DNA from: Patescibacteria group bacterium
GTDB taxonomy: Bacteria; Patescibacteriota; Patescibacteriia; Patescibacteriales; UBA12465
DNA length: 64,000 nt
Assembly: GCA_041651195.1 (NCBI GenBank)
Contig: JBAZJR010000001.1
Span: forward strand, 71,601-135,600
Direction of reading: 5' to 3'
In this document: positions 1 to 64,000 of the stretch, piece by piece
Numbering within the stretch: the first letter of the stretch is position 1
Layout of the letters: each line of letters begins with the position of its first letter
The notes under the pieces: model-generated
Database searches by the model: none
Seen by the model: the letters and a program-made list of their open reading frames with translations, nothing else
What the model was told of the DNA's origin: nothing
Made by a program: the position numbers and the translations under genes

Positions 1-1095
1 CCGGATTATTTATCGACAGGCTCTTTGAGCGCCGGCGCCATCGGCTATGTCATTACCGGCTTTCGGGCAGTCGCCGATTGCCGCGTCGGCGATACGTTAA
101 CCGCTAATCAAGGAGTGGTAAACGCGGCGGCCGTGGAGCCCCTGCCAGGCTATAAAGAAGTCCGCCCGATGGTTTTTGCCGGCATTTTCCCGCGGGAAGG
201 CAATGATTTCAAGGAATTGCGCGAGGCGATGGAAAAATTGAAACTGAATGACGCCGCCTTAGCTTATGAACCGGAGCGTTCCGATGCCCTGGGCTTCGGT
301 TTCCGTTGCGGCTTTTTGGGCCTCCTGCATTTAGAGGTTTTTCAGGAAAGATTGCGGCGCGAGTATGATCTGGATCTTATCGTGACCGTCCCCAGCGTCG
401 CTTATAAAGTTCTGAAGTCTAACGGGGAAGAGTTGATCATCCGGACGCCGCAACGCCTGCCGGATCCCAATGAGGTCGACATCATCGAAGAGCCCTGGGT
501 CAGATTAGACATCGTCACCCCGAAAAATTACCTCGGCAATGTCATTAAACTCGCTCAGGAGAAACGGGGGGTCTATAAGAATACTGAGTATTTGTCCGCA
601 GAAGGCGATGATAGTCGGGTCTTGCTCCATTACGAAATACCTTTGTCCGCGATCTTGACCGATTTTTATGATAAGATAAAGAGCGTCTCCGCCGGCTATG
701 CCTCCATCAATTATGATTATCTAGATTATCGTCCGGCCGATGTCGTCAAGATGGATATCCTAGTAGCGGAAGATATTGTCGAATCGCTCGCGACGATCGT
801 CTATCGCGATGATGCCCAGCGCCAGGGGCGGGAGATCGTAGAGATCTTGAAGGATAATCTGCCGAAGCAGATGTTCGCCGTCAAGATCCAGGCTGCTCTC
901 GGCGGCAAAGTCATCGCGGCGGAAAAGCTTTCCGCCTTGCGTAAGGACGTGACCGCTAAGCTTTATGGCGGGGATGTCAGCCGGAAACGTAAACTTTTGG
1001 AGAAGCAGAAGAAGGGCAAGAAAAAGATGATGGCGGCCGGGAAGGGAAGCGTTGAGATTCCGCCGGATACTTTCGTTAAGATTTTAAAAAGATAA
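1..1095 (+). CDS. lepA: Elongation factor 4 (LepA), C-terminal portion; 5' end lies outside the window
   Basis: Frame 1 is open from base 1 (PDYLSTGSLSAGAIGYVITG...), so the track start at 25 is an internal TTG. The sequence follows LepA domains III-V and the LepA-type basic tail (KLYGGDVSRKRKLLEKQKKGKKKM...IPPDTFVKILK). Confidence 0.9.
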   Translation, partial: PDYLSTGSLSAGAIGYVITGFRAVADCRVGDTLTANQGVVNAAAVEPLPGYKEVRPMVFAGIFPREGNDFKELREAMEKLKLNDAALAYEPERSDALGFGFRCGFLGLLHLEVFQERLRREYDLDLIVTVPSVAYKVLKSNGEELIIRTPQRLPDPNEVDIIEEPWVRLDIVTPKNYLGNVIKLAQEKRGVYKNTEYLSAEGDDSRVLLHYEIPLSAILTDFYDKIKSVSAGYASINYDYLDYRPADVVKMDILVAEDIVESLATIVYRDDAQRQGREIVEILKDNLPKQMFAVKIQAALGGKVIAAEKLSALRKDVTAKLYGGDVSRKRKLLEKQKKGKKKMMAAGKGSVEIPPDTFVKILKR

Positions 1096-1210
1096 TTTAT
1101 GAAAAGAAGGAAAGTGATCAAGATTGTCTGGACCATCATTTCTTTTTTCGTGGTGGTTTCTATGGTGGCTTGGACCGCTCTGGTCGGTTTTATTTATTAA
1201 TCATATCGCG

Positions 1211-2992
1211 ATGAAAAGATGGCAGATCGCGCCTCAGATGCCGGCCGGCCTCCGGCTGGAACGCCCGGATCTTGATCCGGTCATCTTGCAATTGCTGTTT
1301 AATCGCGGTTTGGCGACCGCTTCTGATATCCAGGCTTTTTTTGCCGACGCCGCCTATCATGATCCTTTCTTGTTCAAGCATATGGCCGCGGCCGTCGACC
1401 TGATCATCGCGCATATCAAGGCTGGCGACAAGATCGTCGTTTACGGCGACTATGATGCCGACGGCGTCACTTCCGCCGTCATCTTGTTAGAAACTTTAAA
1501 TATCCTGCACGGGAAGGCGGAAGTCTATCTGCCGGATCGGGTTTCTGAAGGCTATGGCTTGAACCGGGCCGCGATCGATCAGATCGCCGCCCGAAGCTTC
1601 AAGCTGCTGATCACGGTCGATAACGGCATCCGCAATAAGGCGGAAGTCGTTTATGCGCAAGGCCTGGGGCTGGATATTATTATTACTGACCATCATGTCT
1701 TGCCGGAATCAGAAGCGGATCTGCCCCCTTGCCCTTATATTAATCCCGCTGATCCCCGCGATAATTACCCTTGGAAATTATTGGCCGGCGTGGGAGTCTC
1801 TTTTAAATTGATCAGCGCGCTTTTAGCCAAAGCCGACTTGCCGGATAAGCAGAAAAAAATGATCAGCGAAAAATGCTTGGATCTCGTCGCGATCGGCACG
1901 GTTTCGGATATGGTCAGCCTCTTGGGCGAGAATCGCCAGCTAGTGAAACATGGCTTAGAGATCTTGAACCAGTATAAGCGCCTCGGGCTCAATGAATTGA
2001 TCAAGGTCGCGAAGATAAACAGCGGCCGGAAGCTGGAAGCCTGGAATATCGGCTGGCAGATCGGTCCGCGCCTCAATGCCGCCAGCCGCCTAGCCCATGC
2101 TAATAGTGCTTTTTCCTTGCTGACGACCACTGATCCGTCGGAAGCGAAGGAATTGGCGGGTGAGCTCAATCAGCGCAATATCAGCCGCCAGCAGATTACC
2201 GAGGAAATCGCCGCCGCCGTAGAGGCGCAGATTGATCCCCAGAATTTGCCGCTGGTGATTTTCGGCGTAGCCGGACCGGATCAGGTCTGGAATGAGGGCG
2301 TCGTTGGCCTGGTCGCTGGTCGGATCGCGGAAAAATATTATCGGCCGACCTTGATCGTGGCGCGTTTAGTGGAGGAAGCTGAGTTCGACCCAGCTACTAA
2401 GAAATTGGCCGCCAAGAAAGTCGCCTTCAAAGGCTCCGGCCGGTCGGTTGAAGAATTCAATCTGATCGCTGCCGTGGAAGAGGGCGCCGAATTCTTAGAT
2501 AAATACGGCGGCCATCCGATGGCTTGCGGGTTTTCCATCAAGACGGAAGAAAATTTGCGCGCTTTTCAGGCAAAATTATTAGCTTTAGCCGCGGCCAGCT
2601 TGGATCCGGCCGCGCTCGTGCCGAAATTACAGATCGAGGCGGAGTTGCCAGCGGCGGACATCAATCTTAGTTTGGCGGAGAGCATTAACTCGCTCGCTCC
2701 TTTCGGCCAGAATAATCCCCAGCCCCGCCTCGTGAGTTATGCTTTGCGCATCGACGATATCGTGACCATGGGCCTTGATAATCAGCATATTAAATTTCGC
2801 CTTTCCGCCGCGGATCCGGCCGCGGGGACGATGGCTTCGGTTTGGGCCTTGGCCTTCGGCGCCGCTCAGAATTACCAAGGATTTCGGATCGGTGACCAGG
2901 TCGACTTGGTGTATTATTTAGAGATCAATGATTTTAACGGCCGGCGGGAACCGCAACTGAAGATCGTGGATATCAAGCGGCATGGCGGTTAG
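1211..2992 (+). CDS. recJ: Single-stranded-DNA-specific exonuclease RecJ
   Basis: DHH-family motifs are present: VVYGDYDADGVTS, ITVDNG, IITDHH and DHHA1-like GGHPMACG. The track ORF begins at a TTG (1124) encoding a W/F-rich leader. The first ATG at 1211 (MKRWQIAP) is preferred. Confidence 0.85.
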   Translation: MKRWQIAPQMPAGLRLERPDLDPVILQLLFNRGLATASDIQAFFADAAYHDPFLFKHMAAAVDLIIAHIKAGDKIVVYGDYDADGVTSAVILLETLNILHGKAEVYLPDRVSEGYGLNRAAIDQIAARSFKLLITVDNGIRNKAEVVYAQGLGLDIIITDHHVLPESEADLPPCPYINPADPRDNYPWKLLAGVGVSFKLISALLAKADLPDKQKKMISEKCLDLVAIGTVSDMVSLLGENRQLVKHGLEILNQYKRLGLNELIKVAKINSGRKLEAWNIGWQIGPRLNAASRLAHANSAFSLLTTTDPSEAKELAGELNQRNISRQQITEEIAAAVEAQIDPQNLPLVIFGVAGPDQVWNEGVVGLVAGRIAEKYYRPTLIVARLVEEAEFDPATKKLAAKKVAFKGSGRSVEEFNLIAAVEEGAEFLDKYGGHPMACGFSIKTEENLRAFQAKLLALAAASLDPAALVPKLQIEAELPAADINLSLAESINSLAPFGQNNPQPRLVSYALRIDDIVTMGLDNQHIKFRLSAADPAAGTMASVWALAFGAAQNYQGFRIGDQVDLVYYLEINDFNGRREPQLKIVDIKRHGG

Positions 2993-3010
2993 CAGCCTAA
3001 ATATTAAAAT

Positions 3011-3412
3011 ATGAAATTAATCATCTATACCGACGGCGGAGCGCGCGGCAATCCCGGTCCAGCTGGGATCGGCGCCGTCCTGTATGACAGCGAACGACGC
3101 GTCGTCGCGGAAATTTCCGAATATCTGGGAATCGCGACTAATAATCAGGCCGAATATCGCGCCCTCGTCGCGGCTTTCCAAAAAGCCCAGGCTCTGGGCG
3201 CGACCGAACTGGAATGTTATCTGGATAGCGAACTCGTGGTTCGGCAGCTGAATCGCGAATATAAAGTTAAGAACAAAGACTTAGCGCCTTTGTTCTTGAC
3301 TATCCATAATCTCTCGTTAAATTTCCAGAAGATTACTTACACCCATATTCCGCGGGAGCAGAACGCGGCCGCTGATCGGCTGGCGAATGAAGCTATGGAT
3401 CGGGGGCGCTAA
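3011..3412 (+). CDS. rnhA: Type-1 ribonuclease H (RNase HI-like)
   Basis: 133 aa. MKLIIYTDGGARGNPGPAGIG...NNQAEYRALV...DSELVVRQL...NAAADRLAN fits the acidic-residue pattern of RNase H type 1. Confidence 0.75.
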   Translation: MKLIIYTDGGARGNPGPAGIGAVLYDSERRVVAEISEYLGIATNNQAEYRALVAAFQKAQALGATELECYLDSELVVRQLNREYKVKNKDLAPLFLTIHNLSLNFQKITYTHIPREQNAAADRLANEAMDRGR

Positions 3413-3433
3413 GGGCGGATAAAATTAAGGCCA

Positions 3434-3458
3434 AAAAAACCGCGTTAGGCGGTTTTTT
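3434..3458. terminator. Bidirectional rho-independent terminator between convergent rnhA and the por/pilin operon
   Basis: aaaaaaccgc / gttag / gcggtttttt forms a 10-bp stem with a 5-nt loop. An A-tract on one side and a T-tract on the other let it terminate both strands. Confidence 0.7.
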
Positions 3459-3480
3459 GTAGAGATTTTGCGCTTTAAAG

Positions 3481-4785
3481 CTAATAGACGTGTATATGGC
3501 CGCCAGTCGTATAGGTTGTTTTCGTGCCATTGCAATCGGTGTATTCATTCAATACGCGGAGGCCGGCATTCTGGAGGATCGTAATCAATTTATTGACGTT
3601 AGCACAGCTCTTATCGCCAGTCAGTCCGACATCGACGCAGGCGCCGTTATAATGGCAAGCGCTTCGATGCGTAGAAGAGGGCGGATAAGCCTCGGTGACG
3701 CGCCAGGCGACGCCGTTTGACCCAGCCCAGGCGCTCTTCAGTTTATCGTTCAGAGCCGTATTGAGTTTATTGCCATTTTTATAAGGAATATTGTTATCTA
3801 AAATTACGCAATTTTCACAATCCTTAGTATTATTGGGGTTGCCGTCATTAGAGAGCGGTTCCAGATCGACCTCTTTGATTGAGCCGATCGATATTGATTT
3901 AAGCTGTACTAGATCGGGGTTGATTTCGAATAAGATCAGGTAGGAAGAAAAAAGGATGACGAGCCCAGTCACGCTGCCAGCGATTAGTTCTTTCGCCCGG
4001 GTGGTTTTTGAGGCATCGCCGCCGGAGATAAGCCACAAGACTCCGCCGGCCATCAGGGTTATCGCCGCAAGGATGCCAGCGATACTCAACCCATAATTAT
4101 AAATCGCTAAGATATATTCGGATAGCCAAGGGATCTCCACTTGGTAGCTGCCGTCTTGATTGGCTGTATATTTTATTGAGCTGGAAGGGGTGAGAGTCAG
4201 GCCCGGGATAGCTATTTGCAGTTCCGGCATAGTAAATTTAGGCGGAGTAGATGGCGTGACCGTCGGGGGCGTCGTCGCGGTTTTAGTGCAGCAACAGCTT
4301 GGCTCAATCGCCTCGCCATTCATGATTTTCGCGGCCGGCCGTTCGCCAGGACAATTATTGCTTTCTTCTTTGACTTCGCCATTATTACAGCTGCCGAACG
4401 AGCGCCAGACGCAATTTCCTAGGGAGTTTTTCGGCACGCAGCGGTTATTCTGCGCTTTAAAATCCTGATAGAAAACGGTAGCAGCATAGGTAATGCTTTT
4501 ACATTTTTCGCCGGTCAAGTCTTCGGTTGTCACGTTATTCTGTTTGTCTGTTTTTTCACAGCAGCCAGCGACTTCTGCGGCGCAGCAACATTTTACCGTC
4601 GTGCCGGATGGCTTGACGGTAGCCTGGCAATTTGCACTATTGTCGCTCAAGCTCCAGGCGTTAGTTTTGCCGATCTCGCTACATTCGTTATTAAGCACCC
4701 ACATACAATTAGCGAGCGCCTGTATTGGCAGGGAGAGGAAGAAGCCTAAGGCTAGGCCGAGTTTTAGATATTTTAGTACTTTCAT
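3481..4785 (-). CDS. Exported Cys-rich protein with TrbC/VirB2-type pilin-like hydrophobic hairpin and C-terminal M15-type (hedgehog/DD-peptidase fold) zinc peptidase-like domain
   Basis: Signal peptide MKVLKYLKLGLALGFFLSLPIQALA. Two Cys-rich modules each end in a CCC triplet (VKCCCAAE, PSCCCTKT), followed by a P/T linker. The two-helix core AIYNYGLSIAGILAAITLMAGGVLWLISGGDASKTTRAKELIAGSVTGLVILFSSYLILFEINPDL resembles T4SS pilins. The C-terminus has SACHYNGACVDV (S-x-H-x-x-G-x-x-D) plus GGHIHV (H-x-H). Domain calls rest on motif recognition only. Confidence 0.55.
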   Translation of the reverse strand: MKVLKYLKLGLALGFFLSLPIQALANCMWVLNNECSEIGKTNAWSLSDNSANCQATVKPSGTTVKCCCAAEVAGCCEKTDKQNNVTTEDLTGEKCKSITYAATVFYQDFKAQNNRCVPKNSLGNCVWRSFGSCNNGEVKEESNNCPGERPAAKIMNGEAIEPSCCCTKTATTPPTVTPSTPPKFTMPELQIAIPGLTLTPSSSIKYTANQDGSYQVEIPWLSEYILAIYNYGLSIAGILAAITLMAGGVLWLISGGDASKTTRAKELIAGSVTGLVILFSSYLILFEINPDLVQLKSISIGSIKEVDLEPLSNDGNPNNTKDCENCVILDNNIPYKNGNKLNTALNDKLKSAWAGSNGVAWRVTEAYPPSSTHRSACHYNGACVDVGLTGDKSCANVNKLITILQNAGLRVLNEYTDCNGTKTTYTTGGHIHVY

Positions 4786-5654
4786 AACTTATAACGCTTA
4801 ATATTCGCGTTTGCCGCCGCCTGGATAGAGGCGATTTCCGTTGCCTTTAAATGTTTGAAGCGCCCCTGTTTTTTTAAATATTCTTCGACGGGCCGAGCCT
4901 GGAAATCAGGCTTGATGCTGGAAGAGACAAGCTGTCCGCTTACATATTCTAAGAGCGGATAAAGCCCAGTTTGGACGGCTAGTTTGCCCATCGTTACAGC
5001 CTCATCGTTATTTATTTTCCAGCCCGGGATGCAGGGCGAGAGGATCTGGAGATAGCTCGGGCCATCTGTCGCCAGAGCTTTTTTTACTTTAGCCGTGATG
5101 TCATCCGGCCAGCCGGCGGTTGACTGGGCGGCATAGCGGACGCCGTGCGCCAAAGCGATCGCCAGCATGTCTTTCTTGGCCTGGGTGGAGCCGATGGCGG
5201 CTGATCCGTCCGGCGTCGTCGTGGTGCTCGCGCCGTAAGGTGTCGCGCCCGAAGCTTGGATGCCGGTGTTAGAATAAGCTTCGGTATCATAACAGATATA
5301 CAAGATATTCTCGCCCCGTTCCCACATGCCGCTGATGAGCCCGATCCCGATATCGTAAGTCCCGCCGTCGCCGCCCTGGACGACGACCTTGGTCTTGGTG
5401 TCGCCTTTCTGTTTCAGGGCTGCTTTGATGCCGGAAGCGACCGAGGCCGCGTTTTCAAATAGGGAATGGATCCATGGGAGCCCCCAGGCGCTTTGCGGAT
5501 AAGCGGTCGTCGTCACTTCTAAACAACCGGTCGCGTTGGCGATGATGACGTCTTTATTAAGCCCTCGCATCACCGCTTGCGCCGCCACAAGCTGGCCGCA
5601 GCCGGCGCAGGCGTTATGGCCGGGGGAGAGAAAGTTATTTTTATCTATACCCAT
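4782..5654 (-). CDS. porB: Pyruvate/2-oxoacid:ferredoxin oxidoreductase beta subunit (TPP-binding)
   Basis: HNACAGCGQ near the N-terminus, the TPP-binding GDGGTYDIG motif, and a size typical of PorB. Its stop overlaps the start of the next ORF (4785) by 4 nt. Confidence 0.9.
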   Translation of the reverse strand: MGIDKNNFLSPGHNACAGCGQLVAAQAVMRGLNKDVIIANATGCLEVTTTAYPQSAWGLPWIHSLFENAASVASGIKAALKQKGDTKTKVVVQGGDGGTYDIGIGLISGMWERGENILYICYDTEAYSNTGIQASGATPYGASTTTTPDGSAAIGSTQAKKDMLAIALAHGVRYAAQSTAGWPDDITAKVKKALATDGPSYLQILSPCIPGWKINNDEAVTMGKLAVQTGLYPLLEYVSGQLVSSSIKPDFQARPVEEYLKKQGRFKHLKATEIASIQAAANANIKRYKL

Positions 5655-5657
5655 AAA

Positions 5658-6779
5658 TTATTCACATTTACATTCGACATAAATATCGCTAGTGCCCAAG
5701 ATCCAATTGAATCCCCAGGCGGTAAGATCATTCAAAGAATTGCATTTTATCTTGTTCCCACTTATGTAAGTAAAAATTTGATCGGTGACGCTGTTGTCGT
5801 AAGCTTCTGAATCAGGGGCGTAAGAATTGCAATCACCATGCGTGCTGCCACACTTGCCGTTGCTATCTGCGCATTCGTAATCCCCCATATTATCCGTACA
5901 TTTCTCTCCAATTTGCAGGCAAGGCATGCACTTACTATAATTAGCGCTACCATCTTTCTTAACCGTTTTACAATAACCGCTTACGCCGGTACTTTGTATG
6001 TAGCAATCTGAACCCTCTTCTTTAAAGGCATTTCCAGTAGTCCCTTTTAGACAGGCGAGCATAGCGTCTCCGTCTGCCGCTGGAATGTCATATTTATTCC
6101 GGCAACAACAATCATATAATTGACCGGTTGGACAAGCGTTAGTCGGCATTGCTCCGATATTATCGAGACAATAATCTTGTTTATTGCTTCTCCATTGGCT
6201 GGTCGCCTGGATCGCATCATGACCGCCGCCGCCTTCGCATTTTTGTCCCACCGGCACGCAGCGCCATTGGCATTCTATTCCTTCTAGAGTGACGACATTA
6301 ATAACCTTGGTTTTGAGAATTTGAAGCTGCAACAGATCCGGGTTGATCGTATTTAAGATGACCCAGGAACTGAAGAGGATGACCAGGCCGGTGATGCTGC
6401 CGGAGATTAACTCTTTCGCCTGGGTGACTTTAGAGTCATTGCCGCCGGAAGTGAGCCAGAGGACGCCGCCGCCCATCAGGACGATAGCGGCCAAGATTCC
6501 GCCGATCATCAAGCCGTAATCGTATATGGCTTTGATATAGCGAGCTAGGAGGTCGCTGCTCATCACGCCATCTTTATAAGAGCCCACGGCCGTCGAAGCC
6601 TGATTTAATCCTGAGCCGGAAACCGGCAGCTGGACCTGCGGGTAATAGTCGAGCGGCGCAGGGTCAGCGGCCTTAGCTTCTTGGGGCGTCGCTAATATCG
6701 CCGTCGAGACCAAGGCGCCGCCCAGAGGGAAGGCTAAGGCGAGGATAAAAAGCAGTTTTAAGATCCTAAGCTTTTTCAT
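5658..6779 (-). CDS. Exported pilin-like (TrbC/VirB2-type hairpin) protein with C-terminal Cys-rich domain
   Basis: Signal peptide MKKLRILKLLFILALAFPLGGALVSTAILA. Hairpin AIYDYGLMIGGILAAIVLMGGGVLWLTSGGNDSKVTQAKELISGSITGLVILFSSWVILNTINPDL is clearly paralogous to the core of 3481-4785. The C-terminal ~200 aa are very Cys-rich and include CQWRC and DCCCRN. Confidence 0.55.
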   Translation of the reverse strand: MKKLRILKLLFILALAFPLGGALVSTAILATPQEAKAADPAPLDYYPQVQLPVSGSGLNQASTAVGSYKDGVMSSDLLARYIKAIYDYGLMIGGILAAIVLMGGGVLWLTSGGNDSKVTQAKELISGSITGLVILFSSWVILNTINPDLLQLQILKTKVINVVTLEGIECQWRCVPVGQKCEGGGGHDAIQATSQWRSNKQDYCLDNIGAMPTNACPTGQLYDCCCRNKYDIPAADGDAMLACLKGTTGNAFKEEGSDCYIQSTGVSGYCKTVKKDGSANYSKCMPCLQIGEKCTDNMGDYECADSNGKCGSTHGDCNSYAPDSEAYDNSVTDQIFTYISGNKIKCNSLNDLTAWGFNWILGTSDIYVECKCE

Positions 6780-7957
6780 ATAGGCTCGATAAATTTTAAA
6801 TAATCATTATTTTTTGGCGCATCCTTGATGATCCGGATCATCATCTTTTCCGTGACGTCCCGGCCGCCTAAGCCGACGATATAATTTTTTAGTCTTGTCT
6901 CTCGGGCGCTTCGTCCCGCGGCTGGCGCGGCGGCTAGGCTGGCGGCGATATCGCTAAAGAGCGGGCCGGCCTGGCCCAGGCTGATCGCCTTCTCGATGAC
7001 CGCGATATTTTTGGCTCCGATCAGCTGCTTCGCGATCTCAGTTGCCGGAAAAGGACGATAAACTTTTACCTTTAATAAGCCGACCTTATTGTCATTTTTG
7101 ATAGCGGACCGGATCGTCCCGACCATGGAGCCTAGGGCGACGATGATGGTCGCCGGTTTTTTTGAACCGTAATATTCAATCAGCCCATTGTCTATATTTC
7201 CTGTTCCCCGGAAAGCCATAGTTTTTTTTAAGGCTCGGTATTCTTTTGGGATGGCGGCCAGGCTGCCCTTTAGATCATCATGCAGATTTTCTCGGGTAGC
7301 CATATAATGCTGCGGCGTGAAAAAGGCGCCGAGCGTGACCGGGTCAGCTGGATTAAGATAAGTGCCGGCAGACGGCCGATAGGCGCCTAGATAGCGTTTA
7401 ATGATCTTGGCATCAGGGATCAAGACCGGCTCATAAGAATGAGTCAGGATAAAGCCGTCGACATTGATCATGACCGGCAGCCGCAAGGACTCGGCCAGTC
7501 TATAAGCCAAGATATGCTGATAGACCGCTTCTTGGTTATCCGCGGCGAATAATTGGATCCAGCCGGCATCGCGGACGCTCATGACATCGCTATGGTCGTT
7601 CCATATATTGATCGGCGCGGAAACGGCGCGATTGGCGCAAGTCATGACGACCGGCAGGCGCATCCCAGCGATATTATAAATCACTTCGGTCATCAGCAAT
7701 AAGCCCTGGGAACTGGTCGCGCTATAAGTCCGGACCCCGGTCGCGCTCGCCCCTAAGACGATAGAGGCGGCCGCAAATTCGCTTTCAGCGCGGACATATT
7801 CAAAATCTGCTTCGCCCCTCGCCTTGAGCTTGGCCAGATCTTCCACGATATGGGTCTGCGGCGTGATCGGATAGGCGGAGACGACTGCCGGACCGATATT
7901 CTTCACGGTCAAGGCGATAGCGCGCGAACCTTCCAGGATTTGTTTTTTCTTAGGCAT
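6776..7957 (-). CDS. porA: Pyruvate/2-oxoacid:ferredoxin oxidoreductase alpha subunit
   Basis: 393 aa. The N-terminus MPKKKQILEGSRAIALTVKNIGPAVVSAYPITPQTHIVE is typical of PorA. It lies in por gene order G-D-A-(insert)-B. Confidence 0.9.
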   Translation of the reverse strand: MPKKKQILEGSRAIALTVKNIGPAVVSAYPITPQTHIVEDLAKLKARGEADFEYVRAESEFAAASIVLGASATGVRTYSATSSQGLLLMTEVIYNIAGMRLPVVMTCANRAVSAPINIWNDHSDVMSVRDAGWIQLFAADNQEAVYQHILAYRLAESLRLPVMINVDGFILTHSYEPVLIPDAKIIKRYLGAYRPSAGTYLNPADPVTLGAFFTPQHYMATRENLHDDLKGSLAAIPKEYRALKKTMAFRGTGNIDNGLIEYYGSKKPATIIVALGSMVGTIRSAIKNDNKVGLLKVKVYRPFPATEIAKQLIGAKNIAVIEKAISLGQAGPLFSDIAASLAAAPAAGRSARETRLKNYIVGLGGRDVTEKMMIRIIKDAPKNNDYLKFIEPI

Positions 7958-8024
7958 GGTCTTGTTCCTAAATTATCTTTAAAAGATAGCCATCGTTAAT
8001 ATTTTTTATCCCTAATAATTATCT

Positions 8025-8300
8025 TTAATAATCATTTTCCATCTTAATCGCTTTGACCGGGCATTCTTTAGCGCATAAGGCGCAACCTTTACAATAGTTA
8101 TAATCGGTTATCGGTTTGAGCTGGTGGGATCCGGCGCGGGGGAGCATCTGGATGCAGTTTTCCGGGCAGATTTTCGCGCAGAGCGAACAGCCGATGCAGG
8201 CCTGATGATCAGTGACCGGCTTCTGCGTCCGCCAGCCGCCGGTCTTATTCGTGAGACTGGTATTAGCTCCCGCACTTAATTTTAATTTGGTTTTTTTCAT
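8025..8300 (-). CDS. porD: Pyruvate/2-oxoacid:ferredoxin oxidoreductase delta subunit (2x[4Fe-4S] ferredoxin)
   Basis: 91 aa with two CxxCxxCxxxCP motifs (CIGCSLCAKICP, CKGCALCAKECP). It overlaps the porG stop by 4 nt. Confidence 0.9.
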   Translation of the reverse strand: MKKTKLKLSAGANTSLTNKTGGWRTQKPVTDHQACIGCSLCAKICPENCIQMLPRAGSHQLKPITDYNYCKGCALCAKECPVKAIKMENDY

Positions 8301-8842
8301 AATTTGCTTTCGTAATCCTTAGTCGCCGCCAGGATATTTTTAGCGATGATCGCTTCGCTCTTATCAGCGAATTTTTCCGCGATCGCTTTCTTTAGCGACT
8401 CTAAGCTGATTAATCCGGTGTGTTTGGCAAAGGCGCCCAGGATGACAGTATTGACGATATTGCGCCCGAAGATCTCTAAGGCGATCTCCGTGGCTGGCGT
8501 AAAGTACAGATGCGGGAATCTGTTTTTTAATTCCGGCCATTTATTGTCCGCCGAATTGATGATGACCGTCGTTTTTTCGGTCGCGCCCCGGAAGACATCG
8601 GCTGAATCGATCAGCGTGGCGTCCTGGATGATCAGGATATCCGGTTCATAGATCTGTTCGCGGGTAATGATCGGCTGATCATCTATTCGCGCGTAAGCCT
8701 GGATCGGCGCGCCGGTCCTTTCCACGCCGAAATTAGGGAAGGCTTGCGCTTCGCGTCCCTCGTAAAAAGCGGCAATGGCGATGATTTCAGCCGCGGTCAC
8801 GACACCTTGCCCGCCTCGGCCGTGGATTCTGACATTTTCCAT
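8297..8842 (-). CDS. porG: Pyruvate/2-oxoacid:ferredoxin oxidoreductase gamma subunit
   Basis: 181 aa. RIHGRGGQGVVTAAEIIA is the characteristic gamma-subunit N-terminus. Confidence 0.9.
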   Translation of the reverse strand: MENVRIHGRGGQGVVTAAEIIAIAAFYEGREAQAFPNFGVERTGAPIQAYARIDDQPIITREQIYEPDILIIQDATLIDSADVFRGATEKTTVIINSADNKWPELKNRFPHLYFTPATEIALEIFGRNIVNTVILGAFAKHTGLISLESLKKAIAEKFADKSEAIIAKNILAATKDYESKL

Positions 8843-8843
8843 G

Positions 8844-9602
8844 TTATTTGATGATACCGCCGATCAGTTCGCGGAATTTTTGTTCGGAGAGGTCTCCGTA
8901 TAGGTAATAATTATTGACGAACCAGCTGGGCGTGCCCACGATTTCCAGGGCATTGCCGTCGTCATAATCCTTCTTCACTGCTTCTAGGTATTTACGGTCT
9001 GTCAGGCAGGTAGTGAAGCGGTCCTTATTTAATTTAAGAGTGTCGCCTAAGGCGATGAGCTTCCCCGGGCGCGCGCTATCAGCCGTCGTCAGGTTATCTT
9101 GATTTTCAAACAATAAATCATGCATTTCCCAGAATTTCCCTTGTTCGCCGGCGCAGCGCGCCGCCATCGCCAGGTCGATCGAATCTTCATTGCGCAGGTA
9201 ATCGCGCCAGACGACCTTGATCTGGCTGCTATATTCTTGCGCTAGTTTCTTGATGACCGGGGAAGACTCCTTGCAGTAAGGGCAAGCGAAGTCGCCGAAT
9301 TCGATAATTGTCACTTGCGGCGCCTGGCTGCCCAGAGAATAGTTCGTGCCGTCGCCGCTGATCGTTTTAAGATAAGCTTCTTTTTCCGCGGCGCTCATCT
9401 GCCAGCCTTGGCTGGCTAGGAGTTGCCGGGTGGCGTTGACGACATAGAGGCTGGCGAGAGCCAGATAGAGCAGTAGCAGCCCGGAAATTATCAGGATAAC
9501 TACCCCCCACCACTTCTTATACCAGGGTAATAAGACTTTTTGATGGCGCGCCTTCATGGCTGCGAATTTAAGCCGTTCATTCAGCTTAGAATCCAAACTC
9601 AT
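8844..9602 (-). CDS. Membrane-anchored DsbA-family thiol:disulfide oxidoreductase
   Basis: N-terminal TM helix (WWGVVILIISGLLLLYLALASLYVV). Thioredoxin-fold CxxC active site FGDFACPYCKE, with a DsbA-like helical insert and VGTPSWFVNN. Confidence 0.8.
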   Translation of the reverse strand: MSLDSKLNERLKFAAMKARHQKVLLPWYKKWWGVVILIISGLLLLYLALASLYVVNATRQLLASQGWQMSAAEKEAYLKTISGDGTNYSLGSQAPQVTIIEFGDFACPYCKESSPVIKKLAQEYSSQIKVVWRDYLRNEDSIDLAMAARCAGEQGKFWEMHDLLFENQDNLTTADSARPGKLIALGDTLKLNKDRFTTCLTDRKYLEAVKKDYDDGNALEIVGTPSWFVNNYYLYGDLSEQKFRELIGGIIK

Positions 9603-9606
9603 AAAA

Positions 9607-9635
9607 TTGAAAGATTGGTTAATTTAAACTATACT
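9607..9635 (+). promoter_or_regulatory. Sigma-70-like promoter candidate for xth
   Basis: TTGAAA (9607-9612), a 17-nt spacer, then TATACT (9630-9635), 18 nt upstream of the xth ATG. Confidence 0.45.
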
Positions 9636-9652
9636 TTATTATATCATAAGAT

Positions 9653-10417
9653 ATGAAAATAATCTCTTGGAACGTCAACGGCATACGCGCGGTCGTCAAA
9701 AAAGGCTTTAAGGAATTTTTAACCAAAGAGCGCCCAGATATCCTGTGCCTGCAGGAAATAAAGATTTCCGCCGCGGCCAAGGCAGGGATTGAATTTGATT
9801 TTGCCGGCTATGATGAATATTGGAATTCCGCGGTCCGGCCCGGCTACAGCGGGACGGCGATTTTGGTGCGCGCCGGACTCGGCGGGATCAAGGCCGTGAC
9901 GGCTGGCTTAGGGATCAAGAAGTTCGACGCGGAAGGCCGCGTCCAGGTTTTGGAGTCGTCTCGGTTTTATCTTTTAAATGTTTATTTCCCGAATGCCAAC
10001 CACGAGCTATCGCGCCTGCCATATAAATTAGAATTCAATGATGCCTTGCTTGCTTATGTCAAGAAGCTGGCTAAGCGCAAGCCGGTTATCGTCACGGGCG
10101 ATTTCAATGTCGCTCATACGGCTATCGACCTTGCTCGGCCGAAAGAGAACGAGGGGAATGCCGGCTTTACGATTGAGGAGCGGGATTGGATGACGAAATT
10201 TTTAAAGTCAGGTTTTATCGATACTTTCCGGGCGGCCAACGGCCGAAAGATCCAGTATTCTTGGTGGAGTTTTCGGGCGGGCGCCCGCGCGCGTAATGTC
10301 GGCTGGCGGATTGACTATTTTTGCGTCTCCGCTAAACTGGGAAGATTAGTTAAGAAAGCTTATATCTTGGATCAAGTGGCGGGCTCCGACCATGCGCCGG
10401 TCGGGCTGGAATTATAA
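9653..10417 (+). CDS. xth: Exodeoxyribonuclease III (AP endonuclease)
   Basis: MKIISWNVNGIRA, LCLQEIK, GDFNVAH and SDHAPV are EEP-family Xth motifs. Confidence 0.9.
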   Translation: MKIISWNVNGIRAVVKKGFKEFLTKERPDILCLQEIKISAAAKAGIEFDFAGYDEYWNSAVRPGYSGTAILVRAGLGGIKAVTAGLGIKKFDAEGRVQVLESSRFYLLNVYFPNANHELSRLPYKLEFNDALLAYVKKLAKRKPVIVTGDFNVAHTAIDLARPKENEGNAGFTIEERDWMTKFLKSGFIDTFRAANGRKIQYSWWSFRAGARARNVGWRIDYFCVSAKLGRLVKKAYILDQVAGSDHAPVGLEL

Positions 10418-10436
10418 AGACGGGAATTATAAATAT

Positions 10437-12872
10437 ATGTACGATCATCAAAATTTAGAAAAAAAATGGCAAAAGCGTTGGCAAGATAGCGCTTTGTATC
10501 AGACCGGTACCGATCCGGCCAAACCGAAGTATTATATTCTGGATATGTTCCCATATCCCTCTGGTGCCGGTTTGCATGTCGGCCACCCTAAGGGTTATAT
10601 CGCGACCGATATCTTTGCGCGCCGGCGGATGATGCAGGGCTATAACGTCTTGCACCCGATGGGCTGGGACGCTTTCGGCTTACCGGCGGAAAATTACGCG
10701 ATCAAGAATAAGCTGCATCCGCGCGCGGCGACCGCCGCCAATATCGCCACTTTCAAGAGGCAATTAGGCTTGCTGGGCTTATCTTATGGCTGGGATCGGG
10801 AAATAAATACGACTGATCCGAAATATTATAAATGGACGCAGTGGGCTTTCTTGGAGATGTGGAAGAAGGGCCTGGCTTATGAATCGTCTGAGCCGATCAA
10901 TTGGTGTCCCTCCTGCCAGACCGGGCTCGCCAATGAAGATTTGGAGGACGGGAAATGCGAACGGTGCGGCAGCGACGTGGAACAGAAGCCGATGCGCCAG
11001 TGGGTTTTGCGCATCACTGATTATGCCGAGCGCCTTTTGGCTGATCTGGAAAAATTGCCGGATTGGGAAGAATCGATCAAAGAGATGCAGAAGAATTGGA
11101 TCGGCCGCAGCGAGGGCGCCGAGATCGATTTCAAGATCAAAGATACGGATCAGGCCATCAAAGTTTTTACGACCCGAGTCGATACCATATTCGGCTGTAC
11201 TTATGTCGTCTTGGCGCCGGAGAATAAATTAGTGGTCGCGCTCAAAGAGCGGGTCAAAAATTGGCCGGCCGTGGAAGCTTATTTGGCCGAGGTCAAGAAT
11301 AAGACCGATTTGCAGCGCACGGATCTGAATAAGGAAAAGACGGGCGTGCTTTTAGAGGGGATGCAAGCGGTCAATCCTTTTAGCGGCGAAGCGGTGCCGA
11401 TCTTTATCGCCGACTATGTCTTGAATTCTTATGGCACCGGTGCGGTTATGGCCGTCCCGGCCCACGATGAAAGGGATTTTGAATTTGCCGAAAAATACGC
11501 CTGCCGGATCAGGAAATCCGTCGCCTCTCTGGATGATCCGGAGAATAAGACTTTCGGCGGCTGTTATACCGCGGACGGGGTATTGGTTAATTCCGGCGAA
11601 TTTTCCGGCCTATCTTCCGAGTCAGCGCGCCTCCGGATGGCCGATTGGCTGGAAGAAAAAAAGTGCGGCCTCCGGAAAATAAATTATAAGATCAAGGACT
11701 GGGTCTATTCCCGCCAGAGATATTGGGGCGAACCGATCCCCCTGATCCATTGCGCCAAATGCGGCGTCGTGCCAGTGCCTGAAGAGGAATTGCCGCTTAT
11801 GTTGCCAGAAGTCGATAGTTATGAGCCGACCGGTACGGGCGAATCGCCGCTGGCCGCGATCACCGACTGGGTCAATATCAAATGTCCGTCTTGCGGCGGT
11901 CCGGCCAAGCGGGAAACCAATACTATGCCGCAGTGGGGCGGGTCCTGCTGGTATTATCTAAGATATATTGATCCGGATAATAATGAAGCTCTGGTCGATA
12001 AGCAAAAAGAGGCTTATTGGTCGCCGGTAGATTTTTATGTCGGCGGCGCTGAACACGCGACACGCCATCTGATCTATGCCCGTTTTTGGCATAAATTCTT
12101 GTATGATCTCGGCGTGGTGAGCTATGACGAGCCTTTTACTAAATTAAAGCATGTGGGTCTCATCATGGGTGAGGATGGACGGAAGATGAGCAAGCGCTGG
12201 GGGAATGTCATCAATCCGGACGAGATGGTCGCGAAATTCGGCGCGGACGCCCTGCGGGTCTATGAGATGTTTATGGGGCCATTTGAGCAGGCGGCTAACT
12301 GGAATACTAACGGCCTGGTCGGGACGCGTAAATTTTTAGAAAAGATCGAGCGCTTATCAGCCGAGGGGCCGCTTCCGGTCAAAGAAGATAAGAAGCTTTT
12401 GTCGCTCCTGCATAAGACGATCAAGAAAGTCGGATCAGATATTGAAAATTTCCGTTTGAATACCGCGGTTTCCGCGCTGATGATCTTAGCTAATGAGCTG
12501 ACGGAATATAGGAATGCGCATCAGGCTTGGCCTTTTGACGCCGCCAGGTTTTCTTGCCTGTTGCAGATTCTAGCGCCGTTCGCGCCGCACTTGAGCGAGG
12601 AGATCTGGGAGAGGTTGGGGAATCAAGGGAGTATTTTTAAATCTGTCTGGCCGCAGTTCGACCCAGCCTTGATCAAGGATGAGACGGTTAATCTGGCTAT
12701 TTCTATCAATGGCAAGTTGCGCGCGACGATCGAGGCCGCCGCGGACATTTCTGAAGATGAGGCAGTAGTCCTGGCGCGCGATAACGAAGCGATCCAGAGA
12801 TGGCTGGCCGGGAAAGAGATCGCTAAGATTATTTTTGTGCCGGGCAAGCTCTTGAATCTGGTGGTCAAATAG
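10437..12872 (+). CDS. leuS: Leucyl-tRNA synthetase
   Basis: HIGH motif (GLHVGHPKGY), KMSKS motif (GRKMSKRWGN) and the LeuS zinc/editing region. The track start 10392 overlaps xth. The in-frame ATG at 10437 (MYDHQNLEKKWQKRWQ) matches typical LeuS N-termini. Confidence 0.95.
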   Translation: MYDHQNLEKKWQKRWQDSALYQTGTDPAKPKYYILDMFPYPSGAGLHVGHPKGYIATDIFARRRMMQGYNVLHPMGWDAFGLPAENYAIKNKLHPRAATAANIATFKRQLGLLGLSYGWDREINTTDPKYYKWTQWAFLEMWKKGLAYESSEPINWCPSCQTGLANEDLEDGKCERCGSDVEQKPMRQWVLRITDYAERLLADLEKLPDWEESIKEMQKNWIGRSEGAEIDFKIKDTDQAIKVFTTRVDTIFGCTYVVLAPENKLVVALKERVKNWPAVEAYLAEVKNKTDLQRTDLNKEKTGVLLEGMQAVNPFSGEAVPIFIADYVLNSYGTGAVMAVPAHDERDFEFAEKYACRIRKSVASLDDPENKTFGGCYTADGVLVNSGEFSGLSSESARLRMADWLEEKKCGLRKINYKIKDWVYSRQRYWGEPIPLIHCAKCGVVPVPEEELPLMLPEVDSYEPTGTGESPLAAITDWVNIKCPSCGGPAKRETNTMPQWGGSCWYYLRYIDPDNNEALVDKQKEAYWSPVDFYVGGAEHATRHLIYARFWHKFLYDLGVVSYDEPFTKLKHVGLIMGEDGRKMSKRWGNVINPDEMVAKFGADALRVYEMFMGPFEQAANWNTNGLVGTRKFLEKIERLSAEGPLPVKEDKKLLSLLHKTIKKVGSDIENFRLNTAVSALMILANELTEYRNAHQAWPFDAARFSCLLQILAPFAPHLSEEIWERLGNQGSIFKSVWPQFDPALIKDETVNLAISINGKLRATIEAAADISEDEAVVLARDNEAIQRWLAGKEIAKIIFVPGKLLNLVVK

Positions 12873-12899
12873 GCGCGCTTACTTAATAAGATATTATTA

Positions 12900-13757
12900 A
12901 TGTCTGATTTATTAGTTAAAACAAGAGAAATTTGTCGTTTATTTGAGATTAAACCCGCTCGCTCCAAGGGGCAAAATTTTTTAATCAATGAGAAAATTTA
13001 TGATGATGTCATTACGGCCGCCGATTTGAAGCCGGAAGATATCATTTTAGAAGTCGGCCCGGGCCTGGGCTTCTTGACGGCTAAGCTGGCCGCGCGGGTC
13101 AAGCAGGTGATCGCCGTAGAACTGGATGATAAATTAGCCGCCTATCTGCAGACAGGAGTCGATGCCCAAGGCGTGGAGAATGTCGCAATCGTTAACGGAG
13201 ATATCTTGAGTTTTGATATCGCTCGCCATTTGCCGCCAAACGCCAGTCATTATAAAGTTGTCGCCAATCTCCCCTATAATATTACCTCATTTTTTTTACG
13301 GCGCTTCCTGAGCCAGGATTCGCGGCCGGATTCCTTGGTCCTGATGTTGCAGAAAGAAGTAGCGGAGCGGATCGTCGCCCGCCCGCCGGCGATGAGTTTG
13401 CTGGCCGCGTCTGTCCAATATTATGCCTCGCCAGAAATCATCCGGACGGTTAAAGCCGGTAATTTTTGGCCGGAGCCAGCCGTCGATAGCGCTATTATTA
13501 AGATCGTTAGTCATCAGAGCCAAAGAGACAGCCAGACGAAGGAAGAGGACAAGGATTTTTTCCGGCTGGTCCGGATCGGCTTCAGCGCCAAGCGGAAAAT
13601 GCTGAAAAATAATTTAGCCGCCGGCTTAAAATTAGAGCCGTCAAACCTGAATGATCTATTGACCCGGCAGGGCTTTGATCCAAGAGTCCGGGCGGAAGAT
13701 TTATCCGTCCAAGATTGGCGAAAATTATTTGCGGCTTTGCGGCTGTTTATGGTATAA
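12900..13757 (+). CDS. rsmA: 16S rRNA (adenine1518/1519-N6)-dimethyltransferase
   Basis: KGQNFL, the SAM-binding VGPGLGFLT, and the NLPYNIT motif. Confidence 0.9.
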   Translation: MSDLLVKTREICRLFEIKPARSKGQNFLINEKIYDDVITAADLKPEDIILEVGPGLGFLTAKLAARVKQVIAVELDDKLAAYLQTGVDAQGVENVAIVNGDILSFDIARHLPPNASHYKVVANLPYNITSFFLRRFLSQDSRPDSLVLMLQKEVAERIVARPPAMSLLAASVQYYASPEIIRTVKAGNFWPEPAVDSAIIKIVSHQSQRDSQTKEEDKDFFRLVRIGFSAKRKMLKNNLAAGLKLEPSNLNDLLTRQGFDPRVRAEDLSVQDWRKLFAALRLFMV

Positions 13758-13786
13758 TAAAATCAATTAAAACTATTATCTCGCCC

Positions 13787-14404
13787 ATGCGTGATTCAAA
13801 TGCTAATTCAGGCCGGCTCCCTAAGCCCCAGAGGATGGCGGTGATTATCTTGGCGGCTTTGGCGCTAGCTATCGTCATTTTTTGGATCTGGCAGATCCGG
13901 GCGCAGATCAATCAGCCATTTGCTTTCCGGGATGGTGTCGATTATAGCAGCATTGCCAGCTCTACTGACTTGGCGACTCTCCTGAGGAGCAAAGATACAG
14001 ACAATGATGGCTTGTCGGATTATGACGAAATCTATACTTATAACACTTCGCCTTATTTGGAAGATACGGATAGCGATAATCTCTCTGATCGGGAAGAAGT
14101 TGAAAGAGGGACTGACCCGAACTGTCCGGAAGGGCAGAATTGCAATTTGAGCGTCCCAGTGGAAACGGATAGCGCTACTTCGTCCGCCACGGATTTGCCG
14201 CCCGCTGCGCCCGTTGATCTGAACGCCTCCGGTACCGATGAAGCGGCTCTGCAGAACGCCCTTAGCGGCCAGGTAGACGCCGCGGCTCTCCGCGCCCTCC
14301 TGATTTCCGCCGGCGCGAACAAGGAAGATCTGGATAAGATCAGTGATGCTGATTTGATGAGAAGCTATCAGGAGACTTTAAATAAGCAAAATCAAACTCC
14401 ATAA
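13787..14404 (+). CDS. Membrane-anchored protein with thrombospondin type-3-like Ca-binding repeats
   Basis: The ATG at 13787 is preferred over the track start 13715, which overlaps rsmA. TM anchor MAVIILAALALAIVIFWIW. Two D-x-D-x-D-G/N-x-x-D-x-x-E repeats (DTDNDGLSDYDE, DTDSDNLSDREE). The stop lies 2 nt before the giant ORF. Confidence 0.5.
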   Translation: MRDSNANSGRLPKPQRMAVIILAALALAIVIFWIWQIRAQINQPFAFRDGVDYSSIASSTDLATLLRSKDTDNDGLSDYDEIYTYNTSPYLEDTDSDNLSDREEVERGTDPNCPEGQNCNLSVPVETDSATSSATDLPPAAPVDLNASGTDEAALQNALSGQVDAAALRALLISAGANKEDLDKISDADLMRSYQETLNKQNQTP

Positions 14405-14406
14405 AC

Positions 14407-17400
14407 ATGTTTTCTTTTTTGAAGACGAAAAAAGAAAGGGCGAGTCGGCCAGGCGGGAAGATGGCTGTCATTTTTTTAAGCTTGAGTCTAGTCTTAACCC
14501 TATTATTGCCACTTAAGCCGGCGCAGGCGCAGGTTGGCGGTTTTGTTACGGATGTCGGCAATACGATAGTTAATTCAGCGGCTTGGGTCTGGGAGAAGAC
14601 CTCGACTGTCGTTTGGAACGCTATCCAGAAAGCCGGTTCCATCGCTTTCCAGCGGACCCTATCTTCCGCCCTGAATAAGATCGCTTATGACGCCGCTAAT
14701 TATATCGGTTCCGGCGGGCAAGGGCAGAAACCGCTTTTTGTCACGATGAGCTTAGAAAATTATTTGAAGCAGGCTGGAGATGAGGCAGCCGGGGCTTTCA
14801 TCGAAAGCTTCGTCAATAATCTGAACGCGCCGGATCAGAATATGACGTGTCAGAACCAGTATGATACTGACGTGCGGACCTGTGCTGATGTTTTTTTCGA
14901 TGATGCCGCCAGCTATCGCTACTGTATCAGCCAGGCCGATACGGCTGCCGTAGAGTGCGCGGCCAAAAATGCTAATTCCAGCAATGTCGGCAACGTTACC
15001 CCGTCTTTCAACGTCTGTAGCCCCTCTTCGTTAGAAGCGAAGATCAGGATCGGCCTTGGCTTGGTCGACCAGCAGCGGCCGCAAGGACCGAATTGTACCG
15101 CTTCGCAGATGATCAAGAGCTGGGGGGATGATATCAATAAGAAGTTAGCCAGCTTGCGTGACGATAATTATTTGCAGGAGTTCACTAGCATCTTTGATCC
15201 GCGCTCCAACGATGTCGGCATCTATCTTTTGGCGCGTGCGGACCTCTCTAGCCAGTCTAATTATAAGGAAGAGGTGACTAAGAGCGAATTTATTACCAAT
15301 AAAGGTTTCTTAGATGTCCGTGATATTGCCGGCGCCATCCAGGGCGTGCCGGGCGAGGCGCAGCGAGAAGCAGACGCGGCCGCGCGTGCGCGGCAGGAGG
15401 CTCTAGGAAAAACAACCGGCGATATCCTGATCGACTCGGCTAATATCTTTTTGAATCAATTATATATTGCTGCCTTTGATAATTTATTAAGGAATCTCGC
15501 GAAGCAGACGGGCGGCTCTAGCAGCGCGACCCTGACTGACCCCGGCGCCGATCCCGGCGCACAGAAGGGAGAAAAAGCTGTGAAGCAGGTGACAACCTCC
15601 TTGCTTCAGCCGAAATTCGGCATCCGGACTGATTATGACGTCTTGTCTTCTTTAGCAATCTGTCCGAATCCGAAGAATCCCGGCCCGGATAATTGCGTCG
15701 TTGATGATAAGTTCATGCAGGCGATTACTGAGAAGAAGACCGTGGCGGAAGCGATCGCTGACGGCTATCTCCACGGCGACTGGCAGATTACCGCGGAAAG
15801 CTATGGTAGCAGCTATAATAGCGCTTATTCTTTGCGCAATATCCTGATTTTACGGAAATATCGCATTGTCCCGACCGGCTGGGAAAAGGCGGCGCGAGAA
15901 CTCGTTGCCGACCCGGAAAAACCGAAAAAAGCGACGCTCAGCGACCTGGTTTCCTGCTTCGATCCAAATGACCAATATAATTCTTTCAGCACTGATTTCC
16001 TGGCTGAACGCGCCTGGTGCGTCGGCTTAGTCGACCCGAACTGGGTCTTGAAAGCACCGTTGAATTATTGCCAGAAAGAAGGCGTCGGCGCCCAGATCTT
16101 GAGCATGAACATCATTCCGGCCGTAGCGCCGGCTTCTAGCACGCTCAGTATTACCCGCGCTGATGACTATTGCGCGGACAATCAGACCTGTATCAAGGAA
16201 AAGGACGACGGCAGTTGCGAAGCTTACGGCTACTGTAATAGTGAAAGGCGGACCTGGAATTTCGATACCGCTTCTTGCCAACCGATCAATAATACCTGCC
16301 AATCTTTTTCCGACGCGGCTGGCCGGCGCTTTTCTTATTTGAAAAATACCTTAGATTATAGCGATTGTAATTCTAATAACTCCGGCTGCCGCCAGTATGC
16401 CTTGTCTGGGACCTATGCCGCTTCAACCCAGGCTGTTTCTTGGAATGGCGGCATTGTCCGGTATCTGAATAAGAACCTGAGCGCTTGCACTAAAAACAAC
16501 GAAGGCTGCACCGGCTTATTGCGGATCAAGCCGACCTGGGGCGCGAATCTGGTTATGAATTCCGATTTTACTAATGATAGCATTGGTGATAGCGCTACGG
16601 CCGGTAAATTGAACGATTGGCCGATCATCGGCCAGGCAACGATCGTCAATGCGAGCGAGGAGCCGGGTAACGCGTCCGGAAAAGCTTTGAAATTATCTTC
16701 GTCCTCCGGGTGGTCAGGCGTCTATTCTGATAATCGCAATTCGCTTTTGCCCGCCAATTTCCAAATTATGGGCGGCCAATCCTATACGCTAAGCGCGGAT
16801 GTTTATCTCGCCGCTAGAGGAACATCGGGGACGGGGGTTATAATGACGATTGGCGCTGGCACCGATAGCGTTTCTGTCGGCACGGATACTTTAAGCAGCT
16901 GGCAGCATCTAAGCGCGACCATGCCGGCCGGCCGGTCTTTCAATGAACCGGATTTTAAAGTTAGCGCCGGCGCCGGGGCAGTTTTCTATCTGCGGAATCT
17001 GAAATTTGAAATGAGCAATTGGGATACGGGTTATAGCTCTTATGGCGCCTTTAAATTTTATGAAAGATTATTGCCGCCTTATTTGGAGAAGGCCTGCTAT
17101 GTCGACGCGACCAGCGCGACCAAAGACTATAACCTGAAATCCGACGCGCCAACGGTCTGCGCGGATTATGCCCGTAAATGCAATAAGGATGAAGTCGGTT
17201 GCGAGCGTTATACTTCAGCCAGGGATAATTTCACGATCGGCGCGAAGACCACGGACGCGGACTACTGTCCGGCCGATTGTTTAGGTTATGACGTCTATAT
17301 CGCCCGCGGCAGCTATTTCAATATTCCGGTTGCGGAAAATTTGATTCCGGCTAAAGCGACCGCTTGTAGCGCCGCCGCCGCCGGCTGCAATGAATTTACG

Positions 17401-20400
17401 AATTTAGACGCCTTAAGCCAGGGCGGCGAGCAGAAAGAATACTATACGCGGCTCAAGCAATGCATCAAGCCGAGTGCGACGGCTTGTGCTAACTTTTATT
17501 CCTGGGAAGGAACAGAAAATGGTTATCAACTCAAGGCTTATAGCCTGAAAAAGAATGGCAGCCAACCGGCGGTGACCGCTCCGGAAGTCGCGGCTGACGG
17601 CAGCGCTTTATGCGATGCGGAAATCTATCGTCTCTCGCCCAGCGATCCGCGCTATAACGCGGATTGTCGCGAATTCTATAATGCCGCCGGGCAGGTTTCT
17701 TACCACCTGGTCTCCCGGACCTATACCTGTTCCGATAATTGCCGCACTTATCGGATGAGTGAGAAGAATGAAGGCAACGTCTGCCTGAATGGCGGCGTCT
17801 GGGACACGGCCGCTCAAGCCTGTATTTATCAGGCGATTCCGGGCGAAGGTCAGTCTTGTCGGGCGGAAGAGAGCGGTTGTCGTGAATATAATGGCAATAA
17901 CGGCAGCAATGTCCGTTTGGCCGCCTCCTATGATTTTGAGACCGGCCTGGGCGGCTGGTTCTCGCCGGTGGCTGGCGCGCTGCAGCTAAGCAATATCGCT
18001 AATAATAAAGATGGTCATTCTATCAAGATACCGGCTCAGGTGCCGATTGAGTTGCCGGTTAGCCATTTTGTCCGGTCCGGTTCGGCTTATAGCCTTAAAT
18101 TTTTAGCTCGTTCCGGCGTTGAAGCTGATCTGCAGATCAGCCTGCAGAACCCCGCGACTGGCGCCACGGCTAATTTTTCAACGGTCAAAGTCAAGGGCGG
18201 GAACGAATGGGGAATCTATCAGGCTAATCTCTTTAATTTAGATCACCCTGTCGGCCAGCCGACAGCCGGCTATCCGAATGGGGAGGTGATGTTCGTAAGC
18301 GCTAACGCCGATTTCTACTTAGACGATATTGTTTTAATGGAGTCGGGAATTTCTGATCGTTACTACTTGATCCGTAATTCCAGCCAGACGCCGGAAGCCT
18401 GTTATTATGATACCCAGAATCAATATCAAGGACCGGATTATAATCTCGGTTGCACGCAGTATACGGATCGGAACCAGCTTAAGCACAATCTCCACGGGTT
18501 TACGCGTTTGTGCTCGGATTCGGCCGTCGGTTGCGAACAGATGATCGATACTAAGAACTATTCGCCTTACGGTGCCGCTTTCTGGGAAAAAGGCGTCGCG
18601 ACTTCTAGTTGTAATGTCGCGGATGCCGATTGTGTCAAAGTAGAAGGCGATAGCGCAGTATATGCGGTCTATGATTCTGGCAAGCTCTGCAGCGCGGCTA
18701 ACCAGGGCTGCAGCCGTTTGGGCGAAGGGCAGGGCGGCGCTAATTTCACTGGCTGGGCGGATGTTTTCAAGAATAATAACCCGGATCAATATAATACGAT
18801 TCTCTGTTCTCAGGCCAATGTCGGCTGCGAAGAATGGAAGAATGTCGATGATAATACCGCGAGTTATTTCAAGAATCCGGGCGCGGCTGCCTGCGCTTAT
18901 CGGGTGAGCACGAATCCCGGCGTAATCGGCAAGCGCTGGTTCAAGATCCCGGTCAAGCGCTGCGATCTGGATGGCAGCGGGAAGATAGAGAGCGATGAGG
19001 GCCTCGGGCAGATTTGTACGAGCGACAGTAATTGCGGCGCTCGGAAATGCTTGATCGATAATAATGATTATGAATGCCCGGTCACCTATTCTAAGACGAT
19101 CGGTTTCGGCGGAACCGGCAACCAGGTCCCGACGCCGGCGGGGAATGCCGGGCAATGCGAAGCCAGCTTTTCCGGCTGCACGGAATATATCGATCCGGTA
19201 ACCCGTTTCGCGCCGAATCTGGTGATGAATCCCAGTTATGAACTAATCGAGGACAACTTAGACGGCTGGGGCGCGGCTAGCAAGGAGAAATGGAACGGTG
19301 CTGTTCCGGCCTCCGGCCAGCAGGCCATCCGGCTAGAACCGTATAAGCTCTATAGCGCGGTCGTGACTAATGGCTCGAGCGCCAGCCCGACTCGGCTAGT
19401 ATTCTTAAATGTTGTTAATCGTTTGGGCGATAATAATTTGTTTGGCGCCGCGACGACTTCGCTAGAAATCGTCAGCAGCCAGCCAGCCATTTTTAACGCC
19501 ATGAATAATCGAGCGGTTTTGATCCAAGGCGGCGCAGCCGGAAAAACGATCAGCGTCAAAGAGCTGGCCATCAATTATCAATTATTAAAGAATGTCGATA
19601 AGACCAGCTGCCAAGGGCAGACTAAGTTCGATAACGGCTGTATCTTATTTAATGAGCGCGCGGTAGACGGAGCCGCTCCGGCTAGTCTGACTGCGGACGC
19701 TTACGCGACTACGGATGGGACGACACCGGCGCTCTGCAGTACGGCCGGCTCTTGTACGGCCAATCGCCTAGTCAAGGTTCGTCCTGATCGGGTCTGCGCC
19801 AGCTGGCTGGATTGCATTTCCTATACCCAGGATCCGGTTTCCAAGAAAAAGACCTGCTACGCTTTCGGCGAATGCGACCGCTTAGACGATAAAGGCGAAT
19901 GTGCGAATTTCCTGAGTCCCAATCCCGATTCCGCGATCTTTACTCTCGACCCGAAAATCGATCAGAACGCGACCGGCTATTCTTTGGCCGACCAGTATAA
20001 TCTAAGTGACATGAAATTGGACGGCCGCAGCTTGGACACTGATTTTAAATACGACTTTGAAACTTATCCGTCGGCTTGCGCCTCCTCTGGCCAATATGGC
20101 TGTACGATCAATAGTCCGGATCTGGCGACTAAATTCGGGACTGATTATCCAGCCAATGGCTCGGCTTATCTTAAGGTCGGACCCAAGGTGGGAGAGGCCG
20201 GGTATCTTTTAGCTGAAGACATATCAGTCCGCTTCTCAGATACGGAAGAATATTATTTGAATTATCTGGTCAGCACGAAAGATTCGGCCGGCGCTTTTGC
20301 CCGGATAACGATTACTGACCAGCTTGGCTCCGTAACCTCGACAGACGTCCGTGCCGATACCGGTTGGCAGCGGAAAACAGAGAAATTAAAGCTCGGCGTC

Positions 20401-22266
20401 GGCAAGAAGGATTTGAAGATAGAATTATCCGCCTACTCTAACACCGTCCCCGGCCCGGTCTATTTCGACGATATCAGCATTACCCCGATCCTCAAGGTTT
20501 CTAATACCGTTTTCGCCGCGCCGGAATGCCGTCTCTATCCTTCCACGACCAGCCTGAGCTGCGAGAATAAGAATAAGAATGTCATTGCTGAAGGACTGAA
20601 GGGCTATTGCTTGGAACACGACCCGCTCAATCCGAATGTCTGTCTGCTCTGGTACCCGATGGATAATATTCCGGTTTCTACCCCTTCCAGCCTGGGCTAT
20701 AATGGCAATTTCCCCCTGAATTATTGCACGGAGGTAAGCGGGAATTTTGACATCGTGGAGAAGAGAGTGGGGTTCTTACAACAGGAATTTATGAGAGATG
20801 ACATTTCTCTTTCTGGGAGCTCTTGCGTCGGGGAAGAAAAAATTGGTGATAATGATAGTGAAGGCTCATATTGCGTTAAAACTAGTGGGCAATGTTATGG
20901 GACAGCGCATGGCGATTCAAATATCAGCATTACCCCTTGTCCGGCAGGCTATAATCTTTGGATTTCGAAAAAATGGTGTCCCGGGAATTGTGATGACAAT
21001 AATTATTTTAAGATTATCTGTGTTCCGAACGGCGGCGATCTATTATTAAAGGAGACTGAAACGGCTACTCATGAGCAATCAGCTAACGGCGGCGATTGGG
21101 CGGAATGCCAAAGCGACCCTTACCCGGTCGGGTATGGTATCTTTAATGGGTTCCATGGCTATGAATCTTCTCAGAAACCGAAGTTGATGGTCTATGATTA
21201 TAATGACGTTCCTGCTTCAGCGTCGGAGCTTAAGGCGATTCCCGGCCTATCCGAAGGAGTTATCGGTGAAGCGAAATATTTTAATTTTAATTGTACGAGG
21301 CTGTCGCCGACCGTTGAAGCGAGCGGAGCTAACCATGCTTGGGTAGAAAGGGTAAAAGAGAATTCCGGCTCTACCTTGAAATCGCCTTTCTTTAAGTCTG
21401 ATTATCCACAGAATCTGGCTGATACGCCTTTCGGCGCGGCTAGCCAGGGACAAACTGCCGGCAATGGAAAAATTTCGCTTCGCGACCTTTCTAATAAGAA
21501 TGATCCGGTTTATGCCGGCCGGCCTTATGGATGCGTCAATGGTATCGGCAAGAATTGTGACCTGATCGGAGCTTGTTCTGGCGATTCCAGCATATATTGT
21601 CTGGCGACTTCGACTACCGGCCTTAACCTCGGACAGACCACTTGCGGTAGCTACGGTACTTGCCAAGCTCTTTGGACGCCGTCGGCCGCCAGCTATACTA
21701 ATCCGTCAGCGAAGACTATCTTGAAAAATATCTTCTTGAGTGTTAAAGACGCCTTGGTTCTTAACTCCGATGGTAAATATGAATTGGATCCGAGCGCTAA
21801 TTTCGATTTTTCGCGGAACGGTTCAGGTTCGGAGAAGATTCCGTTATGTGTCGAGGAAACGCGTCCGTCCCGTTCTAGTTCCTATGCCGAAACCGAAGAT
21901 AGTTTCTGCGCCATCCTGCCCCAATTAACGAATATCAAGCTCTATTTCAATGACAGCCGGATCGGCTCGGATACTAATCCGTATAATATCGAACAGAAAG
22001 GCATCTACCGCTTAGAGTTCAACAGCTTGATCGATAGCGAGCAGCAGCCGCTCAAGAAGATCTATATCGATTGGGGCGACGGCTATACTCAGGTCGTAAC
22101 GAATGAAGATCATCGTCCGACAATCGGCGCGCCGCACGTTTTCTATCATTATTACTATCAAACTGGTGAAAAGACGATTACTGTTGCTGTTACTGATAAT
22201 TGGGGGTTCTATAAATGTAACCAGAATAGCTGCGCGCAGTGCAATCAGAGTAATTGTTCTAATTAA
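14407..22266 (+). CDS. Giant (2619 aa) exported Cys-rich modular surface protein with jelly-roll/CBM-like modules and C-terminal PKD-like domain
   Basis: Uninterrupted 7.86 kb ORF with a signal peptide (MAVIFLSLSLVLTLLLPLKPAQA-QV). It contains dozens of Cys in CxxxC/CxC-rich spacers. Four modules are seeded by NLVMNSDF (16546), YDFETGLGGW (17929), NLVMNPSY (19216) and YDFETYPS (20050). A PKD-like region sits near 21990-22215 (IYIDWGDGYTQ...HVFYHYY...GEKTITVAVTDNWG). Confidence 0.8.
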   Translation: MFSFLKTKKERASRPGGKMAVIFLSLSLVLTLLLPLKPAQAQVGGFVTDVGNTIVNSAAWVWEKTSTVVWNAIQKAGSIAFQRTLSSALNKIAYDAANYIGSGGQGQKPLFVTMSLENYLKQAGDEAAGAFIESFVNNLNAPDQNMTCQNQYDTDVRTCADVFFDDAASYRYCISQADTAAVECAAKNANSSNVGNVTPSFNVCSPSSLEAKIRIGLGLVDQQRPQGPNCTASQMIKSWGDDINKKLASLRDDNYLQEFTSIFDPRSNDVGIYLLARADLSSQSNYKEEVTKSEFITNKGFLDVRDIAGAIQGVPGEAQREADAAARARQEALGKTTGDILIDSANIFLNQLYIAAFDNLLRNLAKQTGGSSSATLTDPGADPGAQKGEKAVKQVTTSLLQPKFGIRTDYDVLSSLAICPNPKNPGPDNCVVDDKFMQAITEKKTVAEAIADGYLHGDWQITAESYGSSYNSAYSLRNILILRKYRIVPTGWEKAARELVADPEKPKKATLSDLVSCFDPNDQYNSFSTDFLAERAWCVGLVDPNWVLKAPLNYCQKEGVGAQILSMNIIPAVAPASSTLSITRADDYCADNQTCIKEKDDGSCEAYGYCNSERRTWNFDTASCQPINNTCQSFSDAAGRRFSYLKNTLDYSDCNSNNSGCRQYALSGTYAASTQAVSWNGGIVRYLNKNLSACTKNNEGCTGLLRIKPTWGANLVMNSDFTNDSIGDSATAGKLNDWPIIGQATIVNASEEPGNASGKALKLSSSSGWSGVYSDNRNSLLPANFQIMGGQSYTLSADVYLAARGTSGTGVIMTIGAGTDSVSVGTDTLSSWQHLSATMPAGRSFNEPDFKVSAGAGAVFYLRNLKFEMSNWDTGYSSYGAFKFYERLLPPYLEKACYVDATSATKDYNLKSDAPTVCADYARKCNKDEVGCERYTSARDNFTIGAKTTDADYCPADCLGYDVYIARGSYFNIPVAENLIPAKATACSAAAAGCNEFTNLDALSQGGEQKEYYTRLKQCIKPSATACANFYSWEGTENGYQLKAYSLKKNGSQPAVTAPEVAADGSALCDAEIYRLSPSDPRYNADCREFYNAAGQVSYHLVSRTYTCSDNCRTYRMSEKNEGNVCLNGGVWDTAAQACIYQAIPGEGQSCRAEESGCREYNGNNGSNVRLAASYDFETGLGGWFSPVAGALQLSNIANNKDGHSIKIPAQVPIELPVSHFVRSGSAYSLKFLARSGVEADLQISLQNPATGATANFSTVKVKGGNEWGIYQANLFNLDHPVGQPTAGYPNGEVMFVSANADFYLDDIVLMESGISDRYYLIRNSSQTPEACYYDTQNQYQGPDYNLGCTQYTDRNQLKHNLHGFTRLCSDSAVGCEQMIDTKNYSPYGAAFWEKGVATSSCNVADADCVKVEGDSAVYAVYDSGKLCSAANQGCSRLGEGQGGANFTGWADVFKNNNPDQYNTILCSQANVGCEEWKNVDDNTASYFKNPGAAACAYRVSTNPGVIGKRWFKIPVKRCDLDGSGKIESDEGLGQICTSDSNCGARKCLIDNNDYECPVTYSKTIGFGGTGNQVPTPAGNAGQCEASFSGCTEYIDPVTRFAPNLVMNPSYELIEDNLDGWGAASKEKWNGAVPASGQQAIRLEPYKLYSAVVTNGSSASPTRLVFLNVVNRLGDNNLFGAATTSLEIVSSQPAIFNAMNNRAVLIQGGAAGKTISVKELAINYQLLKNVDKTSCQGQTKFDNGCILFNERAVDGAAPASLTADAYATTDGTTPALCSTAGSCTANRLVKVRPDRVCASWLDCISYTQDPVSKKKTCYAFGECDRLDDKGECANFLSPNPDSAIFTLDPKIDQNATGYSLADQYNLSDMKLDGRSLDTDFKYDFETYPSACASSGQYGCTINSPDLATKFGTDYPANGSAYLKVGPKVGEAGYLLAEDISVRFSDTEEYYLNYLVSTKDSAGAFARITITDQLGSVTSTDVRADTGWQRKTEKLKLGVGKKDLKIELSAYSNTVPGPVYFDDISITPILKVSNTVFAAPECRLYPSTTSLSCENKNKNVIAEGLKGYCLEHDPLNPNVCLLWYPMDNIPVSTPSSLGYNGNFPLNYCTEVSGNFDIVEKRVGFLQQEFMRDDISLSGSSCVGEEKIGDNDSEGSYCVKTSGQCYGTAHGDSNISITPCPAGYNLWISKKWCPGNCDDNNYFKIICVPNGGDLLLKETETATHEQSANGGDWAECQSDPYPVGYGIFNGFHGYESSQKPKLMVYDYNDVPASASELKAIPGLSEGVIGEAKYFNFNCTRLSPTVEASGANHAWVERVKENSGSTLKSPFFKSDYPQNLADTPFGAASQGQTAGNGKISLRDLSNKNDPVYAGRPYGCVNGIGKNCDLIGACSGDSSIYCLATSTTGLNLGQTTCGSYGTCQALWTPSAASYTNPSAKTILKNIFLSVKDALVLNSDGKYELDPSANFDFSRNGSGSEKIPLCVEETRPSRSSSYAETEDSFCAILPQLTNIKLYFNDSRIGSDTNPYNIEQKGIYRLEFNSLIDSEQQPLKKIYIDWGDGYTQVVTNEDHRPTIGAPHVFYHYYYQTGEKTITVAVTDNWGFYKCNQNSCAQCNQSNCSN

Positions 22267-22307
22267 ATTTTCGGGTGAGCCTAGAAATAATCAGAGCCTT
22301 AAAAAAT

Positions 22308-22937
22308 ATGAGTATCGATGATCGGCTCCTAAATCAGAATAGCGGCGCGGAACAGGCGGCCGATAAGGCCGGCAACTTGCGGGAGGCGCAGAGAGATGGC
22401 AGCGATCCGTTAGACGCCTCGGTAGGCAGTTCCCGGAGTTTGCGGGAAACGATCCTGGAAAAGCAGCGGCAGATTGCCCTGGAAACGAAGAAAGCGGAAT
22501 ATCTGAGCCTAGCGGGCGGCGCTTCAGCCGCGGCCGCGCCGATCCAGAAAGGCACCTCGCGGCTATTACGGCAATCTTGGCTGAATTTGATTGACAGTTT
22601 CGGCTTGACCTTGATTTGGATCAATATCCATGTTTTTCTGAGGTATGTTATCGGTGAAAAGTTCTTTTGTAAGCTAGGTAGAGAATGGGCAGACCTTTTG
22701 CCGGGCGGCGGACAGGCCGCGCCATTGTTAAAAGATTGGGCCGATAAATCAGGAAAATCTATCGGGACAGTAGAAATGATTGTGTTCGCTATTTGCGACC
22801 TGCTGCTCTTTCTCCTGATAATTGCTATAATTAGCTTAGTCGCCATGATTGTCGGGGTGATGGATAATCCGCTTAGTTTCTTTTATGAAGCCTTGAAATT
22901 GATCGCCGGCAGCCTATGGGAGGAAATCTCCAAATAG
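22308..22937 (+). CDS. Hypothetical membrane protein (T4SS-like locus)
   Basis: The ATG at 22308 is preferred over the GTG at 22275. Hydrophobic segments are GLTLIWINIHVFLRYVIG and MIVFAICDLLLFLLIIAIISLVAMIVGVM. No recognisable family. Confidence 0.5.
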   Translation: MSIDDRLLNQNSGAEQAADKAGNLREAQRDGSDPLDASVGSSRSLRETILEKQRQIALETKKAEYLSLAGGASAAAAPIQKGTSRLLRQSWLNLIDSFGLTLIWINIHVFLRYVIGEKFFCKLGREWADLLPGGGQAAPLLKDWADKSGKSIGTVEMIVFAICDLLLFLLIIAIISLVAMIVGVMDNPLSFFYEALKLIAGSLWEEISK

Positions 22938-22980
22938 CCTTTTTAAAGAGTTAAAATTTAAATACAATCTATAATCGGTT

Positions 22981-25611
22981 ATGCCATCGATCACTAAGAA
23001 AAAATATTTTATCCTCTCGCTTTCGCTCCTTGTTGTAGCCGGAGTTTTTCTGGTCGGTCATAATGCCTTAGCGGAATCAGATTGGGCGAACGAGATCATT
23101 GCTGGCTTACTTGGTATCTTTATCTGGGCTTTGGGGATTATTTTGGGTCTAGCTCTGGAGACTTTAATTGTTATTGCCAGTTATCAGCATTTCATCGATT
23201 CGCAGGCCGTTATCCTCGGCTGGGTTATTGTGCGCGATATCTGCAATATGTTCTTCGTCATCGTCCTGATGATCATCGCTTTCGGCACTATTTTGCATCT
23301 AGAGGAGTATAGCTACAAGAAATGGCTGCCCAAGCTGATTTTGATGGCCATTCTGATCAATTTTTCTAAGACGATCTGCGGTTTATTGATTGACGTGACC
23401 CAGGTGGCGATGCTGACTTTCGTCAATGCTTTTAAGGATATCGGCGGCGGCAACGCCGTAGAAATGCTCGGCATCAGTGAGATCGTTACTTTATCCGAGG
23501 GTAATCTTAAGGGCGTTTTTAACATTGTTGGCGCCTACCTCTTGGGCATGATCTATCTGATCGTCTCGATCGTCGTGATCGTGACGATGATGATGATGCT
23601 CGTGATGCGCCTGGTTATGATTTGGATCTATGTAGTCTTATCGCCAGCCGCCTATCTCTTATCCGCTTTTCCGGGCGGCCAGAAATATGCTTCGCAGTGG
23701 TGGAGCGAATTTATCAAGAATCTGATTGTCGGGCCAGTCCTCGCTTTCTTTATCTGGTTATCTTTGGCTTCTCTGGGCGCGGGCAGCTCTTTTGAGAGCA
23801 CTGTCTATGGATCCGCCGGCGCTGATGAAAAGGCTAGCGCCTATGGCACGACTATTAATCAGGGCTTTACCGTCACTAATGCCTCTAAGCCAAGCGTCCT
23901 CATAAAATTCGTCGTGGCGATCGGGATGCTGGTCGGCGGGCTGATGGTTTCCCAACAGATCGGCGGCGCGGCCGGCGGCCTGGCCGGGAAAGGGATCGCG
24001 GCACTGCAGAAGGGGAAGGGACTGGCTCTCTCTGGAGGTAAGAAATTGCTCTCGGGCGATAATTATTTAGCCAGAAAGACGATGAAAATTGCAGGTTTTG
24101 ATGTTCGGCCGGTAGCTATTGGGGCGGCAATTAAATCTGGATTTGAAAAAACAAAAAGACAAGATGAAACTGACATCAAATTGCAGGGTATTAAAAATTT
24201 ACAGTCCGGCGGAGCTAGGGCGGTATTAGGGGGCGTAGGGGCAGGAGCAGACTGGACAGATAATTATGTTGGCGGCTTCCTTGGCGTTAAAGGAATTAAA
24301 AATTCTTTTAAAGAAATGTTTTCTAACCCCGGCAAGAGAAAAGATATAAAACAAGACATTGATAAAAAAAGTGAAGAGATTAGAAATAAAAAAGAGGAAT
24401 TTGACAGTAGTATCAGCCATACTAAGTTAGTTGAAGAAGAAAATAATTTAAGAGTCAATAGAGAAAAAGAGAGTAGCTTGGCTGATGATAAATTTCAGGC
24501 ATCAATGAAGGTCGGAGAAGCCAGGATTGCTCATGGAGAGTTTTCTAATGAATATAAGGAGGCAAAAAAGAAATATGATGAATTAGACAGTGTGCATGTT
24601 AGGACAAAAAAAGAAAATGACTCTAAAGAACAGGAAATTATTGAAAGGAGAACTAGTGTTAAATCAGATGAGGAATACGAAAGAATGGGAAAGGAAATTA
24701 AAGACAAAGAAAATGAGATGAGCCATTTGAAGAAAAAATTAGCTCAGGTGGCGACGCCTAAGGCCCTAGAGACTCGTGGAGAATATCGTAAGGCAATTAA
24801 TGAGAGTACAGCTAAGATTAAGGATGTTACCAATGCCGACGAGTTAATCAATCTCTATGATGATGCTGACCGTCGCGATAACAAATTTGATAAGATTGCT
24901 GTTCTAGAAAAATTATCTCATGATGCGAATCTCAATGAAGTCCTAAATGATAGAGGATACGGAGCTGATGCTGAGGGGTTATATAGGTTTACTCATAATA
25001 TGGAGAATGTTCGAGGTGAAAAGAGAGGGGTAACCGGGTTGGACGACCAAGAGGTTTTGCAATTATTTAATGATTTAGGTGAATCAGAAGAACGGGTCGG
25101 TCACTGGGAAATGGCTAAAACAGTCGTTATGAATGATAAAGGAGAGCTGGTTAGCTCAGTTAAACCAAAAATGAAGAACGCTGTCGGTAAAGAGGTTGAT
25201 TGGGATGGTAAAAATGAAAAAGACATAAGCGGATGGGATGATAGCGCTCATGTAATTGCCTCTGCTTCAGAAATTGCCAAACTTGATCCGCAGAAAATTT
25301 TGACTTCATTAAATCGTTTGGCGGTTGGTGGAGAGAATGGTTTTGGTAAATTTCAATTATCTAATTTAGGCCGCGTTCTAATTCAAATGTTAGATCAGGC
25401 GGGCGTTTTTGATGCTCAGAAAGGCAGATTACAGAACAATTTGGCTAGAAATTTGGCGTCGCCAGAGATCTTTCAAGAATTAAAGGATGTCTTAAATATC
25501 ACCAAGGCTTCACTCGACGCCATAAAATTACGGTCTGCCGCTAGCCCCTCCGATATTCTTAATAAGATGGCGCAAGCCCAAGTTAGAGAAAGACGTAGCC
25601 GTGGCGTTTAA
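22981..25611 (+). CDS. TrbL/VirB6-like polytopic membrane protein with long Lys/Glu-rich coiled-coil C-terminal extension
   Basis: At least six predicted TM helices lie in the first ~330 aa, followed by a Gly-rich segment (GGAAGGLAGKGIAALQKGKG). About 500 aa of charged, helical sequence follow. The position next to other T4SS-like genes supports the call. The family assignment is a topology/context inference. Confidence 0.5.
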   Translation: MPSITKKKYFILSLSLLVVAGVFLVGHNALAESDWANEIIAGLLGIFIWALGIILGLALETLIVIASYQHFIDSQAVILGWVIVRDICNMFFVIVLMIIAFGTILHLEEYSYKKWLPKLILMAILINFSKTICGLLIDVTQVAMLTFVNAFKDIGGGNAVEMLGISEIVTLSEGNLKGVFNIVGAYLLGMIYLIVSIVVIVTMMMMLVMRLVMIWIYVVLSPAAYLLSAFPGGQKYASQWWSEFIKNLIVGPVLAFFIWLSLASLGAGSSFESTVYGSAGADEKASAYGTTINQGFTVTNASKPSVLIKFVVAIGMLVGGLMVSQQIGGAAGGLAGKGIAALQKGKGLALSGGKKLLSGDNYLARKTMKIAGFDVRPVAIGAAIKSGFEKTKRQDETDIKLQGIKNLQSGGARAVLGGVGAGADWTDNYVGGFLGVKGIKNSFKEMFSNPGKRKDIKQDIDKKSEEIRNKKEEFDSSISHTKLVEEENNLRVNREKESSLADDKFQASMKVGEARIAHGEFSNEYKEAKKKYDELDSVHVRTKKENDSKEQEIIERRTSVKSDEEYERMGKEIKDKENEMSHLKKKLAQVATPKALETRGEYRKAINESTAKIKDVTNADELINLYDDADRRDNKFDKIAVLEKLSHDANLNEVLNDRGYGADAEGLYRFTHNMENVRGEKRGVTGLDDQEVLQLFNDLGESEERVGHWEMAKTVVMNDKGELVSSVKPKMKNAVGKEVDWDGKNEKDISGWDDSAHVIASASEIAKLDPQKILTSLNRLAVGGENGFGKFQLSNLGRVLIQMLDQAGVFDAQKGRLQNNLARNLASPEIFQELKDVLNITKASLDAIKLRSAASPSDILNKMAQAQVRERRSRGV

Positions 25612-25622
25612 TTATAATTTTT

Positions 25623-26624
25623 ATGCCGGAATATTTACAGGATAAAAAAATATTAGAAGAACTAGAGGCTTTCGCCGATTTGATGGTTGAGCAAGATTTG
25701 GTTGGAGATAGTATTACATTAGCGCATTTGATTGAAGGATTTTTTAAAGAATATCCCGAATTTTTTAAAAAAAATCCAGATCTTTTTAAAAGTTATGGCA
25801 GCTACCTGACCAAGGCTAAATTTGTGCACCTTTTTAATCTGGAGGATAAAGATATTGTTGATTTATTAAATAATCATTTAAGTCTCATTTTAGACTCGTT
25901 GAATTATGATCTATTCAACAAGATCAGACAAAAATTATTAACTATTTATGATTTGGCAGAACGAGACAAGCTCAAAGATAAGATGAGGGATTGCATTTTG
26001 AAAAATAGCGAGAAGATAACTACTGGTAAAATTAAAATTAATAATTTAGAACAAGAACCAACTATTGGCAACTGGGCTAAGGATTATTATTCTTATGTTG
26101 GCATCGAATCTGCTGATAGCTTGCTGCAAAATCAATATTTAGTCGACAATATTAATGTTAAAAAAATATCAAGTAAGGAAAAAATAAGAGTTAAAAAAAT
26201 TATTGATTGTTTGGAAAGATTTAAGCTATCCTCTGCGCAGAGGCATGGCTTAGAAGAGAGCTTTCCCGCCATTTCTCCTAATGGAGAATTGATTATTATT
26301 AGTAATGCCCAACCTCAAAAAGTGGACCCTAATATTATTAAGTTTTATAAAAAGGCAGCGTTGATTTCTGGTGGAGAATTACAGGATGAGAGCGCTTTTG
26401 CTAAGAAATTAGGGTCAGAGACAGGCGCCGCAGTACGATCCAGTATGTCATCATCGGTAGCTAAGCCCGCTCCCGCCCCCCTCGCCGAACTAGAACAAGC
26501 TTTAAAGAACTATCAAGAATCCAGCTTGGAACATAAGGCGATCAAACAGGAAATCAACCGTTTAAAAGTTGCGGCTTTCAAGCAAGCGCAGAAACCATTA
26601 CCAAAAACCAATGTTAAGAGCTAA
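25623..26624 (+). CDS. Hypothetical soluble protein (AT-rich gene downstream of TrbL-like gene)
   Basis: 333-aa ORF with no TM segments and no motif I recognise. Its 3' end overlaps the next gene by 14 nt. Confidence 0.55.
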   Translation: MPEYLQDKKILEELEAFADLMVEQDLVGDSITLAHLIEGFFKEYPEFFKKNPDLFKSYGSYLTKAKFVHLFNLEDKDIVDLLNNHLSLILDSLNYDLFNKIRQKLLTIYDLAERDKLKDKMRDCILKNSEKITTGKIKINNLEQEPTIGNWAKDYYSYVGIESADSLLQNQYLVDNINVKKISSKEKIRVKKIIDCLERFKLSSAQRHGLEESFPAISPNGELIIISNAQPQKVDPNIIKFYKKAALISGGELQDESAFAKKLGSETGAAVRSSMSSSVAKPAPAPLAELEQALKNYQESSLEHKAIKQEINRLKVAAFKQAQKPLPKTNVKS

Positions 26625-27570
26625 ATCGGCGCTAGTCGCCGTTTCCGGCTCCTTGGCTTATGATCAGATTATGGATTTCCCGGGCCGCTTCAGCGACCAT
26701 ATCCTGCCCGAGGCGATCCATAACCTGAACTTAAGCTTTTTTCTTAATAGCTGCCGTCAGAGCTTTGGCGGCACAGCCGGAAACATCGCCTATAATCTAT
26801 ATCTTTTACAAGAACGGCCGGCCATCCTCGGAGTAGCTGGTTCGGATTTTTTAAATTACCAAAAATTATTGAAAAGCCGGCGGGCGGATATTGGGCGGAT
26901 CCGCATCGTGCCTGGCGCGCGGACAGCCACCGCCTATATTATCACCGACCAAGGCGACAACCAGATCGCCGGCTATTATCCCGGTCCGCTCCCGAAAAAT
27001 TATGCCCGCCCAGCTGCGCTCAGCCTTGGCCCGGTTGATTTGGCGATAGTCGCGCCGGATGATAAAGATCGGATGCTCGCTTACTCCGCTGTCTACAAGA
27101 AAGGGCATACCCCTTATATCTTCGATCCCGGCCAGGCGCTGATTGCTTTTTCCGCCGTTGAATTGCGCCAGGCGGTTAGCGGCGCTAAGATCCTGATCGG
27201 GAACGATTATGAAATCAAGCTTATTCAGGATAAATTAAAAGTCAGCCTAGCTGCCTTGACCAAGCAGGTCGAGATATTAATTATCACGCAAGGCGCCCAG
27301 GGCTCGGAAATCTATCAAGGCAATGAGAAGATAGTCGTCAAAGCGGCCAAACCGAAAAATACTTCCGACCCGACCGGCGCCGGTGACGCTTATCGCGCGG
27401 GCTTGATAAAAGGTCTCTTAAAAGGCTATAATTTAAAGACTTGCGGCCAGATGGCGGCCCTCGCAGCTGTCTATACGGTGGAGAAATTCGGGACCCAGAC
27501 GCATAAATTCACTTTGAGAGAATTTCAAAAGAGATACCAAGAAAATTTTAAAGAAAAATTAGTTTTATAA
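26611..27570 (+). CDS. PfkB-family carbohydrate/nucleoside kinase (adenosine-kinase-like by context)
   Basis: PfkB signature DPTGAGDAYRAGLI near the C-terminus and GGTAGNIAYNL near the N-terminus. The ATG at 26611 is preferred over the track start 26569. It lies directly upstream of ahcY. Confidence 0.8.
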   Translation: MLRAKSALVAVSGSLAYDQIMDFPGRFSDHILPEAIHNLNLSFFLNSCRQSFGGTAGNIAYNLYLLQERPAILGVAGSDFLNYQKLLKSRRADIGRIRIVPGARTATAYIITDQGDNQIAGYYPGPLPKNYARPAALSLGPVDLAIVAPDDKDRMLAYSAVYKKGHTPYIFDPGQALIAFSAVELRQAVSGAKILIGNDYEIKLIQDKLKVSLAALTKQVEILIITQGAQGSEIYQGNEKIVVKAAKPKNTSDPTGAGDAYRAGLIKGLLKGYNLKTCGQMAALAAVYTVEKFGTQTHKFTLREFQKRYQENFKEKLVL

Positions 27571-27585
27571 AATTAGTTTCATAAT

Positions 27586-28839
27586 ATGACTCATCATGTT
27601 CAAGATCTGAAGCTGGCGGCTGACGGCGAAAAACGGTTAGAATGGGCCGGGCGCGATATGCCGGTTTTAGCCGGTATCCAGGCCGAATTTAAGAAAACTA
27701 AACCTTTTAGGGGAAAACGCATTTCCGCCTGCATGCATGTGACGGCCGAAACAGCTAACCTGATGTTAGCGCTCCAAGCCGGCGGCGCGGATATTACCTT
27801 GGTGGCCTCTAATCCTCTATCAACGCAGGACGATATCGCCGCGGCTTTGGTTAAGAATCACGGCTTGAAAGTTTTAGCACTCCACGGCGAAGATACTAAG
27901 ACCTATTATCAGCATCTGAACCAGGCTTTAAAGAATCGGCCGCAGATCACGATGGACGACGGCGCGGATCTGATTTCACTACTGCATAATAAATACAAGA
28001 ATCAGGCAAAGGATATCTTAGGGAGTATGGAAGAGACGACCACCGGCGTGATCCGTCTCCGAGCGCTCGCGGCGCATAATAAATTATTGCTGCCGGTCAT
28101 TGCTGTCAATGATGCCAAGACTAAGAACCTATTTGATAATCGCTATGGCACCGGGCAATCCACTTTAGACGGGATCATCCGGGCGACCGGCATCTTAGTT
28201 GCCGGCAAAACCATGGTTGTCGCCGGTTATGGCTGGTGCGGCCGCGGTTTCGCGATGCGCGCGCGCGGCATGGGCGCCAAAGTGATCGTGACGGAAGTAG
28301 ATGAGATCAAATCCTTAGAAGCGGCCATGGACGGCTTCCAGGTCATGCCGATGGTCGAAGCGGCCAAAGTCGGCGATGTCTTCTGTACACTCACCGGCGA
28401 TATCAAGGTTATTGATCGGGCGCATTTCAAACTGATGAAAGACGGCGCCATGGTCTGCAATTCCGGACATTTTGACGTGGAAATAAATATTCCGGCTCTT
28501 AAGAAGATGGCGCGGCGGGTGAACCGGGTGGCGGCGCAGGTGGAAGAATATCTGGTCGGGAGTCGCCGGATATATGTGCTCGGCCAGGGGCGCTTGATCA
28601 ATCTCGCCGCGGCCGAAGGCCATCCGTCCAGCGTCATGGACATGAGTTTCTCTACCCAGGCTTTAGCAGCCCTATATGTCGTGAAGAGTGCCGGCAAATT
28701 AAGCAGTAAGGTCCATAACGTGCCGGAAAGCATCGAAAAGAAAGTCGCCACCTTGAAGCTTAAGTCATTGGGGATAAGGATAGATAAATTAACCAAGGAA
28801 CAAGCGGCGTATTTAGCTTCTTGGGAATTGGGGACTTAA
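27586..28839 (+). CDS. ahcY: S-adenosyl-L-homocysteine hydrolase
   Basis: 417 aa. EETTTGV, the NAD-binding [17 protein letters not shown], and GHFDVEI are AhcY hallmarks. Confidence 0.95.
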
Positions 28840-28859
28840 AAAATAAGCTAAATTAGGGG

Positions 28860-28888
28860 TTGATTTATATATTGTAATAATATACAAT
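28860..28888 (+). promoter_or_regulatory. Promoter candidate for the MNT/HEPN pair
   Basis: TTGATT (28860-28865), a 17-nt spacer, then TACAAT (28883-28888). The -10 element lies inside the first operator-like palindrome. Confidence 0.4.
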
Positions 28889-28910
28889 ATATATTGTAAT
28901 AATATACAAT
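28867..28910. repeat. Two tandem 22-bp copies of a palindromic operator-like element
   Basis: atatattgtaataatatacaat occurs twice back to back (28867-28888, 28889-28910). Each copy contains the inverted repeat attgta-N6-tacaat. The array ends 2 nt before the ATG of a winged-helix-containing protein. Confidence 0.6.
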
Positions 28911-28912
28911 AT

Positions 28913-29458
28913 ATGTTGAATCTACAATCAAAAATAGTAAATAAAGTTATTGGCTTTTTTTTTATTAATCCGCAGAAAAGACTCTATTTAAAACAATTAG
29001 CAGAAATTTTGGACATTGATGCGGGGAATCTTTCGCGGCAGATTAAAAAAATAGAAGCGGAGGGGATTATCGGTTCAGAAAATGAAGGCCGGCAAAAACA
29101 TTTCTATCTTAATCCGGATTATCCTTTGCTTGATGAAGTTAAAAAAATTTATGAAACTAAATATTCTTTGCCATTAATATTAAAAAAAACCTTGGCATCG
29201 CTGGAAGGTTTGCAAGAGGCTTATATCTTCGGGTCTTACGCTAAAAATACCATGACGGCCGAAAGTGATCTGGATTTATTGCTCGTTGGTAATCATGATG
29301 CCTTAGAGGCACGCCGGGTGATACTGCCGCTGCAAAAAAGAATCGGTCGCGAAATAAATATGATTGATTTTTCTGAATCGGAATATCAAGAAAAAAAAGC
29401 GGCGGGCGATGATTTTATAAAAAATATTTTTTCGGGTAAATTTATTAAGATAATTTAG
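28913..29458 (+). CDS. Winged-helix + minimal nucleotidyltransferase (MNT) protein, antitoxin-like partner of HEPN
   Basis: The N-terminal ArsR/MarR-like wHTH is LYLKQLAEILDIDAGNLSRQIKKIEAEGII. The MNT signature is IFGSYAKNTMTAESDLDLLLVG (GS-x10-SD-x-D). Confidence 0.75.
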   Translation: MLNLQSKIVNKVIGFFFINPQKRLYLKQLAEILDIDAGNLSRQIKKIEAEGIIGSENEGRQKHFYLNPDYPLLDEVKKIYETKYSLPLILKKTLASLEGLQEAYIFGSYAKNTMTAESDLDLLLVGNHDALEARRVILPLQKRIGREINMIDFSESEYQEKKAAGDDFIKNIFSGKFIKII

Positions 29459-29460
29459 AT

Positions 29461-29856
29461 ATGTTTGAAAAATTTGTTTTTTCCGCCAAACAAATTGAAA
29501 AATATTTTTCCTCGGCGGCTAAAGATTTTAGCACGGCTCTAAAAGGAGAAGCGGATGTGCGTTTCGTTTTTTGTTATAATTGTCTTTTGAAATTAGCGAT
29601 TGTCGTTTGCGCTAAAAATAATTTGCGAGTCAAGGCTAGGCGCGGGCATCATATTGTTTTAATTGAAAAGATGGCCGGATTTTTAGAAGACAAAGAGATA
29701 GAAATTATTGCCCAAGAAATGCGCGCCAAGAGAAATAGAGATTTGTATGATGGCGGGATTTTAATAAGTAAAAAAGACGCAGAAATGTATCTAGAATTTG
29801 TTTCAAATTTAATTAACAGAGTTGAAAAATATCTAGGTTTTAATAAATTATTTTAA
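29461..29856 (+). CDS. HEPN-domain-like protein (toxin-like partner of MNT)
   Basis: 131 aa, all-helical in appearance, starting 2 nt after the MNT stop. The R-N-x-x-x-Y-type motif ([11 protein letters not shown]) is as in PF05168-type HEPN proteins. The assignment rests on context and a short motif. Confidence 0.5.
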
Positions 29857-29860
29857 CATT

Positions 29861-31012
29861 ATGGAAATCAAATTAATCACCTCGGAATCGGTGACCGAGG
29901 GCCATCCGGATAAGGTCTGCGACCAGATCTCAGATGGCATCTTAGATGAGATCTTAAAGAAAGATTCCAATGGCCACGTCGCCGTGGAATCATTCGCGAC
30001 GAACGGCCTGGTCGTGGTTGGCGGCGAAGTTCGGACCAACCATTATGTCCAGATCGACGATCTGGTCCGGAAGATCTTGAAGGGGATCGGCTATGACGGC
30101 GCTGAGTCCGGTTTTGACTGCGATAGCGTCGGTATCGTCTCCGCCCTGCATTCGCAGAGCGCGGAAATCGCCCAGGGCGTGGATGAAGGGAGGGGCGATT
30201 ATAAAGAGCAGGGCGCCGGCGACCAGGGCTTGATGTATGGTTATGCGACTAATGAGACGAAAGAGCTCATGCCGCTGCCGATCATGCTCGCTCATAAGCT
30301 GACCGCCCGCTTAGCCGAAGTGCGCAAGAATAAGACTATGCCTTACTTAAGGCCGGATGGGAAGAGTCAGGTGACAGTAGAATATCATGACGGCCGGGCC
30401 AAACGGGTCGAAACCGTGGTCATCGCCGCTTGCCATAGCGATAAGGCCAGCTTGAAGAAAGTCCGGTCCGATGTCTTGAATAAAGTCATCAAGCCGGTTT
30501 TAGGAAAACTTTTAGATAAGAAGACCAAGGTTTATATCAATTCCACCGGCGCCTTCACTTTCGGCGGTCCGGCGGCGGACACTGGATTAACCGGCCGGAA
30601 GATCATCGTGGATACTTACGGCGGCGTAGCGCGGCACGGCGGCGGCTGTTTTTCCGGTAAAGACTCTTCTAAGGTCGATCGGAGCGGCGCCTATATGGCC
30701 CGCTATGTTGCCAAGAATGTCGTAGCGGCGGGGCTCGCGGACAAATGCGAACTGCAGGTCGCTTATGCCATCGGCGTAGCGCAACCAGTGGGCATCTATA
30801 TCAATACGGATGGCACGAATAAAGTTTCCGAGGCCAAGATCTTACAGGCCATAAAAAAAGTTTTTGATTTCCGCCCGAAAGCGATCATCGACCAACTCGG
30901 CTTGAAGAAGCCGGTCTTCTTGCAGACCGCCGCTTATGGCCATTTCGGCCGACCCGGCTTCGCCTGGGAAAAGACCGATAAGGTCGCGGCCTTGAAAAAA
31001 GCGGTAAAATAA
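29861..31012 (+). CDS. metK: S-adenosylmethionine synthetase
   Basis: [31 protein letters not shown] and [16 protein letters not shown] are canonical MetK motifs. Confidence 0.95.
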
Positions 31013-31039
31013 AAGGCGGAGGGATAAAAGAATAATGAT

Positions 31040-32563
31040 ATGATTGAGGCCAAGATGAACCGGATAATACGTCAGGCTATCAATACAGAATGGTTTTTTT
31101 TGACGGAAAGGCCGGATATGCCGCCTTTGCCGGTTTGGTATAAGATAAAACATAGCGCGCTTAGTCATCTCAATAAAAAGCTTTACGGCACGGGGATTCC
31201 TTGGGCTTGTTTTTGGCATGATAACAAGGTAGAGCATTATTTACATGGTCGAGAATATCGTGCCGCTATCCGCCGATCGACCCAGATTTTATTCTCTCCC
31301 CAAAAGTTGCGGCAACATATATCGCGATTGGAGAAATCTTGTGCGGCAGCCAAAAAAGCGGCGCAGCGCTTGGAAAGCTTATCTTGGCGAGAGCTGGACG
31401 ATCGGCGCTTATTCGCCGAATATGCCCGGGTTATTGATAATTATATCTTATCTTATATTTACGGCTTTATTACTTGGTGCACTCTCGTCTTAGAATATGA
31501 GGCTAAGTCAGTCATCAACAGATACGCGTCCGCCTTTAGTAAAATAAACATCTTGCCGGATCAGGCGCTCAGCGTCTTGATCGTGCCGGATAAATTAACT
31601 ATCTATCAAGAGAAAGATCACGCCTTGGCTGGCTTAGCTAAGGCTTACCGTCGCGTTCTCAGTCGTCCCAGCGGCGAAAAATACATCCGCGCTCGACAGC
31701 CGCGCCTTTACTCGGCGATCCAGGATTTTGTCGAGAAATATTCTTGGGTCGGCTTCAATTATGATGGCCCGGCTTTAGATTTTTCCGCCGCCGTCAAAGA
31801 AATATGGCAATATCAAGCTAAAACCGCGTCTCCGGCGCCTAGCAAGCGCGATATTTATCGCATCTGCCATTTTACCGCGCGCGAAAAAGAATTATTCAAA
31901 GCCTTAGAGATGATTTCTTATACGAAAGACCTACGGAACGCGACTGACGATTATGTCCATAACTGTTTTAGTAATTTTTATCAGGTGGCGGCTAGCCGGA
32001 CCGGATTAGCTAAGTCTGAGATAAAGTTTTTATGGGATGATGAGCTAGAGAGCTTGCTGGCCGGCGGCGGCCACTTTACCGGCCAGTATCTGGAAAAAAA
32101 ACATAGATTTTGCGTCGCGATTGCCCGACCTCAAGCAGCTGGTTTCAAACAGTATTATATCGGTAATTCGGCCAAAGCTTCTTATCGGACGATCTTGAAG
32201 AATAGTAATAAGCTTTCAGCCATTCCTACTGCTAACTTTATCAAGGGGGTGACGGCTGCTAGCGGTTATGCCGTCGGGAAGGTGAAGCTTGTCCGCTCGG
32301 TTGGCGATGTCCATAAGGTCGGGAAAGGCGATATTCTGGTTGCTAGCATGACCAGCCCGAAGTATATGCCGGCTATCATTAACGCGGCGGCCATAATTAC
32401 CGACGACGGCGGGCTAACCTGTCATGCGGCAATCATTGCCAGAGAAATCAAGAAGCCCTGCCTGATCGGGACTAAGCTGGCAACTAGGATCTTGCGGGAT
32501 GGCGATCTGGTGGCCGTGGCGGCCGATCAGGGGATAGTGACGATCATTAAGAAGCATCAATAA
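31040..32563 (+). CDS. Swivel phosphohistidine (PEP-utilizers mobile) domain protein with divergent N-terminal region, paralogue 1 of 10
   Basis: C-terminus: GVTAASGYAVGKV...GDILVASMTSPKYMPAIINAAAIITDDGGLTCHAAIIAREIKKPCLIGT. The His codon is at 32423-32425. The N-terminal region carries family motifs (EKYSWVGFNYDG; YTKDLRN). There is no ATP-grasp or TIM-barrel domain. Confidence 0.85.
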   Translation: MIEAKMNRIIRQAINTEWFFLTERPDMPPLPVWYKIKHSALSHLNKKLYGTGIPWACFWHDNKVEHYLHGREYRAAIRRSTQILFSPQKLRQHISRLEKSCAAAKKAAQRLESLSWRELDDRRLFAEYARVIDNYILSYIYGFITWCTLVLEYEAKSVINRYASAFSKINILPDQALSVLIVPDKLTIYQEKDHALAGLAKAYRRVLSRPSGEKYIRARQPRLYSAIQDFVEKYSWVGFNYDGPALDFSAAVKEIWQYQAKTASPAPSKRDIYRICHFTAREKELFKALEMISYTKDLRNATDDYVHNCFSNFYQVAASRTGLAKSEIKFLWDDELESLLAGGGHFTGQYLEKKHRFCVAIARPQAAGFKQYYIGNSAKASYRTILKNSNKLSAIPTANFIKGVTAASGYAVGKVKLVRSVGDVHKVGKGDILVASMTSPKYMPAIINAAAIITDDGGLTCHAAIIAREIKKPCLIGTKLATRILRDGDLVAVAADQGIVTIIKKHQ

Positions 32564-32564
32564 T

Positions 32565-32978
32565 ATGAACCGCGTCATGGTGTTTGGAACTTTTGACAAT
32601 TTACATCCTGGCCATCTGGATTATTTTCGCCAGGCCCGGCATTTTGGCGAGGAATTGATTGTCATCGTAGCGCGCGATCAGAATGTCTTAAAGATCAAGG
32701 GGCGCGCGCCGCAGGAAGGCGAGAAGTTACGGGCGAAGAATGTCCGCCAGGCGCTGCAAGAGGGCGCTTATCAGGGGCGAGCGGTCTTAGGCAGTTTAAA
32801 GAATCGTTGGTTGGTCATAAACAGATATCGTCCGGATTTTATCTGCTTAGGTTACGACCAACAAGTTGATTTAACGGAATTAAAGAGCAAAATTGCAAAA
32901 TTTCGTCTTTTTTGTAAGATCAGAAGGATGCGTCCGTATTATCCGGAGAAATATAAGTCTAGTTACTGCAAAAAATAA
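32565..32978 (+). CDS. Small cytidylyl/adenylyltransferase-family nucleotidyltransferase (RibL/TagD-like)
   Basis: 137 aa. VMVFGTFDNLHPGHLDYFRQA is the (T/H)xGH nucleotidyltransferase signature. It starts 1 nt after the paralogue 1 stop. Confidence 0.65.
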   Translation: MNRVMVFGTFDNLHPGHLDYFRQARHFGEELIVIVARDQNVLKIKGRAPQEGEKLRAKNVRQALQEGAYQGRAVLGSLKNRWLVINRYRPDFICLGYDQQVDLTELKSKIAKFRLFCKIRRMRPYYPEKYKSSYCKK

Positions 32979-32979
32979 T

Positions 32980-34410
32980 ATGGCCTGGCTTTTCTATAAA
33001 CGTGGGACGATCCATCCTTATCGGGCTTATGTGGCCTTGATGGGGATAAATAGGCGCCGCTTGCATCCGGTCGGCGTTAAGCATCCCCGGACTTTTTATA
33101 TTAATGAAGGAGAAAAATTATATTGGGCTTGGGAAGAAGATGATTTAAGAATTTTTTGGCGGCACTTGATCGCCATGCTACAAATACCGCGGCGAGTCAC
33201 GGCTTATTTTCGAGTTATAGATCGGCAGATTATTCGGGCTTTGTGGGCAACGGAGCATATTAGAAAAATGAATTTACGGCCCCTTGTTGACCAAGATTTA
33301 CTGAAGCTTTTTGCTGATTTAGAAACCGCGGTCACTCCGTCTATGTTTGCTCTGAATAGTGAGATTGATGTGGTCGACCTGTATTTAGAGGATTGGCTGA
33401 GGGCCAGGATCGAGCAGGAGTTAAAGACTGTCTCGTCGAATCAGGCTCGAATAATTTCTCAAAAATTAATCCAACCGATTAGCCGCACTTATGTTAATCG
33501 GGAAGAGATTATGATCATGCGAGCCGCTCAGCGCCACGATTTTTCAGATCAGACGCTTCGTCGTATTTATAATAAATTTTGGTGGACCAATCTCGGCTGG
33601 GAAAATGTGCGACCGCGTTCATTGGATTATTTCCGTCAGTCAATCAGGAAACAAGCGAGGATCGTTGGGGTGACAACAAAATTAGCGCAAGCGGAAAATT
33701 TCGTCCTTCTCAATCAGCGGGAACGCCGGCAGTATTTAAAATTTTTTCGGGCCTCCAGTCCGATTAAATACTGGTTATCGATCTATGACCGTTATGTCTA
33801 CTATCATGACCGCCGCAAGGAATTACAAGGGCGGATCAATTATGCGTTTTACTTGTTATTGTCAGAGGTCGCCCGTCGGCGTCGATTAAAAGTAGCTGAT
33901 TTAGAGTGGCTATGGCATTTTGAAGTAAAAAATATTTTGCAGGGCGGTAGCCTTGATCAAGCGGAAATAAGGCGCCGGAAGAAGGGCGTTGCCGCCCTTG
34001 TTTATTTCAATAAATTTACGGTTTGGAGCGGCATCGCCGCGATCCGTTTACGGAGAAAATATGTTAAAGAAGAAAAACAAAAGATTTTTGAATTTTCCGG
34101 CTTAGGCGTCAGTGGCGGACTGGTCCGCGGTCGGGTAAAAGTATGCGCTGGCGCCAAAGAGGCTTTATTGAAGATCAAGCAGGATGATATCCTGGTCTGC
34201 CCGATGACCACGCCGGAGCACGTTATCGCGATGCGCAGAGCTAAAGCGATCATCACCGACGAAGGCGGTATCACTTGTCATGCCGCGATTATCGCCAGAG
34301 AATTTGGCATTCCTTGCATCGTCGGGACAAAAACTGCGACACGAATTTTGTCTGACGGCGACTTGATAGAAGCGGACGCCAGAAATGGGCTGGTTAAATT
34401 TATAAAGTAA
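32980..34410 (+). CDS. Swivel phosphohistidine domain protein, paralogue 2 of 10
   Basis: The ATG at 32980 (MAWLFYKRG) is preferred over the track start 32893, which overlaps the previous gene. C-terminus: GLGVSGGLVRGRV...DDILVCPMTTPEHV...AKAIITDEGGITCHAAIIAREFGIPCIVGT. His codon at 34279-34281. N-terminal motifs: NKFWWTNLGWEN and YYHDRRKE. Confidence 0.85.
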   Translation: MAWLFYKRGTIHPYRAYVALMGINRRRLHPVGVKHPRTFYINEGEKLYWAWEEDDLRIFWRHLIAMLQIPRRVTAYFRVIDRQIIRALWATEHIRKMNLRPLVDQDLLKLFADLETAVTPSMFALNSEIDVVDLYLEDWLRARIEQELKTVSSNQARIISQKLIQPISRTYVNREEIMIMRAAQRHDFSDQTLRRIYNKFWWTNLGWENVRPRSLDYFRQSIRKQARIVGVTTKLAQAENFVLLNQRERRQYLKFFRASSPIKYWLSIYDRYVYYHDRRKELQGRINYAFYLLLSEVARRRRLKVADLEWLWHFEVKNILQGGSLDQAEIRRRKKGVAALVYFNKFTVWSGIAAIRLRRKYVKEEKQKIFEFSGLGVSGGLVRGRVKVCAGAKEALLKIKQDDILVCPMTTPEHVIAMRRAKAIITDEGGITCHAAIIAREFGIPCIVGTKTATRILSDGDLIEADARNGLVKFIK

Positions 34411-34414
34411 TAAT

Positions 34415-35854
34415 ATGGCTAAAAATAAACAAAAATTATCACTGGCTCGGAATCAAAAATTAGATAATCTAGAATTAGTTTACAAAACTTCGATCACGCC
34501 CTTTTTCCCAATCTGCCAGGTGGGGCGGCATTATAGTCGAAGATTTCAGAAGATTCTCGTTTTAAATAATCAGCCGCAGGAGCTAGTGGTTGCAATTACG
34601 CCGTCTGGAGTCAATTGGTTTTTTCCTAGGACTTTAAAACCGATCGCTATTAGATATGTTGATAAGCTGCTATCTGATCGGCGGATTTTGCCAGCGCTGC
34701 TGGGCCAAGAGCGGAGCTTATCACGTCAGCTTTTACGGATTATCAAGACTCCAATTCCCGTTTTGGTCAAAGACGGCCAGATAACGGCGTTAGGACGCAA
34801 GTTATTTCACGATATACTGACTCTATATTACGATTACGGCTATATTGCCGATGTGCCCGGTTTCATATTCCAGGTCTATGCTGTCGATTATTTCAAAGAG
34901 CGGATTGAGAAACAATTATATCAAGCTGGTCAGGCGGCTTTGGCTACTGATGAGAATCTAGATTTATTATTGACTTCCCCTGGTTACACTAATTATGAGA
35001 ATTTTTTGCAGGATTTAGCTGGTTTGAAAGAAAAACAAGCGGTGTCTGTCGTAACTCGTCGTTGGTCGTGGCTAATCCATGACTATATCGGCACGGTCAT
35101 TGATGAAAAATATATCATCTCTAAAATTAAGCAGTTGGGCAGAAGTCAGATTAATAAAGATTTGCGGCAAGCCGAGCAAAGGATTGCGGCGATCGGGAGG
35201 GTGAAGAGATTATTACCGGTCCGCGCGCGCCAAGAGACGGAGATAGTCCAAAAATTTCTTTGGATTTATAATGATCGGAAAAAAGAAGTCTTGAACCAGG
35301 TCAATATTTATTTGCGCCGTCTCTTTGAGGCGAAATTTCCCGGGCTCAGTTTTAGTCAACTGCGGGAGCTGTACCAGCATCGGCCCGACGACCTGGAAAA
35401 GATCTTTTCTTCTCCTCGACCTTTGTCTGTTTGGTTGAAACAGAAGAAATTTATTTATATCATCAAGAATGGGCGGGTAACGAATGGTCCGGCCTCTTAT
35501 TTTTCCCTGATTGATCGGCCGGTCTTAGCAGCCGATAAGATTTTGCGCGGGAAAACCGCTTGCGTCGGCCTGGTTAGGGGGAGAGTTAATGTCGTCTTGA
35601 ATATTTCGCAGATCACTAAGTTCGTGCCCGGCAGCATCCTGGTCGCCCCCTTTACAAATGTTAATTATCTGCCGATCATGAGCAAGGCCGGCGCTATCCT
35701 GACGGAAACCGGCGGCCTGACCTCTCACGCCGCGATTACGGCGCGAGAATTGAAAATCCCTTGCGTCGTCGGTATCCCGCATCTGTTAGCCAACCTGTAT
35801 GACGGGCAGGAGGTTGAAGTCGATGCCGGGAAAGGAACTATCAGGATTATTTAA
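34415..35854 (+). CDS. Swivel phosphohistidine domain protein, paralogue 3 of 10 (most divergent swivel)
   Basis: C-terminus: GKTACVGLVRGRV...GSILVAPFTNVNYLPIMSKAGAILTETGGLTSHAAITARELKIPCVVGI. His codon at 35726-35728. N-terminal motifs: RRWSWLIHDYIG and IYNDRKKE. Confidence 0.85.
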   Translation: MAKNKQKLSLARNQKLDNLELVYKTSITPFFPICQVGRHYSRRFQKILVLNNQPQELVVAITPSGVNWFFPRTLKPIAIRYVDKLLSDRRILPALLGQERSLSRQLLRIIKTPIPVLVKDGQITALGRKLFHDILTLYYDYGYIADVPGFIFQVYAVDYFKERIEKQLYQAGQAALATDENLDLLLTSPGYTNYENFLQDLAGLKEKQAVSVVTRRWSWLIHDYIGTVIDEKYIISKIKQLGRSQINKDLRQAEQRIAAIGRVKRLLPVRARQETEIVQKFLWIYNDRKKEVLNQVNIYLRRLFEAKFPGLSFSQLRELYQHRPDDLEKIFSSPRPLSVWLKQKKFIYIIKNGRVTNGPASYFSLIDRPVLAADKILRGKTACVGLVRGRVNVVLNISQITKFVPGSILVAPFTNVNYLPIMSKAGAILTETGGLTSHAAITARELKIPCVVGIPHLLANLYDGQEVEVDAGKGTIRII

Positions 35855-35882
35855 GACTTAATCAGGACCATTAAATAAATGT

Positions 35883-37409
35883 ATGGCCAAATATCAGTCC
35901 GGGCTGATCGCCCGGAATATCAAACTATTAAAGCAGAAAGAGTGGTATAACCAGCGGTTTGACGGCTGCTTAAACCTGATCTGGATGATCGCTGAACTGC
36001 ATATTAAGGCGGAAAAGCGGAAGCTAGCTGGCGGCAATTGCACGTCCCATCTTTGCATTTTTGATGGACAAAAGGCGGATTGGTATATGGATTTAGCCGA
36101 CATCAAGAGGATCGCCAGTGTCTTTATAAGAAGAGCGGCAATTGAGAATCATTTAGGTAAAAAATTAATGCGCCAGTGGTCGGTTGACGATAAGAAGCTG
36201 TCGGCATTCTTTGCCCGACTAGACAAGGTTGATCTGAAAAAACTAAGTAGTCAAGAATTAAGAAAATTATATTCCAGCCTGACCGACCACTATCACAAGG
36301 CCATCAGTTATTCTTCATTGATTGATGGCTTTGCCTTAGGGAGTGATGAGATAATCCAAGCAGAAATCAATAAGTTATTGGATCAGCGGGGTATCGTTAA
36401 GGGCCGTGGCGTTATCTTTTCCAATCTTACCGCCTCGGTCCATCAGTCTTTTATCAATCAAGCAGAAATCTCTTTGTTCACTATCGCGGAGCGTATTAGC
36501 AAGTTCAAGGATATGGCGTCCGCCTTAAATAATCCCGCCGTTAAGAAATTAATCGCCGCCCATGCCGCCAAATATTGTTGGATCAAGAATAATTATTTTG
36601 ATCGCCATATCTTGACGCCGGCCTATTTTATCAAAGAGCTGAGGAGTATCCTCAAAAGTTCTGTAAATTTACAGCAGGAAATCCGTCGGATAAAGGATGC
36701 GCCCTTGATTAACAAGAAGGAGAAACAAGCATTGTTGAAAAAACTAGCGCCTAGTCGCTCTTTGCGGAATCTTTTGGCAATCTCCGAAGATTTTACATAT
36801 TGGCAGGATGAGCGCAAGAAAAGGACGATGCTTTTTACCCATTATGCCCTTTGTTTCTTAGAAGAAATCGCTCGTCGTTTTCATATTCCGCCAGCTGCAG
36901 TTAAATGTTTGTCACAGGATGAGGCGCGGACTATATTAGCTGGCGGAAAGATCGACCGGGCGGAATTGACCAAACGCATCAGCCATTCATTTATTTATCA
37001 AAAAGGCGAGCATTATGAAATTTTGTCCGGGCATACGGCAGAGAACGTTGCCCAGCAGATTTTTGAACACCAAGACCAGTCGCATATCCAGGATTTCCGC
37101 GGTTTGACCGCCTCCACGGGTAGAGCGCGCGGTCTAGCCAAAATAGTGACGAGCGTCAAAGAAATTGATAAAGTTAAAGTAGGCGATATCTTGGTCGCGG
37201 TCATGACTCGGCCGGACTATATCATGGGCATTAAGAAGGCAGCCGCGATCGTGACTGATGAGGGTGGTATTACCTGTCATGCCGCTATTATTAGCCGAGA
37301 ATTAGGGATCCCCTGTATTATCGGCACCAAGATTGGCACCAAGATCTTAAAAGACGGCGACCTGATTGAGGTTAACGCCAACCACGGCTGGATTAGGAAA
37401 ATAAAATAA
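35883..37409 (+). CDS. Swivel phosphohistidine domain protein, paralogue 4 of 10
   Basis: C-terminus: GLTASTGRARGLA...GDILVAVMTRPDYIMGIKKAAAIVTDEGGITCHAAIISRELGIPCIIGT. His codon at 37278-37280. N-terminal motifs: QKEWYNQ, AKYCWIKNNYFD and YWQDERKK. Confidence 0.85.
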   Translation: MAKYQSGLIARNIKLLKQKEWYNQRFDGCLNLIWMIAELHIKAEKRKLAGGNCTSHLCIFDGQKADWYMDLADIKRIASVFIRRAAIENHLGKKLMRQWSVDDKKLSAFFARLDKVDLKKLSSQELRKLYSSLTDHYHKAISYSSLIDGFALGSDEIIQAEINKLLDQRGIVKGRGVIFSNLTASVHQSFINQAEISLFTIAERISKFKDMASALNNPAVKKLIAAHAAKYCWIKNNYFDRHILTPAYFIKELRSILKSSVNLQQEIRRIKDAPLINKKEKQALLKKLAPSRSLRNLLAISEDFTYWQDERKKRTMLFTHYALCFLEEIARRFHIPPAAVKCLSQDEARTILAGGKIDRAELTKRISHSFIYQKGEHYEILSGHTAENVAQQIFEHQDQSHIQDFRGLTASTGRARGLAKIVTSVKEIDKVKVGDILVAVMTRPDYIMGIKKAAAIVTDEGGITCHAAIISRELGIPCIIGTKIGTKILKDGDLIEVNANHGWIRKIK

Positions 37410-37434
37410 ATTTTGGCGGTATATCTTTGTTTAT

Positions 37435-38892
37435 ATGTTTAAATCAGTAAAAAATAGGTATAGATTATTAGTTGATCCTGATCAGGATCTTTGTCGCTGG
37501 AAAGTCGATGCCTATCCCGCCTTACTTTATGCGGCCTGTCGAGATATGTACAAATCTCCTTATGGTTGGCCAAAATCGGAAGGATTCTTTTTCGGACATG
37601 ATTTTTATTGGTATGATAATTGGTCAGATATTTGGAGGAATGGCAACAGATATATTAAGAAATATCTGCAGGATTCTCGTGGTGAGTTGCCAGCCAGCTA
37701 TATGCGCAAGCATGTTGCCGCTTTTGTGTCGCTATCCCATCAGATCAAAGATACAGCCAAGATGTCTTTTAATAAATTAAAGATAAATGATCTGCGTCGC
37801 GAGTGGTTTAAATTTTTTAAAATATATTCTCATTTTTGGTTAGTTGTGACCGATATAGAGGTTCTGAGTTACGCGGCCAGTCATCGTCTAAGTCAGTTGT
37901 TAGAAAAAAGCAAAATATCCATCAGCCCGAATGAAGTATCTATCCTTAACGCCTTACCACAGCGATCTTATATCTTAGAAGAGGAGTATAAATTATTAAA
38001 AATTGCTATTCTTAAGAAAAAAGGAGAACGCGAAAAGCGGCTGCGGCAGCACGCCAAAAATTTTTCTTGGATTTTAAACGGCTATCACGGCGTTCGCCTC
38101 GCCGATGAGACATATTTCCGCCGCCGTCTGCAGGAGTTTATAAGACGTGGCGATTCTCAGAAACGTTTTAATGAATTAAAAAATTATTGCAGTAATACCA
38201 GCAGGAGCTTTAAGGATCTGGTCAAGAAATACGGGCTGGACGCAGAAATTATTAAATATGCTAAGTTATCACAGCGATCTTCTTTAATCCAGGATCGGCG
38301 GAAAGCTTTATCGTGGCAAGCTACCGAACAGATAATAAGAATGTATAAGGCTTTAGCGGCGCTATTAGGCATTAGCCTGGAACAATCTTTATATATTTTG
38401 TGGGATGAATTTGATAAAGCCTATCAGGAGCGCGCCAGTTTATTACCGGAGATTACTCGCCGTCAGCATTCTTGTCGCTTACGCATCCGGTCTAATCGCA
38501 CGACCATTTCTACTGCTGATGCCAAGAAGATATTTTCTATTTTTGAGAAAGAGTACTCCCAAGACAAAGGAGGCGCGGTCAATGGGATCGTTGCTTATGC
38601 TGGTAAAGTCACTGGTCGGGTACGAATTATTCGTAATGGTCGACAGATAAATAATTTTCCGGCTGGCTACATCTTGGTTGCATTGATGACATCTCCGGAT
38701 TATATTATTGCGATTAAGAAAGCGAAAGCCCTAGTTACTGATGACGGAGGATTGACTTGCCATGCTGCTATCGTCGCCCGTGAATTAAAGAAACCTTGTA
38801 TTGTCGGAACAAGGAATGCCACTAGAGCGTTAAAGAATGGCGATTTAGTAGAGGTTGACGCGCATCGCGGTTTGGTTAGGAAATTAAGATAA
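37435..38892 (+). CDS. Swivel phosphohistidine domain protein, paralogue 5 of 10 (AT-rich gene)
   Basis: C-terminus: GIVAYAGKVTGRV...GYILVALMTSPDYIIAIKKAKALVTDDGGLTCHAAIVARELKKPCIVGT. His codon at 38761-38763. N-terminal motifs: KNFSWILNGYHG and LIQDRRKA. Confidence 0.85.
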   Translation: MFKSVKNRYRLLVDPDQDLCRWKVDAYPALLYAACRDMYKSPYGWPKSEGFFFGHDFYWYDNWSDIWRNGNRYIKKYLQDSRGELPASYMRKHVAAFVSLSHQIKDTAKMSFNKLKINDLRREWFKFFKIYSHFWLVVTDIEVLSYAASHRLSQLLEKSKISISPNEVSILNALPQRSYILEEEYKLLKIAILKKKGEREKRLRQHAKNFSWILNGYHGVRLADETYFRRRLQEFIRRGDSQKRFNELKNYCSNTSRSFKDLVKKYGLDAEIIKYAKLSQRSSLIQDRRKALSWQATEQIIRMYKALAALLGISLEQSLYILWDEFDKAYQERASLLPEITRRQHSCRLRIRSNRTTISTADAKKIFSIFEKEYSQDKGGAVNGIVAYAGKVTGRVRIIRNGRQINNFPAGYILVALMTSPDYIIAIKKAKALVTDDGGLTCHAAIVARELKKPCIVGTRNATRALKNGDLVEVDAHRGLVRKLR

Positions 38893-38895
38893 TTT

Positions 38896-39567
38896 ATGAG
38901 GACAAACGAGAAGTCTAAAAAAATAGTCTCGCCCAAAACTTTGTATGTTTGGGATCTGGCCGATACCTTATTTAATGATGTCTGGAATAAAGAACGGACT
39001 GGCTTTACTACTTATGCCGATTGGCTGCAGCATAGATTAAACAAGAAGCTCAGTCAGATCAGTGCCTGGGAATACGAAAATAATTATAAGATCCCTTATT
39101 GCGCCGGCTGGTATTTTAATCTGGACATCAAACCGGGCTTTCGGCAGACTTTATCCTGGACTAAGAATAATGAAACTTTCAGTACCGGCAACCAGGCGCA
39201 GATGACCTGGCGCGGCCGATATCTGGATAAGAAATATCATTTTAAATTAAAAAAATATTTTAAGAAATTAAACTCCACTTTTGACTACGGCGACACCAAC
39301 GTGAAAAGCCTGGCGATGTTTGAGGCTTATTTGAAAGGGAAATATAAGGAGGGGTATCGAGCGGTAGTTTATAGCGATAATCAGTTAGGCAATCTTAAAT
39401 TTTTTAAAGCAGCGGTCGACAAATGCCGAAAGATTTTGCCGGATTTAGGACTCCGCCTATACCACGTTTTGAATAATCAGCAGGGAATTAAGGACAAAAA
39501 ATGGTATTTTAGCGTCGGCACCTTATTCGATCTCTTGAAAAATGAAAAAAAAATTAAAAAATATTAA
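38896..39567 (+). CDS. Hypothetical protein, possible divergent HAD-like fold
   Basis: 223 aa. The N-terminal LYVWDLADTLFND resembles HAD motif I but reads D-x-A-D-T. FSTGN is a possible motif II and VVYSDN a possible motif IV. This is a weak, motif-only call. Confidence 0.35.
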   Translation: MRTNEKSKKIVSPKTLYVWDLADTLFNDVWNKERTGFTTYADWLQHRLNKKLSQISAWEYENNYKIPYCAGWYFNLDIKPGFRQTLSWTKNNETFSTGNQAQMTWRGRYLDKKYHFKLKKYFKKLNSTFDYGDTNVKSLAMFEAYLKGKYKEGYRAVVYSDNQLGNLKFFKAAVDKCRKILPDLGLRLYHVLNNQQGIKDKKWYFSVGTLFDLLKNEKKIKKY

Positions 39568-39578
39568 ATCATAAATCT

Positions 39579-41075
39579 ATGTCAGCTGTTGCACATTTCG
39601 GGAAATGGCGGATCAAACCGTCCGGCCAGCTTCCCATCTTCCTCCGTTTCATGATTAACTCTTCCTTCACGGCCGCGACCGCCAAGGCCGCTAAGATCAA
39701 GACGGTCCTCAAGAATCGGACCTATCTCAATCACATGATGTATTGGAAAGCCACGGAGTACAATAAATTTGAGGCGGAAATCATCAACCATCTGAAGAAA
39801 AATGATGGTTGGTTTGAATCTTATTGCCAGAGAGAAATGCGGAAGGCGGAAAAGTTATACCAGAAAGGATCGAAATTCAAGCGGACTGATTGGGCGGCTA
39901 AGAGCGACGAGGAAATCAAGGCCGTCCTGAAAGATCTCTTGGAAGAATATCGCTATATCACTAGTCCCTGGTATGCCCAGTATGCTCTTGATGAATATTT
40001 TGAGCATACGATTGAAGAACAATTGGAAAAATATATCTCTCCGACCGACCCTTTGCTCCGGCACTATGTGCTCATATTCACTGATCCGCAGGCCGCGACG
40101 GAAGTCAGCCAGGAAAGATATGGCCTAACCCTATTGTTACAGAGATTTATTGTCCGGAAAGAAAATCTAGACAAGTTATCCGCAAAAGCGAAAGAAGAGA
40201 TCAATAAACATCTAGATAAATATGCCTATATCAATCGGGGCTTAGCGACCAGTAAGCCATATAGCTTCCAGGATATCATTAATCGCTTGAAGGAGATGAA
40301 GAAACTGATCAAAGATGGCCAGACCGTCAGGAGTATGATTTATAATGCCTCGGCCCAGAAGATCAAAGATGATTATCAAAAAGTCTTGAAACGGGTCAAG
40401 CCGGATAAGAAATTTAAAGAGATAATCATTAAGGCGCGGCGGCACTCCTATATGCGCAATCGGCGCGTCGAAGCTTTCTTCAAGGCTGATTACGGCGCCA
40501 GTTTCATGTATGCGGAGATTGCCCGGCGCAGCCATTTTAATCCCGATTGGATCATGGAAATCACGACCGAGGAAATGTTTGGCGCTCTGAGCGGCAAGAA
40601 ATTGCCAAACATATCGGAGATGAAAAGAAGGTTTGCGAATTACGCGATGGTCGTTCGGAATTCTCAGACCAAGCTGATTTCCGATCCGCGGGAAATAAAG
40701 AAAATGGAAAAACAGTATTTCGTCGATGCGGTGCCGGTGGAAGAAATAATGGGACGCGTCGCCTGTTTGGGGGGCATCATCAAAGGAAAAGCTAAGATTT
40801 GTCTGGATAAGAAAGAAATCAGCAAGGTTAAAAAGGGCGATATCCTGGTTGCCCAGTTTACGACGCCGGATTTCGTGCCGGCCATGGAAAAGGCGGCCGC
40901 GATCATTGCTGACCAGGGCGGCGTTTCCTCACACGCGGCGATCGTTTCTCGGGAATTAGGCGTCCCCTGTGTCATTGATACCAAGAACGCTACGCGGATC
41001 ATTAAAGATAATGATCTCGTGGAAGTTAATGCGAAGACCGGTTTGATTAAAGTCTTGAAAAGATATGGGAAGTAA
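39579..41075 (+). CDS. Swivel phosphohistidine domain protein, paralogue 6 of 10
   Basis: C-terminus: GRVACLGGIIKGKA...GDILVAQFTTPDFVPAMEKAAAIIADQGGVSSHAAIVSRELGVPCVIDT. His codon at 40932-40934. N-terminal motif: DKYAYINRGLAT. Confidence 0.85.
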   Translation: MSAVAHFGKWRIKPSGQLPIFLRFMINSSFTAATAKAAKIKTVLKNRTYLNHMMYWKATEYNKFEAEIINHLKKNDGWFESYCQREMRKAEKLYQKGSKFKRTDWAAKSDEEIKAVLKDLLEEYRYITSPWYAQYALDEYFEHTIEEQLEKYISPTDPLLRHYVLIFTDPQAATEVSQERYGLTLLLQRFIVRKENLDKLSAKAKEEINKHLDKYAYINRGLATSKPYSFQDIINRLKEMKKLIKDGQTVRSMIYNASAQKIKDDYQKVLKRVKPDKKFKEIIIKARRHSYMRNRRVEAFFKADYGASFMYAEIARRSHFNPDWIMEITTEEMFGALSGKKLPNISEMKRRFANYAMVVRNSQTKLISDPREIKKMEKQYFVDAVPVEEIMGRVACLGGIIKGKAKICLDKKEISKVKKGDILVAQFTTPDFVPAMEKAAAIIADQGGVSSHAAIVSRELGVPCVIDTKNATRIIKDNDLVEVNAKTGLIKVLKRYGK

Positions 41076-41676
41076 TAGGATTAAAGCCATTTTTTTCGAT
41101 GTCGCCGACGTACTGGCGGTAGAAAGTTTCACTTTAGGCATCCGGCAGTATGAATACCTGCACCATATCCCCTCCGGCCAACTATACGCCGCTATCCATG
41201 ACCATAGTTATTGGAAAGATTTTTCTTTCGGCCGGATCAGCGAGTCAGAATATCTCCGATCGGTCCAAGCTAATTTTTCCGAGACCCTAGACTTGGCGGA
41301 GTTGAAAGAACTGATTTTGTCTGGGCTGGTCCCAAATAATGAATTGATTGAATTTTTACGTCCCCTGGCCGCTCGTTATACGCTCGGCATAATTTCCAAT
41401 AATCCTCGCGAGTGGTTCGATTATTTCTATGATCAGAATGGATTGAAAGAAATTTTTTCGGTTAAGGCCGTGTCCGGCTATCTGGGCGTGCGGAAACCGG
41501 ACCGGGCCATATTTTCTCGAGCCGTACAGATGGCCGAAGTAACTCCAGCGGAATCAATTTATGTCGATGATCGCGAAGAGATGACGGCGGAAGCCGCCCA
41601 GCTTGGTATTCGGATTATAATTTACAAAGGCTTAGAAGATTTTAAGTTAAATTTTAAAAGATTTAATATAATTTAA
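41065..41676 (+). CDS. HAD-superfamily (subfamily IA-like) hydrolase/phosphatase with atypical motif I
   Basis: Motif I is AIFFDVADVLAVE (D-x-A-D-V in place of D-x-D-x-T/V). Motif II is GIISNN, motif III is GVRKPDRAIF and motif IV is IYVDDRE. It overlaps the end of paralogue 6 by 11 nt. Confidence 0.65.
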   Translation: MGSNRIKAIFFDVADVLAVESFTLGIRQYEYLHHIPSGQLYAAIHDHSYWKDFSFGRISESEYLRSVQANFSETLDLAELKELILSGLVPNNELIEFLRPLAARYTLGIISNNPREWFDYFYDQNGLKEIFSVKAVSGYLGVRKPDRAIFSRAVQMAEVTPAESIYVDDREEMTAEAAQLGIRIIIYKGLEDFKLNFKRFNII

Positions 41677-41681
41677 AAAGT

Positions 41682-42719
41682 ATGATGTCAGAAAAAAATC
41701 ACAATTTATTTCCAGAAAAGAAGAGAGAGAAAGAGATCCCAGCCGTCAGGTACCGAGTTATCCGTCACGAAGAAAGGACCAATACTGGCGAATTAACCGC
41801 GGACGGGATCAAGAATGCCCAACGACAAGGCCAGAGTTTGAAGACTACAGCCGAAGTAGTTAAAGGATATGCCAGTCAGGAAAAGAGTGATCGTGCTTAT
41901 AAGACTGTGGACACGATCAGCGGAGCGTCAGGCATCAAGTCTCCGTTGACCGAAAAAGCTTATGAGACCCGCCGTCGCCCTGGTTTGTTTTATGATCTAG
42001 CCGGCCCATTAATGCCGCGGATAGACGGTTATTCTAAGTTGATTAATGAAGCGGTCAAGAAGGATTATCCTGATTTTGATCCTCAGTCCAGCGATCCGAA
42101 ATGGGGCAAGATTCGAAAAGAATATCAGCCGATTGGGGTTAAGAAACTGATTGTCGATGATCAAGAGCTGTCCCATATCTTTGCTATGGGCGCGGCGCAT
42201 GAATTGGCTGATATGATGAAAATCGGTGAGCGCTATGCCGGTTATCGAGATAGTAAAGCCCAGGCCGGGGAGGGGAAAGGTGTAGAGAGGGATATAGTCA
42301 TGATGGAAGGTACGCACGGCGGATTCTTGGAGAACCTGTTAAAGAAGGCTTTGGTCAGGGTTGATGGTCAAGGGCAGGAGAAGGTCGGGTTTGATACTTT
42401 TACTGATGTTAAAGGCAACCCAGAATTAGAACCAGCTCTTGGCGGGATGTTCAAACCGGGAGAGTCTTTCGATATCGTCGAAAAAATCGGTCAGGAAAAA
42501 TCGTCCCGTTTGCCCGTAGAGTTCGAAGACCCCTCTCGTTTTTCTGGTGAGAAATGTTTTTTGGATCTAGATCGGGTCAAGGCTTTGGACGGGCAGTTTA
42601 GCACCTATTACGAAAAATTCCAAGCTTGGCAGAAAGATAAGGGCCAGGAGGCTGAGCTATTAACTTGTTTAGAAGGATTGCAGGCCGATTTTGCCAAGCA
42701 ATATGAAGGAAGTAAGTAA
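41682..42719 (+). CDS. Histidine-phosphatase (phosphoglycerate-mutase-like) superfamily protein
   Basis: RYRVIRHEERTNTGELTADGIKNAQRQG is an RHG-type motif with the nucleophile His. SDRAYKTVDTI provides the second Arg. MMEGTHGGFLENLL provides the distal His. The family-level call rests on motifs. Confidence 0.6.
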   Translation: MMSEKNHNLFPEKKREKEIPAVRYRVIRHEERTNTGELTADGIKNAQRQGQSLKTTAEVVKGYASQEKSDRAYKTVDTISGASGIKSPLTEKAYETRRRPGLFYDLAGPLMPRIDGYSKLINEAVKKDYPDFDPQSSDPKWGKIRKEYQPIGVKKLIVDDQELSHIFAMGAAHELADMMKIGERYAGYRDSKAQAGEGKGVERDIVMMEGTHGGFLENLLKKALVRVDGQGQEKVGFDTFTDVKGNPELEPALGGMFKPGESFDIVEKIGQEKSSRLPVEFEDPSRFSGEKCFLDLDRVKALDGQFSTYYEKFQAWQKDKGQEAELLTCLEGLQADFAKQYEGSK

Positions 42720-42770
42720 AGCTGCGGATCGTCGAACGATTTTTCGTAGAGCCGCTAGATTAAATAAAAT

Positions 42771-44219
42771 ATGACAGAAATCCAGCAAGATAAATTCTTT
42801 CGCCGGCAGTTTAAGAAGTCATGGCTGACCCAAGGCTTGAATGGCGTCCCCTTGTATCTGAGCACGACGGCGGAGAGCGGCCACCGGTTGAAAAAATACC
42901 TTGGTTTCGATTACGCCCCCTTTCTGTTCTATTATAAAGATAATTATGCCGAGGGCAGTTATGCGGCTGCCGATTTTGTGAAGCTGTGGAAAATAGTTCG
43001 CTCCCGGATCAAGCGCGATAAAGGATACTTAGAGAAAATTCGAGCCAAGTATGATAAGGTGTTTGCCCGTTACGATTTTTGGCTAAAACAGATCAAGAAC
43101 ACTAAATTAGCAGACCAGTCAGACGCCTGGCTGAAAGAAAATCTACAGCAGTCCGGAAACTGTCTAGTCGACGCCATGAATCTTTCGCATGTTATTGAGG
43201 TGATTAGCGCTGGTTTGGAGTCGGACTTGAAAGCGCGGCTGACGGCCAGGTATCAGGAGTTAAAGATCAATAAGATTTTGGCCTCTTTATCTAATGTTTA
43301 TAAGCCATCTTTTATTAATCTGGAAGAAAAAGATCTCCTAAGGATAAAATCCGCTCCGCTCCGCTCCCGGCCGGCTCTCCTGGCCCGGCACAGCAAAAAA
43401 TATTATTGGTTTAATACTAATTATACCGGCTCTAAGTTGGCCGACGAGCAATACTTTCTGAAGCGCCTTAAGAATTTAACCGAGACCTCAACTCCCGTCG
43501 TAGCTGACCCCGCCGATTTTATCAAGCTGGCGGAAGATCAGGCGATCAAGGGAATGATCAAGATGATCGGCCTGACCGCCGACTGGCAGGATCAACGGAA
43601 AGTTAATATCTTCAAAGCTATTTATCACGCGGAGATCTTAGTTAAGGAGTTCAGCCGTCGGACTGGGATGCCTATGGCGGATCTACGTTATGTAGCCGTT
43701 AAAGAGATGCTCGGTTTTACCAAAATTAAAAATTTTAAAAAATTATCAAGAGAATTGGCGGCCAGACGGCAGGGCTGTTTCCAGTGGATGGCTGTCGGCC
43801 GGGAAATAATCGTTGCAGGAGCTTTATTCAGACGATTAGAAAAAAACTATCATTCCATCCGGACGCGAGTTGATTCAGTTCCTCTGTCTATAGAAGGGAC
43901 GACTGCCAATAGCGGCCGGGTGGTCGGCACGGTTGTGGTCTGTAAATCGATAAAAGATTTAACTAAGGTCAGAAAGGGAGATATCTTAGTAACCTCTATG
44001 ACCCGACCAGAATATCTGGCTGGCATCAAGAAGGCCGCCGCTTTGATTACGGATGAAGGCGGCATCACTTGTCATGCCGCTATCGTCTCTCGGGAGTTGC
44101 GCCTGCCCTGTATCATCGGGACTAAGATCGCGACCAAGGCGTTACAGACCGGCGACTTCGTGGAAGTAAACGCCAATCACGGCGTAGTCAAACTCTTAAA
44201 GAATAGTAAGCAAGCTTAG
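42771..44219 (+). CDS. Swivel phosphohistidine domain protein, paralogue 7 of 10
   Basis: C-terminus: GTTANSGRVVGTV...GDILVTSMTRPEYLAGIKKAAALITDEGGITCHAAIVSRELRLPCIIGT. His codon at 44073-44075. N-terminal motifs: KKSWLTQGLNGVPLYLSTTAE, KKYYWFNTNYTG and DWQDQRKV. Confidence 0.85.
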   Translation: MTEIQQDKFFRRQFKKSWLTQGLNGVPLYLSTTAESGHRLKKYLGFDYAPFLFYYKDNYAEGSYAAADFVKLWKIVRSRIKRDKGYLEKIRAKYDKVFARYDFWLKQIKNTKLADQSDAWLKENLQQSGNCLVDAMNLSHVIEVISAGLESDLKARLTARYQELKINKILASLSNVYKPSFINLEEKDLLRIKSAPLRSRPALLARHSKKYYWFNTNYTGSKLADEQYFLKRLKNLTETSTPVVADPADFIKLAEDQAIKGMIKMIGLTADWQDQRKVNIFKAIYHAEILVKEFSRRTGMPMADLRYVAVKEMLGFTKIKNFKKLSRELAARRQGCFQWMAVGREIIVAGALFRRLEKNYHSIRTRVDSVPLSIEGTTANSGRVVGTVVVCKSIKDLTKVRKGDILVTSMTRPEYLAGIKKAAALITDEGGITCHAAIVSRELRLPCIIGTKIATKALQTGDFVEVNANHGVVKLLKNSKQA

Positions 44220-44231
44220 GCTCGATCCAAT

Positions 44232-45665
44232 ATGACTAACAACGATTACCAACTATTTAAACAATATCTAAAGCGCGATTGGTACGTCCAAGGCTTCAGC
44301 GCCGTTCCTCTATTTTTGTCGACCGCCGCTATCAGCGGCACCTTCATGAAAAAATATCTCGGTTTTGGTTACCGGCACTTCTTGTTCAGTTACCATAACG
44401 GTTATGGCGAGATGGCTTATGATCCGGCTGACCTTAAGCATGTCTGGCTGATCGTCAAGAAAAAATTATCGGTCAATCCTGGTTATTTAAAAGAAGTGAA
44501 GGCTCTATATTATCAGAATTTGCGCCGTTTTCAGCCATTTTTACAGAAAGTCCAACATGCTGACCTGACTAGATTAAACGATCGGGAAATAATTAAGTTG
44601 TTTAAAGAATTAATCCGCGCTCAAGTAGATTATGTCGGAGTAGCGCATATTATTGATGCGATTGGCGCCGAATTAGAAAAAGAATTCCAAGACGCTCTCC
44701 ATAAAGAATTGCCGTTGCTTTCTCCGGCTAAGTTCAATGAAGTCTTCGCTCGGCTGATCACCCCATCCAAGATGTCTTTTGTCAGTCAAGAAGAGAAGGA
44801 GCTCTCAGCTATCCCGAGAGGCATTAAGAACGCAGCGGCTCTCCGCCGCCACGCTGCCAAATATTTTTGGCTGCAGAATAGTTATGCTGGTCCGAAGTCA
44901 TTGACTGTTGCTGACTTTCGAGCCAAACTTATTAATTTAAAAAAGGAAAAACAGAGATTTCGAATTGATCAGTGCCAAACTCTACCATATAGATTCAGCC
45001 GCTCCTTGCGGCAGATGGTCGGAATCATCGATTATTGCGCGGTCTGGCAGGACGAAAGAAAAGCGCTCTTATTTCGGAATATCGCTTACGCTGGCCGCGT
45101 GGTCGAGGAAATTGCTCGGCGTTTAGATTCTGACGTGACGGATTTCTATTATATCAGCCTGACTGAAGTCGAACGGCTAGAATCAATCCAGGATTTGCAG
45201 TCCAAGATAAAGACGTTAAAAGAGCGCCGTAGCGGCTGCTTGGTCATCATCCAAGGGAAAACCGATAAGGTGCTAGCCGGCGTCGGTTATCGCCGCTTGA
45301 TGAAAGCCGGCCATAGCCTATTGAAAGATAAGGGGCAAGAAGGCCGAGATATCCATGGCACCGTGGCTAATGTCGGTACGGCGCGCGGCCGCGTCCGTAT
45401 CATCAGGAACATGGAATCCTTGAAAAAATTCCAAAGCGGGGATGTCCTGATCGCTTCTATGACCCGGCCGGAGTATATGGCGGCAATCAAGAAGGCGGCC
45501 GCGATCATTACGGACGAAGGCGGCCTAACTTGTCACGCGGCGATCATCGCTCGGGAACTTGATATCCCGACTATTATCGGCACGAAGATAGCCACCCGGG
45601 TCTTGAAAGACGGTGATTTGGTAGAGGTCCGGGCTAACCATGGGATCGTTAGGATTTTAAATTAG
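44232..45665 (+). CDS. Swivel phosphohistidine domain protein, paralogue 8 of 10 (closest to paralogue 7)
   Basis: C-terminus: GTVANVGTARGRV...GDVLIASMTRPEYMAAIKKAAAIITDEGGLTCHAAIIARELDIPTIIGT. His codon at 45534-45536. N-terminal motifs: KRDWYVQGFSAVPLFLSTAAI, AKYFWLQNSYAG and VWQDERKA. Confidence 0.85.
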   Translation: MTNNDYQLFKQYLKRDWYVQGFSAVPLFLSTAAISGTFMKKYLGFGYRHFLFSYHNGYGEMAYDPADLKHVWLIVKKKLSVNPGYLKEVKALYYQNLRRFQPFLQKVQHADLTRLNDREIIKLFKELIRAQVDYVGVAHIIDAIGAELEKEFQDALHKELPLLSPAKFNEVFARLITPSKMSFVSQEEKELSAIPRGIKNAAALRRHAAKYFWLQNSYAGPKSLTVADFRAKLINLKKEKQRFRIDQCQTLPYRFSRSLRQMVGIIDYCAVWQDERKALLFRNIAYAGRVVEEIARRLDSDVTDFYYISLTEVERLESIQDLQSKIKTLKERRSGCLVIIQGKTDKVLAGVGYRRLMKAGHSLLKDKGQEGRDIHGTVANVGTARGRVRIIRNMESLKKFQSGDVLIASMTRPEYMAAIKKAAAIITDEGGLTCHAAIIARELDIPTIIGTKIATRVLKDGDLVEVRANHGIVRILN

Positions 45666-45675
45666 TATCTTATAT

Positions 45676-47121
45676 ATGCCAGGTAAATTTAATCCCATCA
45701 TCTCGCCATCCGCCAAATTTTCTTTCGCCGACTGTTTAAAGAGCCTGCGGACTGAAAAGGAGTGGATTATTCAAGAGGCACCAGCGGCGCCTTGGTATTG
45801 GTGGCTCTCTTCCACAGCCTGGATCCAAGGCTTGGCTCAAGCCGGTTATTCGCCGGGAAATTTTGCTACTTACTGTGTCGGCGAAGTCGGCACTTTAGTC
45901 GTTAATCGTATAATTTTTTTAAGATTAGCCAAAAAATTAATAAAAAAAGAATTGGCTGGCCAGTCGGTTATAAGAAGATGGTTAGCGGAGTGGCAGGCGA
46001 TCGATAAACGATATAATATCCTGGTCAGCCGGATCCTTAATACGAAATTAGATGGTTTACCAGAGAAAAAATTTTTACAACTTTTTGAAAATTTTTGTGC
46101 CCTTTATTTTGCCGTCGAATCTTTACCGCTCGCTAATGAGTTCCTTATCCCTTACTCCGACGAATTATTGGGACGCCTGCATGTCCAATATCCGGACCAG
46201 ACCGAAACTCTGGCTCGTCTCATTGCGCCGTGCCAAAGATCTTTTATCCAGATCGAAGAAGACGAATTAAAACAGATCGCCCGGCTTGCCGGTCAGAAAA
46301 GGGAAGAAGCCCTGACCCGGCATTTAAAAAAATGGCTTTTTATCAATGGCGGTTACGACGGCCCCCATTCCGTGACCAGATGGCAATTGCAAACTAAGTT
46401 AAAAAAGATAAAAAATCATCAAGCAGCCAAGCCGACCAAGATCGGTTCGGTATCTTTCTTGGATCAAGAAACTAAGATCATATTGCGGCTGATCAGCCTA
46501 GTCTCCGGCTGGAAAGATCAAAGGAAGAGGAATAATATGATCGGCTCGGTCGTTTTGGATCATTTTGCTAGGAGTTTTTCCTCTCGTTACCAGATTGATT
46601 ATGATTTAATTCGATATGCCGTCCCGGGAGAATATCGCTTATTAGCCAAAGCTGATAAAAAGTTCTTAAAGATCCTGAGACAGAGGATCAAGGGCGGTAC
46701 GGCCTGGGCGATCAGCGGGAAGCGATATTCCGGTATATTTTCTGAGATTGAATATCGCCAGTTGAGAAGAGTAATCGGTGCCATGAAGAAGCCGCAGACA
46801 ATGCTAAAAGGGTTGGCCGCCAGCCCGGGGCGGGTCCGTGGCTGGATCAGGGTTATCCATAATCCGGCGCGGGAAAAATTTGCGGCTGGTAGTATCCTTT
46901 TGACTTCGATGACCCGGCCAGAATTTGTCCCCTTGATCAAGAAAGCTAAAGCCGTCCTCTGCGATGAAGGCGGGTTATTATCCCACGCGGCCATCGTCAG
47001 CCGCGAATTCAAAATCCCTTGCATCGTCGGCCTACACCAGGCCATGGCCAGTCTGCGAGACGGAGATTGGGTGGAAGTGGACGCTAATCATGGCCTGGTT
47101 AAGATTTTAAAACATAATTGA
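45676..47121 (+). CDS. Swivel phosphohistidine domain protein, paralogue 9 of 10
   Basis: C-terminus: GLAASPGRVRGWI...GSILLTSMTRPEFVPLIKKAKAVLCDEGGLLSHAAIVSREFKIPCIVGL. His codon at 46984-46986. N-terminal motifs: EKEWIIQ, KKWLFINGGYDG and GWKDQRKR. Confidence 0.85.
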   Translation: MPGKFNPIISPSAKFSFADCLKSLRTEKEWIIQEAPAAPWYWWLSSTAWIQGLAQAGYSPGNFATYCVGEVGTLVVNRIIFLRLAKKLIKKELAGQSVIRRWLAEWQAIDKRYNILVSRILNTKLDGLPEKKFLQLFENFCALYFAVESLPLANEFLIPYSDELLGRLHVQYPDQTETLARLIAPCQRSFIQIEEDELKQIARLAGQKREEALTRHLKKWLFINGGYDGPHSVTRWQLQTKLKKIKNHQAAKPTKIGSVSFLDQETKIILRLISLVSGWKDQRKRNNMIGSVVLDHFARSFSSRYQIDYDLIRYAVPGEYRLLAKADKKFLKILRQRIKGGTAWAISGKRYSGIFSEIEYRQLRRVIGAMKKPQTMLKGLAASPGRVRGWIRVIHNPAREKFAAGSILLTSMTRPEFVPLIKKAKAVLCDEGGLLSHAAIVSREFKIPCIVGLHQAMASLRDGDWVEVDANHGLVKILKHN

Positions 47122-47128
47122 TAATATT

Positions 47129-48667
47129 ATGGCTTCTCTAATAACTCTAAGCTCTATCAAATCGCAGAAATGGTACCGCCAACAGACGGAAGCTACGCCT
47201 TATTTCATCTATCTGGCTTGTCGCGGCTGCGTCGCTTATTTTAAAAGTCAGGATAAGGTCCTCTGGTATTGCGATCCAGAAGAAGATCGGGCTTATTTGG
47301 AACAGAATTATATTCGGGCTTTAGCCGAGAAACATTTGGCTCAGGAAAAAAATCACTTAAATTTTTCTCAGCGCCTTCATGCGGAGTGGCTTAATAACAT
47401 ACAATTAAAAAATCAGCGCTTATTTTCTAAAATAAATCAGGTTGATGTTAGTCGGATTAGCGATGCCAAGCTTCTCAGTTTTAATCATTCCTTGGGACGG
47501 CAGTCATATGTCATGTGGCTTCGTTTCTTTATGGATATTTTTGATATTGATGCCGAGAGCCTGATTGAACAGGAGCTCATCAAAAAGCAGGTAAACCTGA
47601 CGGCTGATGAAAAGAATACCTTAACTATGCCCGAGAAACTGATGGTCAATCAAGATCAGGAATTGGCACTGCTCAAGATCGCCCGGTTTGTAAAAATTGA
47701 CGCTCAGTGTATCCATTTATTAAATCAGATCCAGACAGCAGACACGATTCATCGTTTGAGATTACAGCCGCGGTTATTATCGGAAATTGAGTCTTATATT
47801 AAAAAATACCATTGGATCAGGAATAGTTGGGCCCACACTTCTATCATTAGCGTGTTTGATGTCGTCGACCAAGTGAAGCAGATCGTTTCTGGGTCACGAG
47901 ATATTGTGAGCGAAATTAGGCAGCTGGAATCTTATGGGAAGAATTTGCGGAAGCAAAAAAAGGTAATCATTAAAAAACATCGTTTAGCCGGCTGGCTAGC
48001 TCGGATGTTCGAGATGTTCGCCTTAATGACTCTCTGGCGCGATGAGCGCAAAGCGCAGATGCAGCAATTGAATTACTATCTCCAGCTGGTCGGCACGGAA
48101 ATAGCCAAGCGCAGCCGACTAGATTGGGATAGCATTAAGGTTTATGATCCCTTAAGCGTCAAGACTATCCCTATAAAAGCTCAAGATTTAGTTCGTCGCG
48201 CCAAGTTATTAAAAAATAATAAATTAATGTATTGGGACGGACAGGCTGTCCGTCACCTTGATTTCCAAACCAGTAAAAGATTCGTGCCTGCCCTGGAAGA
48301 CACCTTTTCCGTCCAGATGACAGAAGTCCGCGGACTGATCGCCTGTCCGGGTAAGGTCAAGGGGGAAGTGGTTGTAATTAATAAGAAAAGTGAATTCAGT
48401 AAGATGATGCCGGGTAAGATTCTGGTGACGACCATGACCCGGCCGGACTACTTGCCTTTAATGAAACAGGCGGCCGCTGTCGTGACCGATGAAGGCGGGA
48501 TCACCTCGCATGCCGCGATCGTTTCCCGGGAACTAAAGATCCCCTGCATCATCGGCACCCAGGTCGCCACTAAAGTTTTAAAAGATGGTTACCAGGTAGA
48601 AGTTAATGCTAACCATGGAGTCGTTTTAGTCTTAGAAAGGGCGAATAAAAGCTATAATAAAAATTAG
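47129..48667 (+). CDS. Swivel phosphohistidine domain protein, paralogue 10 of 10
   Basis: C-terminus: GLIACPGKVKGEV...GKILVTTMTRPDYLPLMKQAAAVVTDEGGITSHAAIVSRELKIPCIIGT. His codon at 48509-48511. N-terminal motifs: SQKWYRQ, KKYHWIRNSWAH and LWRDERKA. Confidence 0.85.
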   Translation: MASLITLSSIKSQKWYRQQTEATPYFIYLACRGCVAYFKSQDKVLWYCDPEEDRAYLEQNYIRALAEKHLAQEKNHLNFSQRLHAEWLNNIQLKNQRLFSKINQVDVSRISDAKLLSFNHSLGRQSYVMWLRFFMDIFDIDAESLIEQELIKKQVNLTADEKNTLTMPEKLMVNQDQELALLKIARFVKIDAQCIHLLNQIQTADTIHRLRLQPRLLSEIESYIKKYHWIRNSWAHTSIISVFDVVDQVKQIVSGSRDIVSEIRQLESYGKNLRKQKKVIIKKHRLAGWLARMFEMFALMTLWRDERKAQMQQLNYYLQLVGTEIAKRSRLDWDSIKVYDPLSVKTIPIKAQDLVRRAKLLKNNKLMYWDGQAVRHLDFQTSKRFVPALEDTFSVQMTEVRGLIACPGKVKGEVVVINKKSEFSKMMPGKILVTTMTRPDYLPLMKQAAAVVTDEGGITSHAAIVSRELKIPCIIGTQVATKVLKDGYQVEVNANHGVVLVLERANKSYNKN

Positions 48668-48678
48668 ACTAGTATTAG

Positions 48679-48707
48679 TTGATATTTTCACTAAAAATTT
48701 ATATAAT
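48679..48707 (+). promoter_or_regulatory. Internal sigma-70-like promoter candidate
   Basis: TTGATA (48679-48684), a 17-nt spacer, then a consensus TATAAT (48702-48707), 19 nt upstream of the ATG at 48727. Confidence 0.5.
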
Positions 48708-48726
48708 ACCCTAATAATTTACAAAT

Positions 48727-49689
48727 ATGCTAGGAGAATTATTTGAAACGCCAGATGCAAAAAACCTAAATAATGATGATCCGGTTGAACAGATTTTCCA
48801 TTCTGGCTCTGTGGCTAAAAACAGTAGAGAATTGGCCTATACGGATAAATTTGCTAATTTTATCCAAACTCATCCGGATTTTTTACTTAAGACGAAAAAA
48901 GCGGCTGACGCTTTGTTCGATTTACCGGTTGATCAACCGGTTCCCATCCAAGAGTTAGATAACGTCAAGATAGAATATATCGACTGGCATGGTAAAGCAG
49001 AAAGGAAATACTATAAGGTCACGGCTGATGATGGTCAAGAATTCTTCCTTAAAGTTGGAGTTTTATCTAATAAGAACAGCATCCACGACGAGAATAGTGC
49101 GGAAGATCTCCTGTCTATGCAAAAAGTTAAAGAAGCTTTATGTGGATTCACGGCTTTCAAGGTCAGCGCTATTGACTACCAGATCGGCTATAAAGATAAT
49201 AAACGCACCTATTCTTTAGCCTCTTTCGACGAACGAACGAGAAATTCGATCGGTAAACAGATGAATAATCTAAATGATAAAATATACAAAGAAAATAATC
49301 AGAATTTCGTGATACAGAGGTTACTAAAATTATCAAGAACCAGATATGATCTTAGAAAACTATATTATGCGAGCCTCTACTTACCATCGGTTCGTACACG
49401 GACAGCTGAAATTGTCCCACGGCTAGAAGAAATAGAAAAGGAAATAGAGACGGTGAAAAATCAGATATATGAAGCTGCTTCTGGTCATGACACCATTGAA
49501 ATTGTTGATTCAGTATTGGCTAGAGATGAATTATCGTCAAAATATCTCCACTTGCGCAGTTATCTTGACTCTCAAGAACTCGCCAATGACTTCCATGAGG
49601 ATCAAATGTCTTACGATAAATTGACAGATGAAGCCTTGGTTTTTGATATCAGAAAAGGTAGATATTTCGATATAGAAGATGCGTTTTAA
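48727..49689 (+). CDS. Hypothetical protein, tentatively protein-kinase-like / aminoglycoside-phosphotransferase-like fold
   Basis: 320 aa in an AT-rich gene. Weak kinase-like landmarks occur in order: KYYKVTADDGQEFFLKVG (beta-3 Lys-like), LLSMQKVKE (helix-C Glu-like), DFHEDQMSYD (HxD-like) and LVFDI (DFG-like Asp). This is speculative. Confidence 0.3.
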   Translation: MLGELFETPDAKNLNNDDPVEQIFHSGSVAKNSRELAYTDKFANFIQTHPDFLLKTKKAADALFDLPVDQPVPIQELDNVKIEYIDWHGKAERKYYKVTADDGQEFFLKVGVLSNKNSIHDENSAEDLLSMQKVKEALCGFTAFKVSAIDYQIGYKDNKRTYSLASFDERTRNSIGKQMNNLNDKIYKENNQNFVIQRLLKLSRTRYDLRKLYYASLYLPSVRTRTAEIVPRLEEIEKEIETVKNQIYEAASGHDTIEIVDSVLARDELSSKYLHLRSYLDSQELANDFHEDQMSYDKLTDEALVFDIRKGRYFDIEDAF

Positions 49690-49776
49690 AGTAGATTACA
49701 AACAGTTAGTAAGGACTGATAAAAAAGTAGAAAAGTATAATTTTTTGGATAGGCTCTGCAATAAAAATTAAAATAT

Positions 49777-50718
49777 ATGTTTTTCATCAAATTTTTTAAA
49801 GACATCACTAAAAAAAACGTTGCCGAAGCCGGCGGCAAAGGTGCTTCGCTCGGCGAAATGACGGGCGCCAAGATCCCGGTCCCGCCCGGCTTTGTGATCT
49901 TAGCCGACGCTTTCTATCGTTTTCTGGAAGAGACTGACCTGACTCAGGCCGTTCAAGCGGTTTTAGATAAGGTCAATTATAAGGACATCAATGCTGTCGA
50001 CGGTGCCTCTGTTCAGATCCGGGATATGATCCTTAAGGCGTCGATGCCGAAAGATTTGGAAAAAGATATCAAGACTGATTTTAAGAAATTAAAGACAAAA
50101 TTCGTCGCTGTCCGCTCAAGCGCGACCGCGGAAGATTCTTCGTCCGCTTCCTGGGCCGGGGAATTGGAAACTTATCTGAACACGACTGAAAAAACTCTCT
50201 TGCTCAATGTCAAGAAATGCTGGTCTTCGCTTTTTACGCCGCGCGCCATTTTTTATCGTCATGAGAAAAAATTATTAAAGACTAAAGTCGGCGTCGCGGT
50301 CGTAGTCCAGGAAATGGTCGCCTCGGAAATTTCTGGTATCGCCTTTACGGTCCATCCGGTCACCCAGGATAAGAACCAGATGATCATCGAGGCTGGCTAT
50401 GGCTTAGGCGAAGCGATCGTTTCGGGTTCGATCACGCCGGATTCTTATGTCCTGGACAAGCGTGATTACTCGTTCATCGATATCAACGTGGCGAACCAGG
50501 AAAGGCAGATTATCAAAGGAGCATCGGGCGGCGTCAAATGGGCGCCGGTCGCGCGCGCCAGCCGGGAAAAGCAGAAATTGACCGGGCGGCAGATAGTAGA
50601 ATTAGCTAAGATCTGCCTGGGCATCGAGAAGCATTATAAGTTCCCCTGCGATATAGAATGGGCCTATGTTAAGGGGAAATTCTATATTACCCAGAGCCGG
50701 CCGATCACCACTCTCTGA
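49777..50718 (+). CDS. Stand-alone PEP/pyruvate-binding-type ATP-grasp (PPDK_N) nucleotide-binding domain protein
   Basis: 313 aa. KNVAEAGGKGASLGEMTGAKIPVPPGFVI is the signature start of the PPDK_N domain of PEP synthase, PPDK and rifampin phosphotransferase. VAVRSSATAEDSSSASWAGELETYLN, VAVVVQEMV and DIEWAYVKGKFYITQSRPITTL complete the domain. The ORF stops exactly where those enzymes continue into other domains. Confidence 0.85.
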   Translation: MFFIKFFKDITKKNVAEAGGKGASLGEMTGAKIPVPPGFVILADAFYRFLEETDLTQAVQAVLDKVNYKDINAVDGASVQIRDMILKASMPKDLEKDIKTDFKKLKTKFVAVRSSATAEDSSSASWAGELETYLNTTEKTLLLNVKKCWSSLFTPRAIFYRHEKKLLKTKVGVAVVVQEMVASEISGIAFTVHPVTQDKNQMIIEAGYGLGEAIVSGSITPDSYVLDKRDYSFIDINVANQERQIIKGASGGVKWAPVARASREKQKLTGRQIVELAKICLGIEKHYKFPCDIEWAYVKGKFYITQSRPITTL

Positions 50719-50839
50719 TCGTCTGGAGCGAGCGTTGTTAGAGCCGCTAAATCTACTTCCTCTCCCCAGTAAAATATGCTAAAATACAAAAAGAATAGCC
50801 TTCTTTATTTTTTCTGGTTTTTTTGATATTTAGCGCCCA

Positions 50840-52366
50840 ATGTTCGATTACTTGCAACAATTCAATAGCTTATCCAAAGATCTGCGCGACCGGATTTCTT
50901 CGCCGTCCGTGATGGCGGCGGTAACGGAATTGGAAGGTAAATATAAGGTGGATCTAGCGATGACGGTGATGAAAGTTATGATTAAGAGCCTTACCGTCAA
51001 GGATCTGCCGTCTTTTTTTATCAGTGACGCTAACTTATCTCAGGTAACGGCGGAAAGTTTGGCGCGTGAACTGAAAGAAAAAGTATTTTCTGTCGTTGCC
51101 GATCATTTAGGGCTCACGGCTGAGATACGTGCCTTGGACTTGGATCGAGATATCGCGGCTTTGATCCGGGAGGCCGGCTTATCCCTGGCCAGCGATAATC
51201 TGGTCAGCCGTTTAAAAAATATCTTAGCGACCTATCTGCGGGGAGTGCGGAGCAAAATAGACACCCGTAATTCTTTAGCCAAAGACGTTAAGGTCGGCGG
51301 TTTGAATCTGAGTCCGACGGAAATCGATCGCGTCCTGCAGATCTGTGATAGCGGCAAATTGCAGTCCGCCGCCCAGGCTTCTCCCGCTCCGCAATCGAAA
51401 CCCGCAGCGTTTACGCTGCCTCCGGAAGAATATGACTTGAAGCGCGCTTTGTCGAGCGGCCAAGTCAAGCCTGTCGTCAAGACCGAATCCGACCATAAGC
51501 CCGAATCTAGCCGCCAGACCGAACCCGGCCGAAAGATAGAGCCTAGCTATCCGGCCGGATCACCAGCGAAAGGCCAGAAAATGTCATCTGATAAATTAGA
51601 TACTGCTCATGAGATAAGCGCTCCGAAAGACCAGTTAGACTTAGCAGCGCCGATTCCGCCGCTGGAATTAAAAGCGCCTACTAGAACTCAGGCATTCGAG
51701 ACAGCGAAAACCCCAGATGCGCCGAAGGCTCCGGAAACAGCTAAGGTCTCGGACGCGTCGAAGGCTTCAGAGACGGCGAAGGTTTTAGAGACGGCGAAAG
51801 CTCCGGTTATTTCTAAGACCACGCCTGTCGCGCCTGTTCCGTCTGCCACCCAGATAGCCCAGATAAACCAAGCTTTGGCGCCTTCTAAATCTCCAGTCTT
51901 GAGTCCATCGCCCAAAGTTGCTGCGCAGACGGCTCAGCCGCTGAAGCCGAATATCGTCCAGCGTCCCGCCGCGATCCGGCGTCCGGTTGTCGCCCCGACG
52001 GCCGCTAAGCCGCGGATGCATGATATCAAGCCGGTGCCCAAGGTGATGGGGCCGATCGAGGAATTGCAATTTTTGGATCCCGTCAATTTCCGGCGCCTAG
52101 GCAAGACTCCGGCGGAAACGACGGCAAAGATATTCGCTAAGATCAAATTGTTGGAAAAAGACGGGTATGATAAAATGGTCGCAGGCGTCCGTGCTTGGCG
52201 GCAGAGTCCGGTCAACCGCTTGTATTTGCGCTTAGGGCAGGAAGCGATTGCCAAAGGAATAACCCTGAAAGACGCGGTGGCCGCCCGCCAAGGCGCTAGC
52301 CAGGAATATTTGAGCCTGGAAGAGGTCGAGGCGGTTTTAAATTTGAATAGCAAGCTAGTCTTTTGA
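50840..52366 (+). CDS. Hypothetical protein with central Pro/Ala/Lys-rich ETAK repeat region (first gene of second T4SS-like half-locus)
   Basis: 508 aa. Imperfect tandem repeats FETAKTPDAPKAPETAKVSDASKASETAKVLETAKAPV lie at about 51695-51806, within a long low-complexity P/A/K/S segment. The stop abuts the PrgI-like gene. Confidence 0.6.
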   Translation: MFDYLQQFNSLSKDLRDRISSPSVMAAVTELEGKYKVDLAMTVMKVMIKSLTVKDLPSFFISDANLSQVTAESLARELKEKVFSVVADHLGLTAEIRALDLDRDIAALIREAGLSLASDNLVSRLKNILATYLRGVRSKIDTRNSLAKDVKVGGLNLSPTEIDRVLQICDSGKLQSAAQASPAPQSKPAAFTLPPEEYDLKRALSSGQVKPVVKTESDHKPESSRQTEPGRKIEPSYPAGSPAKGQKMSSDKLDTAHEISAPKDQLDLAAPIPPLELKAPTRTQAFETAKTPDAPKAPETAKVSDASKASETAKVLETAKAPVISKTTPVAPVPSATQIAQINQALAPSKSPVLSPSPKVAAQTAQPLKPNIVQRPAAIRRPVVAPTAAKPRMHDIKPVPKVMGPIEELQFLDPVNFRRLGKTPAETTAKIFAKIKLLEKDGYDKMVAGVRAWRQSPVNRLYLRLGQEAIAKGITLKDAVAARQGASQEYLSLEEVEAVLNLNSKLVF

Positions 52367-52368
52367 TT

Positions 52369-52788
52369 ATGCAGCAGTTTACCGTCCCCCAATTCATCGA
52401 CGTTGAGAGTCAGATCATCGGGCCGATTACGACCCGCCAATTTATAATTCTTTTGGTGGCGGCGATCATTATCGGGCTGAGCTATAAGCTCTTTGATTTC
52501 AGTTTATTCGTGACTGTCGCGGTCGTTGTCTTGGCGATCGCCGCGACTTTCGCCTTTGTTAAGATCAACGGTCGGCCGTTCCATCTTTTTGTGCTGAATA
52601 CCATCCAGACCTGGCGCCGTCCTGGCCTGCGCGTCTGGAATAATCAGGCCGTCATGAGCGAGCATACGGAGAAAACCGCCGCCGTAACGCCGTCTTACCA
52701 GCCAGCCGCGCCTAAAGTTTATAAAAAATCACGTTTAGCCGAATTAGCCCTCATTGTCGATACGAAGGGGCGCTATAAGGGAGAATAG
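52369..52788 (+). CDS. PrgI/TcpE-like (VirB3-analogue) small membrane protein
   Basis: The ATG at 52369 is preferred. MQQFTVPQFIDVESQIIGPITTRQFIILLVAAIIIGLSY is followed by a second TM (FSLFVTVAVVVLAIAATFAF). This is the pattern of PrgI-family proteins that sit upstream of VirB4 in Gram-positive-type T4SS. Confidence 0.6.
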   Translation: MQQFTVPQFIDVESQIIGPITTRQFIILLVAAIIIGLSYKLFDFSLFVTVAVVVLAIAATFAFVKINGRPFHLFVLNTIQTWRRPGLRVWNNQAVMSEHTEKTAAVTPSYQPAAPKVYKKSRLAELALIVDTKGRYKGE

Positions 52789-52789
52789 T

Positions 52790-53470
52790 ATGGCGAAAAA
52801 AAACCTGGCTAAAAATAAGATCGGCAGCTTTACCCAGCAGTATCTGAACATCGCCGAGATCAAGGATAATACCGTCGTGATGAAGGATGGGACTTTGCGC
52901 GTGGTCTTATTGGTGTCCAGCATAAATTTCGCGCTCAAGAGCGAAGACGAGCAGAACGCCGTGATCGATTCATATATCCGCTTCCTGAACAATATCAGCT
53001 TCACGGTCCAGATCGTCATCCAGTCGCGCGAATTAAATATCGATAACTATTTGCAATATCTGAAGGAGAAGGAGAAAGAGCAGACTAATAAGCTCCTGAA
53101 AGTGCAGACGGCCGACTATATCGAGTATATCCGGGAGCTGACCTCTCTAGGCAAGATCATGAATAAGCGTTTTTATGTCATCGTGCCCTATGATCCGCTT
53201 ACTGACAAGCATAAGGGCTTTTTCTCTTTGCTCGGCGAAGCGATGCGCCCGGCGACCATCATCAAGCTGAAAGAGAAGACTTTCAAGAATTATCAAGAGA
53301 TGATGGAGCGCCGCGTGGAGAGCGTCGCCGGCGGGCTGGAATCGATGGGCGTCGCCGTCGCGCGTCTGGATACGCAGAGTTTGATTGAATTATATTATAA
53401 GACCTATAATCCGGAGACTTCGCCTAATCAGGATCTGGCGGATCTCGACAAGATCCGGGTGGAGAGATAG
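52790..53470 (+). CDS. VirB4 N-terminal-domain-like protein (separate ORF)
   Basis: The ATG at 52790 is preceded by AAGGGAGA. FTQQYLNIAEIKDNTVVMKDGTLRVVLLVSSINFALKSEDEQNAVIDSYIRFLNNISFTVQIVIQS resembles the extreme N-terminus of TcpF/PrgJ/VirB4-type ATPases. Confidence 0.5.
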   Translation: MAKKNLAKNKIGSFTQQYLNIAEIKDNTVVMKDGTLRVVLLVSSINFALKSEDEQNAVIDSYIRFLNNISFTVQIVIQSRELNIDNYLQYLKEKEKEQTNKLLKVQTADYIEYIRELTSLGKIMNKRFYVIVPYDPLTDKHKGFFSLLGEAMRPATIIKLKEKTFKNYQEMMERRVESVAGGLESMGVAVARLDTQSLIELYYKTYNPETSPNQDLADLDKIRVER

Positions 53471-53517
53471 ACGCTCGCTGCGGCAAATTGCCGCCAGAGC
53501 GAAGAATAAAATTCATT

Positions 53518-55431
53518 ATGATCGATTTTAACAAGGAAGACCAACAGAATAAGATAAAGCTTAACGCGCCGGTCACTTTGCGGCCGCCCGGTGCTGCTCC
53601 GCTGATCGAAGCCGATCCGGAGTTGACGCGGGAAGTGATCGAAGAAGAGAAGGCTTTCCGCCGCGGCGTCTTATCCGTCCGCGATATTATCGCGCCAGCC
53701 AGCCTCAAAGTCGAGGCCAGTTTCCTGCATCTCGGCAATAAGTTCGTCCGGACGATTTTTGTGATCAGCTATCCGCGCTATATTTCCGTCGGCTGGTTCG
53801 CCCCGATCATTAATTTGAACGTCACTTTCGACGTCTCGATGTTCTTTTATCCGGTCAAGAGCTTTATCATTTTGAAACAGCTGAAGAATAAGGTCGGCGC
53901 CTTGGAAGCCCAGATCGTCTCGGACGCGGAAAAAGGCGCGGCCCGTGATCCGCTCCGGGAAACCGCCCTCCGCGATATCGAGTATCTCCGCGACGCCTTG
54001 ACGCAGGGGACGGAGAAATTTTTCCAGTTTTCCCTGTATGTTACTCTTTACGCCGATAATCTGGCCGACCTCGATCGCCTATCCGATCAGATCGAAGATA
54101 TCTTCGGTTCGCGCCTGGTTTATTCCCGCCGCGTTTATTATCAGTCCGAGCAGGGCTTCAACTCGACCTTGCCCTTAGGCGATGACGAATTATATATTAC
54201 CTTCAACATGAATTCTTCGCCGATCGCTTCGTCTTTCCCGTTTATTTCCAGCGAATTGACCAGCGACCAGGGCATCCTATACGGCATTAATCGCCATAAT
54301 AATAGCTTGATCCTCTTTGAACGCTTTTCTTTGCAGAACGCCAATTCCGTCGTTTTTGCGACTTCCGGCGCCGGGAAGAGCTATGCTGTGAAGTTGGAGA
54401 TCCTGCGCTCGCTCATGCTCGGCACCGACGTGATTGTCATCGATCCGGAATATGAATATAAACATCTGGCGGAAGCGGTCGGCGGCACCTATATAAATAT
54501 TTCTTTGTCTTCGGAAAATAAGATCAATCCTTTCGACTTGCCTCGTTCGATCGGCGGGGAGGCGAAACCGAAAGACATCATCCGGAGCGCCGTCATAACG
54601 CTCAAAGGCTTGGTCCGGCTGATGCTTGGCAACTTGACCTATGATGAGGATTCCATCGTCGACCGGGCGCTCCTCGAAACTTACGCCAAGAAGGATATTA
54701 CGCCGGACTCGGATCTTTCTAAGATCGAGGCGCCGATCATGTCTGATTTCGAACAGATCTTGGAAGGGATGGAGGGCGGTTCGGACCTGGCTTTGCGTCT
54801 GCGTAAATTCACCGTCGGGACTTTCGCCGGTCTCCTGAACAATCAGACTAACGTCGAGATGAATAACCAGCTGGTCTGTTTCTCGGTCCGCGACTTGGAA
54901 GATGAATTGCGGCCGATCGCGATCTATACGATCGTCAATTATATCTGGAACGTCGTCCGGAGCGAGATGAAGAAACGGATTTTGGTCATTGACGAAGCCT
55001 GGTGGATGATGCAGCACGAAGACAGCGCGAAATTCATCTTCGCTCTCGTCAAGCGCTGTCGCAAATATTATCTCGGCGTAACGACGATCACCCAGGATGT
55101 CAACGATTTCTTGACTTCGCCCTACGGCCAGGCCATCGTCACCAACTCTTCCATGCAGCTCCTATTCAAGCAGTCGCCGGCCGCGATCGACCTGGTGCAG
55201 AAGACTTTCTTATTGACCGAAGGCGAAAAATATCTGCTCTTGGAATGCGGTGTCGGGGAAGGGATCTTCTTCGCGGGCAACAAGCACGTGGCCATGAAGG
55301 CAGTCGCTTCCTATACCGAAGACCAGCTCATTACTTCTGATCCGCGCCAACTCCTTGAATTAGAAGAAGCGAAGAAAGAATTTGATGAAAGCCAGGCGCA
55401 GCAGGGGGATGCCAGCGGCCTGAAGCTTTAA
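53518..55431 (+). CDS. virB4: VirB4/TraE-family type IV secretion ATPase (middle + ATPase domains)
   Basis: Walker A is ATSGAGKSYAVK (GAGKS at 54367-54381). Walker B is ILVIDEAWWMM. YPRYISVGWF is a mid-domain motif. The ATG at 53518 is preferred over the TTG at 53488. Confidence 0.85.
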   Translation: MIDFNKEDQQNKIKLNAPVTLRPPGAAPLIEADPELTREVIEEEKAFRRGVLSVRDIIAPASLKVEASFLHLGNKFVRTIFVISYPRYISVGWFAPIINLNVTFDVSMFFYPVKSFIILKQLKNKVGALEAQIVSDAEKGAARDPLRETALRDIEYLRDALTQGTEKFFQFSLYVTLYADNLADLDRLSDQIEDIFGSRLVYSRRVYYQSEQGFNSTLPLGDDELYITFNMNSSPIASSFPFISSELTSDQGILYGINRHNNSLILFERFSLQNANSVVFATSGAGKSYAVKLEILRSLMLGTDVIVIDPEYEYKHLAEAVGGTYINISLSSENKINPFDLPRSIGGEAKPKDIIRSAVITLKGLVRLMLGNLTYDEDSIVDRALLETYAKKDITPDSDLSKIEAPIMSDFEQILEGMEGGSDLALRLRKFTVGTFAGLLNNQTNVEMNNQLVCFSVRDLEDELRPIAIYTIVNYIWNVVRSEMKKRILVIDEAWWMMQHEDSAKFIFALVKRCRKYYLGVTTITQDVNDFLTSPYGQAIVTNSSMQLLFKQSPAAIDLVQKTFLLTEGEKYLLLECGVGEGIFFAGNKHVAMKAVASYTEDQLITSDPRQLLELEEAKKEFDESQAQQGDASGLKL

Positions 55432-55477
55432 GCCAGTTTTATAATAATATCCTGCCTGGAGCGGGACTTATAAACAT

Positions 55478-56101
55478 ATGCAAACTAACCGCAGGAATCT
55501 AGGCCTCCTAGTCATCATCATCGGATTGATCATCTTGGCTTTGGTGGTCTATTTTACTTTTTTCCGGTCGGAGGAGGCTCCCTCGGAAACGCCGGCTGGC
55601 GAAACTGTGACCGCGACGCCGCAGCTGGAAACCAGCCCCTTGATCGGTACTACGACGCCGAGCGATCGGCCGGTGAACCGCCAGACCTACGACCTTTCTA
55701 AAGAGGCGCCGCATCAGTTCAATATCAACGATTTAACTAAGATCGCGGAATCTTTCGCCGCCCGCTTCGGTTCTTTCTCCAGCCAATCCGATTATAATAA
55801 TTTTACCGATCTGCGGATGTTTATGACTGAGAGCCTGCGAGATTGGGTCGACGGCTATGTCCAGAAACTCAAGGCCGAAAGATCAAGCGCCACTTATTAT
55901 GGCATCACGACGAAAGCCCTGGTAAGCGACGTGAAAAGTTTCGACGACCAGGCGGGAAGCGCCGAAGTCTTCGTGACGACGGAGCGCAGCGAGAGCACAG
56001 AGCAAATCGGCGGCGGCACGCCTTATCGGCAGGACCTGCGCTTGAAGTTCAAGAAAGTTAACGGCGACTGGCTGGTCGATGAAGTCTATTGGCAGAAATA
56101 A
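55478..56101 (+). CDS. Bitopic membrane protein, possible VirB8/PrgL-like (NTF2-like C-terminal domain)
   Basis: Single N-terminal TM (LGLLVIIIGLIILALVVYFTFF). The C-terminal ~140 aa end in LRLKFKKVNGDWLVDEVYWQK, reminiscent of NTF2-like folds. It lies immediately downstream of virB4. The call rests on context and topology. Confidence 0.35.
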   Translation: MQTNRRNLGLLVIIIGLIILALVVYFTFFRSEEAPSETPAGETVTATPQLETSPLIGTTTPSDRPVNRQTYDLSKEAPHQFNINDLTKIAESFAARFGSFSSQSDYNNFTDLRMFMTESLRDWVDGYVQKLKAERSSATYYGITTKALVSDVKSFDDQAGSAEVFVTTERSESTEQIGGGTPYRQDLRLKFKKVNGDWLVDEVYWQK

Positions 56102-56115
56102 CAGTTAGCAAAACC

Positions 56116-57465
56116 ATGGCTAATCCCTTGAAAACCATCTTTACTTGCGCCAATTGCGACGCCCAATTCCCGAAATGGAGTGGGCGTTGTTTGGAGTGCG
56201 GCGCCTGGGGGACTTTGACCGAACGCGCTTTAGACAGCAAAGAAGCCAGCCGGGAAGCGGTCAAGAAATTAGGCGGCGCGGAGGTAATCGATCTAGCAGG
56301 CATCAAAGATTCATCTTTGTCGCGCCTGAAGACGAATATCAGCGAGATCGATCGGGTTTTGGGCGGCGGCTTGGTGCCCGGATCGCTCGTGTTACTCAGC
56401 GGCGAACCGGGTATTGGTAAGTCCACTTTAGTCGCGCAGATCGCGACGGCGTTAGGGAAAGATCGCCAGACGATCTATGTGAGCGGCGAAGAGTCGGCCG
56501 CCCAGATCAAAGATCGCCTGAATCGTTTAGGCTGCGATCTGAGCCGCCTAAAGTTCATCTCGGAAACTAATGTTGAGAAGATATTTACGGCTGGCGTTAA
56601 GGCTAAGGCCGATGTGATGATTATTGATTCCATCCAGACCGTTTATTCGGCGCTTATCCCGTCGGAAGCGGGCAGTATTTCCCAGATCCGGGCGGCGACT
56701 GTCCGTTTTCTAGAACTGGCTAAGCAGAACGGATTAGCGATCATCCTGATTGGCCATATCACCAAGGACGGCCAGGTCGCCGGTCCGAAATCCTTGGAAC
56801 ATATCGTCGATACTGTCCTATATTTAGAGAATGAATCTACTAATAATTATTGCTTGCTTCGGGCGACTAAGAACCGTTTCGGTTCCGTCAACGAATTAGG
56901 GGTTTTAGAGATGACCGGAGCCGGCTTTCAGGAAGTGAAGAATCCCAGCCAGATCTTTATCGAAACTGATCAGTCGGATATTTCTGGTTCGGTCATCAGC
57001 TGCCTGATCGAAGGGACGCGGCCTTTCCTGGCCGACCTGCAGGCGCTCGTGACTAAGACGGTCTTTGGTTATCCGCAGAGGAAGGCCAGCGGTTTTGACC
57101 TTAATCGGCTCCAGGTTTTGAGCGCGGTGATCACCAAGCGGACGAAAATAAACCTGACAGCGCAAGATATAATCCTGAACGTGGTCGGCGGCCTGAAGAT
57201 TAGCGACCCGGCGCTTGACCTCGCCGCCTGCGCGGCGATCATCAGCTCGCAATTGAATAAGAATTTCGATCGGCACACGATCGTCCTCGGGGAAGTCGGC
57301 CTGGGCGCGGAAGTGCGCAATGTTTTTAAATTAGAGCAGCGGCTTCAGGAAGCGGAGCGCCTGGGCTTTACTACGGCGATCGTCCCATCCGCGGCCGTGA
57401 AAGGCGGGAATTTAAAATTAATTAAAGTAAAGAATCTGGGCGAATTGGTGGATATTATAAAGTAA
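56116..57465 (+). CDS. radA: DNA repair protein RadA/Sms
   Basis: Zinc finger CANCDAQFPKWSGRCLECGAWGT, Walker A GEPGIGKST, the KNRFG motif (ATKNRFGSVNE) and a Lon-like C-terminus. The ATG at 56116 is preferred over the TTG at 56089. Confidence 0.9.
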   Translation: MANPLKTIFTCANCDAQFPKWSGRCLECGAWGTLTERALDSKEASREAVKKLGGAEVIDLAGIKDSSLSRLKTNISEIDRVLGGGLVPGSLVLLSGEPGIGKSTLVAQIATALGKDRQTIYVSGEESAAQIKDRLNRLGCDLSRLKFISETNVEKIFTAGVKAKADVMIIDSIQTVYSALIPSEAGSISQIRAATVRFLELAKQNGLAIILIGHITKDGQVAGPKSLEHIVDTVLYLENESTNNYCLLRATKNRFGSVNELGVLEMTGAGFQEVKNPSQIFIETDQSDISGSVISCLIEGTRPFLADLQALVTKTVFGYPQRKASGFDLNRLQVLSAVITKRTKINLTAQDIILNVVGGLKISDPALDLAACAAIISSQLNKNFDRHTIVLGEVGLGAEVRNVFKLEQRLQEAERLGFTTAIVPSAAVKGGNLKLIKVKNLGELVDIIK

Positions 57466-57515
57466 GGCGGCATAGCGCGCCAGCGGGCGTCCATTATTCG
57501 AATTTTTAGTTAAAT

Positions 57516-57550
57516 AAAAAACGGCCCTTTAAGTAGCGGCCGTTTTTTTT
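57516..57550. terminator. Bidirectional rho-independent terminator after radA
   Basis: aaaaaacggcc (57516-57526) pairs with ggccgtttttt (57538-57548). The stem has A- and T-tracts and lies between convergent genes. Confidence 0.65.
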
Positions 57551-57560
57551 CTTTAATGAT

Positions 57561-57959
57561 TTATCCTGTTAGGCCTAGAGAAGGCCTTAGTTTTTTCTGG
57601 CATGCTTCGGAGAGCGCTTCTTGGAGGCAAACCAGGCATTCCGGGTTATTTTCCATAGAAGCGAGTTTTCTTTCCGGGACTTTTTCTAACGGAATGGCAT
57701 CATTGAGCCGCAAGAGGCTGTAGACGCCTTTGCGCTCATCTTTGATGGTTGCGGTTGCAGTATCGATCCCAAAGTGATTGGTGAATATTTCTTCCGCTGT
57801 TTCCAGGTCCGGGTAAACCAGATCCCAAGCTGGAACGGACTGGCGCGGTATGTCTTCGCCAGAAATTTCCAGATGGCATCCAGTTTCCGGATGTTGCCAT
57901 CCTCCATGCACGATCACTTCCTGACCGTTGAAGGAACCAAATAATAAACAGGACTTCAT
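57561..57959 (-). CDS. Hypothetical protein
   Basis: 132-aa ORF with a strong SD (GAGGGAG) 4 nt upstream of the ATG on the minus strand. No recognisable motif. Confidence 0.55.
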   Translation of the reverse strand: MKSCLLFGSFNGQEVIVHGGWQHPETGCHLEISGEDIPRQSVPAWDLVYPDLETAEEIFTNHFGIDTATATIKDERKGVYSLLRLNDAIPLEKVPERKLASMENNPECLVCLQEALSEACQKKLRPSLGLTG

Positions 57960-58129
57960 ATTACTCCCTCGTTTTGTTTGTTTTTTTTAGATGCTCTTAG
58001 TGGCATCTTTTTTAAAAAGAAATATTTAACAATAGATCAATATTACCAGCTATTATTAATTTAGTCAATTATTTTATTGTGGATAAATTGGCTGATTTTA
58101 GCCGTTAAATTTGAAGGTTTTATATATAC

Positions 58130-58158
58130 TTGACATTAATTATTAAAAGTGTTATTAT
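58130..58158 (+). promoter_or_regulatory. Sigma-70-like promoter candidate in AT-rich intergenic region
   Basis: TTGACA (58130-58135), a 17-nt spacer, then TATTAT (58153-58158). This would give a ~100-nt leader before the ATG at 58268. Confidence 0.45.
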
Positions 58159-58267
58159 TATCTCATGTTCCTTTAAATTAAACTTAGGTTTTTTGACCTG
58201 TTTTGAGGCTATAGGCCTGAGGATAGATCAAAGCAACTAACTAAAACTAAAAAATATAAGGTGTGTG

Positions 58268-58582
58268 ATGAAAACTCTAAAAAAGTTCTTTGCGTCGATA
58301 GGTAATTTACTGCAACTATCCTCGGTGTTTATAAGGGAATTATCTATCATCGGCGGTGTTGTTTCAATGATAATTCTGGGCTGGTCAGTATTTGCCTTCG
58401 GTTTGTACATTGGCTCATCCGATGGCGATCCCGGAGATCTTCTGAGATGGATTAAACAGCCAGGAGTTGTTGTCAGCCTACTGGCCCTCTCTATTTCAGT
58501 TTTCATTTTTAGAGGAACCAGGAGCAAGCTTTGGATTAAGTTCGAAAATTCCCGAGTTTTGAGATGGTTCGAAGCCCTCTAA
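58268..58582 (+). CDS. Small hypothetical membrane protein (two TM helices)
   Basis: AAGGTG lies upstream of the ATG at 58268. TM segments are LSIIGGVVSMIILGWSVFAFGLYI and VVVSLLALSISVFIF. It is preferred over the overlapping minus-strand ORF 58237-58527 because of the promoter and RBS. Confidence 0.45.
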   Translation: MKTLKKFFASIGNLLQLSSVFIRELSIIGGVVSMIILGWSVFAFGLYIGSSDGDPGDLLRWIKQPGVVVSLLALSISVFIFRGTRSKLWIKFENSRVLRWFEAL

Positions 58583-58593
58583 ATTTTTCTAAA

Positions 58594-58632
58594 AAGGAGC
58601 CGAAGATTTTATAAAAAAGTCAACGGCTCCTT
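58594..58632. terminator. Possible terminator hairpin between convergent genes
   Basis: aaggagccg (58594-58602) pairs with cggctcctt (58624-58632). The 9-bp stem has a large 21-nt loop, so this is weak. Confidence 0.3.
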
Positions 58633-58655
58633 CTTCATATTTAGAAATATTTGTC

Positions 58656-60692
58656 CTATTCTAAATGTACCTTATTTTCCCATTCACCCAGCTTCTGTTT
58701 CAGGAGCGGGTGTTTTTTTAAATCCGGGTCGTCATCGACCAAAGCTTTCGCTTCCGCCTGCGCTTTCTTAATATTATCATAATCGAAGAGCGTCGCGATC
58801 TGGAATTCTGGGAAGCCGCTCTGGCCGGTACCGTATAATTCGCCCGCGCCGCGCAGTTTTAAGTCTACCTTCGCCAAAGAAAAGCCATCCTGATATTTAG
58901 TGAGCGCTTCTAGGCGTTCGATCGTCTTAGGATTCTTGATTTCTTCGTCGGACGGGAATAGGAAGCAATAAGATTGCCGCGCGCTGCGCCCGACGCGGCC
59001 GCGGAATTGATGCAGGCTGGCTAAGCCGAAGCGTTCGGCGCCTTCGATCAGCATCAGGGTCGCGTTCGGGACGTCTATGCCCACTTCTACCACGGAAGTG
59101 GCCACCAATATCTGCGTCTGGCCGGCTAGGAAATCCGCCATTACTCGTTCCTTTTCCTTATTTTTCAGGCGGCCGTGGAGCAAGCCGATTTTAAGTTCCG
59201 GAAATATTTCTTTGTCCAGCTTGGCGTATTCGGCCTTGACCGATTTAGCCCCGAGCTTGTCCGATTCATCGATGAGCGGGCAGATGACAAAAGCTTGGCG
59301 TCCGGCCTTGATCTGCTGTCGGATGAAATCATAAGCGTCCGACCGGCGATTTTCGGTAATGATCTTAGTGCTGACTGGCAGCCGGCCGACTGGCTGTTGA
59401 TTGATAACGGATAAATCCAGATCGCCGTAGATCGTGAGAGCGAGGGAGCGGGGGATCGGGGTCGCTGTTAGTGATAGGAAATGCGGCGTCTGATCTTGGG
59501 CGCTGTTAAAGTCGATGATCTTCTGCCGTTGGCTGACGCCGAAACGGTGCTGTTCATCGACGACGGCGAGCGCGAGGTCGCTAAATTTAATATTTTCTTG
59601 GATCAGGGCGTGCGTCCCGATGATGATATCAGCCTGCGTTGCCGCGGCATCCTTATGGCTATGGGTGAGTAGGGCGATTTTTAGGTCATAAGGAGCTAAT
59701 AAGCCGGTAATATAATTAAAATGCTGTCGCGCCAGGATTTCTGTCGGGACCATCAAGAGCGCCTGTTTCTTATTGCGGGCGACATTCAAGAGCGCGAGAA
59801 TAACGACCAGGGTCTTGCCGCTCCCGACATCGCCTTCCAGGAGCCGGCTCATCGGCATCGGTTTTTCCAAATCTTTAAGGATTTCCCAGGCCGCCTTCCT
59901 TTGCGCGTCGGTCAATTTAAAGGGTAGAGAGGCGACGAATTCTTTTGTATCCGCTTCCCGGAATTTGATCGCAATAGCGCGCCGTGCTTTGAGTTCGCTC
60001 TTGATCATCTGGGACTTTATCTGGCGCAAGAAGAGCTCGGTAAAACCGAGGCGCTGTTTCGCCGCCGTGATTTCCGCCTGGTTTTTCGGGAAATGAATTT
60101 GGCGCAAGGCGAGGCCTAGATCTAATAGCCCTAATTTTTTTTTGATGTCCGCCGGCAGCCAGTCCGGCTCTTGGTCCGCCAGAGAGATGATTTCTTTGAC
60201 CAGGAAGCGGATCTGCTTCTGGGTCAAGCTAGCGGTCAGGTGGTAATTTGGGATCAGGCCCTGGGTATGGATCAGATCTTCGGAGTAGACCTTTTCTATG
60301 ACCGGAGCGACTAGAGCCAAACTGCCATAATTTTCGCTCACTCGGCCAGCCAGAGAAACCTGATCGCCGACCTTATAAGTCCGCGTCAGGAAAGGCTGAT
60401 TGAACCAGATCGCCTTGATCGTATCGGTTCCATCGCTCACCAGCGCCTCGGTCAAGTACATCCGCCGCCGCGGGCTCTTCTTATTCTGGATCAGCTCGAT
60501 CGTCCCTATGACATTGACGGTCGAACCATCTTCCAAGTCGGCGATTGCGACACGGCTGGAAAAATCTTCGTAGCGGAAAGGGAAATAAAAAAGCAGGTCA
60601 TGGACGGTTTCCAGACCCAGCTTTTTCAATAGGGAAGAGGTGGCTTTGCCGACGCGGTAGAGTTCCGTGATCGGGGAATTGAGGTTAGCCAT
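58656..60692 (-). CDS. recG: ATP-dependent DNA helicase RecG
   Basis: OB/wedge N-terminus, Walker A GDVGSGKT, DEQHRFG, and helicase motif VI QLHQFRGRVGRS. The track start 60710 overlaps the tRNA-Arg gene, so the ATG at 60692 (MANLNSPITELY) is preferred. Confidence 0.9.
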   Translation of the reverse strand: MANLNSPITELYRVGKATSSLLKKLGLETVHDLLFYFPFRYEDFSSRVAIADLEDGSTVNVIGTIELIQNKKSPRRRMYLTEALVSDGTDTIKAIWFNQPFLTRTYKVGDQVSLAGRVSENYGSLALVAPVIEKVYSEDLIHTQGLIPNYHLTASLTQKQIRFLVKEIISLADQEPDWLPADIKKKLGLLDLGLALRQIHFPKNQAEITAAKQRLGFTELFLRQIKSQMIKSELKARRAIAIKFREADTKEFVASLPFKLTDAQRKAAWEILKDLEKPMPMSRLLEGDVGSGKTLVVILALLNVARNKKQALLMVPTEILARQHFNYITGLLAPYDLKIALLTHSHKDAAATQADIIIGTHALIQENIKFSDLALAVVDEQHRFGVSQRQKIIDFNSAQDQTPHFLSLTATPIPRSLALTIYGDLDLSVINQQPVGRLPVSTKIITENRRSDAYDFIRQQIKAGRQAFVICPLIDESDKLGAKSVKAEYAKLDKEIFPELKIGLLHGRLKNKEKERVMADFLAGQTQILVATSVVEVGIDVPNATLMLIEGAERFGLASLHQFRGRVGRSARQSYCFLFPSDEEIKNPKTIERLEALTKYQDGFSLAKVDLKLRGAGELYGTGQSGFPEFQIATLFDYDNIKKAQAEAKALVDDDPDLKKHPLLKQKLGEWENKVHLE

Positions 60693-60701
60693 ATGGTGCT
60701 G

Positions 60702-60773
60702 TGCATCCACCAGGAATCGAACCTGGATTTCAAGCTCCGCAAGCTTGCGTCCTATCCGTTGAACGATGGATGC
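60702..60773 (-). tRNA. tRNA-Arg, anticodon GCG (72 nt, no encoded CCA)
   Basis: Hand-folded cloverleaf: GCATCCA TC GTTC AACGGATA GGAC G CAAGC TTGCGGA GCTTG AAAT CCAGG TTCGATT CCTGG TGGATGC A. The anticodon is at 60738-60740. Confidence 0.85.
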
Positions 60774-60813
60774 TCATCTGGCCGCTCGGGCGGCCAAAAC
60801 TGCTTCCATCTTA

Positions 60814-61332
60814 TTATAGTTTCAGTAGTTTAGTCAACTGTTCCGATAAGGGAGGCGCGGTCCGTTCCAGGTCTTCATCCAGATAGCGGACCAGGAAATT
60901 GCGCACGGTTAAGGCGTCCATGCGGCGCAGGGGCACTGATAAGCGGGGCCGCATGCCGTTCTTATATTCTAAGTAGAGATTTTTGATCCCGTCTTTTGGT
61001 TTGTATAAAACGGAGAAATTTTTGAATTCGTCGTAGTCGTAAAATTTGCGGCCGATCTTTACTCCTTCCGGCCCGATTTCAAAATCTACCTGGAGCGGTT
61101 CTCGGCTATCATTAATGATCATAACGATCGACGCCAAGATAATGATCAGGGCGAAGAGGAAGTTAGACTCGAGGCCGAGGAAGACGAGGCGCCAGCCGCT
61201 AAAAGAGAAAAAACTGAAAAAGAGGCAGATGAGGGCGAACACTCCAGCCGCGATATACCAGTTACGGTTCCGGTCGTGCTTCTTATATTCCGGCACCGGC
61301 CATCTGAGATAAGAGCCTTTATTTTCGGGCAT
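60814..61332 (-). CDS. Hypothetical membrane protein (two TM helices, soluble C-terminal domain)
   Basis: 172 aa. TM segments are WYIAAGVFALICLFFSFFSF and FLFALIIILASIVMII. No recognisable catalytic motif. Confidence 0.55.
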   Translation of the reverse strand: MPENKGSYLRWPVPEYKKHDRNRNWYIAAGVFALICLFFSFFSFSGWRLVFLGLESNFLFALIIILASIVMIINDSREPLQVDFEIGPEGVKIGRKFYDYDEFKNFSVLYKPKDGIKNLYLEYKNGMRPRLSVPLRRMDALTVRNFLVRYLDEDLERTAPPLSEQLTKLLKL

Positions 61333-61361
61333 ATTTTTAGACCCGCCTAGCCAATCCTAGT

Positions 61362-61390
61362 TTGACAAGGCAGAGTATATTTTATATATT
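61362..61390 (+). promoter_or_regulatory. Sigma-70-like promoter candidate upstream of the tRNA-Ser region
   Basis: TTGACA (61362-61367), a 17-nt spacer, then TATATT (61385-61390). The predicted transcript would include the GC-rich pseudo-5'-tRNA segment and tRNA-Ser. Confidence 0.45.
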
Positions 61391-61525
61391 GATTATAACA
61401 TAAAAAAAGGAAAAATAGGATATTTCCAGGAGAGGTGGCGGCAACGCCTGGAAGGCGTCTCGGTGGCTGCCGCCGTAGGCGGGCGAGTGTAGCGAGCAAA
61501 AGCGGCAGGGGGAAATTTAATATTT

Positions 61526-61616
61526 GGAGAGGTGGCTGAGTGGCTGAAAGCGGCAGGTTGCTAACCTGTTATAGGGTGTTAAAGCCCTATCGAGGGTTCG
61601 AATCCCTCCTTCTCCG
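61526..61616 (+). tRNA. tRNA-Ser, anticodon GCT (91 nt, long variable arm, no encoded CCA)
   Basis: Hand-folded: GGAGAGG TG GCT GAGTGGCTGAA AGC G GCAGG TTGCTAA CCTGT TATAGGGTGTTAAAGCCCTATC GAGGG TTCGAAT CCCTC CTTCTCC G. Confidence 0.9.
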
Positions 61617-61619
61617 CGC

Positions 61620-61656
61620 ACAAAATAAAACAACCAATTTGGTTGTTTTATTTTGT
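61620..61656 (+). terminator. Rho-independent terminator after tRNA-Ser
   Basis: Perfect 16-bp stem acaaaataaaacaacc / ggttgttttattttgt with loop aattt, T-rich on the 3' side. Confidence 0.75.
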
Positions 61657-61805
61657 ATTTGGAAAGGGATTCGAACAGGATTGAAGTGAGCTAGTCGGCG
61701 GTCAGCAGACCGACGACGCAGCGAACGATCGACAAGCATCCGGGGGATGCTTGTCGCAATCCCCGGACAACGAATGAGCGAGCGATGGTGAGCGAATGAG
61801 GCGGA

Positions 61806-61821
61806 AATCCCTCCTTCTCCG
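61806..61821 (+). repeat. Direct repeat of the tRNA-Ser 3' end (att-like), copy 2
   Basis: aatccctccttctccg is identical to 61601-61616, the last 16 nt of tRNA-Ser. Confidence 0.8.
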
Positions 61822-61830
61822 TAGTTAGGG

Positions 61831-61858
61831 AAAAGTGACCGATCAGGGTCACTTTTTT
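61831..61858 (+). terminator. Hairpin/terminator following tRNA 3'-end copy 2
   Basis: aaaagtgacc / gatcag / ggtcactttt forms a 10-bp stem followed by tt. Confidence 0.5.
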
Positions 61859-61957
61859 ATTTCTAAAGCAGTTTAGCTATTAGTCTCGCTTTCTTTAGAA
61901 TACTTGTATTGACAAATAAATAATAATGCTATACAATATGATTATAATAAAAAATAT

Positions 61958-62242
61958 ATGATTATTAAAAATAATGAACAAATTCAAATTCGTATTGACG
62001 CTGAGACCAAAAAAGAAACGAAAAAAATTCTTGATAGTTTAGGTATTGATATGAGCTCAGCCATTAAATTATTTTTTCGTCAGATAATAAATGCTAGAAA
62101 TTTACCGTTTGAATTAAGGGGTGAAAATGGCCTTACTTTACGTAATGCTGAGTTGTTGAGAGAGTCAATTATCAGTGCTAAAAATAGCCCCAAGATTTTT
62201 AAGAACGGAGCGGCTCTTCTCAAAGATGCTTTAAAAGAGTAA
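61958..62242 (+). CDS. RelB/DinJ-family type II antitoxin
   Basis: 94 aa. IQIRIDAETKKETKKILDSLGIDMSSAIKLFFRQIINARNLPFEL is the DinJ/RelB ribbon-helix-helix pattern. The next ORF starts 3 nt after its stop. Confidence 0.8.
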   Translation: MIIKNNEQIQIRIDAETKKETKKILDSLGIDMSSAIKLFFRQIINARNLPFELRGENGLTLRNAELLRESIISAKNSPKIFKNGAALLKDALKE

Positions 62243-62245
62243 TCT

Positions 62246-62518
62246 ATGTTTTTGTTGAAATTTTCTAGCCGGTTTAAGAAAGATTTAAAGTCTTATAAAC
62301 ATGACAAAAATTTTTTAATTGAATTAGAAAAAGTTTTAGATATTTTAGCAAAAGGCAAAGAATTGCCAGATAAAAATCTTAATCATCTGCTTATTGGTGA
62401 ATTTAAAGGTTGTTTTGAATGCCATATCAAGCCCGATATTCTGCTTATTTATAAAATAGAGCAATCGGAGTTGATTGTTTTATTACTTAGGGTTGGTTCA
62501 CATTCCAATCTTTTTTAA
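62246..62518 (+). CDS. YafQ/RelE-family type II toxin (mRNA interferase)
   Basis: 90 aa. FKKDLKSY...LPDKNLNHLLIGEFKGCFECHIKPDILLIYKIE...LLLRVGSHSNLF matches the YafQ family, including the terminal GSHS-x-LF. Confidence 0.8.
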   Translation: MFLLKFSSRFKKDLKSYKHDKNFLIELEKVLDILAKGKELPDKNLNHLLIGEFKGCFECHIKPDILLIYKIEQSELIVLLLRVGSHSNLF

Positions 62519-62580
62519 TGGCCATTTTTAAGAATAATGATAGCGAACTGAGGTTTTTCTATATTACCATTCTTAATGTG

Positions 62581-62595
62581 TCCCACCTTCTCCGC
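62581..62595 (+). repeat. Degenerate direct repeat of the tRNA-Ser 3' end, copy 3
   Basis: tcccaccttctccgc differs from tccctccttctccgc (61603-61617) at 1 of 15 positions. A small hairpin follows at 62601-62621. Confidence 0.55.
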
Positions 62596-62631
62596 AGATA
62601 AAATACCCAAACAGGGTATTTATTTTATATG

Positions 62632-62661
62632 TTGACAAACGCAACAGTGTTGCGTTATTAT
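62632..62661 (+). promoter_or_regulatory. Promoter with embedded 19-bp perfect palindrome (candidate Fur/Zur-family operator)
   Basis: TTGACA (62632-62637) and TATTAT (62656-61). The palindrome aacgcaaca-g-tgttgcgtt (62638-62656) fills the spacer, upstream of the Fur-family gene. Confidence 0.55.
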
Positions 62662-62679
62662 ATTTAGGCGACCTAAATT

Positions 62680-63102
62680 ATGACCTTAGATGAATTGATA
62701 GAAAAGATAAAATTATCCGGCGGCCGGACGACCAAGACGCGGCTGGCTGCTTTAAAGTACCTGCTGGCCGCCGACCGCCCGGTATCGCCAGCGGAAATTT
62801 TAGGGGCGTTGAAGCAAAAGCGGGTCTTAGTCAATCGCACGACCGTTTATAGGGAGTTAGCTTTCTTGGCGGCGCGCGGCTTGGTCAGGGAAGTCGGCTT
62901 GGTCGGCCAACCGGCCTTGTTCGAGCTAGTCCGCGGCCATCGCCATCACCTGATCTGCCTGAAATGTAATAAGATCAAGACAATCGTTATGGCTAATCAT
63001 CTGCATAAAGAGGAAGAAAAGATAACTAAGAAAGAGAAGTTTAAGATTACCGATCATTGCCTGGAGTTCTACGGTCTCTGTCAGGACTGCCGCCGGCGAT
63101 AA
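62680..63102 (+). CDS. Fur-family metalloregulator (Zur-like by context)
   Basis: 140 aa. wHTH TKTRLAALKYLLAADRPVSPAEILGAL...VNRTTVYRELAFLAARGLV. Metal-site residues are HRHHLICLKC and CQDC. It lies directly upstream of a ZnuA-like gene. Confidence 0.8.
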   Translation: MTLDELIEKIKLSGGRTTKTRLAALKYLLAADRPVSPAEILGALKQKRVLVNRTTVYRELAFLAARGLVREVGLVGQPALFELVRGHRHHLICLKCNKIKTIVMANHLHKEEEKITKKEKFKITDHCLEFYGLCQDCRRR

Positions 63103-63125
63103 AATCTACATATCGATTAAATAGC

Positions 63126-64000
63126 ATGAAAAAGAAAGTTATTGTTTTTATTTTAATTATCATCGCTGCCCTTTGGTCGGCCTGGAGTCTGGCCGGTTAT
63201 TATCGGGAGAGAGGGAGCCAGGATCCTAGTGATAAGCTTAAAGTCATCGCGACCTTATTTCCGCTTTATGATATGGCTAAGAATATCGGGGGAGAGCGGG
63301 TTGAAGTCTATCAATTGCTGCCGCCCGGCCTAGAGGCCCACTCCTTTGAGCCTAAGCCTAGCGATATAGTAAGGATCAACGAGGCAGATGTCTTCGTTTA
63401 CACCGGCCGGTATATGGAAACTTGGGCGGAAGACATTATTAATGGCCTGGCGAGCCGAGATATTAAGATCATCGATACCAGCCGCGGCGTAGAATTAGCC
63501 CAGGCAGATAGCGGGGATGGTTATGAAGAGGAGCTTGAGCATGGAAGCGAACTTGGCGATGAGAGCGGACATCATCACGATGAGGCTGCAGATCAAGAAG
63601 ATGGCCACCGCCACGGCGGCGTCGACCCGCATATCTGGCTGGATTTTTCTAAAGCGCAGATTATGGTAGATAATATCGCCGCCGCCCTGGCAGAAAAAGA
63701 TCCGGCTAATGCGGAATTTTATCAGAATAATGCTCTTATATATAAAGATAAGCTGACGGCCATAGATGATGATTATCGCGAGTCTTTGGCCGGATGTCGT
63801 AGCCGGATGGTGGTCTATGGCGGACATTATGCTTTCGGCTACCTCTCTCGGCGCTACGGATTGGAGTATGCGGCGGCTCAAGGCATCTCTCCAGATGCTG
63901 AGCCGACGGCCAGCGATTTAGTCTCGCTGGTTAAACAGGTCAGGGAAGATGATATCAAATATATCTTTTATGAAGAGCTTGCCAGTCCGAAGATAGCCGA
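63126..64000 (+). CDS. ZnuA/TroA-family metal ABC transporter substrate-binding protein, 3' end outside window
   Basis: The frame is open from the ATG at 63126 to the window edge, so it is absent from the ORF track. Signal/anchor MKKKVIVFILIIIAALWSAW. Family landmarks are VIATLFPLYDMAKNIGG, HSFEPKPSD and DPHIWLD, plus an acidic/His-rich loop (HGSELGDESGHHHDEAADQEDGHRHGG) typical of zinc-specific members. Confidence 0.8.
   Translation, partial: MKKKVIVFILIIIAALWSAWSLAGYYRERGSQDPSDKLKVIATLFPLYDMAKNIGGERVEVYQLLPPGLEAHSFEPKPSDIVRINEADVFVYTGRYMETWAEDIINGLASRDIKIIDTSRGVELAQADSGDGYEEELEHGSELGDESGHHHDEAADQEDGHRHGGVDPHIWLDFSKAQIMVDNIAAALAEKDPANAEFYQNNALIYKDKLTAIDDDYRESLAGCRSRMVVYGGHYAFGYLSRRYGLEYAAAQGISPDAEPTASDLVSLVKQVREDDIKYIFYEELASPKIA

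Follow-up and report, generated by a model that had tools for sequence, protein, structure and literature searches.

The giant protein of 2619 aa encoded in the window (the whole stretch of 64,000 nucleotides of Patescibacteria DNA analysed here) is interpreted as a Sec-exported, conserved component of an ABY1/Falkowbacteria-type T4SS locus, most likely acting as a host-contact (adhesion) element, a reading to which we give slightly better than even credence. The ultrasmall Patescibacteria live attached to other microbes and may make up much of bacterial diversity. In Saccharibacteria, the sole genetically tractable lineage, cells cannot grow on their host without the T4SS (PMC10633639), and a dedicated survey of Patescibacteria T4SS detected no adhesin (PMC12102498). 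The giant represents a large unannotated surface-protein family that heads a T4SS cluster and provides a testable host-recognition candidate; since it is conserved, lies in the T4SS cluster and carries modules of a sugar-binding type, it can be regarded as the best candidate yet for the T4SS part that touches the host. The role of adhesin or tip factor, already put forward in an earlier note made from the sequence, is one that we infer. The ORF and the segments of its product are the following.

14407..22266, + strand: giant ORF, ATG start, 2619 aa, free of internal stops
14407..14529, + strand: Sec-type signal peptide (aa 1-41), with a K/R-rich n-region, an 18-residue h-region and A-Q-A followed by Q
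14530..15954, + strand: N-domain (aa 42-516), mostly long alpha-helices predicted, 8 Cys
15955..16509, + strand: Cys-rich spacer S1 (aa 517-701), 13 Cys
16510..17094, + strand: module M1 (aa 702-896), Cys-free, probable jelly roll from hhalign to M2/M4
17095..17880, + strand: Cys-rich spacer S2 (aa 897-1158), 18 Cys
17881..18399, + strand: module M2 (aa 1159-1331), CBM_4_9-like from Pfam matches in homologues and hhalign
18400..19179, + strand: Cys-rich spacer S3 (aa 1332-1591), 18 Cys
19180..19608, + strand: module M3 (aa 1592-1734), predicted CBM16-like jelly roll (PDB profile, Foldseek, AF2)
19609..20103, + strand: Cys-rich spacer S4 (aa 1735-1899), 11 Cys
20104..20526, + strand: module M4 (aa 1900-2040), predicted CBM4-like jelly roll (PDB profile, AF2)
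20527..21906, + strand: C-region (aa 2041-2500), 21 Cys
21907..22215, + strand: tail (aa 2501-2603), predicted beta-sandwich (AF2) with the motif IDWGDG...H.FYHYY...DNW

The earlier note had read the gene as a single 7.86-kb ORF, and this holds: the frame is uninterrupted in the window, an identical protein is encoded in each of two assemblies (contigs of 205,910 bp and 101,902 bp), and the orthologous ORF is intact and full-length in 67 of 84 related loci, so that an assembly artefact is excluded as its source. The motif positions given there are also exact (NLVMN at aa 714 and 1604, YDFET at 1175 and 1882, IDWGDG at 2554, VTDNWG at 2595). Full-length orthologues measure 2548-2911 aa. Relatives are known from at least 460 species genomes, and every named one belongs to Patescibacteria; the best 120 of 238 homologues are full-length, with 40-69% identity, and a profile of the N-domain retrieves 1390 representatives (at 50% identity), nearly all of 2400-3000 aa among the 150 best listed. 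The gene is single-copy and conserved in each relative examined, and the giant belongs to a collinear family kept end to end across hundreds of species.

Export is indicated by the sole Kyte-Doolittle hydrophobic peak of the protein, which spans aa 15-40 and is followed by a conserved A-x-A; residue A41 of the signal peptide is invariant. The giant has no C-terminal anchor, no hydrophobic segment being found beyond aa 15-40, and an LPXTG sortase signal with a hydrophobic anchor is absent from its C-terminus, which ends in ...CNQNSCAQCNQSNCSN and is not conserved among homologues; the single hydrophobic segment agrees with the cleavable signal, lacking a TM anchor or sortase signal, that had been described before.

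The protein contains 94 Cys (3.6%), which are clustered outside four Cys-free blocks (aa 702-896, 1159-1331, 1592-1734 and 1900-2040), in keeping with the Cys-packed spacers recognised earlier between the modules; an alignment of 61 family members shows conservation of 90% or more at 81 of the 94. A C-x5-G-C mini-motif is found in 9 copies, whereas 2000 shuffles contained 0.29 on average and never more than 3. Spacer S1 shows beta-hairpins in the low-confidence AF2 model of aa 36-700. The conserved Cys would suffice for about 40 pairs, that is, for a corresponding set of putative disulfides. With the exception of S4, the spacers are more conserved than the modules between them: identity is 0.56-0.62 in the spacers (0.49 in S4) and 0.36-0.50 in the modules, S2 being the most conserved region of the giant (mean identity 0.62) and the C-region its most variable part (0.32).

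The resemblance of the Cys-free blocks to carbohydrate-binding modules rests on homologues, profiles and predicted structure, and supports M2, M3 and M4 as CBM4/9/16/22-type jelly rolls. The window giant matches nothing in Pfam at E<=1, its modules falling under the detection level, unlike the M2 equivalents of its homologues: at that site Pfam CBM_4_9 (PF02018) scores 29.6-33.9 bits in P0003, P0006 and P0115, the gathering score being 25.9 bits, and a precomputed PF02018 match is present on many members of the family. The M3 profile retrieves the CBM16 chains 2zew, 2zey and 3oea from the PDB (E 0.02) and the M4 profile retrieves 4d0q (E 9e-4) and 1gui (CBM4, E 2e-3); the M1 profile had no match among PDB sequences. 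In the AF2 model of aa 1575-2619, M3 and M4 are predicted as all-beta domains (pLDDT 75-86; ~80 for M3 and 75-80 for M4), and Foldseek with this model returns, at a probability of 1.00, CBM16 2zey (TMt 0.46-0.48), CBM22 4xup_C (0.52) and CBM4-2 1k42 (0.47); on M3 it finds the same CBM16 chains as the profile search (TMt 0.42-0.48).

Similarities among the modules were weak in a first round of hhalign with 61 sequences; a deeper round joined M2 to M4 (E 2e-5) and M1 to both M2 (E 9e-4 over 114 columns) and M4 (E 2.6e-3), leaving M3 apart, with an M1-M3 alignment (E 0.08) confined to the 13-column seed. M1 is a probable jelly roll from these alignments, the least certain of the four, and M3 is the outlier. 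Of the four CBM-like modules proposed in the earlier note, M2 (Pfam) and M3 and M4 (profiles, Foldseek) are upheld, and M1 is tied in by a weak profile match to M2; the ancient alternating two-module duplication that it proposed finds no support, since M1 pairs with M2 and M4 and not with M3, and M2 pairs with M4. Nor did a self-comparison reveal it: self-BLASTP gave no off-diagonal match at E<=10, so that any internal duplication is invisible at the sequence level. The NLVMN and YDFET seeds sit at the N-terminal edges of their blocks, and both types are similar to the signature of the first strand in CBM_4_9-type modules.

The C-terminus had been described as PKD-like, and here the motif and the predicted beta-sandwich stand: AF2 yields about 8 strands (pLDDT 75-87), and the pattern IDWGDG...PHVFYHYY...I.V.V.DNW is conserved, with W, G, H, Y and DNW invariant. 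Membership of the PKD family is rejected, since no PKD model matches the window giant or 20 homologous tails at E<=1, a PDB profile search with the tail retrieves no PKD chain at E<=10, and no PKD entry is among the top 50 Foldseek matches of the multi-domain model (aa 1575-2619); the tail may be called Ig-like or PKD-like in its predicted pattern only, PKD domains being Ig-like beta-sandwiches of ~85-100 residues with the pattern WDFGDG...H.Y...G.Y.V.L.V.D. A weak NCBIfam match of the tail to PamR (E 0.034), a protein of CPR pili, was not taken as an identification, because it indicates an Ig-like fold alone and the Pam pili come from other classes. Well over half of the giant has no recognisable relative and appears to be new fold space, namely the C-region, the N-domain and the spacers with their C-x5-G-C hairpins.

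The genes of the window that bear on the T4SS assignment are the following.

3481..4785 and 5658..6779, - strand: two T4SS_pilin-domain (VirB2-like) membrane proteins (Pfam PF18895, E 2e-6 and 4e-9)
8844..9602, - strand: DsbA-like membrane-anchored thioredoxin with CPYC (Pfam DSBA, Thioredoxin_4)
13787..14404, + strand: TSP3-repeat single-pass membrane protein, 205 aa (Pfam TSP3_bac, E 1e-7)
22308..22937, + strand: m220, small protein with C-terminal TM helices, invariably paired with the VirB6-like gene
22981..25611, + strand: m876, 'extended VirB6'-like polytopic protein, 876 aa (alignment of 40 homologues)
25623..26624, + strand: p333, conserved soluble protein, last gene of the first half-cluster
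50840..52366, + strand: p508, directly after p333 in 26 other loci
52363..52788, + strand: PrgI/VirB3-like 2-TM protein, 141 aa, 54% identical to a gene of locus L086 with a weak Pfam PrgI match
52754..53470, + strand: TrsD/TraC-like protein, 238 aa, 59% identical to an L086 gene with a Pfam TraC-like match
53488..55431, + strand: VirB4-type ATPase (Pfam P-loop_TraG E 7e-27, AAA_10, TraC_F_IV)
55478..56101, + strand: p207, N-terminal TM and globular domain, follows VirB4

The ORF of the TSP3 protein opens at a TTG at 13715, and the called ATG gives 205 aa; its TAA lies at 14402-14404 and is followed by 2 nt (AC) and by the ATG of the giant, so that the junction reads directly as had been stated. 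This gene adjoins the giant in 80 of the 84 loci, which are all those retaining upstream sequence. Downstream, the reported succession of a membrane protein and a TrbL/VirB6-like gene was likewise recovered. In m876 the polytopic N-domain of ~340 aa is conserved, and the C-terminal half, rich in K and E, varies; the window m876 itself has no match, and of its homologues 11 out of 60 (P0300 included) bear a precomputed PF19590 TrbL_3 match and Pfam TrbL is matched by 4 of 40 orthologues (best E 1e-3), these weak alignments covering most of the model.

In 26 related loci the genes for TSP3, giant, m220, VirB6-like protein, p333, p508, PrgI/VirB3-like protein, TrsD-like protein and VirB4 follow one another in series. 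Among the 57 loci whose flank is long enough, 51 have the VirB6-like gene downstream of the giant, and 26 of the 51 run without a break into p508, PrgI, TrsD and VirB4. In the window a metabolic block of ~24 kb divides the cluster, and the VirB4 core lies ~31 kb from the giant; the VirB4 genes at 50.8-56.1 kb form the other half of this cluster, which the ~24-kb insertion has moved away. The link of the giant to the T4SS is stronger than first supposed, given the 26 related loci contiguous through to VirB4. The set of VirB4, PrgI/VirB3-like, TrsD-like and VirB6-like genes corresponds to an MPF-FATA-like Patescibacteria T4SS locus, and RadA and RecG genes come after VirB4; Patescibacteria T4SS are described as MPF-FATA-like, with class ABY1 loci carrying radA and recG (PMC12102498). 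From its position only, p207 is possibly VirB8-like. No relaxase family was found among the window proteins scanned, and a promoter and terminator scan gave a number of sites not above that in shuffles. The T4SS_pilin-domain genes, interleaved in the window with pyruvate:ferredoxin oxidoreductase genes (3481..6779), are present in 57 of 84 loci, and the DsbA-like gene is present in 63 of 84, adjoining T4SS genes in L086.

In locus L086 the order from TSP3 to VirB4 persists although the giant is ~30% identical and the sequence upstream of KsgA differs. This argues against a reading in which the giant would be a scaffold of the envelope at large or of a surface layer, or else an adhesin to hosts or particles that acts by itself, in either case independently of the T4SS, and its neighbourhood would be inherited gene order; the resemblance of its leader and N-terminus to VirB5 (see below) and the lack of any S-layer (SLH) or cell-wall-binding family among the Pfam matches speak in the same direction. 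We consider this reading unlikely, and several observations nevertheless favour it. LeuRS, KsgA and RadA flank the cluster, and DsbA, Exo_endo_phos, LeuRS and KsgA occur in an unchanged order in 63-78 loci; housekeeping gene order being conserved in the clade as well, adjacency carries less weight here than in a comparison of unrelated genomes. Other, unrelated genes (0.5-7 kb) intervene between the giant and the m220/VirB6 pair in many loci, and the pair is missing downstream in L048, L066 and L081, all with at least 9 kb of flank. A single copy and strong full-length conservation would suit a structural role, and conservation this high is atypical of host-specific adhesins, which counts against the host-contact reading, as do the ~31 kb between the giant and the VirB4 core in the window and the large share of the giant that has no recognisable relative.

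The leader and mature N-terminus of the giant weakly resemble those of VirB5 minor pilins, the mature N-terminus bearing a similar Q-x-V-x-D motif. Aligned by hhalign with a VirB5 profile, the N-terminus gives P 0.0009-0.0014 over 25 columns; with the leaders removed, P is 0.023 over 14 columns, compared with 0.17-0.28 in reversed controls. DUF4141 is matched by 6 of 76 N-termini of the family (best E 8e-5, all under the 30-bit cut-off) and, among 55 true VirB5 proteins, 9 carry it as a precomputed match. None of the 76 N-termini has a VirB5-family Pfam match, and PF07996, the VirB5/TrbJ model, is absent from the match lists of the giant family; single NCBIfam matches to TrbJ among the 76 (E 0.03) were discarded as noise. 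The AF2 model of aa 36-700, built from 20 sequences, consists of helices with a poor pLDDT of 43.6, Foldseek with it returned nothing at E<=0.001, and PDB profile searches with aa 1-300 and 36-700 gave no match, which includes the chains of VirB5, TraC and TrwJ, whose body is a three-helix bundle of ~200 residues. A literature search on PF19590, TrbL_3 and DUF4141 yielded nothing useful.

In the model of Mace et al. 2022, as relayed in PMC12857230, VirB5 is a pilus-tip adhesin that docks on a VirB6 pentamer. It is possible, if doubtful, that the giant takes the part of the VirB5 so far missing from the T4SS of Patescibacteria, docking on the VirB6 platform as a giant pilus-tip adhesin. The leader, N-terminus and helical N-domain would then dock on a pentameric 'extended VirB6' platform, the VirB2-like pilins would polymerise beneath the giant, and a 2600-residue, disulfide-braced, four-lectin 'tip' would be borne outward and recognise host glycans. 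The proposed likeness to VirB5/TrbJ lies in a Sec signal with a mature N-terminus of Q-x-V-x-D type behind it, a predicted helical N-domain, and a gene located one small gene away from a VirB6-like gene, in a T4SS locus with VirB2-like pilins. However, the giant is ~12 times larger, the shared stretch is limited to ~25 residues (14 without the leader), and VirB5 has neither CBM modules nor a Cys-rich scaffold, both of which are found in the giant. If true, this would be a tip adhesin an order of magnitude above any known VirB5, serving a secretion system essential for an epibiotic lifestyle.

CBM4/9/16/22 modules are typically joined to glycoside hydrolases, and the top Foldseek matches of the giant are CBMs of GH101, xylanases and endoglucanases; many polar positions of its N-domain are invariant (D, E, N, Q, W, R). 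These features could suit a secreted carbohydrate-active enzyme or wall-degrading factor, whose N-domain, catalytic though unrecognised as such, would be steered to host polysaccharide by the CBM-like modules, e.g. in the role of a VirB1-type hydrolase, VirB1 homologues being scarce near virB4 in Patescibacteria (PMC12102498). Such an enzyme is improbable: unlike solved CBM4, CBM9, CBM16 and CBM22 modules, the blocks of the giant have no recognisable glycoside hydrolase attached to them; at E<=1 the giant, three full homologues and 76 N-termini match no family of glycoside hydrolases, lyases, SLT, CHAP or peptidases; the 36-700 profile matches no PDB enzyme; and ~1900 residues of conserved non-catalytic scaffold would be difficult to account for. 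A toxin-like effector (Cry, Vip3 or binary-toxin-like) freed to harm the host is hardly credible, since the Foldseek matches to Cry1A protoxins, Vip3Aa and iota-toxin Ib (E 1e-6 to 3e-4) are due to shared jelly-roll domains and align with TM-scores of 0.07-0.2 and rmsd of 19-27 A, Pfam detects no pore-forming or enzymatic toxin family, and the gene is single-copy and universally conserved among the relatives examined.

If the giant is a host-contact element, the exported chain would be oxidised, plausibly by the linked membrane DsbA, a candidate for the formation of ~40 disulfides, and would thereby become a rigid, disulfide-braced stalk. Since the giant has no anchor of its own, it would be held on the cell by protein-protein contacts with the Ca-binding TSP3 membrane protein and/or the VirB6-like platform. 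The CBM-like modules, which are more variable, would face outward and bind glycans of the host envelope, and this binding would position the T4SS, with its VirB2-like pilins, at the host surface. The lectin-type modules vary faster than the scaffold, and all four could serve as recombinant targets for finding the host ligands of uncultivated lineages.

Arrangements of this kind are found in Gram-positive MPF-FATA conjugation systems such as pCF10, where surface adhesin genes lie upstream of PrgH (VirB6-like), PrgI (VirB3-like) and PrgJ (VirB4). Like the PrgB/PrgC adhesins, the giant is a large Sec-exported protein encoded upstream of VirB6/VirB3/VirB4-like genes of a monoderm T4SS, with a presumed role in target-cell contact. 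Conversely, it carries no LPXTG, sortase signal or C-terminal anchor, it has no sequence relation to them, CBM jelly rolls on a disulfide scaffold being an unrelated architecture, and it is chromosomal and vertically conserved, whereas PrgB/PrgC are plasmid-borne. A PrgB homologue was not found in the published survey of Patescibacteria T4SS (PMC12102498). Within the same bacterial class, Patescibacterium danicum (ABY1) has giant FhaB-domain exoproteins for which host adhesion has been proposed (PMC11809585), and these too are very large predicted surface proteins; no FhaB family is among the Pfam matches of the giant and three full homologues. The P. danicum giants are without full-length homologues and apparently undergo fast domain shuffling (PMC11809585), whereas the family described here keeps one collinear, full-length architecture across hundreds of species.

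The ORF at 14407..22266 (+), coding for a 2619-aa Cys-rich exported protein (hereafter the giant), begins with ATG and runs through 2619 codons without a break, so that the single intact 7.86-kb reading frame of the earlier note is borne out; its motif positions were also correct (NLVMN at aa 714 and 1604, YDFET at 1175 and 1882, IDWGDG at 2554, VTDNWG at 2595). An identical protein is recorded from two contigs of 205,910 and 101,902 bp, and orthologous ORFs are intact and full-length (2548-2911 aa) in 67 of 84 related loci, which excludes an artefact of assembly. A homologue search with the giant returned 238 proteins, the best 120 of which measure 2142-2911 aa at 40-69% identity, their named members being all Patescibacteria or Falkowbacteria; relatives are encoded in at least 460 GTDB species genomes. 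The profile of the N-domain (aa 42-516) matched 1390 representatives at 50% identity, 1076 of them with E<1e-30, and nearly all of the best 150 fall between 2400 and 3000 aa. FhaB-type giant proteins in another ABY1 bacterium have been described as fast-evolving (PMC11809585), whereas the protein studied here is conserved end to end. Many public TPA MAG records carrying the locus (L008, L010, L015, L016, L028, L029 and others) are titled uncultured Gammaproteobacteria; the locus is Patescibacteria-specific, with Patescibacteria-type flanks, and the titles suggest systematic mislabelling of the taxon. Other labels are Bacillota (L030) and Saccharimonadales (L047).

The sole hydrophobic segment of the giant, aa 15-40, is preceded by a K/R-rich stretch and followed by a conserved A-x-A, with A41 invariant, and is a predicted Sec-type signal; no hydrophobic segment occurs elsewhere in the chain, and a C-terminal anchor is lacking, as already proposed. 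The protein contains 94 Cys, of which 81 show conservation of 90% or more across an alignment of 61 family sequences, and the Cys crowd, as had been noted, the spacers (S1-S4) between four Cys-free blocks:

aa 702-896, M1
aa 1159-1331, M2
aa 1592-1734, M3
aa 1900-2040, M4

A C-x5-G-C mini-motif is found in 9 copies, against a mean of 0.29 and a maximum of 3 in 2000 shuffles, and one copy lies ahead of each of M1, M2 and M3. Mean identity to the query is 0.56-0.62 in three of the four spacers, 0.49 in S4, 0.36-0.50 in the modules and 0.32 in the C-region (aa 2041-2500); the higher identity of those three spacers agrees with a conserved scaffold on which modules that evolve faster are displayed. 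The extreme C-terminus, aa 2604-2619 (window 22216..22263, CNQNSCAQCNQSNCSN), carries 4 Cys within 14 residues; only the nearest relatives share it (conservation 2-18%), which makes it a lineage-specific appendix.

A Pfam search of the window giant itself gave no match at E<=1; CBM_4_9 scored above gathering at the M2 position in three homologues (P0003, P0006, P0115). Against PDB sequences, the M3 family profile matched CBM16 chains (E 0.02) and that of M4 matched 4d0q (E 9e-4) and the CBM4 of laminarinase 16A (E 2e-3), while M1 had no match. An AF2 model of aa 1575-2619, built on a 20-sequence alignment, has a mean pLDDT of 61; M3, M4 and the tail reach 75-87 and are all beta. Foldseek of this model against PDB retrieved single-domain CBM16, CBM22 and CBM4-2 (TMt 0.42-0.52, prob 1.00), together with multi-jelly-roll proteins, GH101 and Cry1A protoxins among them. 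Profile-profile comparison of the modules (45-63 sequences each) gave:

M2-M4: E 2e-5, probability 77%, 77 aligned columns
M1-M2: E 9e-4, 114 aligned columns
M1-M4: E 2.6e-3, 81 aligned columns
M1-M3: E 0.08, 13 aligned columns, the NLVMN seed only

Taken together, these profile matches, predicted structures and comparisons point to jelly rolls, in agreement with the CBM-like modules suggested previously. The accompanying scheme, two alternating types derived from an ancient two-module duplication, finds no support, since M1 pairs with M2 and M4, and with M3 only through the seed. Both seeds, NLVMN and YDFET, are found at the N-terminal border of the blocks and resemble the signature of the first strand in CBM_4_9-type modules. 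In its sequence, the tail (aa 2501-2603) conserves the pattern IDWGDG...PHVFYHYY...DNW and is predicted by AF2 to form a sandwich of about 8 strands; none of 20 tails matched a PKD model at E<=1, and the tail profile retrieved no PKD chain from PDB. Thus the tail appears PKD-like in pattern only, and the assignment to that family is rejected.

The giant is directly preceded by the gene of a TSP3-repeat membrane protein (13787..14404, +), as stated earlier; its TAA stop (14402-14404) leaves two bases before the ATG, and the pair is adjacent in 80 of 84 loci, that is, in every locus keeping sequence upstream of the giant. The T4SS-related genes on the 3' side are:

22308..22937 (+), m220, small membrane protein
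22981..25611 (+), 876-aa VirB6-like protein
25623..26624 (+), p333, 333-aa protein
50840..52366 (+), p508
52363..52788, PrgI-like
52754..53470, TrsD-like
53488..55431, VirB4

In the 876-aa protein, the polytopic N-domain is strongly conserved and the C-half is variable and rich in K/E. TrbL matched 4 of 40 orthologues, and 11 of 60 homologues have a precomputed TrbL_3 (PF19590) match, both being below detection in the window copy; the protein can be classified as probably TrbL/VirB6-like, as anticipated, and agrees with the "extended VirB6" type of PMC12857230. Its C-terminal half, a poorly conserved, coiled-coil-like cytoplasmic part rich in K/E, corresponds to a stretch of low G+C (24001..26000: G+C 0.377, GC skew +0.28, AT skew +0.14).

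The window proteins were searched against all loci. In 57 of these the giant is complete and 3.5 kb or more of 3' sequence is available; a VirB6-like gene lies 3' of the giant in 51 of the 57. In 26 of these 51 the cluster continues directly into homologues of p508, PrgI-like, TrsD-like and VirB4, while 21 loci have PfkB/AdoHcyase at this point, as in the window. The window therefore contains this T4SS cluster too, interrupted after p333 and before p508 by some 24 kb of lower-G+C metabolic genes. In a distant Parcubacteria genome (L086), whose giant shares about 30% identity, the genes run KsgA, TSP3 protein, giant, m200, TrbL_3, p336, p572, PrgI, TraC-like, VirB4, p221, DsbA, RadA; together with the 26 loci, this considerably strengthens the T4SS link first proposed. 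In the window RadA and RecG follow VirB4, an arrangement reported for class ABY1 (PMC12102498). A membrane DsbA, which adjoins T4SS genes in L086, lies 4.8 kb 5' of the giant in the window and is present in 63 of 84 loci; two VirB2-like T4SS_pilin-domain proteins encoded 5' of the giant recur in 57 of 84. The giant is thus a conserved member of the T4SS locus, with three caveats: its clade keeps the order of housekeeping genes as well, many loci have unrelated genes standing between the giant and m220, and no VirB6-like gene was found 3' of the giant in three loci with long flanks. The L086 cluster also contains a 23S_rRNA_IVP-family gene (116 aa; L086:14761-15111), which separates the homologue of p508 from the PrgI-like gene.

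The giant combines an export signal, a conserved Cys scaffold, CBM-type modules, membership of a T4SS locus and a linked DsbA. In the reading that we consider on balance probable, oxidation on the outer side of the membrane would turn the chain into a rigid and elongated stalk, the TSP3 protein and/or the VirB6-like platform would hold it on the cell, and its lectin-type modules would be offered to host-surface glycans, engaging the T4SS at the host. The sequence space of this putative T4SS-associated surface adhesin is largely new, and public records carry no annotation for it. The earlier reading thus keeps its observations, jelly rolls and T4SS link, and loses the duplication scheme and the PKD family.

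A more specific possibility, that the giant is a VirB5-equivalent tip adhesin of giant size, is held only tentatively. Among Pfam families, DUF4141 came out best with the N-terminal 300 residues of 76 orthologues, 6 members matching below threshold (best E 8e-5) from the signal h-region through about 15 mature residues; the same match occurs on 9 of 55 annotated VirB5 minor pilins from an Agrobacterium VirB5-seeded search. By hhalign, P-A-x-A-Q-x-V-x-D is in register in the two N-termini (P 0.0009-0.0014, 25 columns), and after removal of the leaders residues 1-14 align to 1-14 (P 0.023; reversed controls 0.17-0.28). The likeness does not reach into the VirB5 body; it serves as a lead and does not establish membership. 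VirB5 is currently modelled as docking onto a VirB6 pentamer and finishing at the tip of the pilus (PMC12857230); in Patescibacteria T4SSs VirB2-like pilins are present, with no VirB5 or adhesin reported (PMC12102498).

An envelope scaffold or adhesin independent of the T4SS is conceivable, though we give it limited credence: the intervening genes and the three loci named above speak for it, the contiguous cluster order against it. It is improbable that the giant is a carbohydrate-active enzyme whose catalytic N-domain has escaped recognition and is accompanied by the CBM-type modules. The N-domain is predicted to consist mostly of long helices (AF2, pLDDT 43.6) and has no PDB relatives by sequence or Foldseek. 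A toxin-like effector, despite the Cry1A matches, is very improbable.

At 3481..7957 (-), 434-aa and 373-aa T4SS_pilin (VirB2-like, PF18895) proteins are interspersed with genes for subunits of pyruvate:ferredoxin oxidoreductase (TPP_enzyme_C, POR_N, POR), an unexpected embedding also seen in loci with gene calls (L001, L003, L085). The metabolic block at 26569..50718 (PfkB, AdoHcyase, MetK, PEP-utilizer array, HAD, PPDK_N) has a G+C of 0.41-0.50, against 0.50-0.52 in the flanks, and sits where 26 genomes pass directly from p333 to p508, PrgI, TrsD and VirB4; it is an insertion into the T4SS cluster in the window's subclade, common to 21 loci. Within it, about ten or eleven tandem paralogous ORFs of 477-512 aa (31040..48667 and 49777..50718, +) start after MetK, as in L001, L003 and L004. 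The five scanned (31040, 32893, 35883, 39579, 47129) all carry the C-terminal PEP-utilizers mobile domain only (E 1e-22 to 1e-26), and a separate PPDK_N (ATP-grasp) protein follows the array (E 2e-97). The whole resembles a PEP synthase/PPDK-like system that has been split and duplicated massively. Between AdoHcyase and MetK, at 28913..29856, a 181-aa MarR/HTH and nucleotidyltransferase (NTP_transf_2/Polbeta) protein is followed by a 131-aa ORF, an inserted pair that resembles an MNT/HEPN-type toxin-antitoxin and is absent from L001 and L004.

Follow-up and report, generated by a model that had tools for sequence, protein, structure and literature searches.

What are phosphatases doing inside an array of phosphohistidine modules? 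The question is raised by a 64,000-nucleotide stretch of Patescibacteria DNA (the window), in which three ORFs with phosphatase folds lie between swivel paralogues 5/6 and 6/7, at exactly the coordinates given in a preliminary description of this DNA. The features concerned are the following.

31040..48667, + strand: array of ten swivel-phosphohistidine paralogues (476-512 aa each, with C-terminal PF00391) that encloses the three phosphatase genes
37435..38892, + strand: swivel paralogue 5, directly 5' of HADa
38896..39567, + strand: HADa, 223 aa, between paralogues 5 and 6; predicted C1-capped HAD fold, unannotated family
39579..41075, + strand: swivel paralogue 6, conserved upstream partner of HADb and HP, the slowest-evolving module
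41065..41676, + strand: HADb, 203 aa, between paralogues 6 and 7; HAD-IA variant-3, YihX-like type
41682..42719, + strand: HP, 345 aa, between paralogues 6 and 7; predicted, very divergent histidine phosphatase
42771-44219, + strand: swivel paralogue 7, downstream of HP
49777..50718, + strand: single, stand-alone PPDK_N ATP-grasp subunit (PF01326, E 1.7e-97)

As assessed by Pfam, the C-terminal PF00391 domain is found in each swivel paralogue tested, and the source genome contains 13 PF00391 matches, whereas most of its relatives in the same taxonomic family have one. In some Patescibacteria genomes of 1 Mb, few other gene investments are as large as multi-module split dikinase arrays. The swivel histidines of the modules are presumably charged by the stand-alone ATP-grasp subunit.

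HADa, which had been described as possibly HAD-like, has no match in Pfam or NCBIfam, and other members of its family reach PF00702 (1/15) and PF10307 (2/15) only below threshold. Its AlphaFold2 (AF2) model (pLDDT 87.5), on the other hand, matches HAD structures only: in a structure search, all 50 matches listed are HADs, spanning residues 11-223, the best being 2om6_A (Z 12.2, rmsd 3.7 Å, 179 aligned residues). A non-HAD fold is thus not borne out, and on this model HADa is a predicted member of the HAD superfamily. All four motifs can be assigned, i.e. W-D20-L-A22-D-T24 (I, within W-D-L-A-D-T-L), S96 (II), K137 (III), and D161-N162 (IV), and D20 sits just after the modelled strand 14-19. The family conserves F-[S/T]-[S/T]-G (II), T-N-x-K (III), and Y-x-D-[D/N] (IV), in an order that fits the predicted strands, together with the nucleophile Asp (47/47) and a Thr at +4 (46/47). 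It is a small family, with only 37 clusters among 1.84 billion representatives.

HADb is recognized by sequence searches as the clear HAD-IA type that it had been taken for. It matches PF00702 and PF13419 (E 5e-12) above the cut-offs (47.2 bits versus 26.4 for PF00702) and passes NCBIfam TIGR01509, the HAD-IA-v3 model (36.4 bits, cut-off 29.4). It scores 34.7 bits against the YihX equivalog NF006991, below the cut-off of 295, and shows weak similarity to pyrimidine 5'-nucleotidase models. The motifs are F-D12-V-A14-D-V (I, within F-D-V-A-D-V-L), S111-N112 (II), K144 (III), and D168-D169 (IV). In the family alignment (n = 33) the first Asp of motif I is invariant (33/33), the D-D of motif IV is retained, and a cap motif, H45-D46-x-x-Y-W-K-D-F, is conserved.

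HP, assigned to the histidine phosphatases in the preliminary description, is below the cut-off of Pfam PF00300 (13.9 versus 21.7 bits), and 7 of 14 family members give sub-threshold PF00300 matches. Here again the AF2 model (pLDDT 90.1) agrees with the assignment, since all 50 structure matches listed are histidine phosphatases. Branches 1 and 2 are both matched with Z 12-14, and the best match is 4fdu_A (Z 13.9, rmsd 4.5 Å, 259 aligned residues). When the family profile was widened, it matched PDB 3eoz (E 2e-4) and the SixA-like chain 4hbz (E 4e-3), to which the RH and R-A-x-x-T motifs align (R-H and R71). As judged by the model, HP is a predicted member of the histidine-phosphatase superfamily, with which it shares the fold, the R-H nucleophile motif, and the arginine of R-A-x-x-T. 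Its conserved residues are R28-H29-x-x-R32, R71, an R97/R99 cluster, H212-G213, and E217; R28, H29, R71, and H212 are invariant across the 14-member family, and two distant neighbors (loci L010 and L014) have another residue at the second His. Among histidine phosphatases, the proton donor of branch 2 is an Asp following the second His, and branch 1 uses a Glu from the loop that follows strand 3. In HP, sequence alignments show that H212 precedes Gly, not Asp, as in branch 1 (PF00300: dPGM, PhoE, SixA, RosC), and that a conserved Glu lies at +5 (E217). The R-H-x-x-R spacing and a large modelled helical insert (∼90 residues, 104-194), which is accompanied by a C-terminal extension, recall branch 2 (acid phosphatases, phytases, MINPP), with no His-Asp dipeptide. 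HP differs from the known branches in being cytosolic and restricted to Patescibacteria arrays. A compact SixA type (about 160 aa, no lid insertion) was considered and rejected, given the size of HP and its 104-194 helices; by sequence, the weak profile match to 4hbz is the sole connection. With HADa and HP, the HAD and histidine-phosphatase superfamilies each gain an unannotated family.

The feature of the two HADs that had drawn attention is the absence of the Asp two residues after the nucleophile, and this was confirmed. Position +2 is never Asp in the HADa family (0/47; A 36, G 7, T 2, C 1, S 1) and is Asp in only 1/33 HADb relatives, and no normal DxDxT is present elsewhere in the N terminus of either protein. 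The D-x-A-D motif initially reported for both proteins stood in part. The two HADs of the window do read D-x-A-D-[T/V], but only 14/47 HADa and 12/33 HADb relatives, roughly one in three, have the following Asp, and the alignments give D-x-[A/G]-x-[T/V] as the motif that the families conserve. For the same reason, the Asp after Ala was rejected as a displaced catalyst. PhnX (phosphonoacetaldehyde hydrolase) resembles the HADs in one residue, the Ala at +2 of its D-x-A-x-T motif I. Phosphonatases require a Schiff-base lysine in the cap, and neither family alignment contains an invariant Lys in this region; a phosphonatase was therefore rejected, and the likeness originally drawn to this type is superficial. 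L-2-haloacid dehalogenases have a metal-free active site and a motif IV without the acidic pair. They were rejected as well, since motif IV keeps D-[D/N] in HADa and D-D in HADb.

More informative is YihX (E. coli HAD4), an α-D-glucose-1-phosphate phosphatase of HAD-IA variant 3, which is C1-capped and aligns with HADb across motifs I-IV. Asp+2 is missing in both (D-L-G-N-V in YihX versus D-V-A-D-V in HADb), the cap histidine (H45) is common, and the hydrolase activity of YihX is established, its apparent kcat being near 10 s−1 (PMC4251788). HADb differs from YihX in its low identity (21%), its own conserved cap motif, and its wiring to a swivel module. A second precedent is human phospholysine phosphohistidine inorganic pyrophosphate phosphatase (LHPP), which has Ser at +2 and acts on P-N and anhydride bonds (PMC11277029); LHPP is a eukaryotic protein and, unlike HADa and HADb, belongs to the NagD-type C2-cap clade, and the likeness is at superfamily level. 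In addition, Asp+2 is missing in 24/29 stand-alone Patescibacteria relatives of HADb, within 1.5 kb of which neither a swivel nor a histidine-phosphatase gene lies. The loss is thus a trait of the subfamily and not an adaptation to His~P carriers. Common as it is in this HAD-IA subgroup, it is on its own no sign of a non-hydrolytic role, and the earlier proposal that it marks a phospho-acceptor or relay for His~P loses its footing. Nor does it by itself predict the substrate class, since glucose 1-phosphate, the substrate of YihX, has a poor leaving group.

What emerges as new is that the phosphatases are wired to particular swivel modules. Junctions are tight, with a 3-nt gap between paralogue 5 and HADa, an 11-nt overlap between paralogue 6 and HADb, and a 5-nt gap between HADb and HP. 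In nine of nine contexts (the window, two metagenome contigs, and loci L010, L011, L013, L014, L001, and L048), orthologues of paralogue 6 are followed by HADb and/or a histidine phosphatase, frequently with overlapping start and stop codons. The three genes keep the order paralogue 6, HADb, HP, and HP is present without HADb in L001 and in genome G175. Among 401 sampled genomes of the phylum, only two, G000 and G175, have the paralogue-6 orthologue, and only these two have HP; G175 carries HADa too. Paralogue 6 itself stands out. Across the phylum its orthologues are 60-64% identical to it, versus 27-35% for other modules, and in the tree they form a clade with 100% support and end branches of 0.13-0.29 versus a median of 1.1. 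All HADa relatives whose context was read lie within swivel arrays (the window, a 44-kb metagenome contig, L001, L010, L015, and L046), and paralogue 5 clusters weakly (83% SH-aLRT) with the module preceding the HADa homologue in L010. In one protein, P0068, a HADa member is fused to the C terminus of a full swivel module by a linker of ∼4 residues, an arrangement compatible with direct phosphotransfer from His~P to HADa and suited to direct action on His~P in general. All three phosphatase genes are absent from G154, G157, and G140, array-rich relatives of the same taxonomic family, and the trio is therefore not a general part of the swivel machinery. These findings are best read as one conserved cassette of paralogue 6, HADb, and HP, with HADa tied to another module. 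In such a cassette the kinase module, the HAD, and the histidine phosphatase must share a ligand, and this orthogroup with its dedicated phosphatases is the most tractable biochemical entry, comprising one module, one HAD, and one histidine phosphatase.

A comparable pairing is known from the Hpe pathway of Rhodococcus, where a HAD phosphatase accompanies a rifampin-phosphotransferase-type kinase split into an ATP-grasp and a swivel/substrate subunit (PMC9618137, PMC12167813). The kinase is the two-component dikinase HpeHI, to which CreHI and PpsAB are related; the phosphatase from its operon, the NagD-like HpeD, takes the phosphate off a downstream intermediate (PMC9618137). The array differs in several respects, i.e. 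HpeD has a NagD-like C2 cap that the array HADs do not have, Hpe has one kinase module versus ten, and the array includes a second, histidine-type phosphatase and belongs to a 1-Mb Patescibacteria genome.

We consider the chances about even that the three genes encode small-molecule phosphohydrolases, each hard-wired to a particular module of a split rifampin-phosphotransferase-like dikinase. HADa and HADb would be Mg-dependent and HP would use a histidine nucleophile. The stand-alone ATP-grasp subunit would load the swivel histidine of the module, the module would phosphorylate a small-molecule substrate, and the translationally coupled phosphatase would then dephosphorylate either the product or a compound derived from it further downstream. 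By analogy with the HpeHI/HpeD pathway, the phosphate may serve as a transient handle or activating group. That folds and catalytic motifs are intact in HADa, HADb, and HP was counted in favor of hydrolysis; we infer the hydrolase activity, the substrate class, and the identity of the substrates with the module products. Action on phosphorylated products, also suggested in the preliminary description, is accordingly the part of that account we retain, its link to the modules being drawn only from gene order. The missing Asp+2 suggests either that the substrate has a group that leaves easily (aryl, enol, acyl, anomeric, or P-N phosphate) or that the cap provides the acid, for which the conserved H45/D46 in HADb and E59/E61 in HADa could be candidates by sequence. 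There is a parallel in the histidine phosphatase Agp, in which removal of the general acid left activity on substrates with good leaving groups unchanged or even improved (PMC8938923). Gene order is also the sole tie between module product and phosphatase substrate, and a kinase beside a phosphatase for the same compound amounts to a futile cycle unless another step intervenes; in the window no enzyme for such a step was identified.

The alternatives can be weighed on the same evidence. SixA discharges NPr and HPt domains, and at least one of the three enzymes, most plausibly HP, might likewise hydrolyze the swivel phosphohistidine of modules loaded without substrate. This is unlikely but has several points in its favor, as SixA belongs to the superfamily of HP and the SixA-like 4hbz is within reach of the widened profile, no partner accompanies paralogue 6 more constantly than HP, LHPP cleaves P-N bonds with Ser at +2, and one HADa is fused directly behind a swivel domain. 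HP is, however, far from the compact SixA in its length, insert, and C-terminal extension, and its best structural matches are small-molecule enzymes (MINPP, phytases, acid phosphatases). Both HADs have a C1 cap, which in the HAD superfamily goes with small-molecule rather than protein substrates. Moreover, a resetting enzyme should serve all ten modules, yet the phosphatases are tied to single orthogroups and missing from the three array-rich relatives. The caps and this absence also weigh against a relay, in which swivel His~P would phosphorylate the HAD nucleophile Asp and a long-lived acyl-phosphate would be passed on, so that His-to-Asp transfer would occur outside two-component systems. 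In P-type ATPases, dephosphorylation is slowed when the +2 acid/base is lost, and the absence of Asp+2 throughout the HADa family and in 32/33 HADb relatives, together with the tight coupling and the one fusion to swivel modules, was counted for it. The same motif nevertheless occurs in the hydrolase YihX and in stand-alone relatives far from swivel genes, and an acceptor for the second transfer is not evident, which leaves a relay highly improbable. The broader notion that HADa, perhaps also HADb, takes the phosphoryl group straight from its partner swivel His~P, whether to reset or to pass it on, is very unlikely; if true, it would mean His-to-Asp phosphotransfer from dikinase swivel and HAD domains instead of histidine kinase and receiver.

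Two further readings keep the enzymes on small molecules. The phosphatases might belong to nucleoside/cofactor salvage with the neighboring PfkB kinase, AhcY, MetK, and cytidylyltransferase-like gene, the operon being merely shared. Methyl-cycle and salvage genes repeatedly flank arrays, with PfkB, AhcY, and MetK in the window and the 44-kb contig, PRTase and PNP in L001, and UMPH-1 and methyltransferases in L014 and the other metagenome contig, and the weak nucleotidase similarity of HADb points the same way. We find this quite unlikely, because HADa, HP, and the array-linked HADb clade are found inside arrays only and keep their place beside the same orthogroup of modules even in L010, L011, and L013, where the salvage genes are different or absent. 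Finally, HP might act as a dPGM-like mutase or phosphotransferase, shifting the phosphate that paralogue 6 adds, either to a different position or onto a different acceptor, before HADb hydrolyzes the product. The presence of HP without HADb in L001 and G175 argues against this scheme, for which we see little chance, even though the conserved gene order would suit it. Also counted for it are the Gly in place of Asp next to H212, where no canonical proton donor is recognizable, and the invariant Arg cluster (R97, R99), which suggests a polyanionic ligand.

The source genome of the window is 1.03 Mb and 96% complete. A co-directional block between its type IV secretion genes encodes a PfkB kinase, AhcY, MetK, a small cytidylyltransferase-like protein, ten paralogues and one stand-alone PPDK_N ATP-grasp protein. 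Each of the ten paralogues (476-512 aa) has a PEP-utilizer swivel (phosphohistidine) domain at its C-terminal end. The genes considered here are as follows.

Phosphatase-fold genes and associated features of the window
38896-39567, plus strand: HADa, 223 aa, between paralogues 5 and 6
39579-41075, plus strand: swivel paralogue 6
41065-41676, plus strand: HADb, 203 aa, between paralogues 6 and 7
41682-42719, plus strand: HP, 345 aa, between paralogues 6 and 7
49777-50718, plus strand: stand-alone ATP-grasp

The three phosphatase-fold ORFs lie where the preliminary description placed them and are packed tightly against their neighbors: HADa starts 3 nt past the stop of paralogue 5, HADb shares its first 11 nt with the end of paralogue 6, and HP starts 5 nt past the HADb stop. 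In paralogue 6, the last 100-170 residues, which include the swivel domain, match the C termini of rifampin phosphotransferase and PEP synthases. The N-terminal substrate-binding part may likewise resemble rifampin phosphotransferase, a homology taken over from the model of HpeH (PMC12167813).

HADb is recognized by two Pfam models, PF00702 and PF13419, and by NCBIfam TIGR01509 (HAD-IA variant 3). HADa has no Pfam or NCBIfam match and HP has no Pfam match above cut-off; both were assigned by their predicted folds, HP later also by a widened profile. The AF2 model of HADa, built from 15 homologues, has a pLDDT of 87.5. Its structural matches, which span residues 11-223, are exclusively HADs (all 50 listed rows), the best having a Z score of 12.2 and an rmsd of 3.7 Å over 179 aligned residues, and a helical C1 cap is predicted to be inserted behind motif I. 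In the family alignment, motifs I (W-D-x-[A/G]-x-T), II (F-[S/T]-[S/T]-G), III (T-N-x-K) and IV (Y-x-D-[D/N]) occur in the correct order relative to the predicted strands. The first HADa sequence profile gave no meaningful PDB match, and when the HADa and HADb profiles were compared by hhalign, motif I alone aligned, at 5% probability. Phage HAD_SAK_1 (the "Swiss Army Knife" RNA-repair HAD; TM 0.55/0.66) is the closest ESM-Atlas structural cluster to HADa, and 2 of 15 family members have sub-threshold PF10307 matches; kinship of HADa to polynucleotide-end phosphatases is weakly hinted at.

The HP model (pLDDT 90.1) matches exclusively histidine phosphatases, at best with a Z score of 13.9 and an rmsd of 4.5 Å over 259 aligned residues, and 7 of 14 family members have sub-threshold PF00300 matches. 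The first HP sequence profile gave no meaningful PDB match. Widened with distant array-linked neighbors, the profile reaches PDB 3eoz (E 2e-4) and a SixA-like chain (E 4e-3), with R28-H29 and R71 aligned. The nearest language-model neighbors are His_Phos_1 clusters, most commonly from the Patescibacteria (CPR) phyla Minisyncoccota, Magasanikiibacteriota and Moraniibacteriota. The second His of HP is followed by Gly, not Asp, and by a conserved Glu five residues further on, and R97 and R99 are invariant, which suggests an anionic ligand. The identities proposed earlier are therefore upheld, by domain models for HADb as a HAD-IA-type protein, by predicted fold for HADa as HAD-like, and by predicted fold and widened profile for HP as a histidine-phosphatase-family member.

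The preliminary description had also stressed D-x-A-D in both HADs of the window. Their motif I, D-x-A-D-[T/V], lacks Asp+2, the general acid/base of canonical HAD phosphatases two residues after the nucleophile. No alternative DxDxT is present in the N terminus of either protein. Among 47 HADa family sequences with motif I, the nucleophile Asp is invariant and Thr occupies +4 in 46; position +2 is A in 36, G in 7, T in 2, and C and S in one each, and +3 is G in 16, D in 14, N in 12, Q in 3, with two others. The 33 HADb family sequences have G (14), A (13), F (3), S, T or D (1 each) at +2 and D (12), G (10), N (9) or R (2) at +3. Hence, the absence of Asp+2 stands (Asp in 0/47 HADa and 1/33 HADb sequences), but conservation of the Asp after Ala does not (14/47 and 12/33). 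In these alignments, that Asp marks only the closest relatives, which rules it out as a catalyst moved along by one position. D15 (HADb) and D23 (HADa) were accordingly rejected as nucleophile or displaced general acid, these positions varying (D/G/N/R/Q) whereas D12 and D20 are invariant. A phosphonatase reading of Ala at +2 fails, since neither HADa nor HADb has an invariant cap Lys; a dehalogenase reading fails because the motif IV acidic pair is retained.

Loss of Asp+2 is not peculiar to the arrays. A HADb profile search over 401 genomes spread across the phylum gave matches at E ≤ 1e-25 in 82, and none of the 29 best loci besides the window's own has a swivel domain, a paralogue-6 domain or an HP-like gene within 1.5 kb. 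These stand-alone relatives have G (16), N (5), D (5), H (2) or S (1) at +2, which led us to reject array specificity. D-V-A-D-V of HADb aligns with D-L-G-N-V of the yihX product in the annotated E. coli K-12 genome, with motifs II-IV and a cap histidine in register, and YihX specifically hydrolyzes glucose 1-phosphate, its apparent kcat being near 10 s-1 (PMC4251788). The PDB relative 3cnh has D-I-G-G-V as motif I, and human LHPP has Ser at +2 (PMC11277029). Together, these cases indicate that Asp+2 loss is general to this HAD-IA subgroup, within and outside arrays. The array-linked HADb clade is instead marked by a conserved cap motif, H-D-x-x-Y-W-K-D-F-[S/T]-x-G, which points to one conserved ligand.

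Within the array, the phosphatase genes go with particular modules. We compared the window paralogues by BLAST with those of six comparison loci (L001, L010, L011, L013, L014 and L015), and built a maximum-likelihood tree (quick search, SH-aLRT support) restricted to the window, L001, L010 and L011, with 27 modules in all. Paralogue 6 forms a tight orthogroup, with 60-64% identity within it versus 27-35% between other modules, 100% support, and end branches of 0.13-0.29 versus a median of 1.1. In every context read (n = 9), HADb, a histidine phosphatase or both come after it.

Paralogue 6 orthologues and the genes downstream of them
Window, 39579-41075: HADb, HP
44-kb contig: HADb, HP
118-kb contig: HADb, HP
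L010, 6517-8004: HADb, distant HP-like gene
L011, 6517-8004: HADb, distant HP-like gene
L013, 2984-4477: one extra module, HADb, 309-aa gene with faint His_Phos_1 match
L014, 4508-6004: HADb, then 187-aa His_Phos_1 gene on the opposite strand
L001, 8485-10017: HP directly (overlapping), without HADb
L048 (genome G175), 1477-3009: HP directly (overlapping), without HADb

In the 401-genome sample, the paralogue 6 orthologue (E ≤ 1e-80) and the full-length HP family are confined to the same two genomes, G000 and G175, the latter also having HADa 5 kb upstream. Paralogue 6 is far better conserved across distant Patescibacteria than the other nine modules, yet its orthologue turned up in only 2 of 401 genomes; this pattern suggests a single fixed substrate and a patchy spread that may be horizontal. 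The histidine-phosphatase-like genes beside HADb in L010 (8602-9642) and L014 (6723-7283, minus strand) have Ser or Thr at the position of the second catalytic His (H212), and may be inactive or work differently.

HADa is rare: it makes up only 37 clusters among 1.84 billion representatives, and of the order's 151 genomes, two were found to have it, one copy being a pseudogene. Every copy whose context was read lies inside a swivel array. In two apparent fusions, each on one contig only and possibly due to an assembly frameshift, a complete swivel module is joined to a HADa domain via ~4 residues (P0068; L046, 6001-8064), or HADa is fused to the start of the module that follows (P0085). In a genome of the same order (L009; G006:C14:79643-82948), a HADa remnant broken by TAG and TAA stops lies beside short swivel-module-like fragments, in what looks like a decaying array.

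With these queries, none of the three genes was found in array-rich genomes of the same taxonomic family (G154, G157 and G140, with 25, 11 and 5 PF00391 matches). They are therefore not general parts of swivel arrays, but accessories of one array lineage rather than core machinery.

The best-supported reading is that HADa, HADb and HP are small-molecule phosphohydrolases serving one module each. Each would act with its module on small-molecule phosphates, the nearest documented logic being that of the Hpe pathway. Known dikinases of this type yield phosphates with good leaving groups (enol, aryl). In the Hpe pathway, a phenolic substrate is phosphorylated by the two-component dikinase HpeHI and is accepted by a carboxylase in that form only, after which HpeD, a NagD-like HAD phosphatase from the same operon, takes the phosphate off again (PMC9618137, PMC12167813). 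Without its general acid, the histidine phosphatase Agp loses ~1000-fold activity on glucose 1-phosphate, but keeps or improves it on a substrate whose leaving group has a low pKa (PMC8938923). We infer that dikinase products with good leaving groups would suit partner phosphatases that lack a canonical general acid. YihX, a HAD without Asp+2, handles a poor leaving group too, perhaps with help from its cap; no usable structural paper on its acid catalyst was found in the literature. Conserved cap residues H45/D46 (HADb) and E59/E61 (HADa) are candidate helpers to catalysis.

Alternatively, these enzymes, above all HP, might discharge the swivel phosphohistidine. This is possible, and fusion of HADa to a swivel module would fit it, but the C1 caps, the lid-like insert of HP, the one-module wiring and the arrays that lack these genes argue against it. 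A His-to-Asp relay from the swivel domains to the HADs, proposed earlier from the loss of Asp+2, is unlikely: proximity to the array is all that speaks for it, and the motif on which it was premised is non-specific, occurring also in stand-alone relatives and in the hydrolase YihX. An unrelated salvage role is disfavored because HADa, HP and the array-linked HADb clade were found only in arrays, even where flanking salvage genes differ. HP could conceivably be a mutase. Operons pairing a dikinase with a HAD phosphatase are already known, as are HADs without Asp+2. What is new is HADa as an unannotated HAD family, HP as a very divergent histidine-phosphatase family, and the fixed paralogue 6/HADb/HP cassette inside an undescribed one-to-many dikinase array.

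Across the taxonomic family, arrays are patchy, most genomes having a single PF00391 match and four having 5-25. In the 14407-55431 region of the window, the block (methyl-cycle genes, array and ATP-grasp) is flanked upstream by a giant surface protein and downstream by PrgI, TraC-like and VirB4-like genes, and it is sited in the same way between type IV secretion genes on two other metagenome contigs (44 kb and 118 kb). The PfkB kinase (26569-27570) scores highest with nucleoside-kinase and ribose-1-phosphate-kinase models, and the 137-aa nucleotidyltransferase (32565-32978) with heptose-1-phosphate adenylyltransferase (RfaE domain II) and glycerol-3-phosphate cytidylyltransferase models, in both cases far below equivalog cut-offs.

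Follow-up and report, generated by a model that had tools for sequence, protein, structure and literature searches.

The closest described relatives of the proteins analyzed here are the two-component small-molecule dikinases HpeHI of Rhodococcus, CreHI of Corynebacterium, and PpsAB, the phenylphosphate synthase of Thauera and Aromatoleum. In these systems, a stand-alone ATP-grasp protein works with a separate swivel subunit (PMC12167813). HpeI and HpeH are both required and the H581Q substitution abolishes activity; HpeH has been modelled as a RIF-binding domain (RIF-BD) plus a swivel and, on its own, moves phosphate between product and substrate (PMC12167813). Split dikinases of the RPH type have so far been known only from aromatic catabolism, as 1:1 pairs. 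RPH itself is a single chain of 865 aa with one acceptor domain. Its ATP-grasp is by definition residues 1-314, and Arg666 (R666) and Glu667 (E667) are critical in the second phosphate transfer (PMC4844700). PEP synthase combines an ATP-grasp, a central swivel, and a C-terminal PEP/pyruvate TIM barrel (PF02896) in one chain, and the prodigiosin ligases PigC and RedH are single-chain enzymes of pigment biosynthesis in which, as in RPH, an ATP-grasp is followed by a swivel.

The locus described here lies within a 64-kb window (the whole stretch of DNA that was analyzed) of a Patescibacteria genome. It resembles HpeHI, CreHI, and PpsAB in having a free ATP-grasp, a separate type of subunit with a presumed N-terminal substrate-binding domain and a C-terminal swivel, and adjacent, co-oriented component genes. 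In contrast to the 1:1 pairs, it has one ATP-grasp gene and ten acceptor genes. The hosts are Patescibacteria and DPANN rather than free-living degraders of aromatics, the neighbourhood has no carboxylase or catabolic genes, and genes for HAD and histidine phosphatases are embedded in the array. As compared with RPH, the chain is split after the ATP-grasp and the acceptor half is multiplied; where the parts are joined, the ATP-grasp, acceptor domain, and C-terminal swivel have the same order as in RPH. Unlike in PEP synthase and PPDK, with which it shares homologous ATP-grasp and swivel domains and, by analogy, His-mediated transfer of the β-phosphoryl group, the domains are on separate proteins, and a different acceptor fold precedes the swivel, which is at the C terminus. 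The principle of a stand-alone ATP-grasp with a separate swivel is already known, but a one-to-many version appears to be undescribed: literature searches gave no relevant account of such arrays in CPR or DPANN.

Organization of the Locus

Ten acceptor-swivel paralogues are encoded between positions 31040 and 48667 on the same strand as the ATP-grasp, making the array larger than the first-pass annotation of this DNA had implied. The genes are as follows, with the version of the acceptor motif where it was recorded.

31040..32563, +, acceptor-swivel paralogue 1, 507 aa; PF00391 at residues 429-498, E 5.6e-22; catalytic His present, motif K-D-L-R-N
32893..34410, +, acceptor-swivel paralogue 2, 505 aa; PF00391 E 7.9e-26; H-D-R-R-K, GGITCH
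34415..35854, +, acceptor-swivel paralogue 3, 479 aa; PF00391 E 3.6e-23; N-D-R-K-K, GGLTSH
35883..37409, +, acceptor-swivel paralogue 4, 508 aa; PF00391 E 1.1e-23; W-Q-D-E-R-K
37435..38892, +, acceptor-swivel paralogue 5, 485 aa; PF00391 E 6.5e-26; I-Q-D-R-R-K
38896..39567, +, 223-aa protein inside the array; no Pfam, NCBIfam, PHROG, or PADLOC match
39579..41075, +, acceptor-swivel paralogue 6, 498 aa; PF00391 E 2.8e-25; deviant motif, M-R-N-R-R-V in place of D-x-R-K with the Asp gone and the His kept
41065..41676, +, HAD-family phosphatase inside the array; PF00702/PF13419 E ~5e-12, HAD-IA subfamily matches
41682..42719, +, divergent histidine-phosphatase-superfamily protein, a recurrent accessory gene, 345 aa
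42771..44219, +, acceptor-swivel paralogue 7, 482 aa; PF00391 E 1.5e-23; the member modelled with AF2
44232..45665, +, acceptor-swivel paralogue 8, 477 aa; PF00391 E 7.7e-24; W-Q-D-E-R-K
45676..47121, +, acceptor-swivel paralogue 9, 481 aa; PF00391 E 1.1e-22; W-K-D-Q-R-K
47129..48667, +, acceptor-swivel paralogue 10, 512 aa; PF00391 E 1.4e-24; W-R-D-E-R-K
48640..49760, +, lineage-specific AT-rich insertion of ~1.1 kb, carrying ORF 48727..49689 (320 aa)
49777..50718, +, stand-alone ATP-grasp (PPDK_N) subunit, proposed shared ATP-charging hub, 313 aa; PF01326

All of these genes are read from the + strand, and the spacing between them is 3-59 bp except for one gap of 330 bp and the insertion. 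The window contains a single PPDK_N ORF, as against ten swivel ORFs. PADLOC and PHROGs gave no match for the ATP-grasp, the acceptors, the AT-rich ORF, or the accessory ORFs, so an origin in a known defence system or phage is not supported.

The ATP-grasp Subunit

The ATP-grasp is complete. PF01326 (PPDK_N) matches residues 17-312 over profile positions 3-311 of 328 (E 1.7e-97), and the alignment with RPH spans RPH residues 6-316. Its C-terminal residue aligns with residue 316 of RPH-Lm and residue 362 of the PEP synthase 8a8e; the first-pass annotation was thus right that the ORF ends at the domain boundary. The motifs that it quoted are also present: KNVAEAGGKGASLGEM at residues 12-27, VAVRSSATAEDSSSASWAGELETYLN at 110-135, and DIEWAY...FYITQSRPITTL at 292-313. 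Lys21 (K21), R113, T132, E294, Q306, and R308 correspond in the alignment to RPH K22, R117, T136, E297, Q309, and R311, and all of the ATP-site residues that were checked are kept. The AF2 model (pLDDT 83, pTM 0.85) superimposes on the isolated ATP-binding domain of RPH (5hv6_A) with TM 0.81/0.82 over 313 columns; TM values to the RPH ATP-grasp range over 0.81-0.85. The best Foldseek E-value for the model is to the stand-alone HpeI structure 9goj (E 3e-27).

The top sequence matches are PEP synthases (8a8e, E 2.8e-70; NF005057, 334 bits), and the database label on the family is "pyruvate, water dikinase." NCBIfam matches to the ATP-grasp and the acceptors are partial, however, and all are below threshold. 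The PEP synthase score is 334 bits against a cut-off of 598 (NF005057); the RPH equivalogs score 277 against 999 (NF041857) and 197 against 1700 bits (NF000283), over the ATP-grasp part only; and the PigC/RedH match, which covers the ATP-grasp (241 bits) and the swivel, is at 241 against 1300, with no biosynthetic cluster at this locus.

The protein had been described as an orphan, which is a misnomer because it is one member of a large family of stand-alone proteins that is tightly conserved. In Patescibacteria, this family comprises more than 120 protein clusters of 74-92% identity, nearly all of 312-313 aa. About 130 positions are invariant in an alignment of 30 sequences, all of the ATP-site residues among them, and conservation across genomes equals that of VirB4 and TraC.

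The Acceptor-Swivel Proteins

Each of the ten paralogues consists of a divergent N-domain of ~370 aa followed by a C-terminal swivel phosphohistidine domain. The phosphohistidine motif GG-x-T/S-C/S-H-AAI is kept in all ten, with an invariant His, and the D-x-R-K motif is kept in nine. Mean pairwise identity is 48.9% in the swivel and 16.5% in the N-domain. The AF2 model of paralogue 7 (pLDDT 91.8, pTM 0.90) has as its best Foldseek matches the RPH structures 5hv1, 5fbu, 5fbt, and 5fbs (E 5e-11 to 3e-10; 480-577 columns, TMq 0.42-0.49), and RPH is the sole PDB entry found by Foldseek to match the model beyond the swivel, along its whole length. A profile of the acceptor family aligns with RPH residues 640-866 and places W-Q-D-E-R-K on Y-R666-E667-Y-P-K670. 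Fold and profile identify the N-terminal acceptor domain as a homologue of the RPH RIF-binding domain, with an identity of ~14%. It is shorter than that of the HpeH/PpsA-type proteins and has no sequence match to models of that type, the matches to PRK08296 being restricted to the swivel. The acceptor domain family is large, with ~5,000 clusters at 50% identity.

Linkage and Fusions in Related Genomes

Co-occurrence of the ATP-grasp with swivel genes, proposed earlier as a check, was counted from the ATP-grasp side in the 37 GTDB loci that extend 8 kb or more in each direction. A swivel gene or fusion is beside the ATP-grasp in 33 of them and two or more in 30, with 2-7 acceptors within 10 kb in those 30 relatives; the other four of the 37 show no swivel gene over that distance. 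All 234 swivel ORFs in the GTDB loci are co-oriented with the ATP-grasp. Relatives have 4-12 acceptor genes per ATP-grasp, array sizes that are lower bounds because they were counted within ±10 kb, and four of four acceptor homologues from other lineages are in arrays with a single PPDK_N gene. A T4SS-like cluster is immediately downstream in all relatives.

The components are also found joined. Two fusions (L081 and L082) have ATP-grasp, acceptor, and swivel in the RPH order. A single ORF that continues for at least 1994 codons without interruption (L067) reads acceptor-swivel, ATP-grasp, acceptor-swivel, acceptor-swivel, acceptor, and two further proteins have one PPDK_N with four swivels (P0244) and one with six (P0382). 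Natural fusions thus place three to six acceptor-swivel modules with one ATP-grasp in a single polypeptide, and the fusion partners are swivel and acceptor modules rather than unrelated domains.

In the nearest relatives, the ATP-grasp is 89-90% identical and the acceptor orthologues 61-80%; in farther ones, the ATP-grasp is still 70-84% identical and acceptor orthologues are not found. A slowly evolving ATP-grasp with fast-evolving acceptors is the asymmetry in rate expected of a hub.

Accessory Genes and the Insertion

The 223-aa protein has orthologues in the same position in two related loci (L002 and L009) and a relative in a third (L064). Homologues of the HAD phosphatase are near the ATP-grasp in 20 related loci. 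In the histidine-phosphatase family, R28-H29 and R71 are invariant across 23 homologues, 19 of which match PF00300; the family profile matches PGM-like phosphatases in the PDB (E 9e-11), and the gene adjoins the ATP-grasp or fused genes in many loci. Unless further steps intervene, it would be futile for a kinase array to include two phosphatases.

The first-pass annotation also noted that an AT-rich ORF with its own promoter separates the ATP-grasp from the last swivel paralogue. The ORF is real (GC 37.3%, against 47.8% for the window), as is its promoter-like site (48679-48707, scoring 11/12), but both the separation and the promoter are secondary, and the insertion is found only in this genome: homology to five related loci (L002, L008, L009, L010, and L011) ends near 48640 and restarts near 49760, and in relatives the ATP-grasp gene starts 12-265 bp after the last swivel gene. 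A homologue of the ORF was not found in any of 91 loci, nor does it match a Pfam, NCBIfam, PADLOC, or PHROG family, and the insertion is not part of the dikinase system. A TATAAT hexamer is present at 49736-49741, as had been noted. It is not evidence of a promoter because it has no acceptable -35 element and no score in the scan, which found 9 promoter-like sites in the region against 5.5 ± 2.5 expected and supported no independent -10/-35 pair for the ATP-grasp. From the end of the acceptor array to the ATP-grasp, the only terminator-like site on the + strand is a weak one within the inserted ORF.

Discussion

The complete ATP-grasp, the RPH-like acceptor, the linkage to swivel genes, and the multi-module fusions together indicate that the ATP-grasp is probably the ATP-binding component of a two-component RPH-type dikinase with many partners, one hub and many spokes. 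This agrees with the earlier proposal that a free ATP-grasp depends on a His carrier in trans and would be the hub of the array, for which the linkage, the Rosetta-stone fusions, the intact catalytic residues of both components, and the RPH-like fold now provide comparative support.

By analogy with RPH and HpeHI, the free ATP-grasp would bind Mg-ATP, and a C-terminal swivel, from any of the ten acceptors, would dock on it. The swivel His (H435 in the 42771 protein) would attack the β-phosphate, AMP being released and the γ-phosphate leaving as Pi. The phosphorylated swivel would then return to its own N-terminal RIF-binding-domain-like acceptor domain, where the D-x-R-K motif, aligned on RPH R666-E667...K670, may aid phosphate transfer to the bound substrate. 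With an identity of ~16% among the ten acceptor domains, ten different substrates should be bound, and the specificity modules would form a variable set that shares a single conserved ATP engine. The HAD and histidine-phosphatase proteins probably dephosphorylate the products or reset the phosphohistidine. From the precedents of RPH, HpeHI, CreHI, and PpsAB, the substrates are expected to be hydroxylated small molecules, with phosphorylation serving either to trap metabolites or to inactivate toxic compounds.

We consider it unlikely that the ATP-grasp serves only one or a few cognate acceptors, such as the originally adjacent 47129 protein, with the others using another donor, acting as ATP-independent transphosphorylases, or being inactive. 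HpeHI, CreHI, and PpsAB are all 1:1 pairs, HpeH alone catalyzes phosphotransfer between product and substrate, and the 39579 paralogue deviates in its acceptor motif. However, the one PPDK_N ORF in 64 kb accompanies ten acceptors with an intact His, single polypeptides carry one ATP-grasp with three to six swivel modules, the swivels of all ten are far more conserved than the N-domains, and no alternative His-charging domain, such as a PEP-binding TIM barrel, is present.

The same hub-and-spoke charging could instead be directed at proteins or polymers, in a regulatory phosphorelay or in modification of the cell envelope or glycans. The match of the acceptor fold and motif to the small-molecule site of RPH, together with the use of small molecules by all characterized RPH-type and two-component members, makes this improbable, although the superfamily includes PTS enzyme I and M. 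tuberculosis VadK, which are reported to have macromolecular or regulatory roles. Glucan water dikinase is a further member that acts on macromolecules or in regulation. A histidine-phosphatase-family gene is inside the array and the T4SS-like cluster is directly downstream in all relatives, a synteny that may be coincidence.

The ATP-grasp was first described as half of a PEP-synthase-type enzyme. It is indeed homologous, with PEP synthases as its closest sequences and the annotation "pyruvate, water dikinase," but the enzyme type is RPH-like because there is no PEP/pyruvate TIM-barrel domain. That domain is absent from the window and from 87 related loci, except in the true PEP synthase of one locus (L048), the C terminus of which was the query in this search; that 790-aa enzyme is 38.5% identical to the ATP-grasp and adjoins a separate stand-alone ATP-grasp of 69.7% identity. 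A disassembled PEP synthase or PPDK, with ATP-grasp, swivel, and a PEP/pyruvate-binding domain encoded elsewhere, supplying PEP for central carbon metabolism, is thus highly improbable, and it was rejected when no separate TIM-barrel partner was found. In addition, the acceptors have their swivel at the C terminus, after an RPH-like domain, rather than in the middle, and every NCBIfam PEP synthase score is far under the curated cut-off (334 against 598). Finally, a truncated, decaying duplicate of a full-length ppsA or ppdK, as might be suggested by the stop exactly at the domain boundary, is effectively refuted by conservation: the ATP-site residues are intact, the 312-aa form persists through a family of more than 120 clusters (74-92% identity; 312-313 aa in nearly all), and the ~130 invariant positions in 30 sequences, the ATP site included, give a conservation like that of VirB4 and TraC.

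In the preferred reading, of a multi-partner RPH-type dikinase, one ATP-loading subunit apparently serves ten or more rapidly diversifying specificity subunits, a modular route to a wider kinase substrate range. The labels "pyruvate, water dikinase" and "PEP-utilizing enzyme" are widespread and would wrongly imply gluconeogenic PEP synthesis; they are corrected by this assignment, and the natural multi-module fusions are ready constructs for biochemistry. The locus takes up ~19 kb, or ~2% of a genome of ~1 Mb (the sole complete relative, CP066698.1, has 977 kb), in organisms of minimal metabolism, which suggests an important function in scavenging, detoxification, or host interaction. The proposed one-to-many version is widespread in tiny symbiotic bacteria and archaea. 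We tentatively propose that in Patescibacteria and DPANN archaea one ATP-grasp engine, which evolves slowly, charges 4-12 acceptor-swivel modules that evolve fast and form a library specific to each genome, with dedicated HAD and histidine-phosphatase partners, for metabolite trapping or the inactivation of small molecules of hosts or competitors. If this combinatorial reading is true, minimal episymbionts would gain a broad and interchangeable capacity, driven by the strongly forward ATP -> AMP + Pi chemistry of a dikinase.

The Stand-alone ATP-grasp Protein

The ORF at 49777..50718 (+) encodes the 313-residue protein under study (the grasp), and all of the motifs quoted in the first-pass annotation are found in it. 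It matches PF01326 (PPDK_N) in Pfam over residues 17–312, the domain being complete to the extent of profile positions 3–311 of 328 (E = 1.7e-97). In a search of solved structures, the nucleotide-binding domains of PEP synthase (PEPS; 8a8e, E = 2.8e-70) and rifampin phosphotransferase (RPH; 5fbs, E = 4.4e-58) align along its entire length, and its final residue, L313, falls opposite PEPS residue 362 and RPH residue 316. Because the ATP-grasp of RPH is defined as residues 1–314 (PMC4844700), the ORF stops exactly at the domain boundary, as had been proposed. The residues of RPH that hold ATP and Mg, as identified by mutagenesis or structure, include K22, R117, T136, E297, Q309, and R311 (PMC4844700); these align with K21, R113, T132, E294, Q306, and R308 of the grasp and are all identical. 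The AF2 model of the grasp (pLDDT 83, pTM 0.85) superimposes on 5hv6_A, the crystallised isolated ATP-binding domain of RPH, with TM 0.81/0.82 over 313 columns, on full RPH with TMq 0.84–0.85, and on PEPS 2ols with TMq 0.83; the best E-value for the model is given by HpeI (9goj), a naturally stand-alone ATP-grasp. The hexamer TATAAT noted at 49736–49741 is present but carries no weight as promoter evidence because it has no usable -35 element and was unscored in the promoter scan, which found 9 promoter-like sites in the region as compared with 5.5 ± 2.5 expected.

The description of the grasp as an orphan does not fit its family. A homologue search of 5.8 billion proteins returned an identical protein in a Patescibacteria MAG (205,910-bp contig) and more than 120 further 90% clusters that are 74–92% identical to it, nearly all of 312–313 residues (a few up to 338), with PF01326 as the sole domain in all. 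About 130 positions are invariant in a 30-sequence alignment, among them the entire ATP site and the C-terminal SRPITTL, and on these grounds the possibility that the grasp is a remnant was rejected. In one Kuenenbacteria locus (L048:6964-10960), a genuine 790-residue PEPS (grasp, central swivel, and TIM barrel) that is 38.5% identical to the window grasp is followed directly downstream by a 319-residue stand-alone grasp that is 69.7% identical; PEPS and the stand-alone grasp are separate, coexisting paralogous lineages. On contigs labelled Nanoarchaeia, Woesearchaeota, Aenigmatarchaeota, and Methanosarcinales (L034, L080, L081, L087, and L091), the grasp is 58–72% identical to the Patescibacteria protein, which points either to transfer across domains, between CPR and DPANN, or to mis-binning. 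Some MAG records have implausible taxon labels, and many "uncultured Gammaproteobacteria bacterium" contigs are obviously Patescibacteria-like in content.

The Acceptor-Swivel Paralogues

The swivel paralogues reported upstream of the grasp are real, but they number ten rather than a few.

Starts at 31040, 32893, 34415, 35883, 37435, 39579, 42771, 44232, 45676, and 47129, all (+): acceptor-swivel proteins (PF00391)

Each has 477–512 residues and comprises an unannotated N-terminal region of ~370–400 residues followed by a C-terminal PF00391 swivel domain (E = 1e-22 to 1e-26). The phospho-His motif GG-x-(T/S/L)-(C/S)-H-AAI is kept in all ten. Mean pairwise identity is 48.9% in the swivel as compared with 16.5% in the N-domain. 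For the 42771 protein, a 68-sequence alignment gave a confident AF2 model (pLDDT 91.8, pTM 0.90), and its top four Foldseek matches in the PDB are RPH structures (5hv1, 5fbu, 5fbt, and 5fbs; E = 5e-11 to 3e-10 over 480–577 columns, TMq 0.42–0.49, a moderate likeness in the fold of the acceptor domain), with two more RPH entries after them; the other significant matches cover essentially the swivel alone. The acceptor family profile aligns to RPH residues 640–866 (E = 2.6e-27) and places W-Q-D-E-R-K, the most conserved N-domain motif of the family, on RPH Y665-R666-E667-Y-P-K670, where the second phosphotransfer depends critically on R666 and E667, and K670 is part of the phosphate network (PMC4844700). 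From the model and this motif placement, the paralogues thus correspond to the RIF-binding-domain and swivel part of RPH, exactly the organization reported for HpeH (PMC12167813). D-x-R-K is kept in nine of the ten; in the 39579–41075 protein it is replaced by M-R-N-R-R-V, the swivel His being intact, and the second phosphotransfer may be altered or lost in this protein. At 50% identity, the acceptor-domain family falls into 5006 clusters with E ≤ 1e-3, 750 of them with E ≤ 1e-30.

The AT-rich ORF with its own promoter that had been noted between the array and the grasp is present (48727–49689, 320 residues, with a near-consensus promoter-like site at 48679–48707 that scored 11/12 in the promoter scan) but does not represent the original arrangement. 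Homology to five close relatives ends near 48640 and resumes near 49760, and the last acceptor gene of those relatives lies only 12–265 bp from the grasp, save for 810 bp in L008; the distance is ~836 bp in two farther relatives (L013 and L017). The 1.1-kb segment, which all close relatives lack, has a GC content of 37.3% as compared with 47.8% for the window; no homologue of its ORF was found in any of 91 loci, nor does the ORF match any family. The segment is therefore probably a recent genome-specific insertion that separated the grasp from the array, and by this comparison the grasp is ancestrally the final gene of the array.

Linkage of the Grasp to Acceptors

When one genome was scanned for each GTDB species, with ±10 kb around each grasp covered, 80 loci were obtained from a wide range of Patescibacteria lineages and from DPANN archaea. 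Of the 37 loci flanked on each side by 8 kb or more, a swivel gene or a grasp-swivel fusion occurs in 33, and 30 carry at least two (maximum seven within 10 kb). All 234 swivel ORFs across the loci lie on the strand of the grasp, 188 of them upstream. From the acceptor side, all four homologues checked in other lineages sit in arrays with a single PPDK_N gene: eleven swivel genes and then a grasp-swivel fusion in L088, and three to five swivel genes with one grasp of 282–328 residues in each of L089, L090, and L091. Two proteins (L081, 813 residues; L082, 828 residues) are fusions of grasp, acceptor domain, and swivel, the order found in RPH. In a DPANN archaeon MAG (L067:247-6228, JBBSVX010000052.1), one ORF, free of any stop codon over at least 1994 codons, encodes acceptor-swivel, grasp, two further acceptor-swivels, and an acceptor joined by Lys/Glu-rich linkers, and looks like a whole array fused in a single polypeptide. 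Representatives of the acceptor family include P0244 (2309 residues; four swivels and one PPDK_N), P0382 (2648 residues; one PPDK_N and six swivels), and the triple acceptor-swivel fusions P0245 and P0248. A third multi-module giant among P0241, P0244, P0245, P0248, and P0382 has 1836 residues and three swivels, with a PTA_PTB (phosphotransacetylase-like) domain inside the chain; the L088 and L091 arrays also contain PTA_PTB as separate genes.

In the nearest relatives of the window, identity to the window proteins is 89–90% for the grasp and 61–80% for acceptor orthologues. In relatives with a grasp 70–84% identical, the acceptors in reach are ≤34% identical and are paralogous matches, with the exception of one 63% match in L012. 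Such a rate asymmetry would be expected if one constrained partner docks with many changing ones.

Other Genes in and around the Array

Three further genes are embedded in the array.

41065–41676: HAD phosphatase
41682–42719: divergent histidine-phosphatase-superfamily protein, 345 residues
38896: 223-residue protein, function unassigned

R28-H29 and R71 of the 41682 protein are invariant in 23 homologues, 19 of which match PF00300, and the family profile matches PGM-like phosphatases in the PDB (E = 9e-11). The HAD phosphatase recurs in 20 loci and the histidine-phosphatase gene in ~25, where it directly adjoins stand-alone or fused grasp genes, often with the HAD phosphatase too. This suggests that the embedded phosphatases may later hydrolyze the phospho-products or the phospho-His itself. 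The L088 array has instead an LMW phosphatase, a methyltransferase, and a hexapeptide transferase.

Directly 3' of the grasp, gene order is kept in all close relatives (same region in L002–L031).

50840–57465: 480–570-residue protein (43–61% identity, no family match), PrgI, TraC-like, VirB4/TraG-type ATPase, 210-residue protein, and RadA

Two further groups of genes lie elsewhere in the window.

26569–31012, same strand, directly 5' of the first acceptor gene: methyl-cycle genes (PfkB-family kinase, S-adenosylhomocysteine hydrolase, and SAM synthetase), plus a MarR-nucleotidyltransferase fusion
3481–8842 (-): T4SS-pilin-domain genes (3481–4785 and 5658–6779) interleaved with pyruvate:ferredoxin oxidoreductase subunit genes
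4782–5654 (-): TPP_enzyme_C subunit
6776–7957 (-): POR_N subunit
8297–8842 (-): POR gamma subunit

The 50840–57465 genes form a T4SS-like or DNA-uptake cluster. ORFs of 2619 residues (14407–22266) and 876 residues (22981–25611) have no Pfam match whatever.

Relation to Known Systems and Proposed Mechanism

That a free grasp needs a His carrier in trans is correct in principle and is already known from PpsAB, CreHI, and HpeHI, in which a stand-alone grasp acts with a separate swivel subunit (PMC12167813). The grasp is the sole PPDK_N ORF in the 64-kb window, where no PEP/pyruvate TIM-barrel domain was found. Identification as PEPS was rejected because PEPS has this barrel and the window proteins score below the PEPS threshold; RPH proper was rejected because it is a single chain, whereas the window version is split and scores below the RPH threshold. 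The locus is filed as a variant of the two-component RPH-type dikinases. In the literature searched, we found no account of several features: many acceptor genes to one grasp gene, an acceptor-domain family that is distinct and shorter and is concentrated in Patescibacteria and DPANN, phosphatase partners that recur, and giant fusions of many modules.

The evidence best supports a two-component RPH-type dikinase arranged as hub and spokes. The grasp would pyrophosphorylate the swivel His of each acceptor from ATP, with release of AMP and then Pi, and the swivel would return to its own acceptor domain to phosphorylate the bound substrate. What is established directly is the identity of the domains, the intactness of the catalytic residues, the linkage, the fusions, and the rate asymmetry; we infer each of the chemical steps from homology with RPH and HpeHI, and also that the single window grasp serves all ten acceptors. 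The precedent substrates are small-molecule hydroxyls, namely those of rifampin (PMC4844700), phenols, and a benzylic alcohol (PMC12167813). The very low identity among the acceptor domains, together with their rapid turnover, points to many substrates that differ from one another and depend on the niche.
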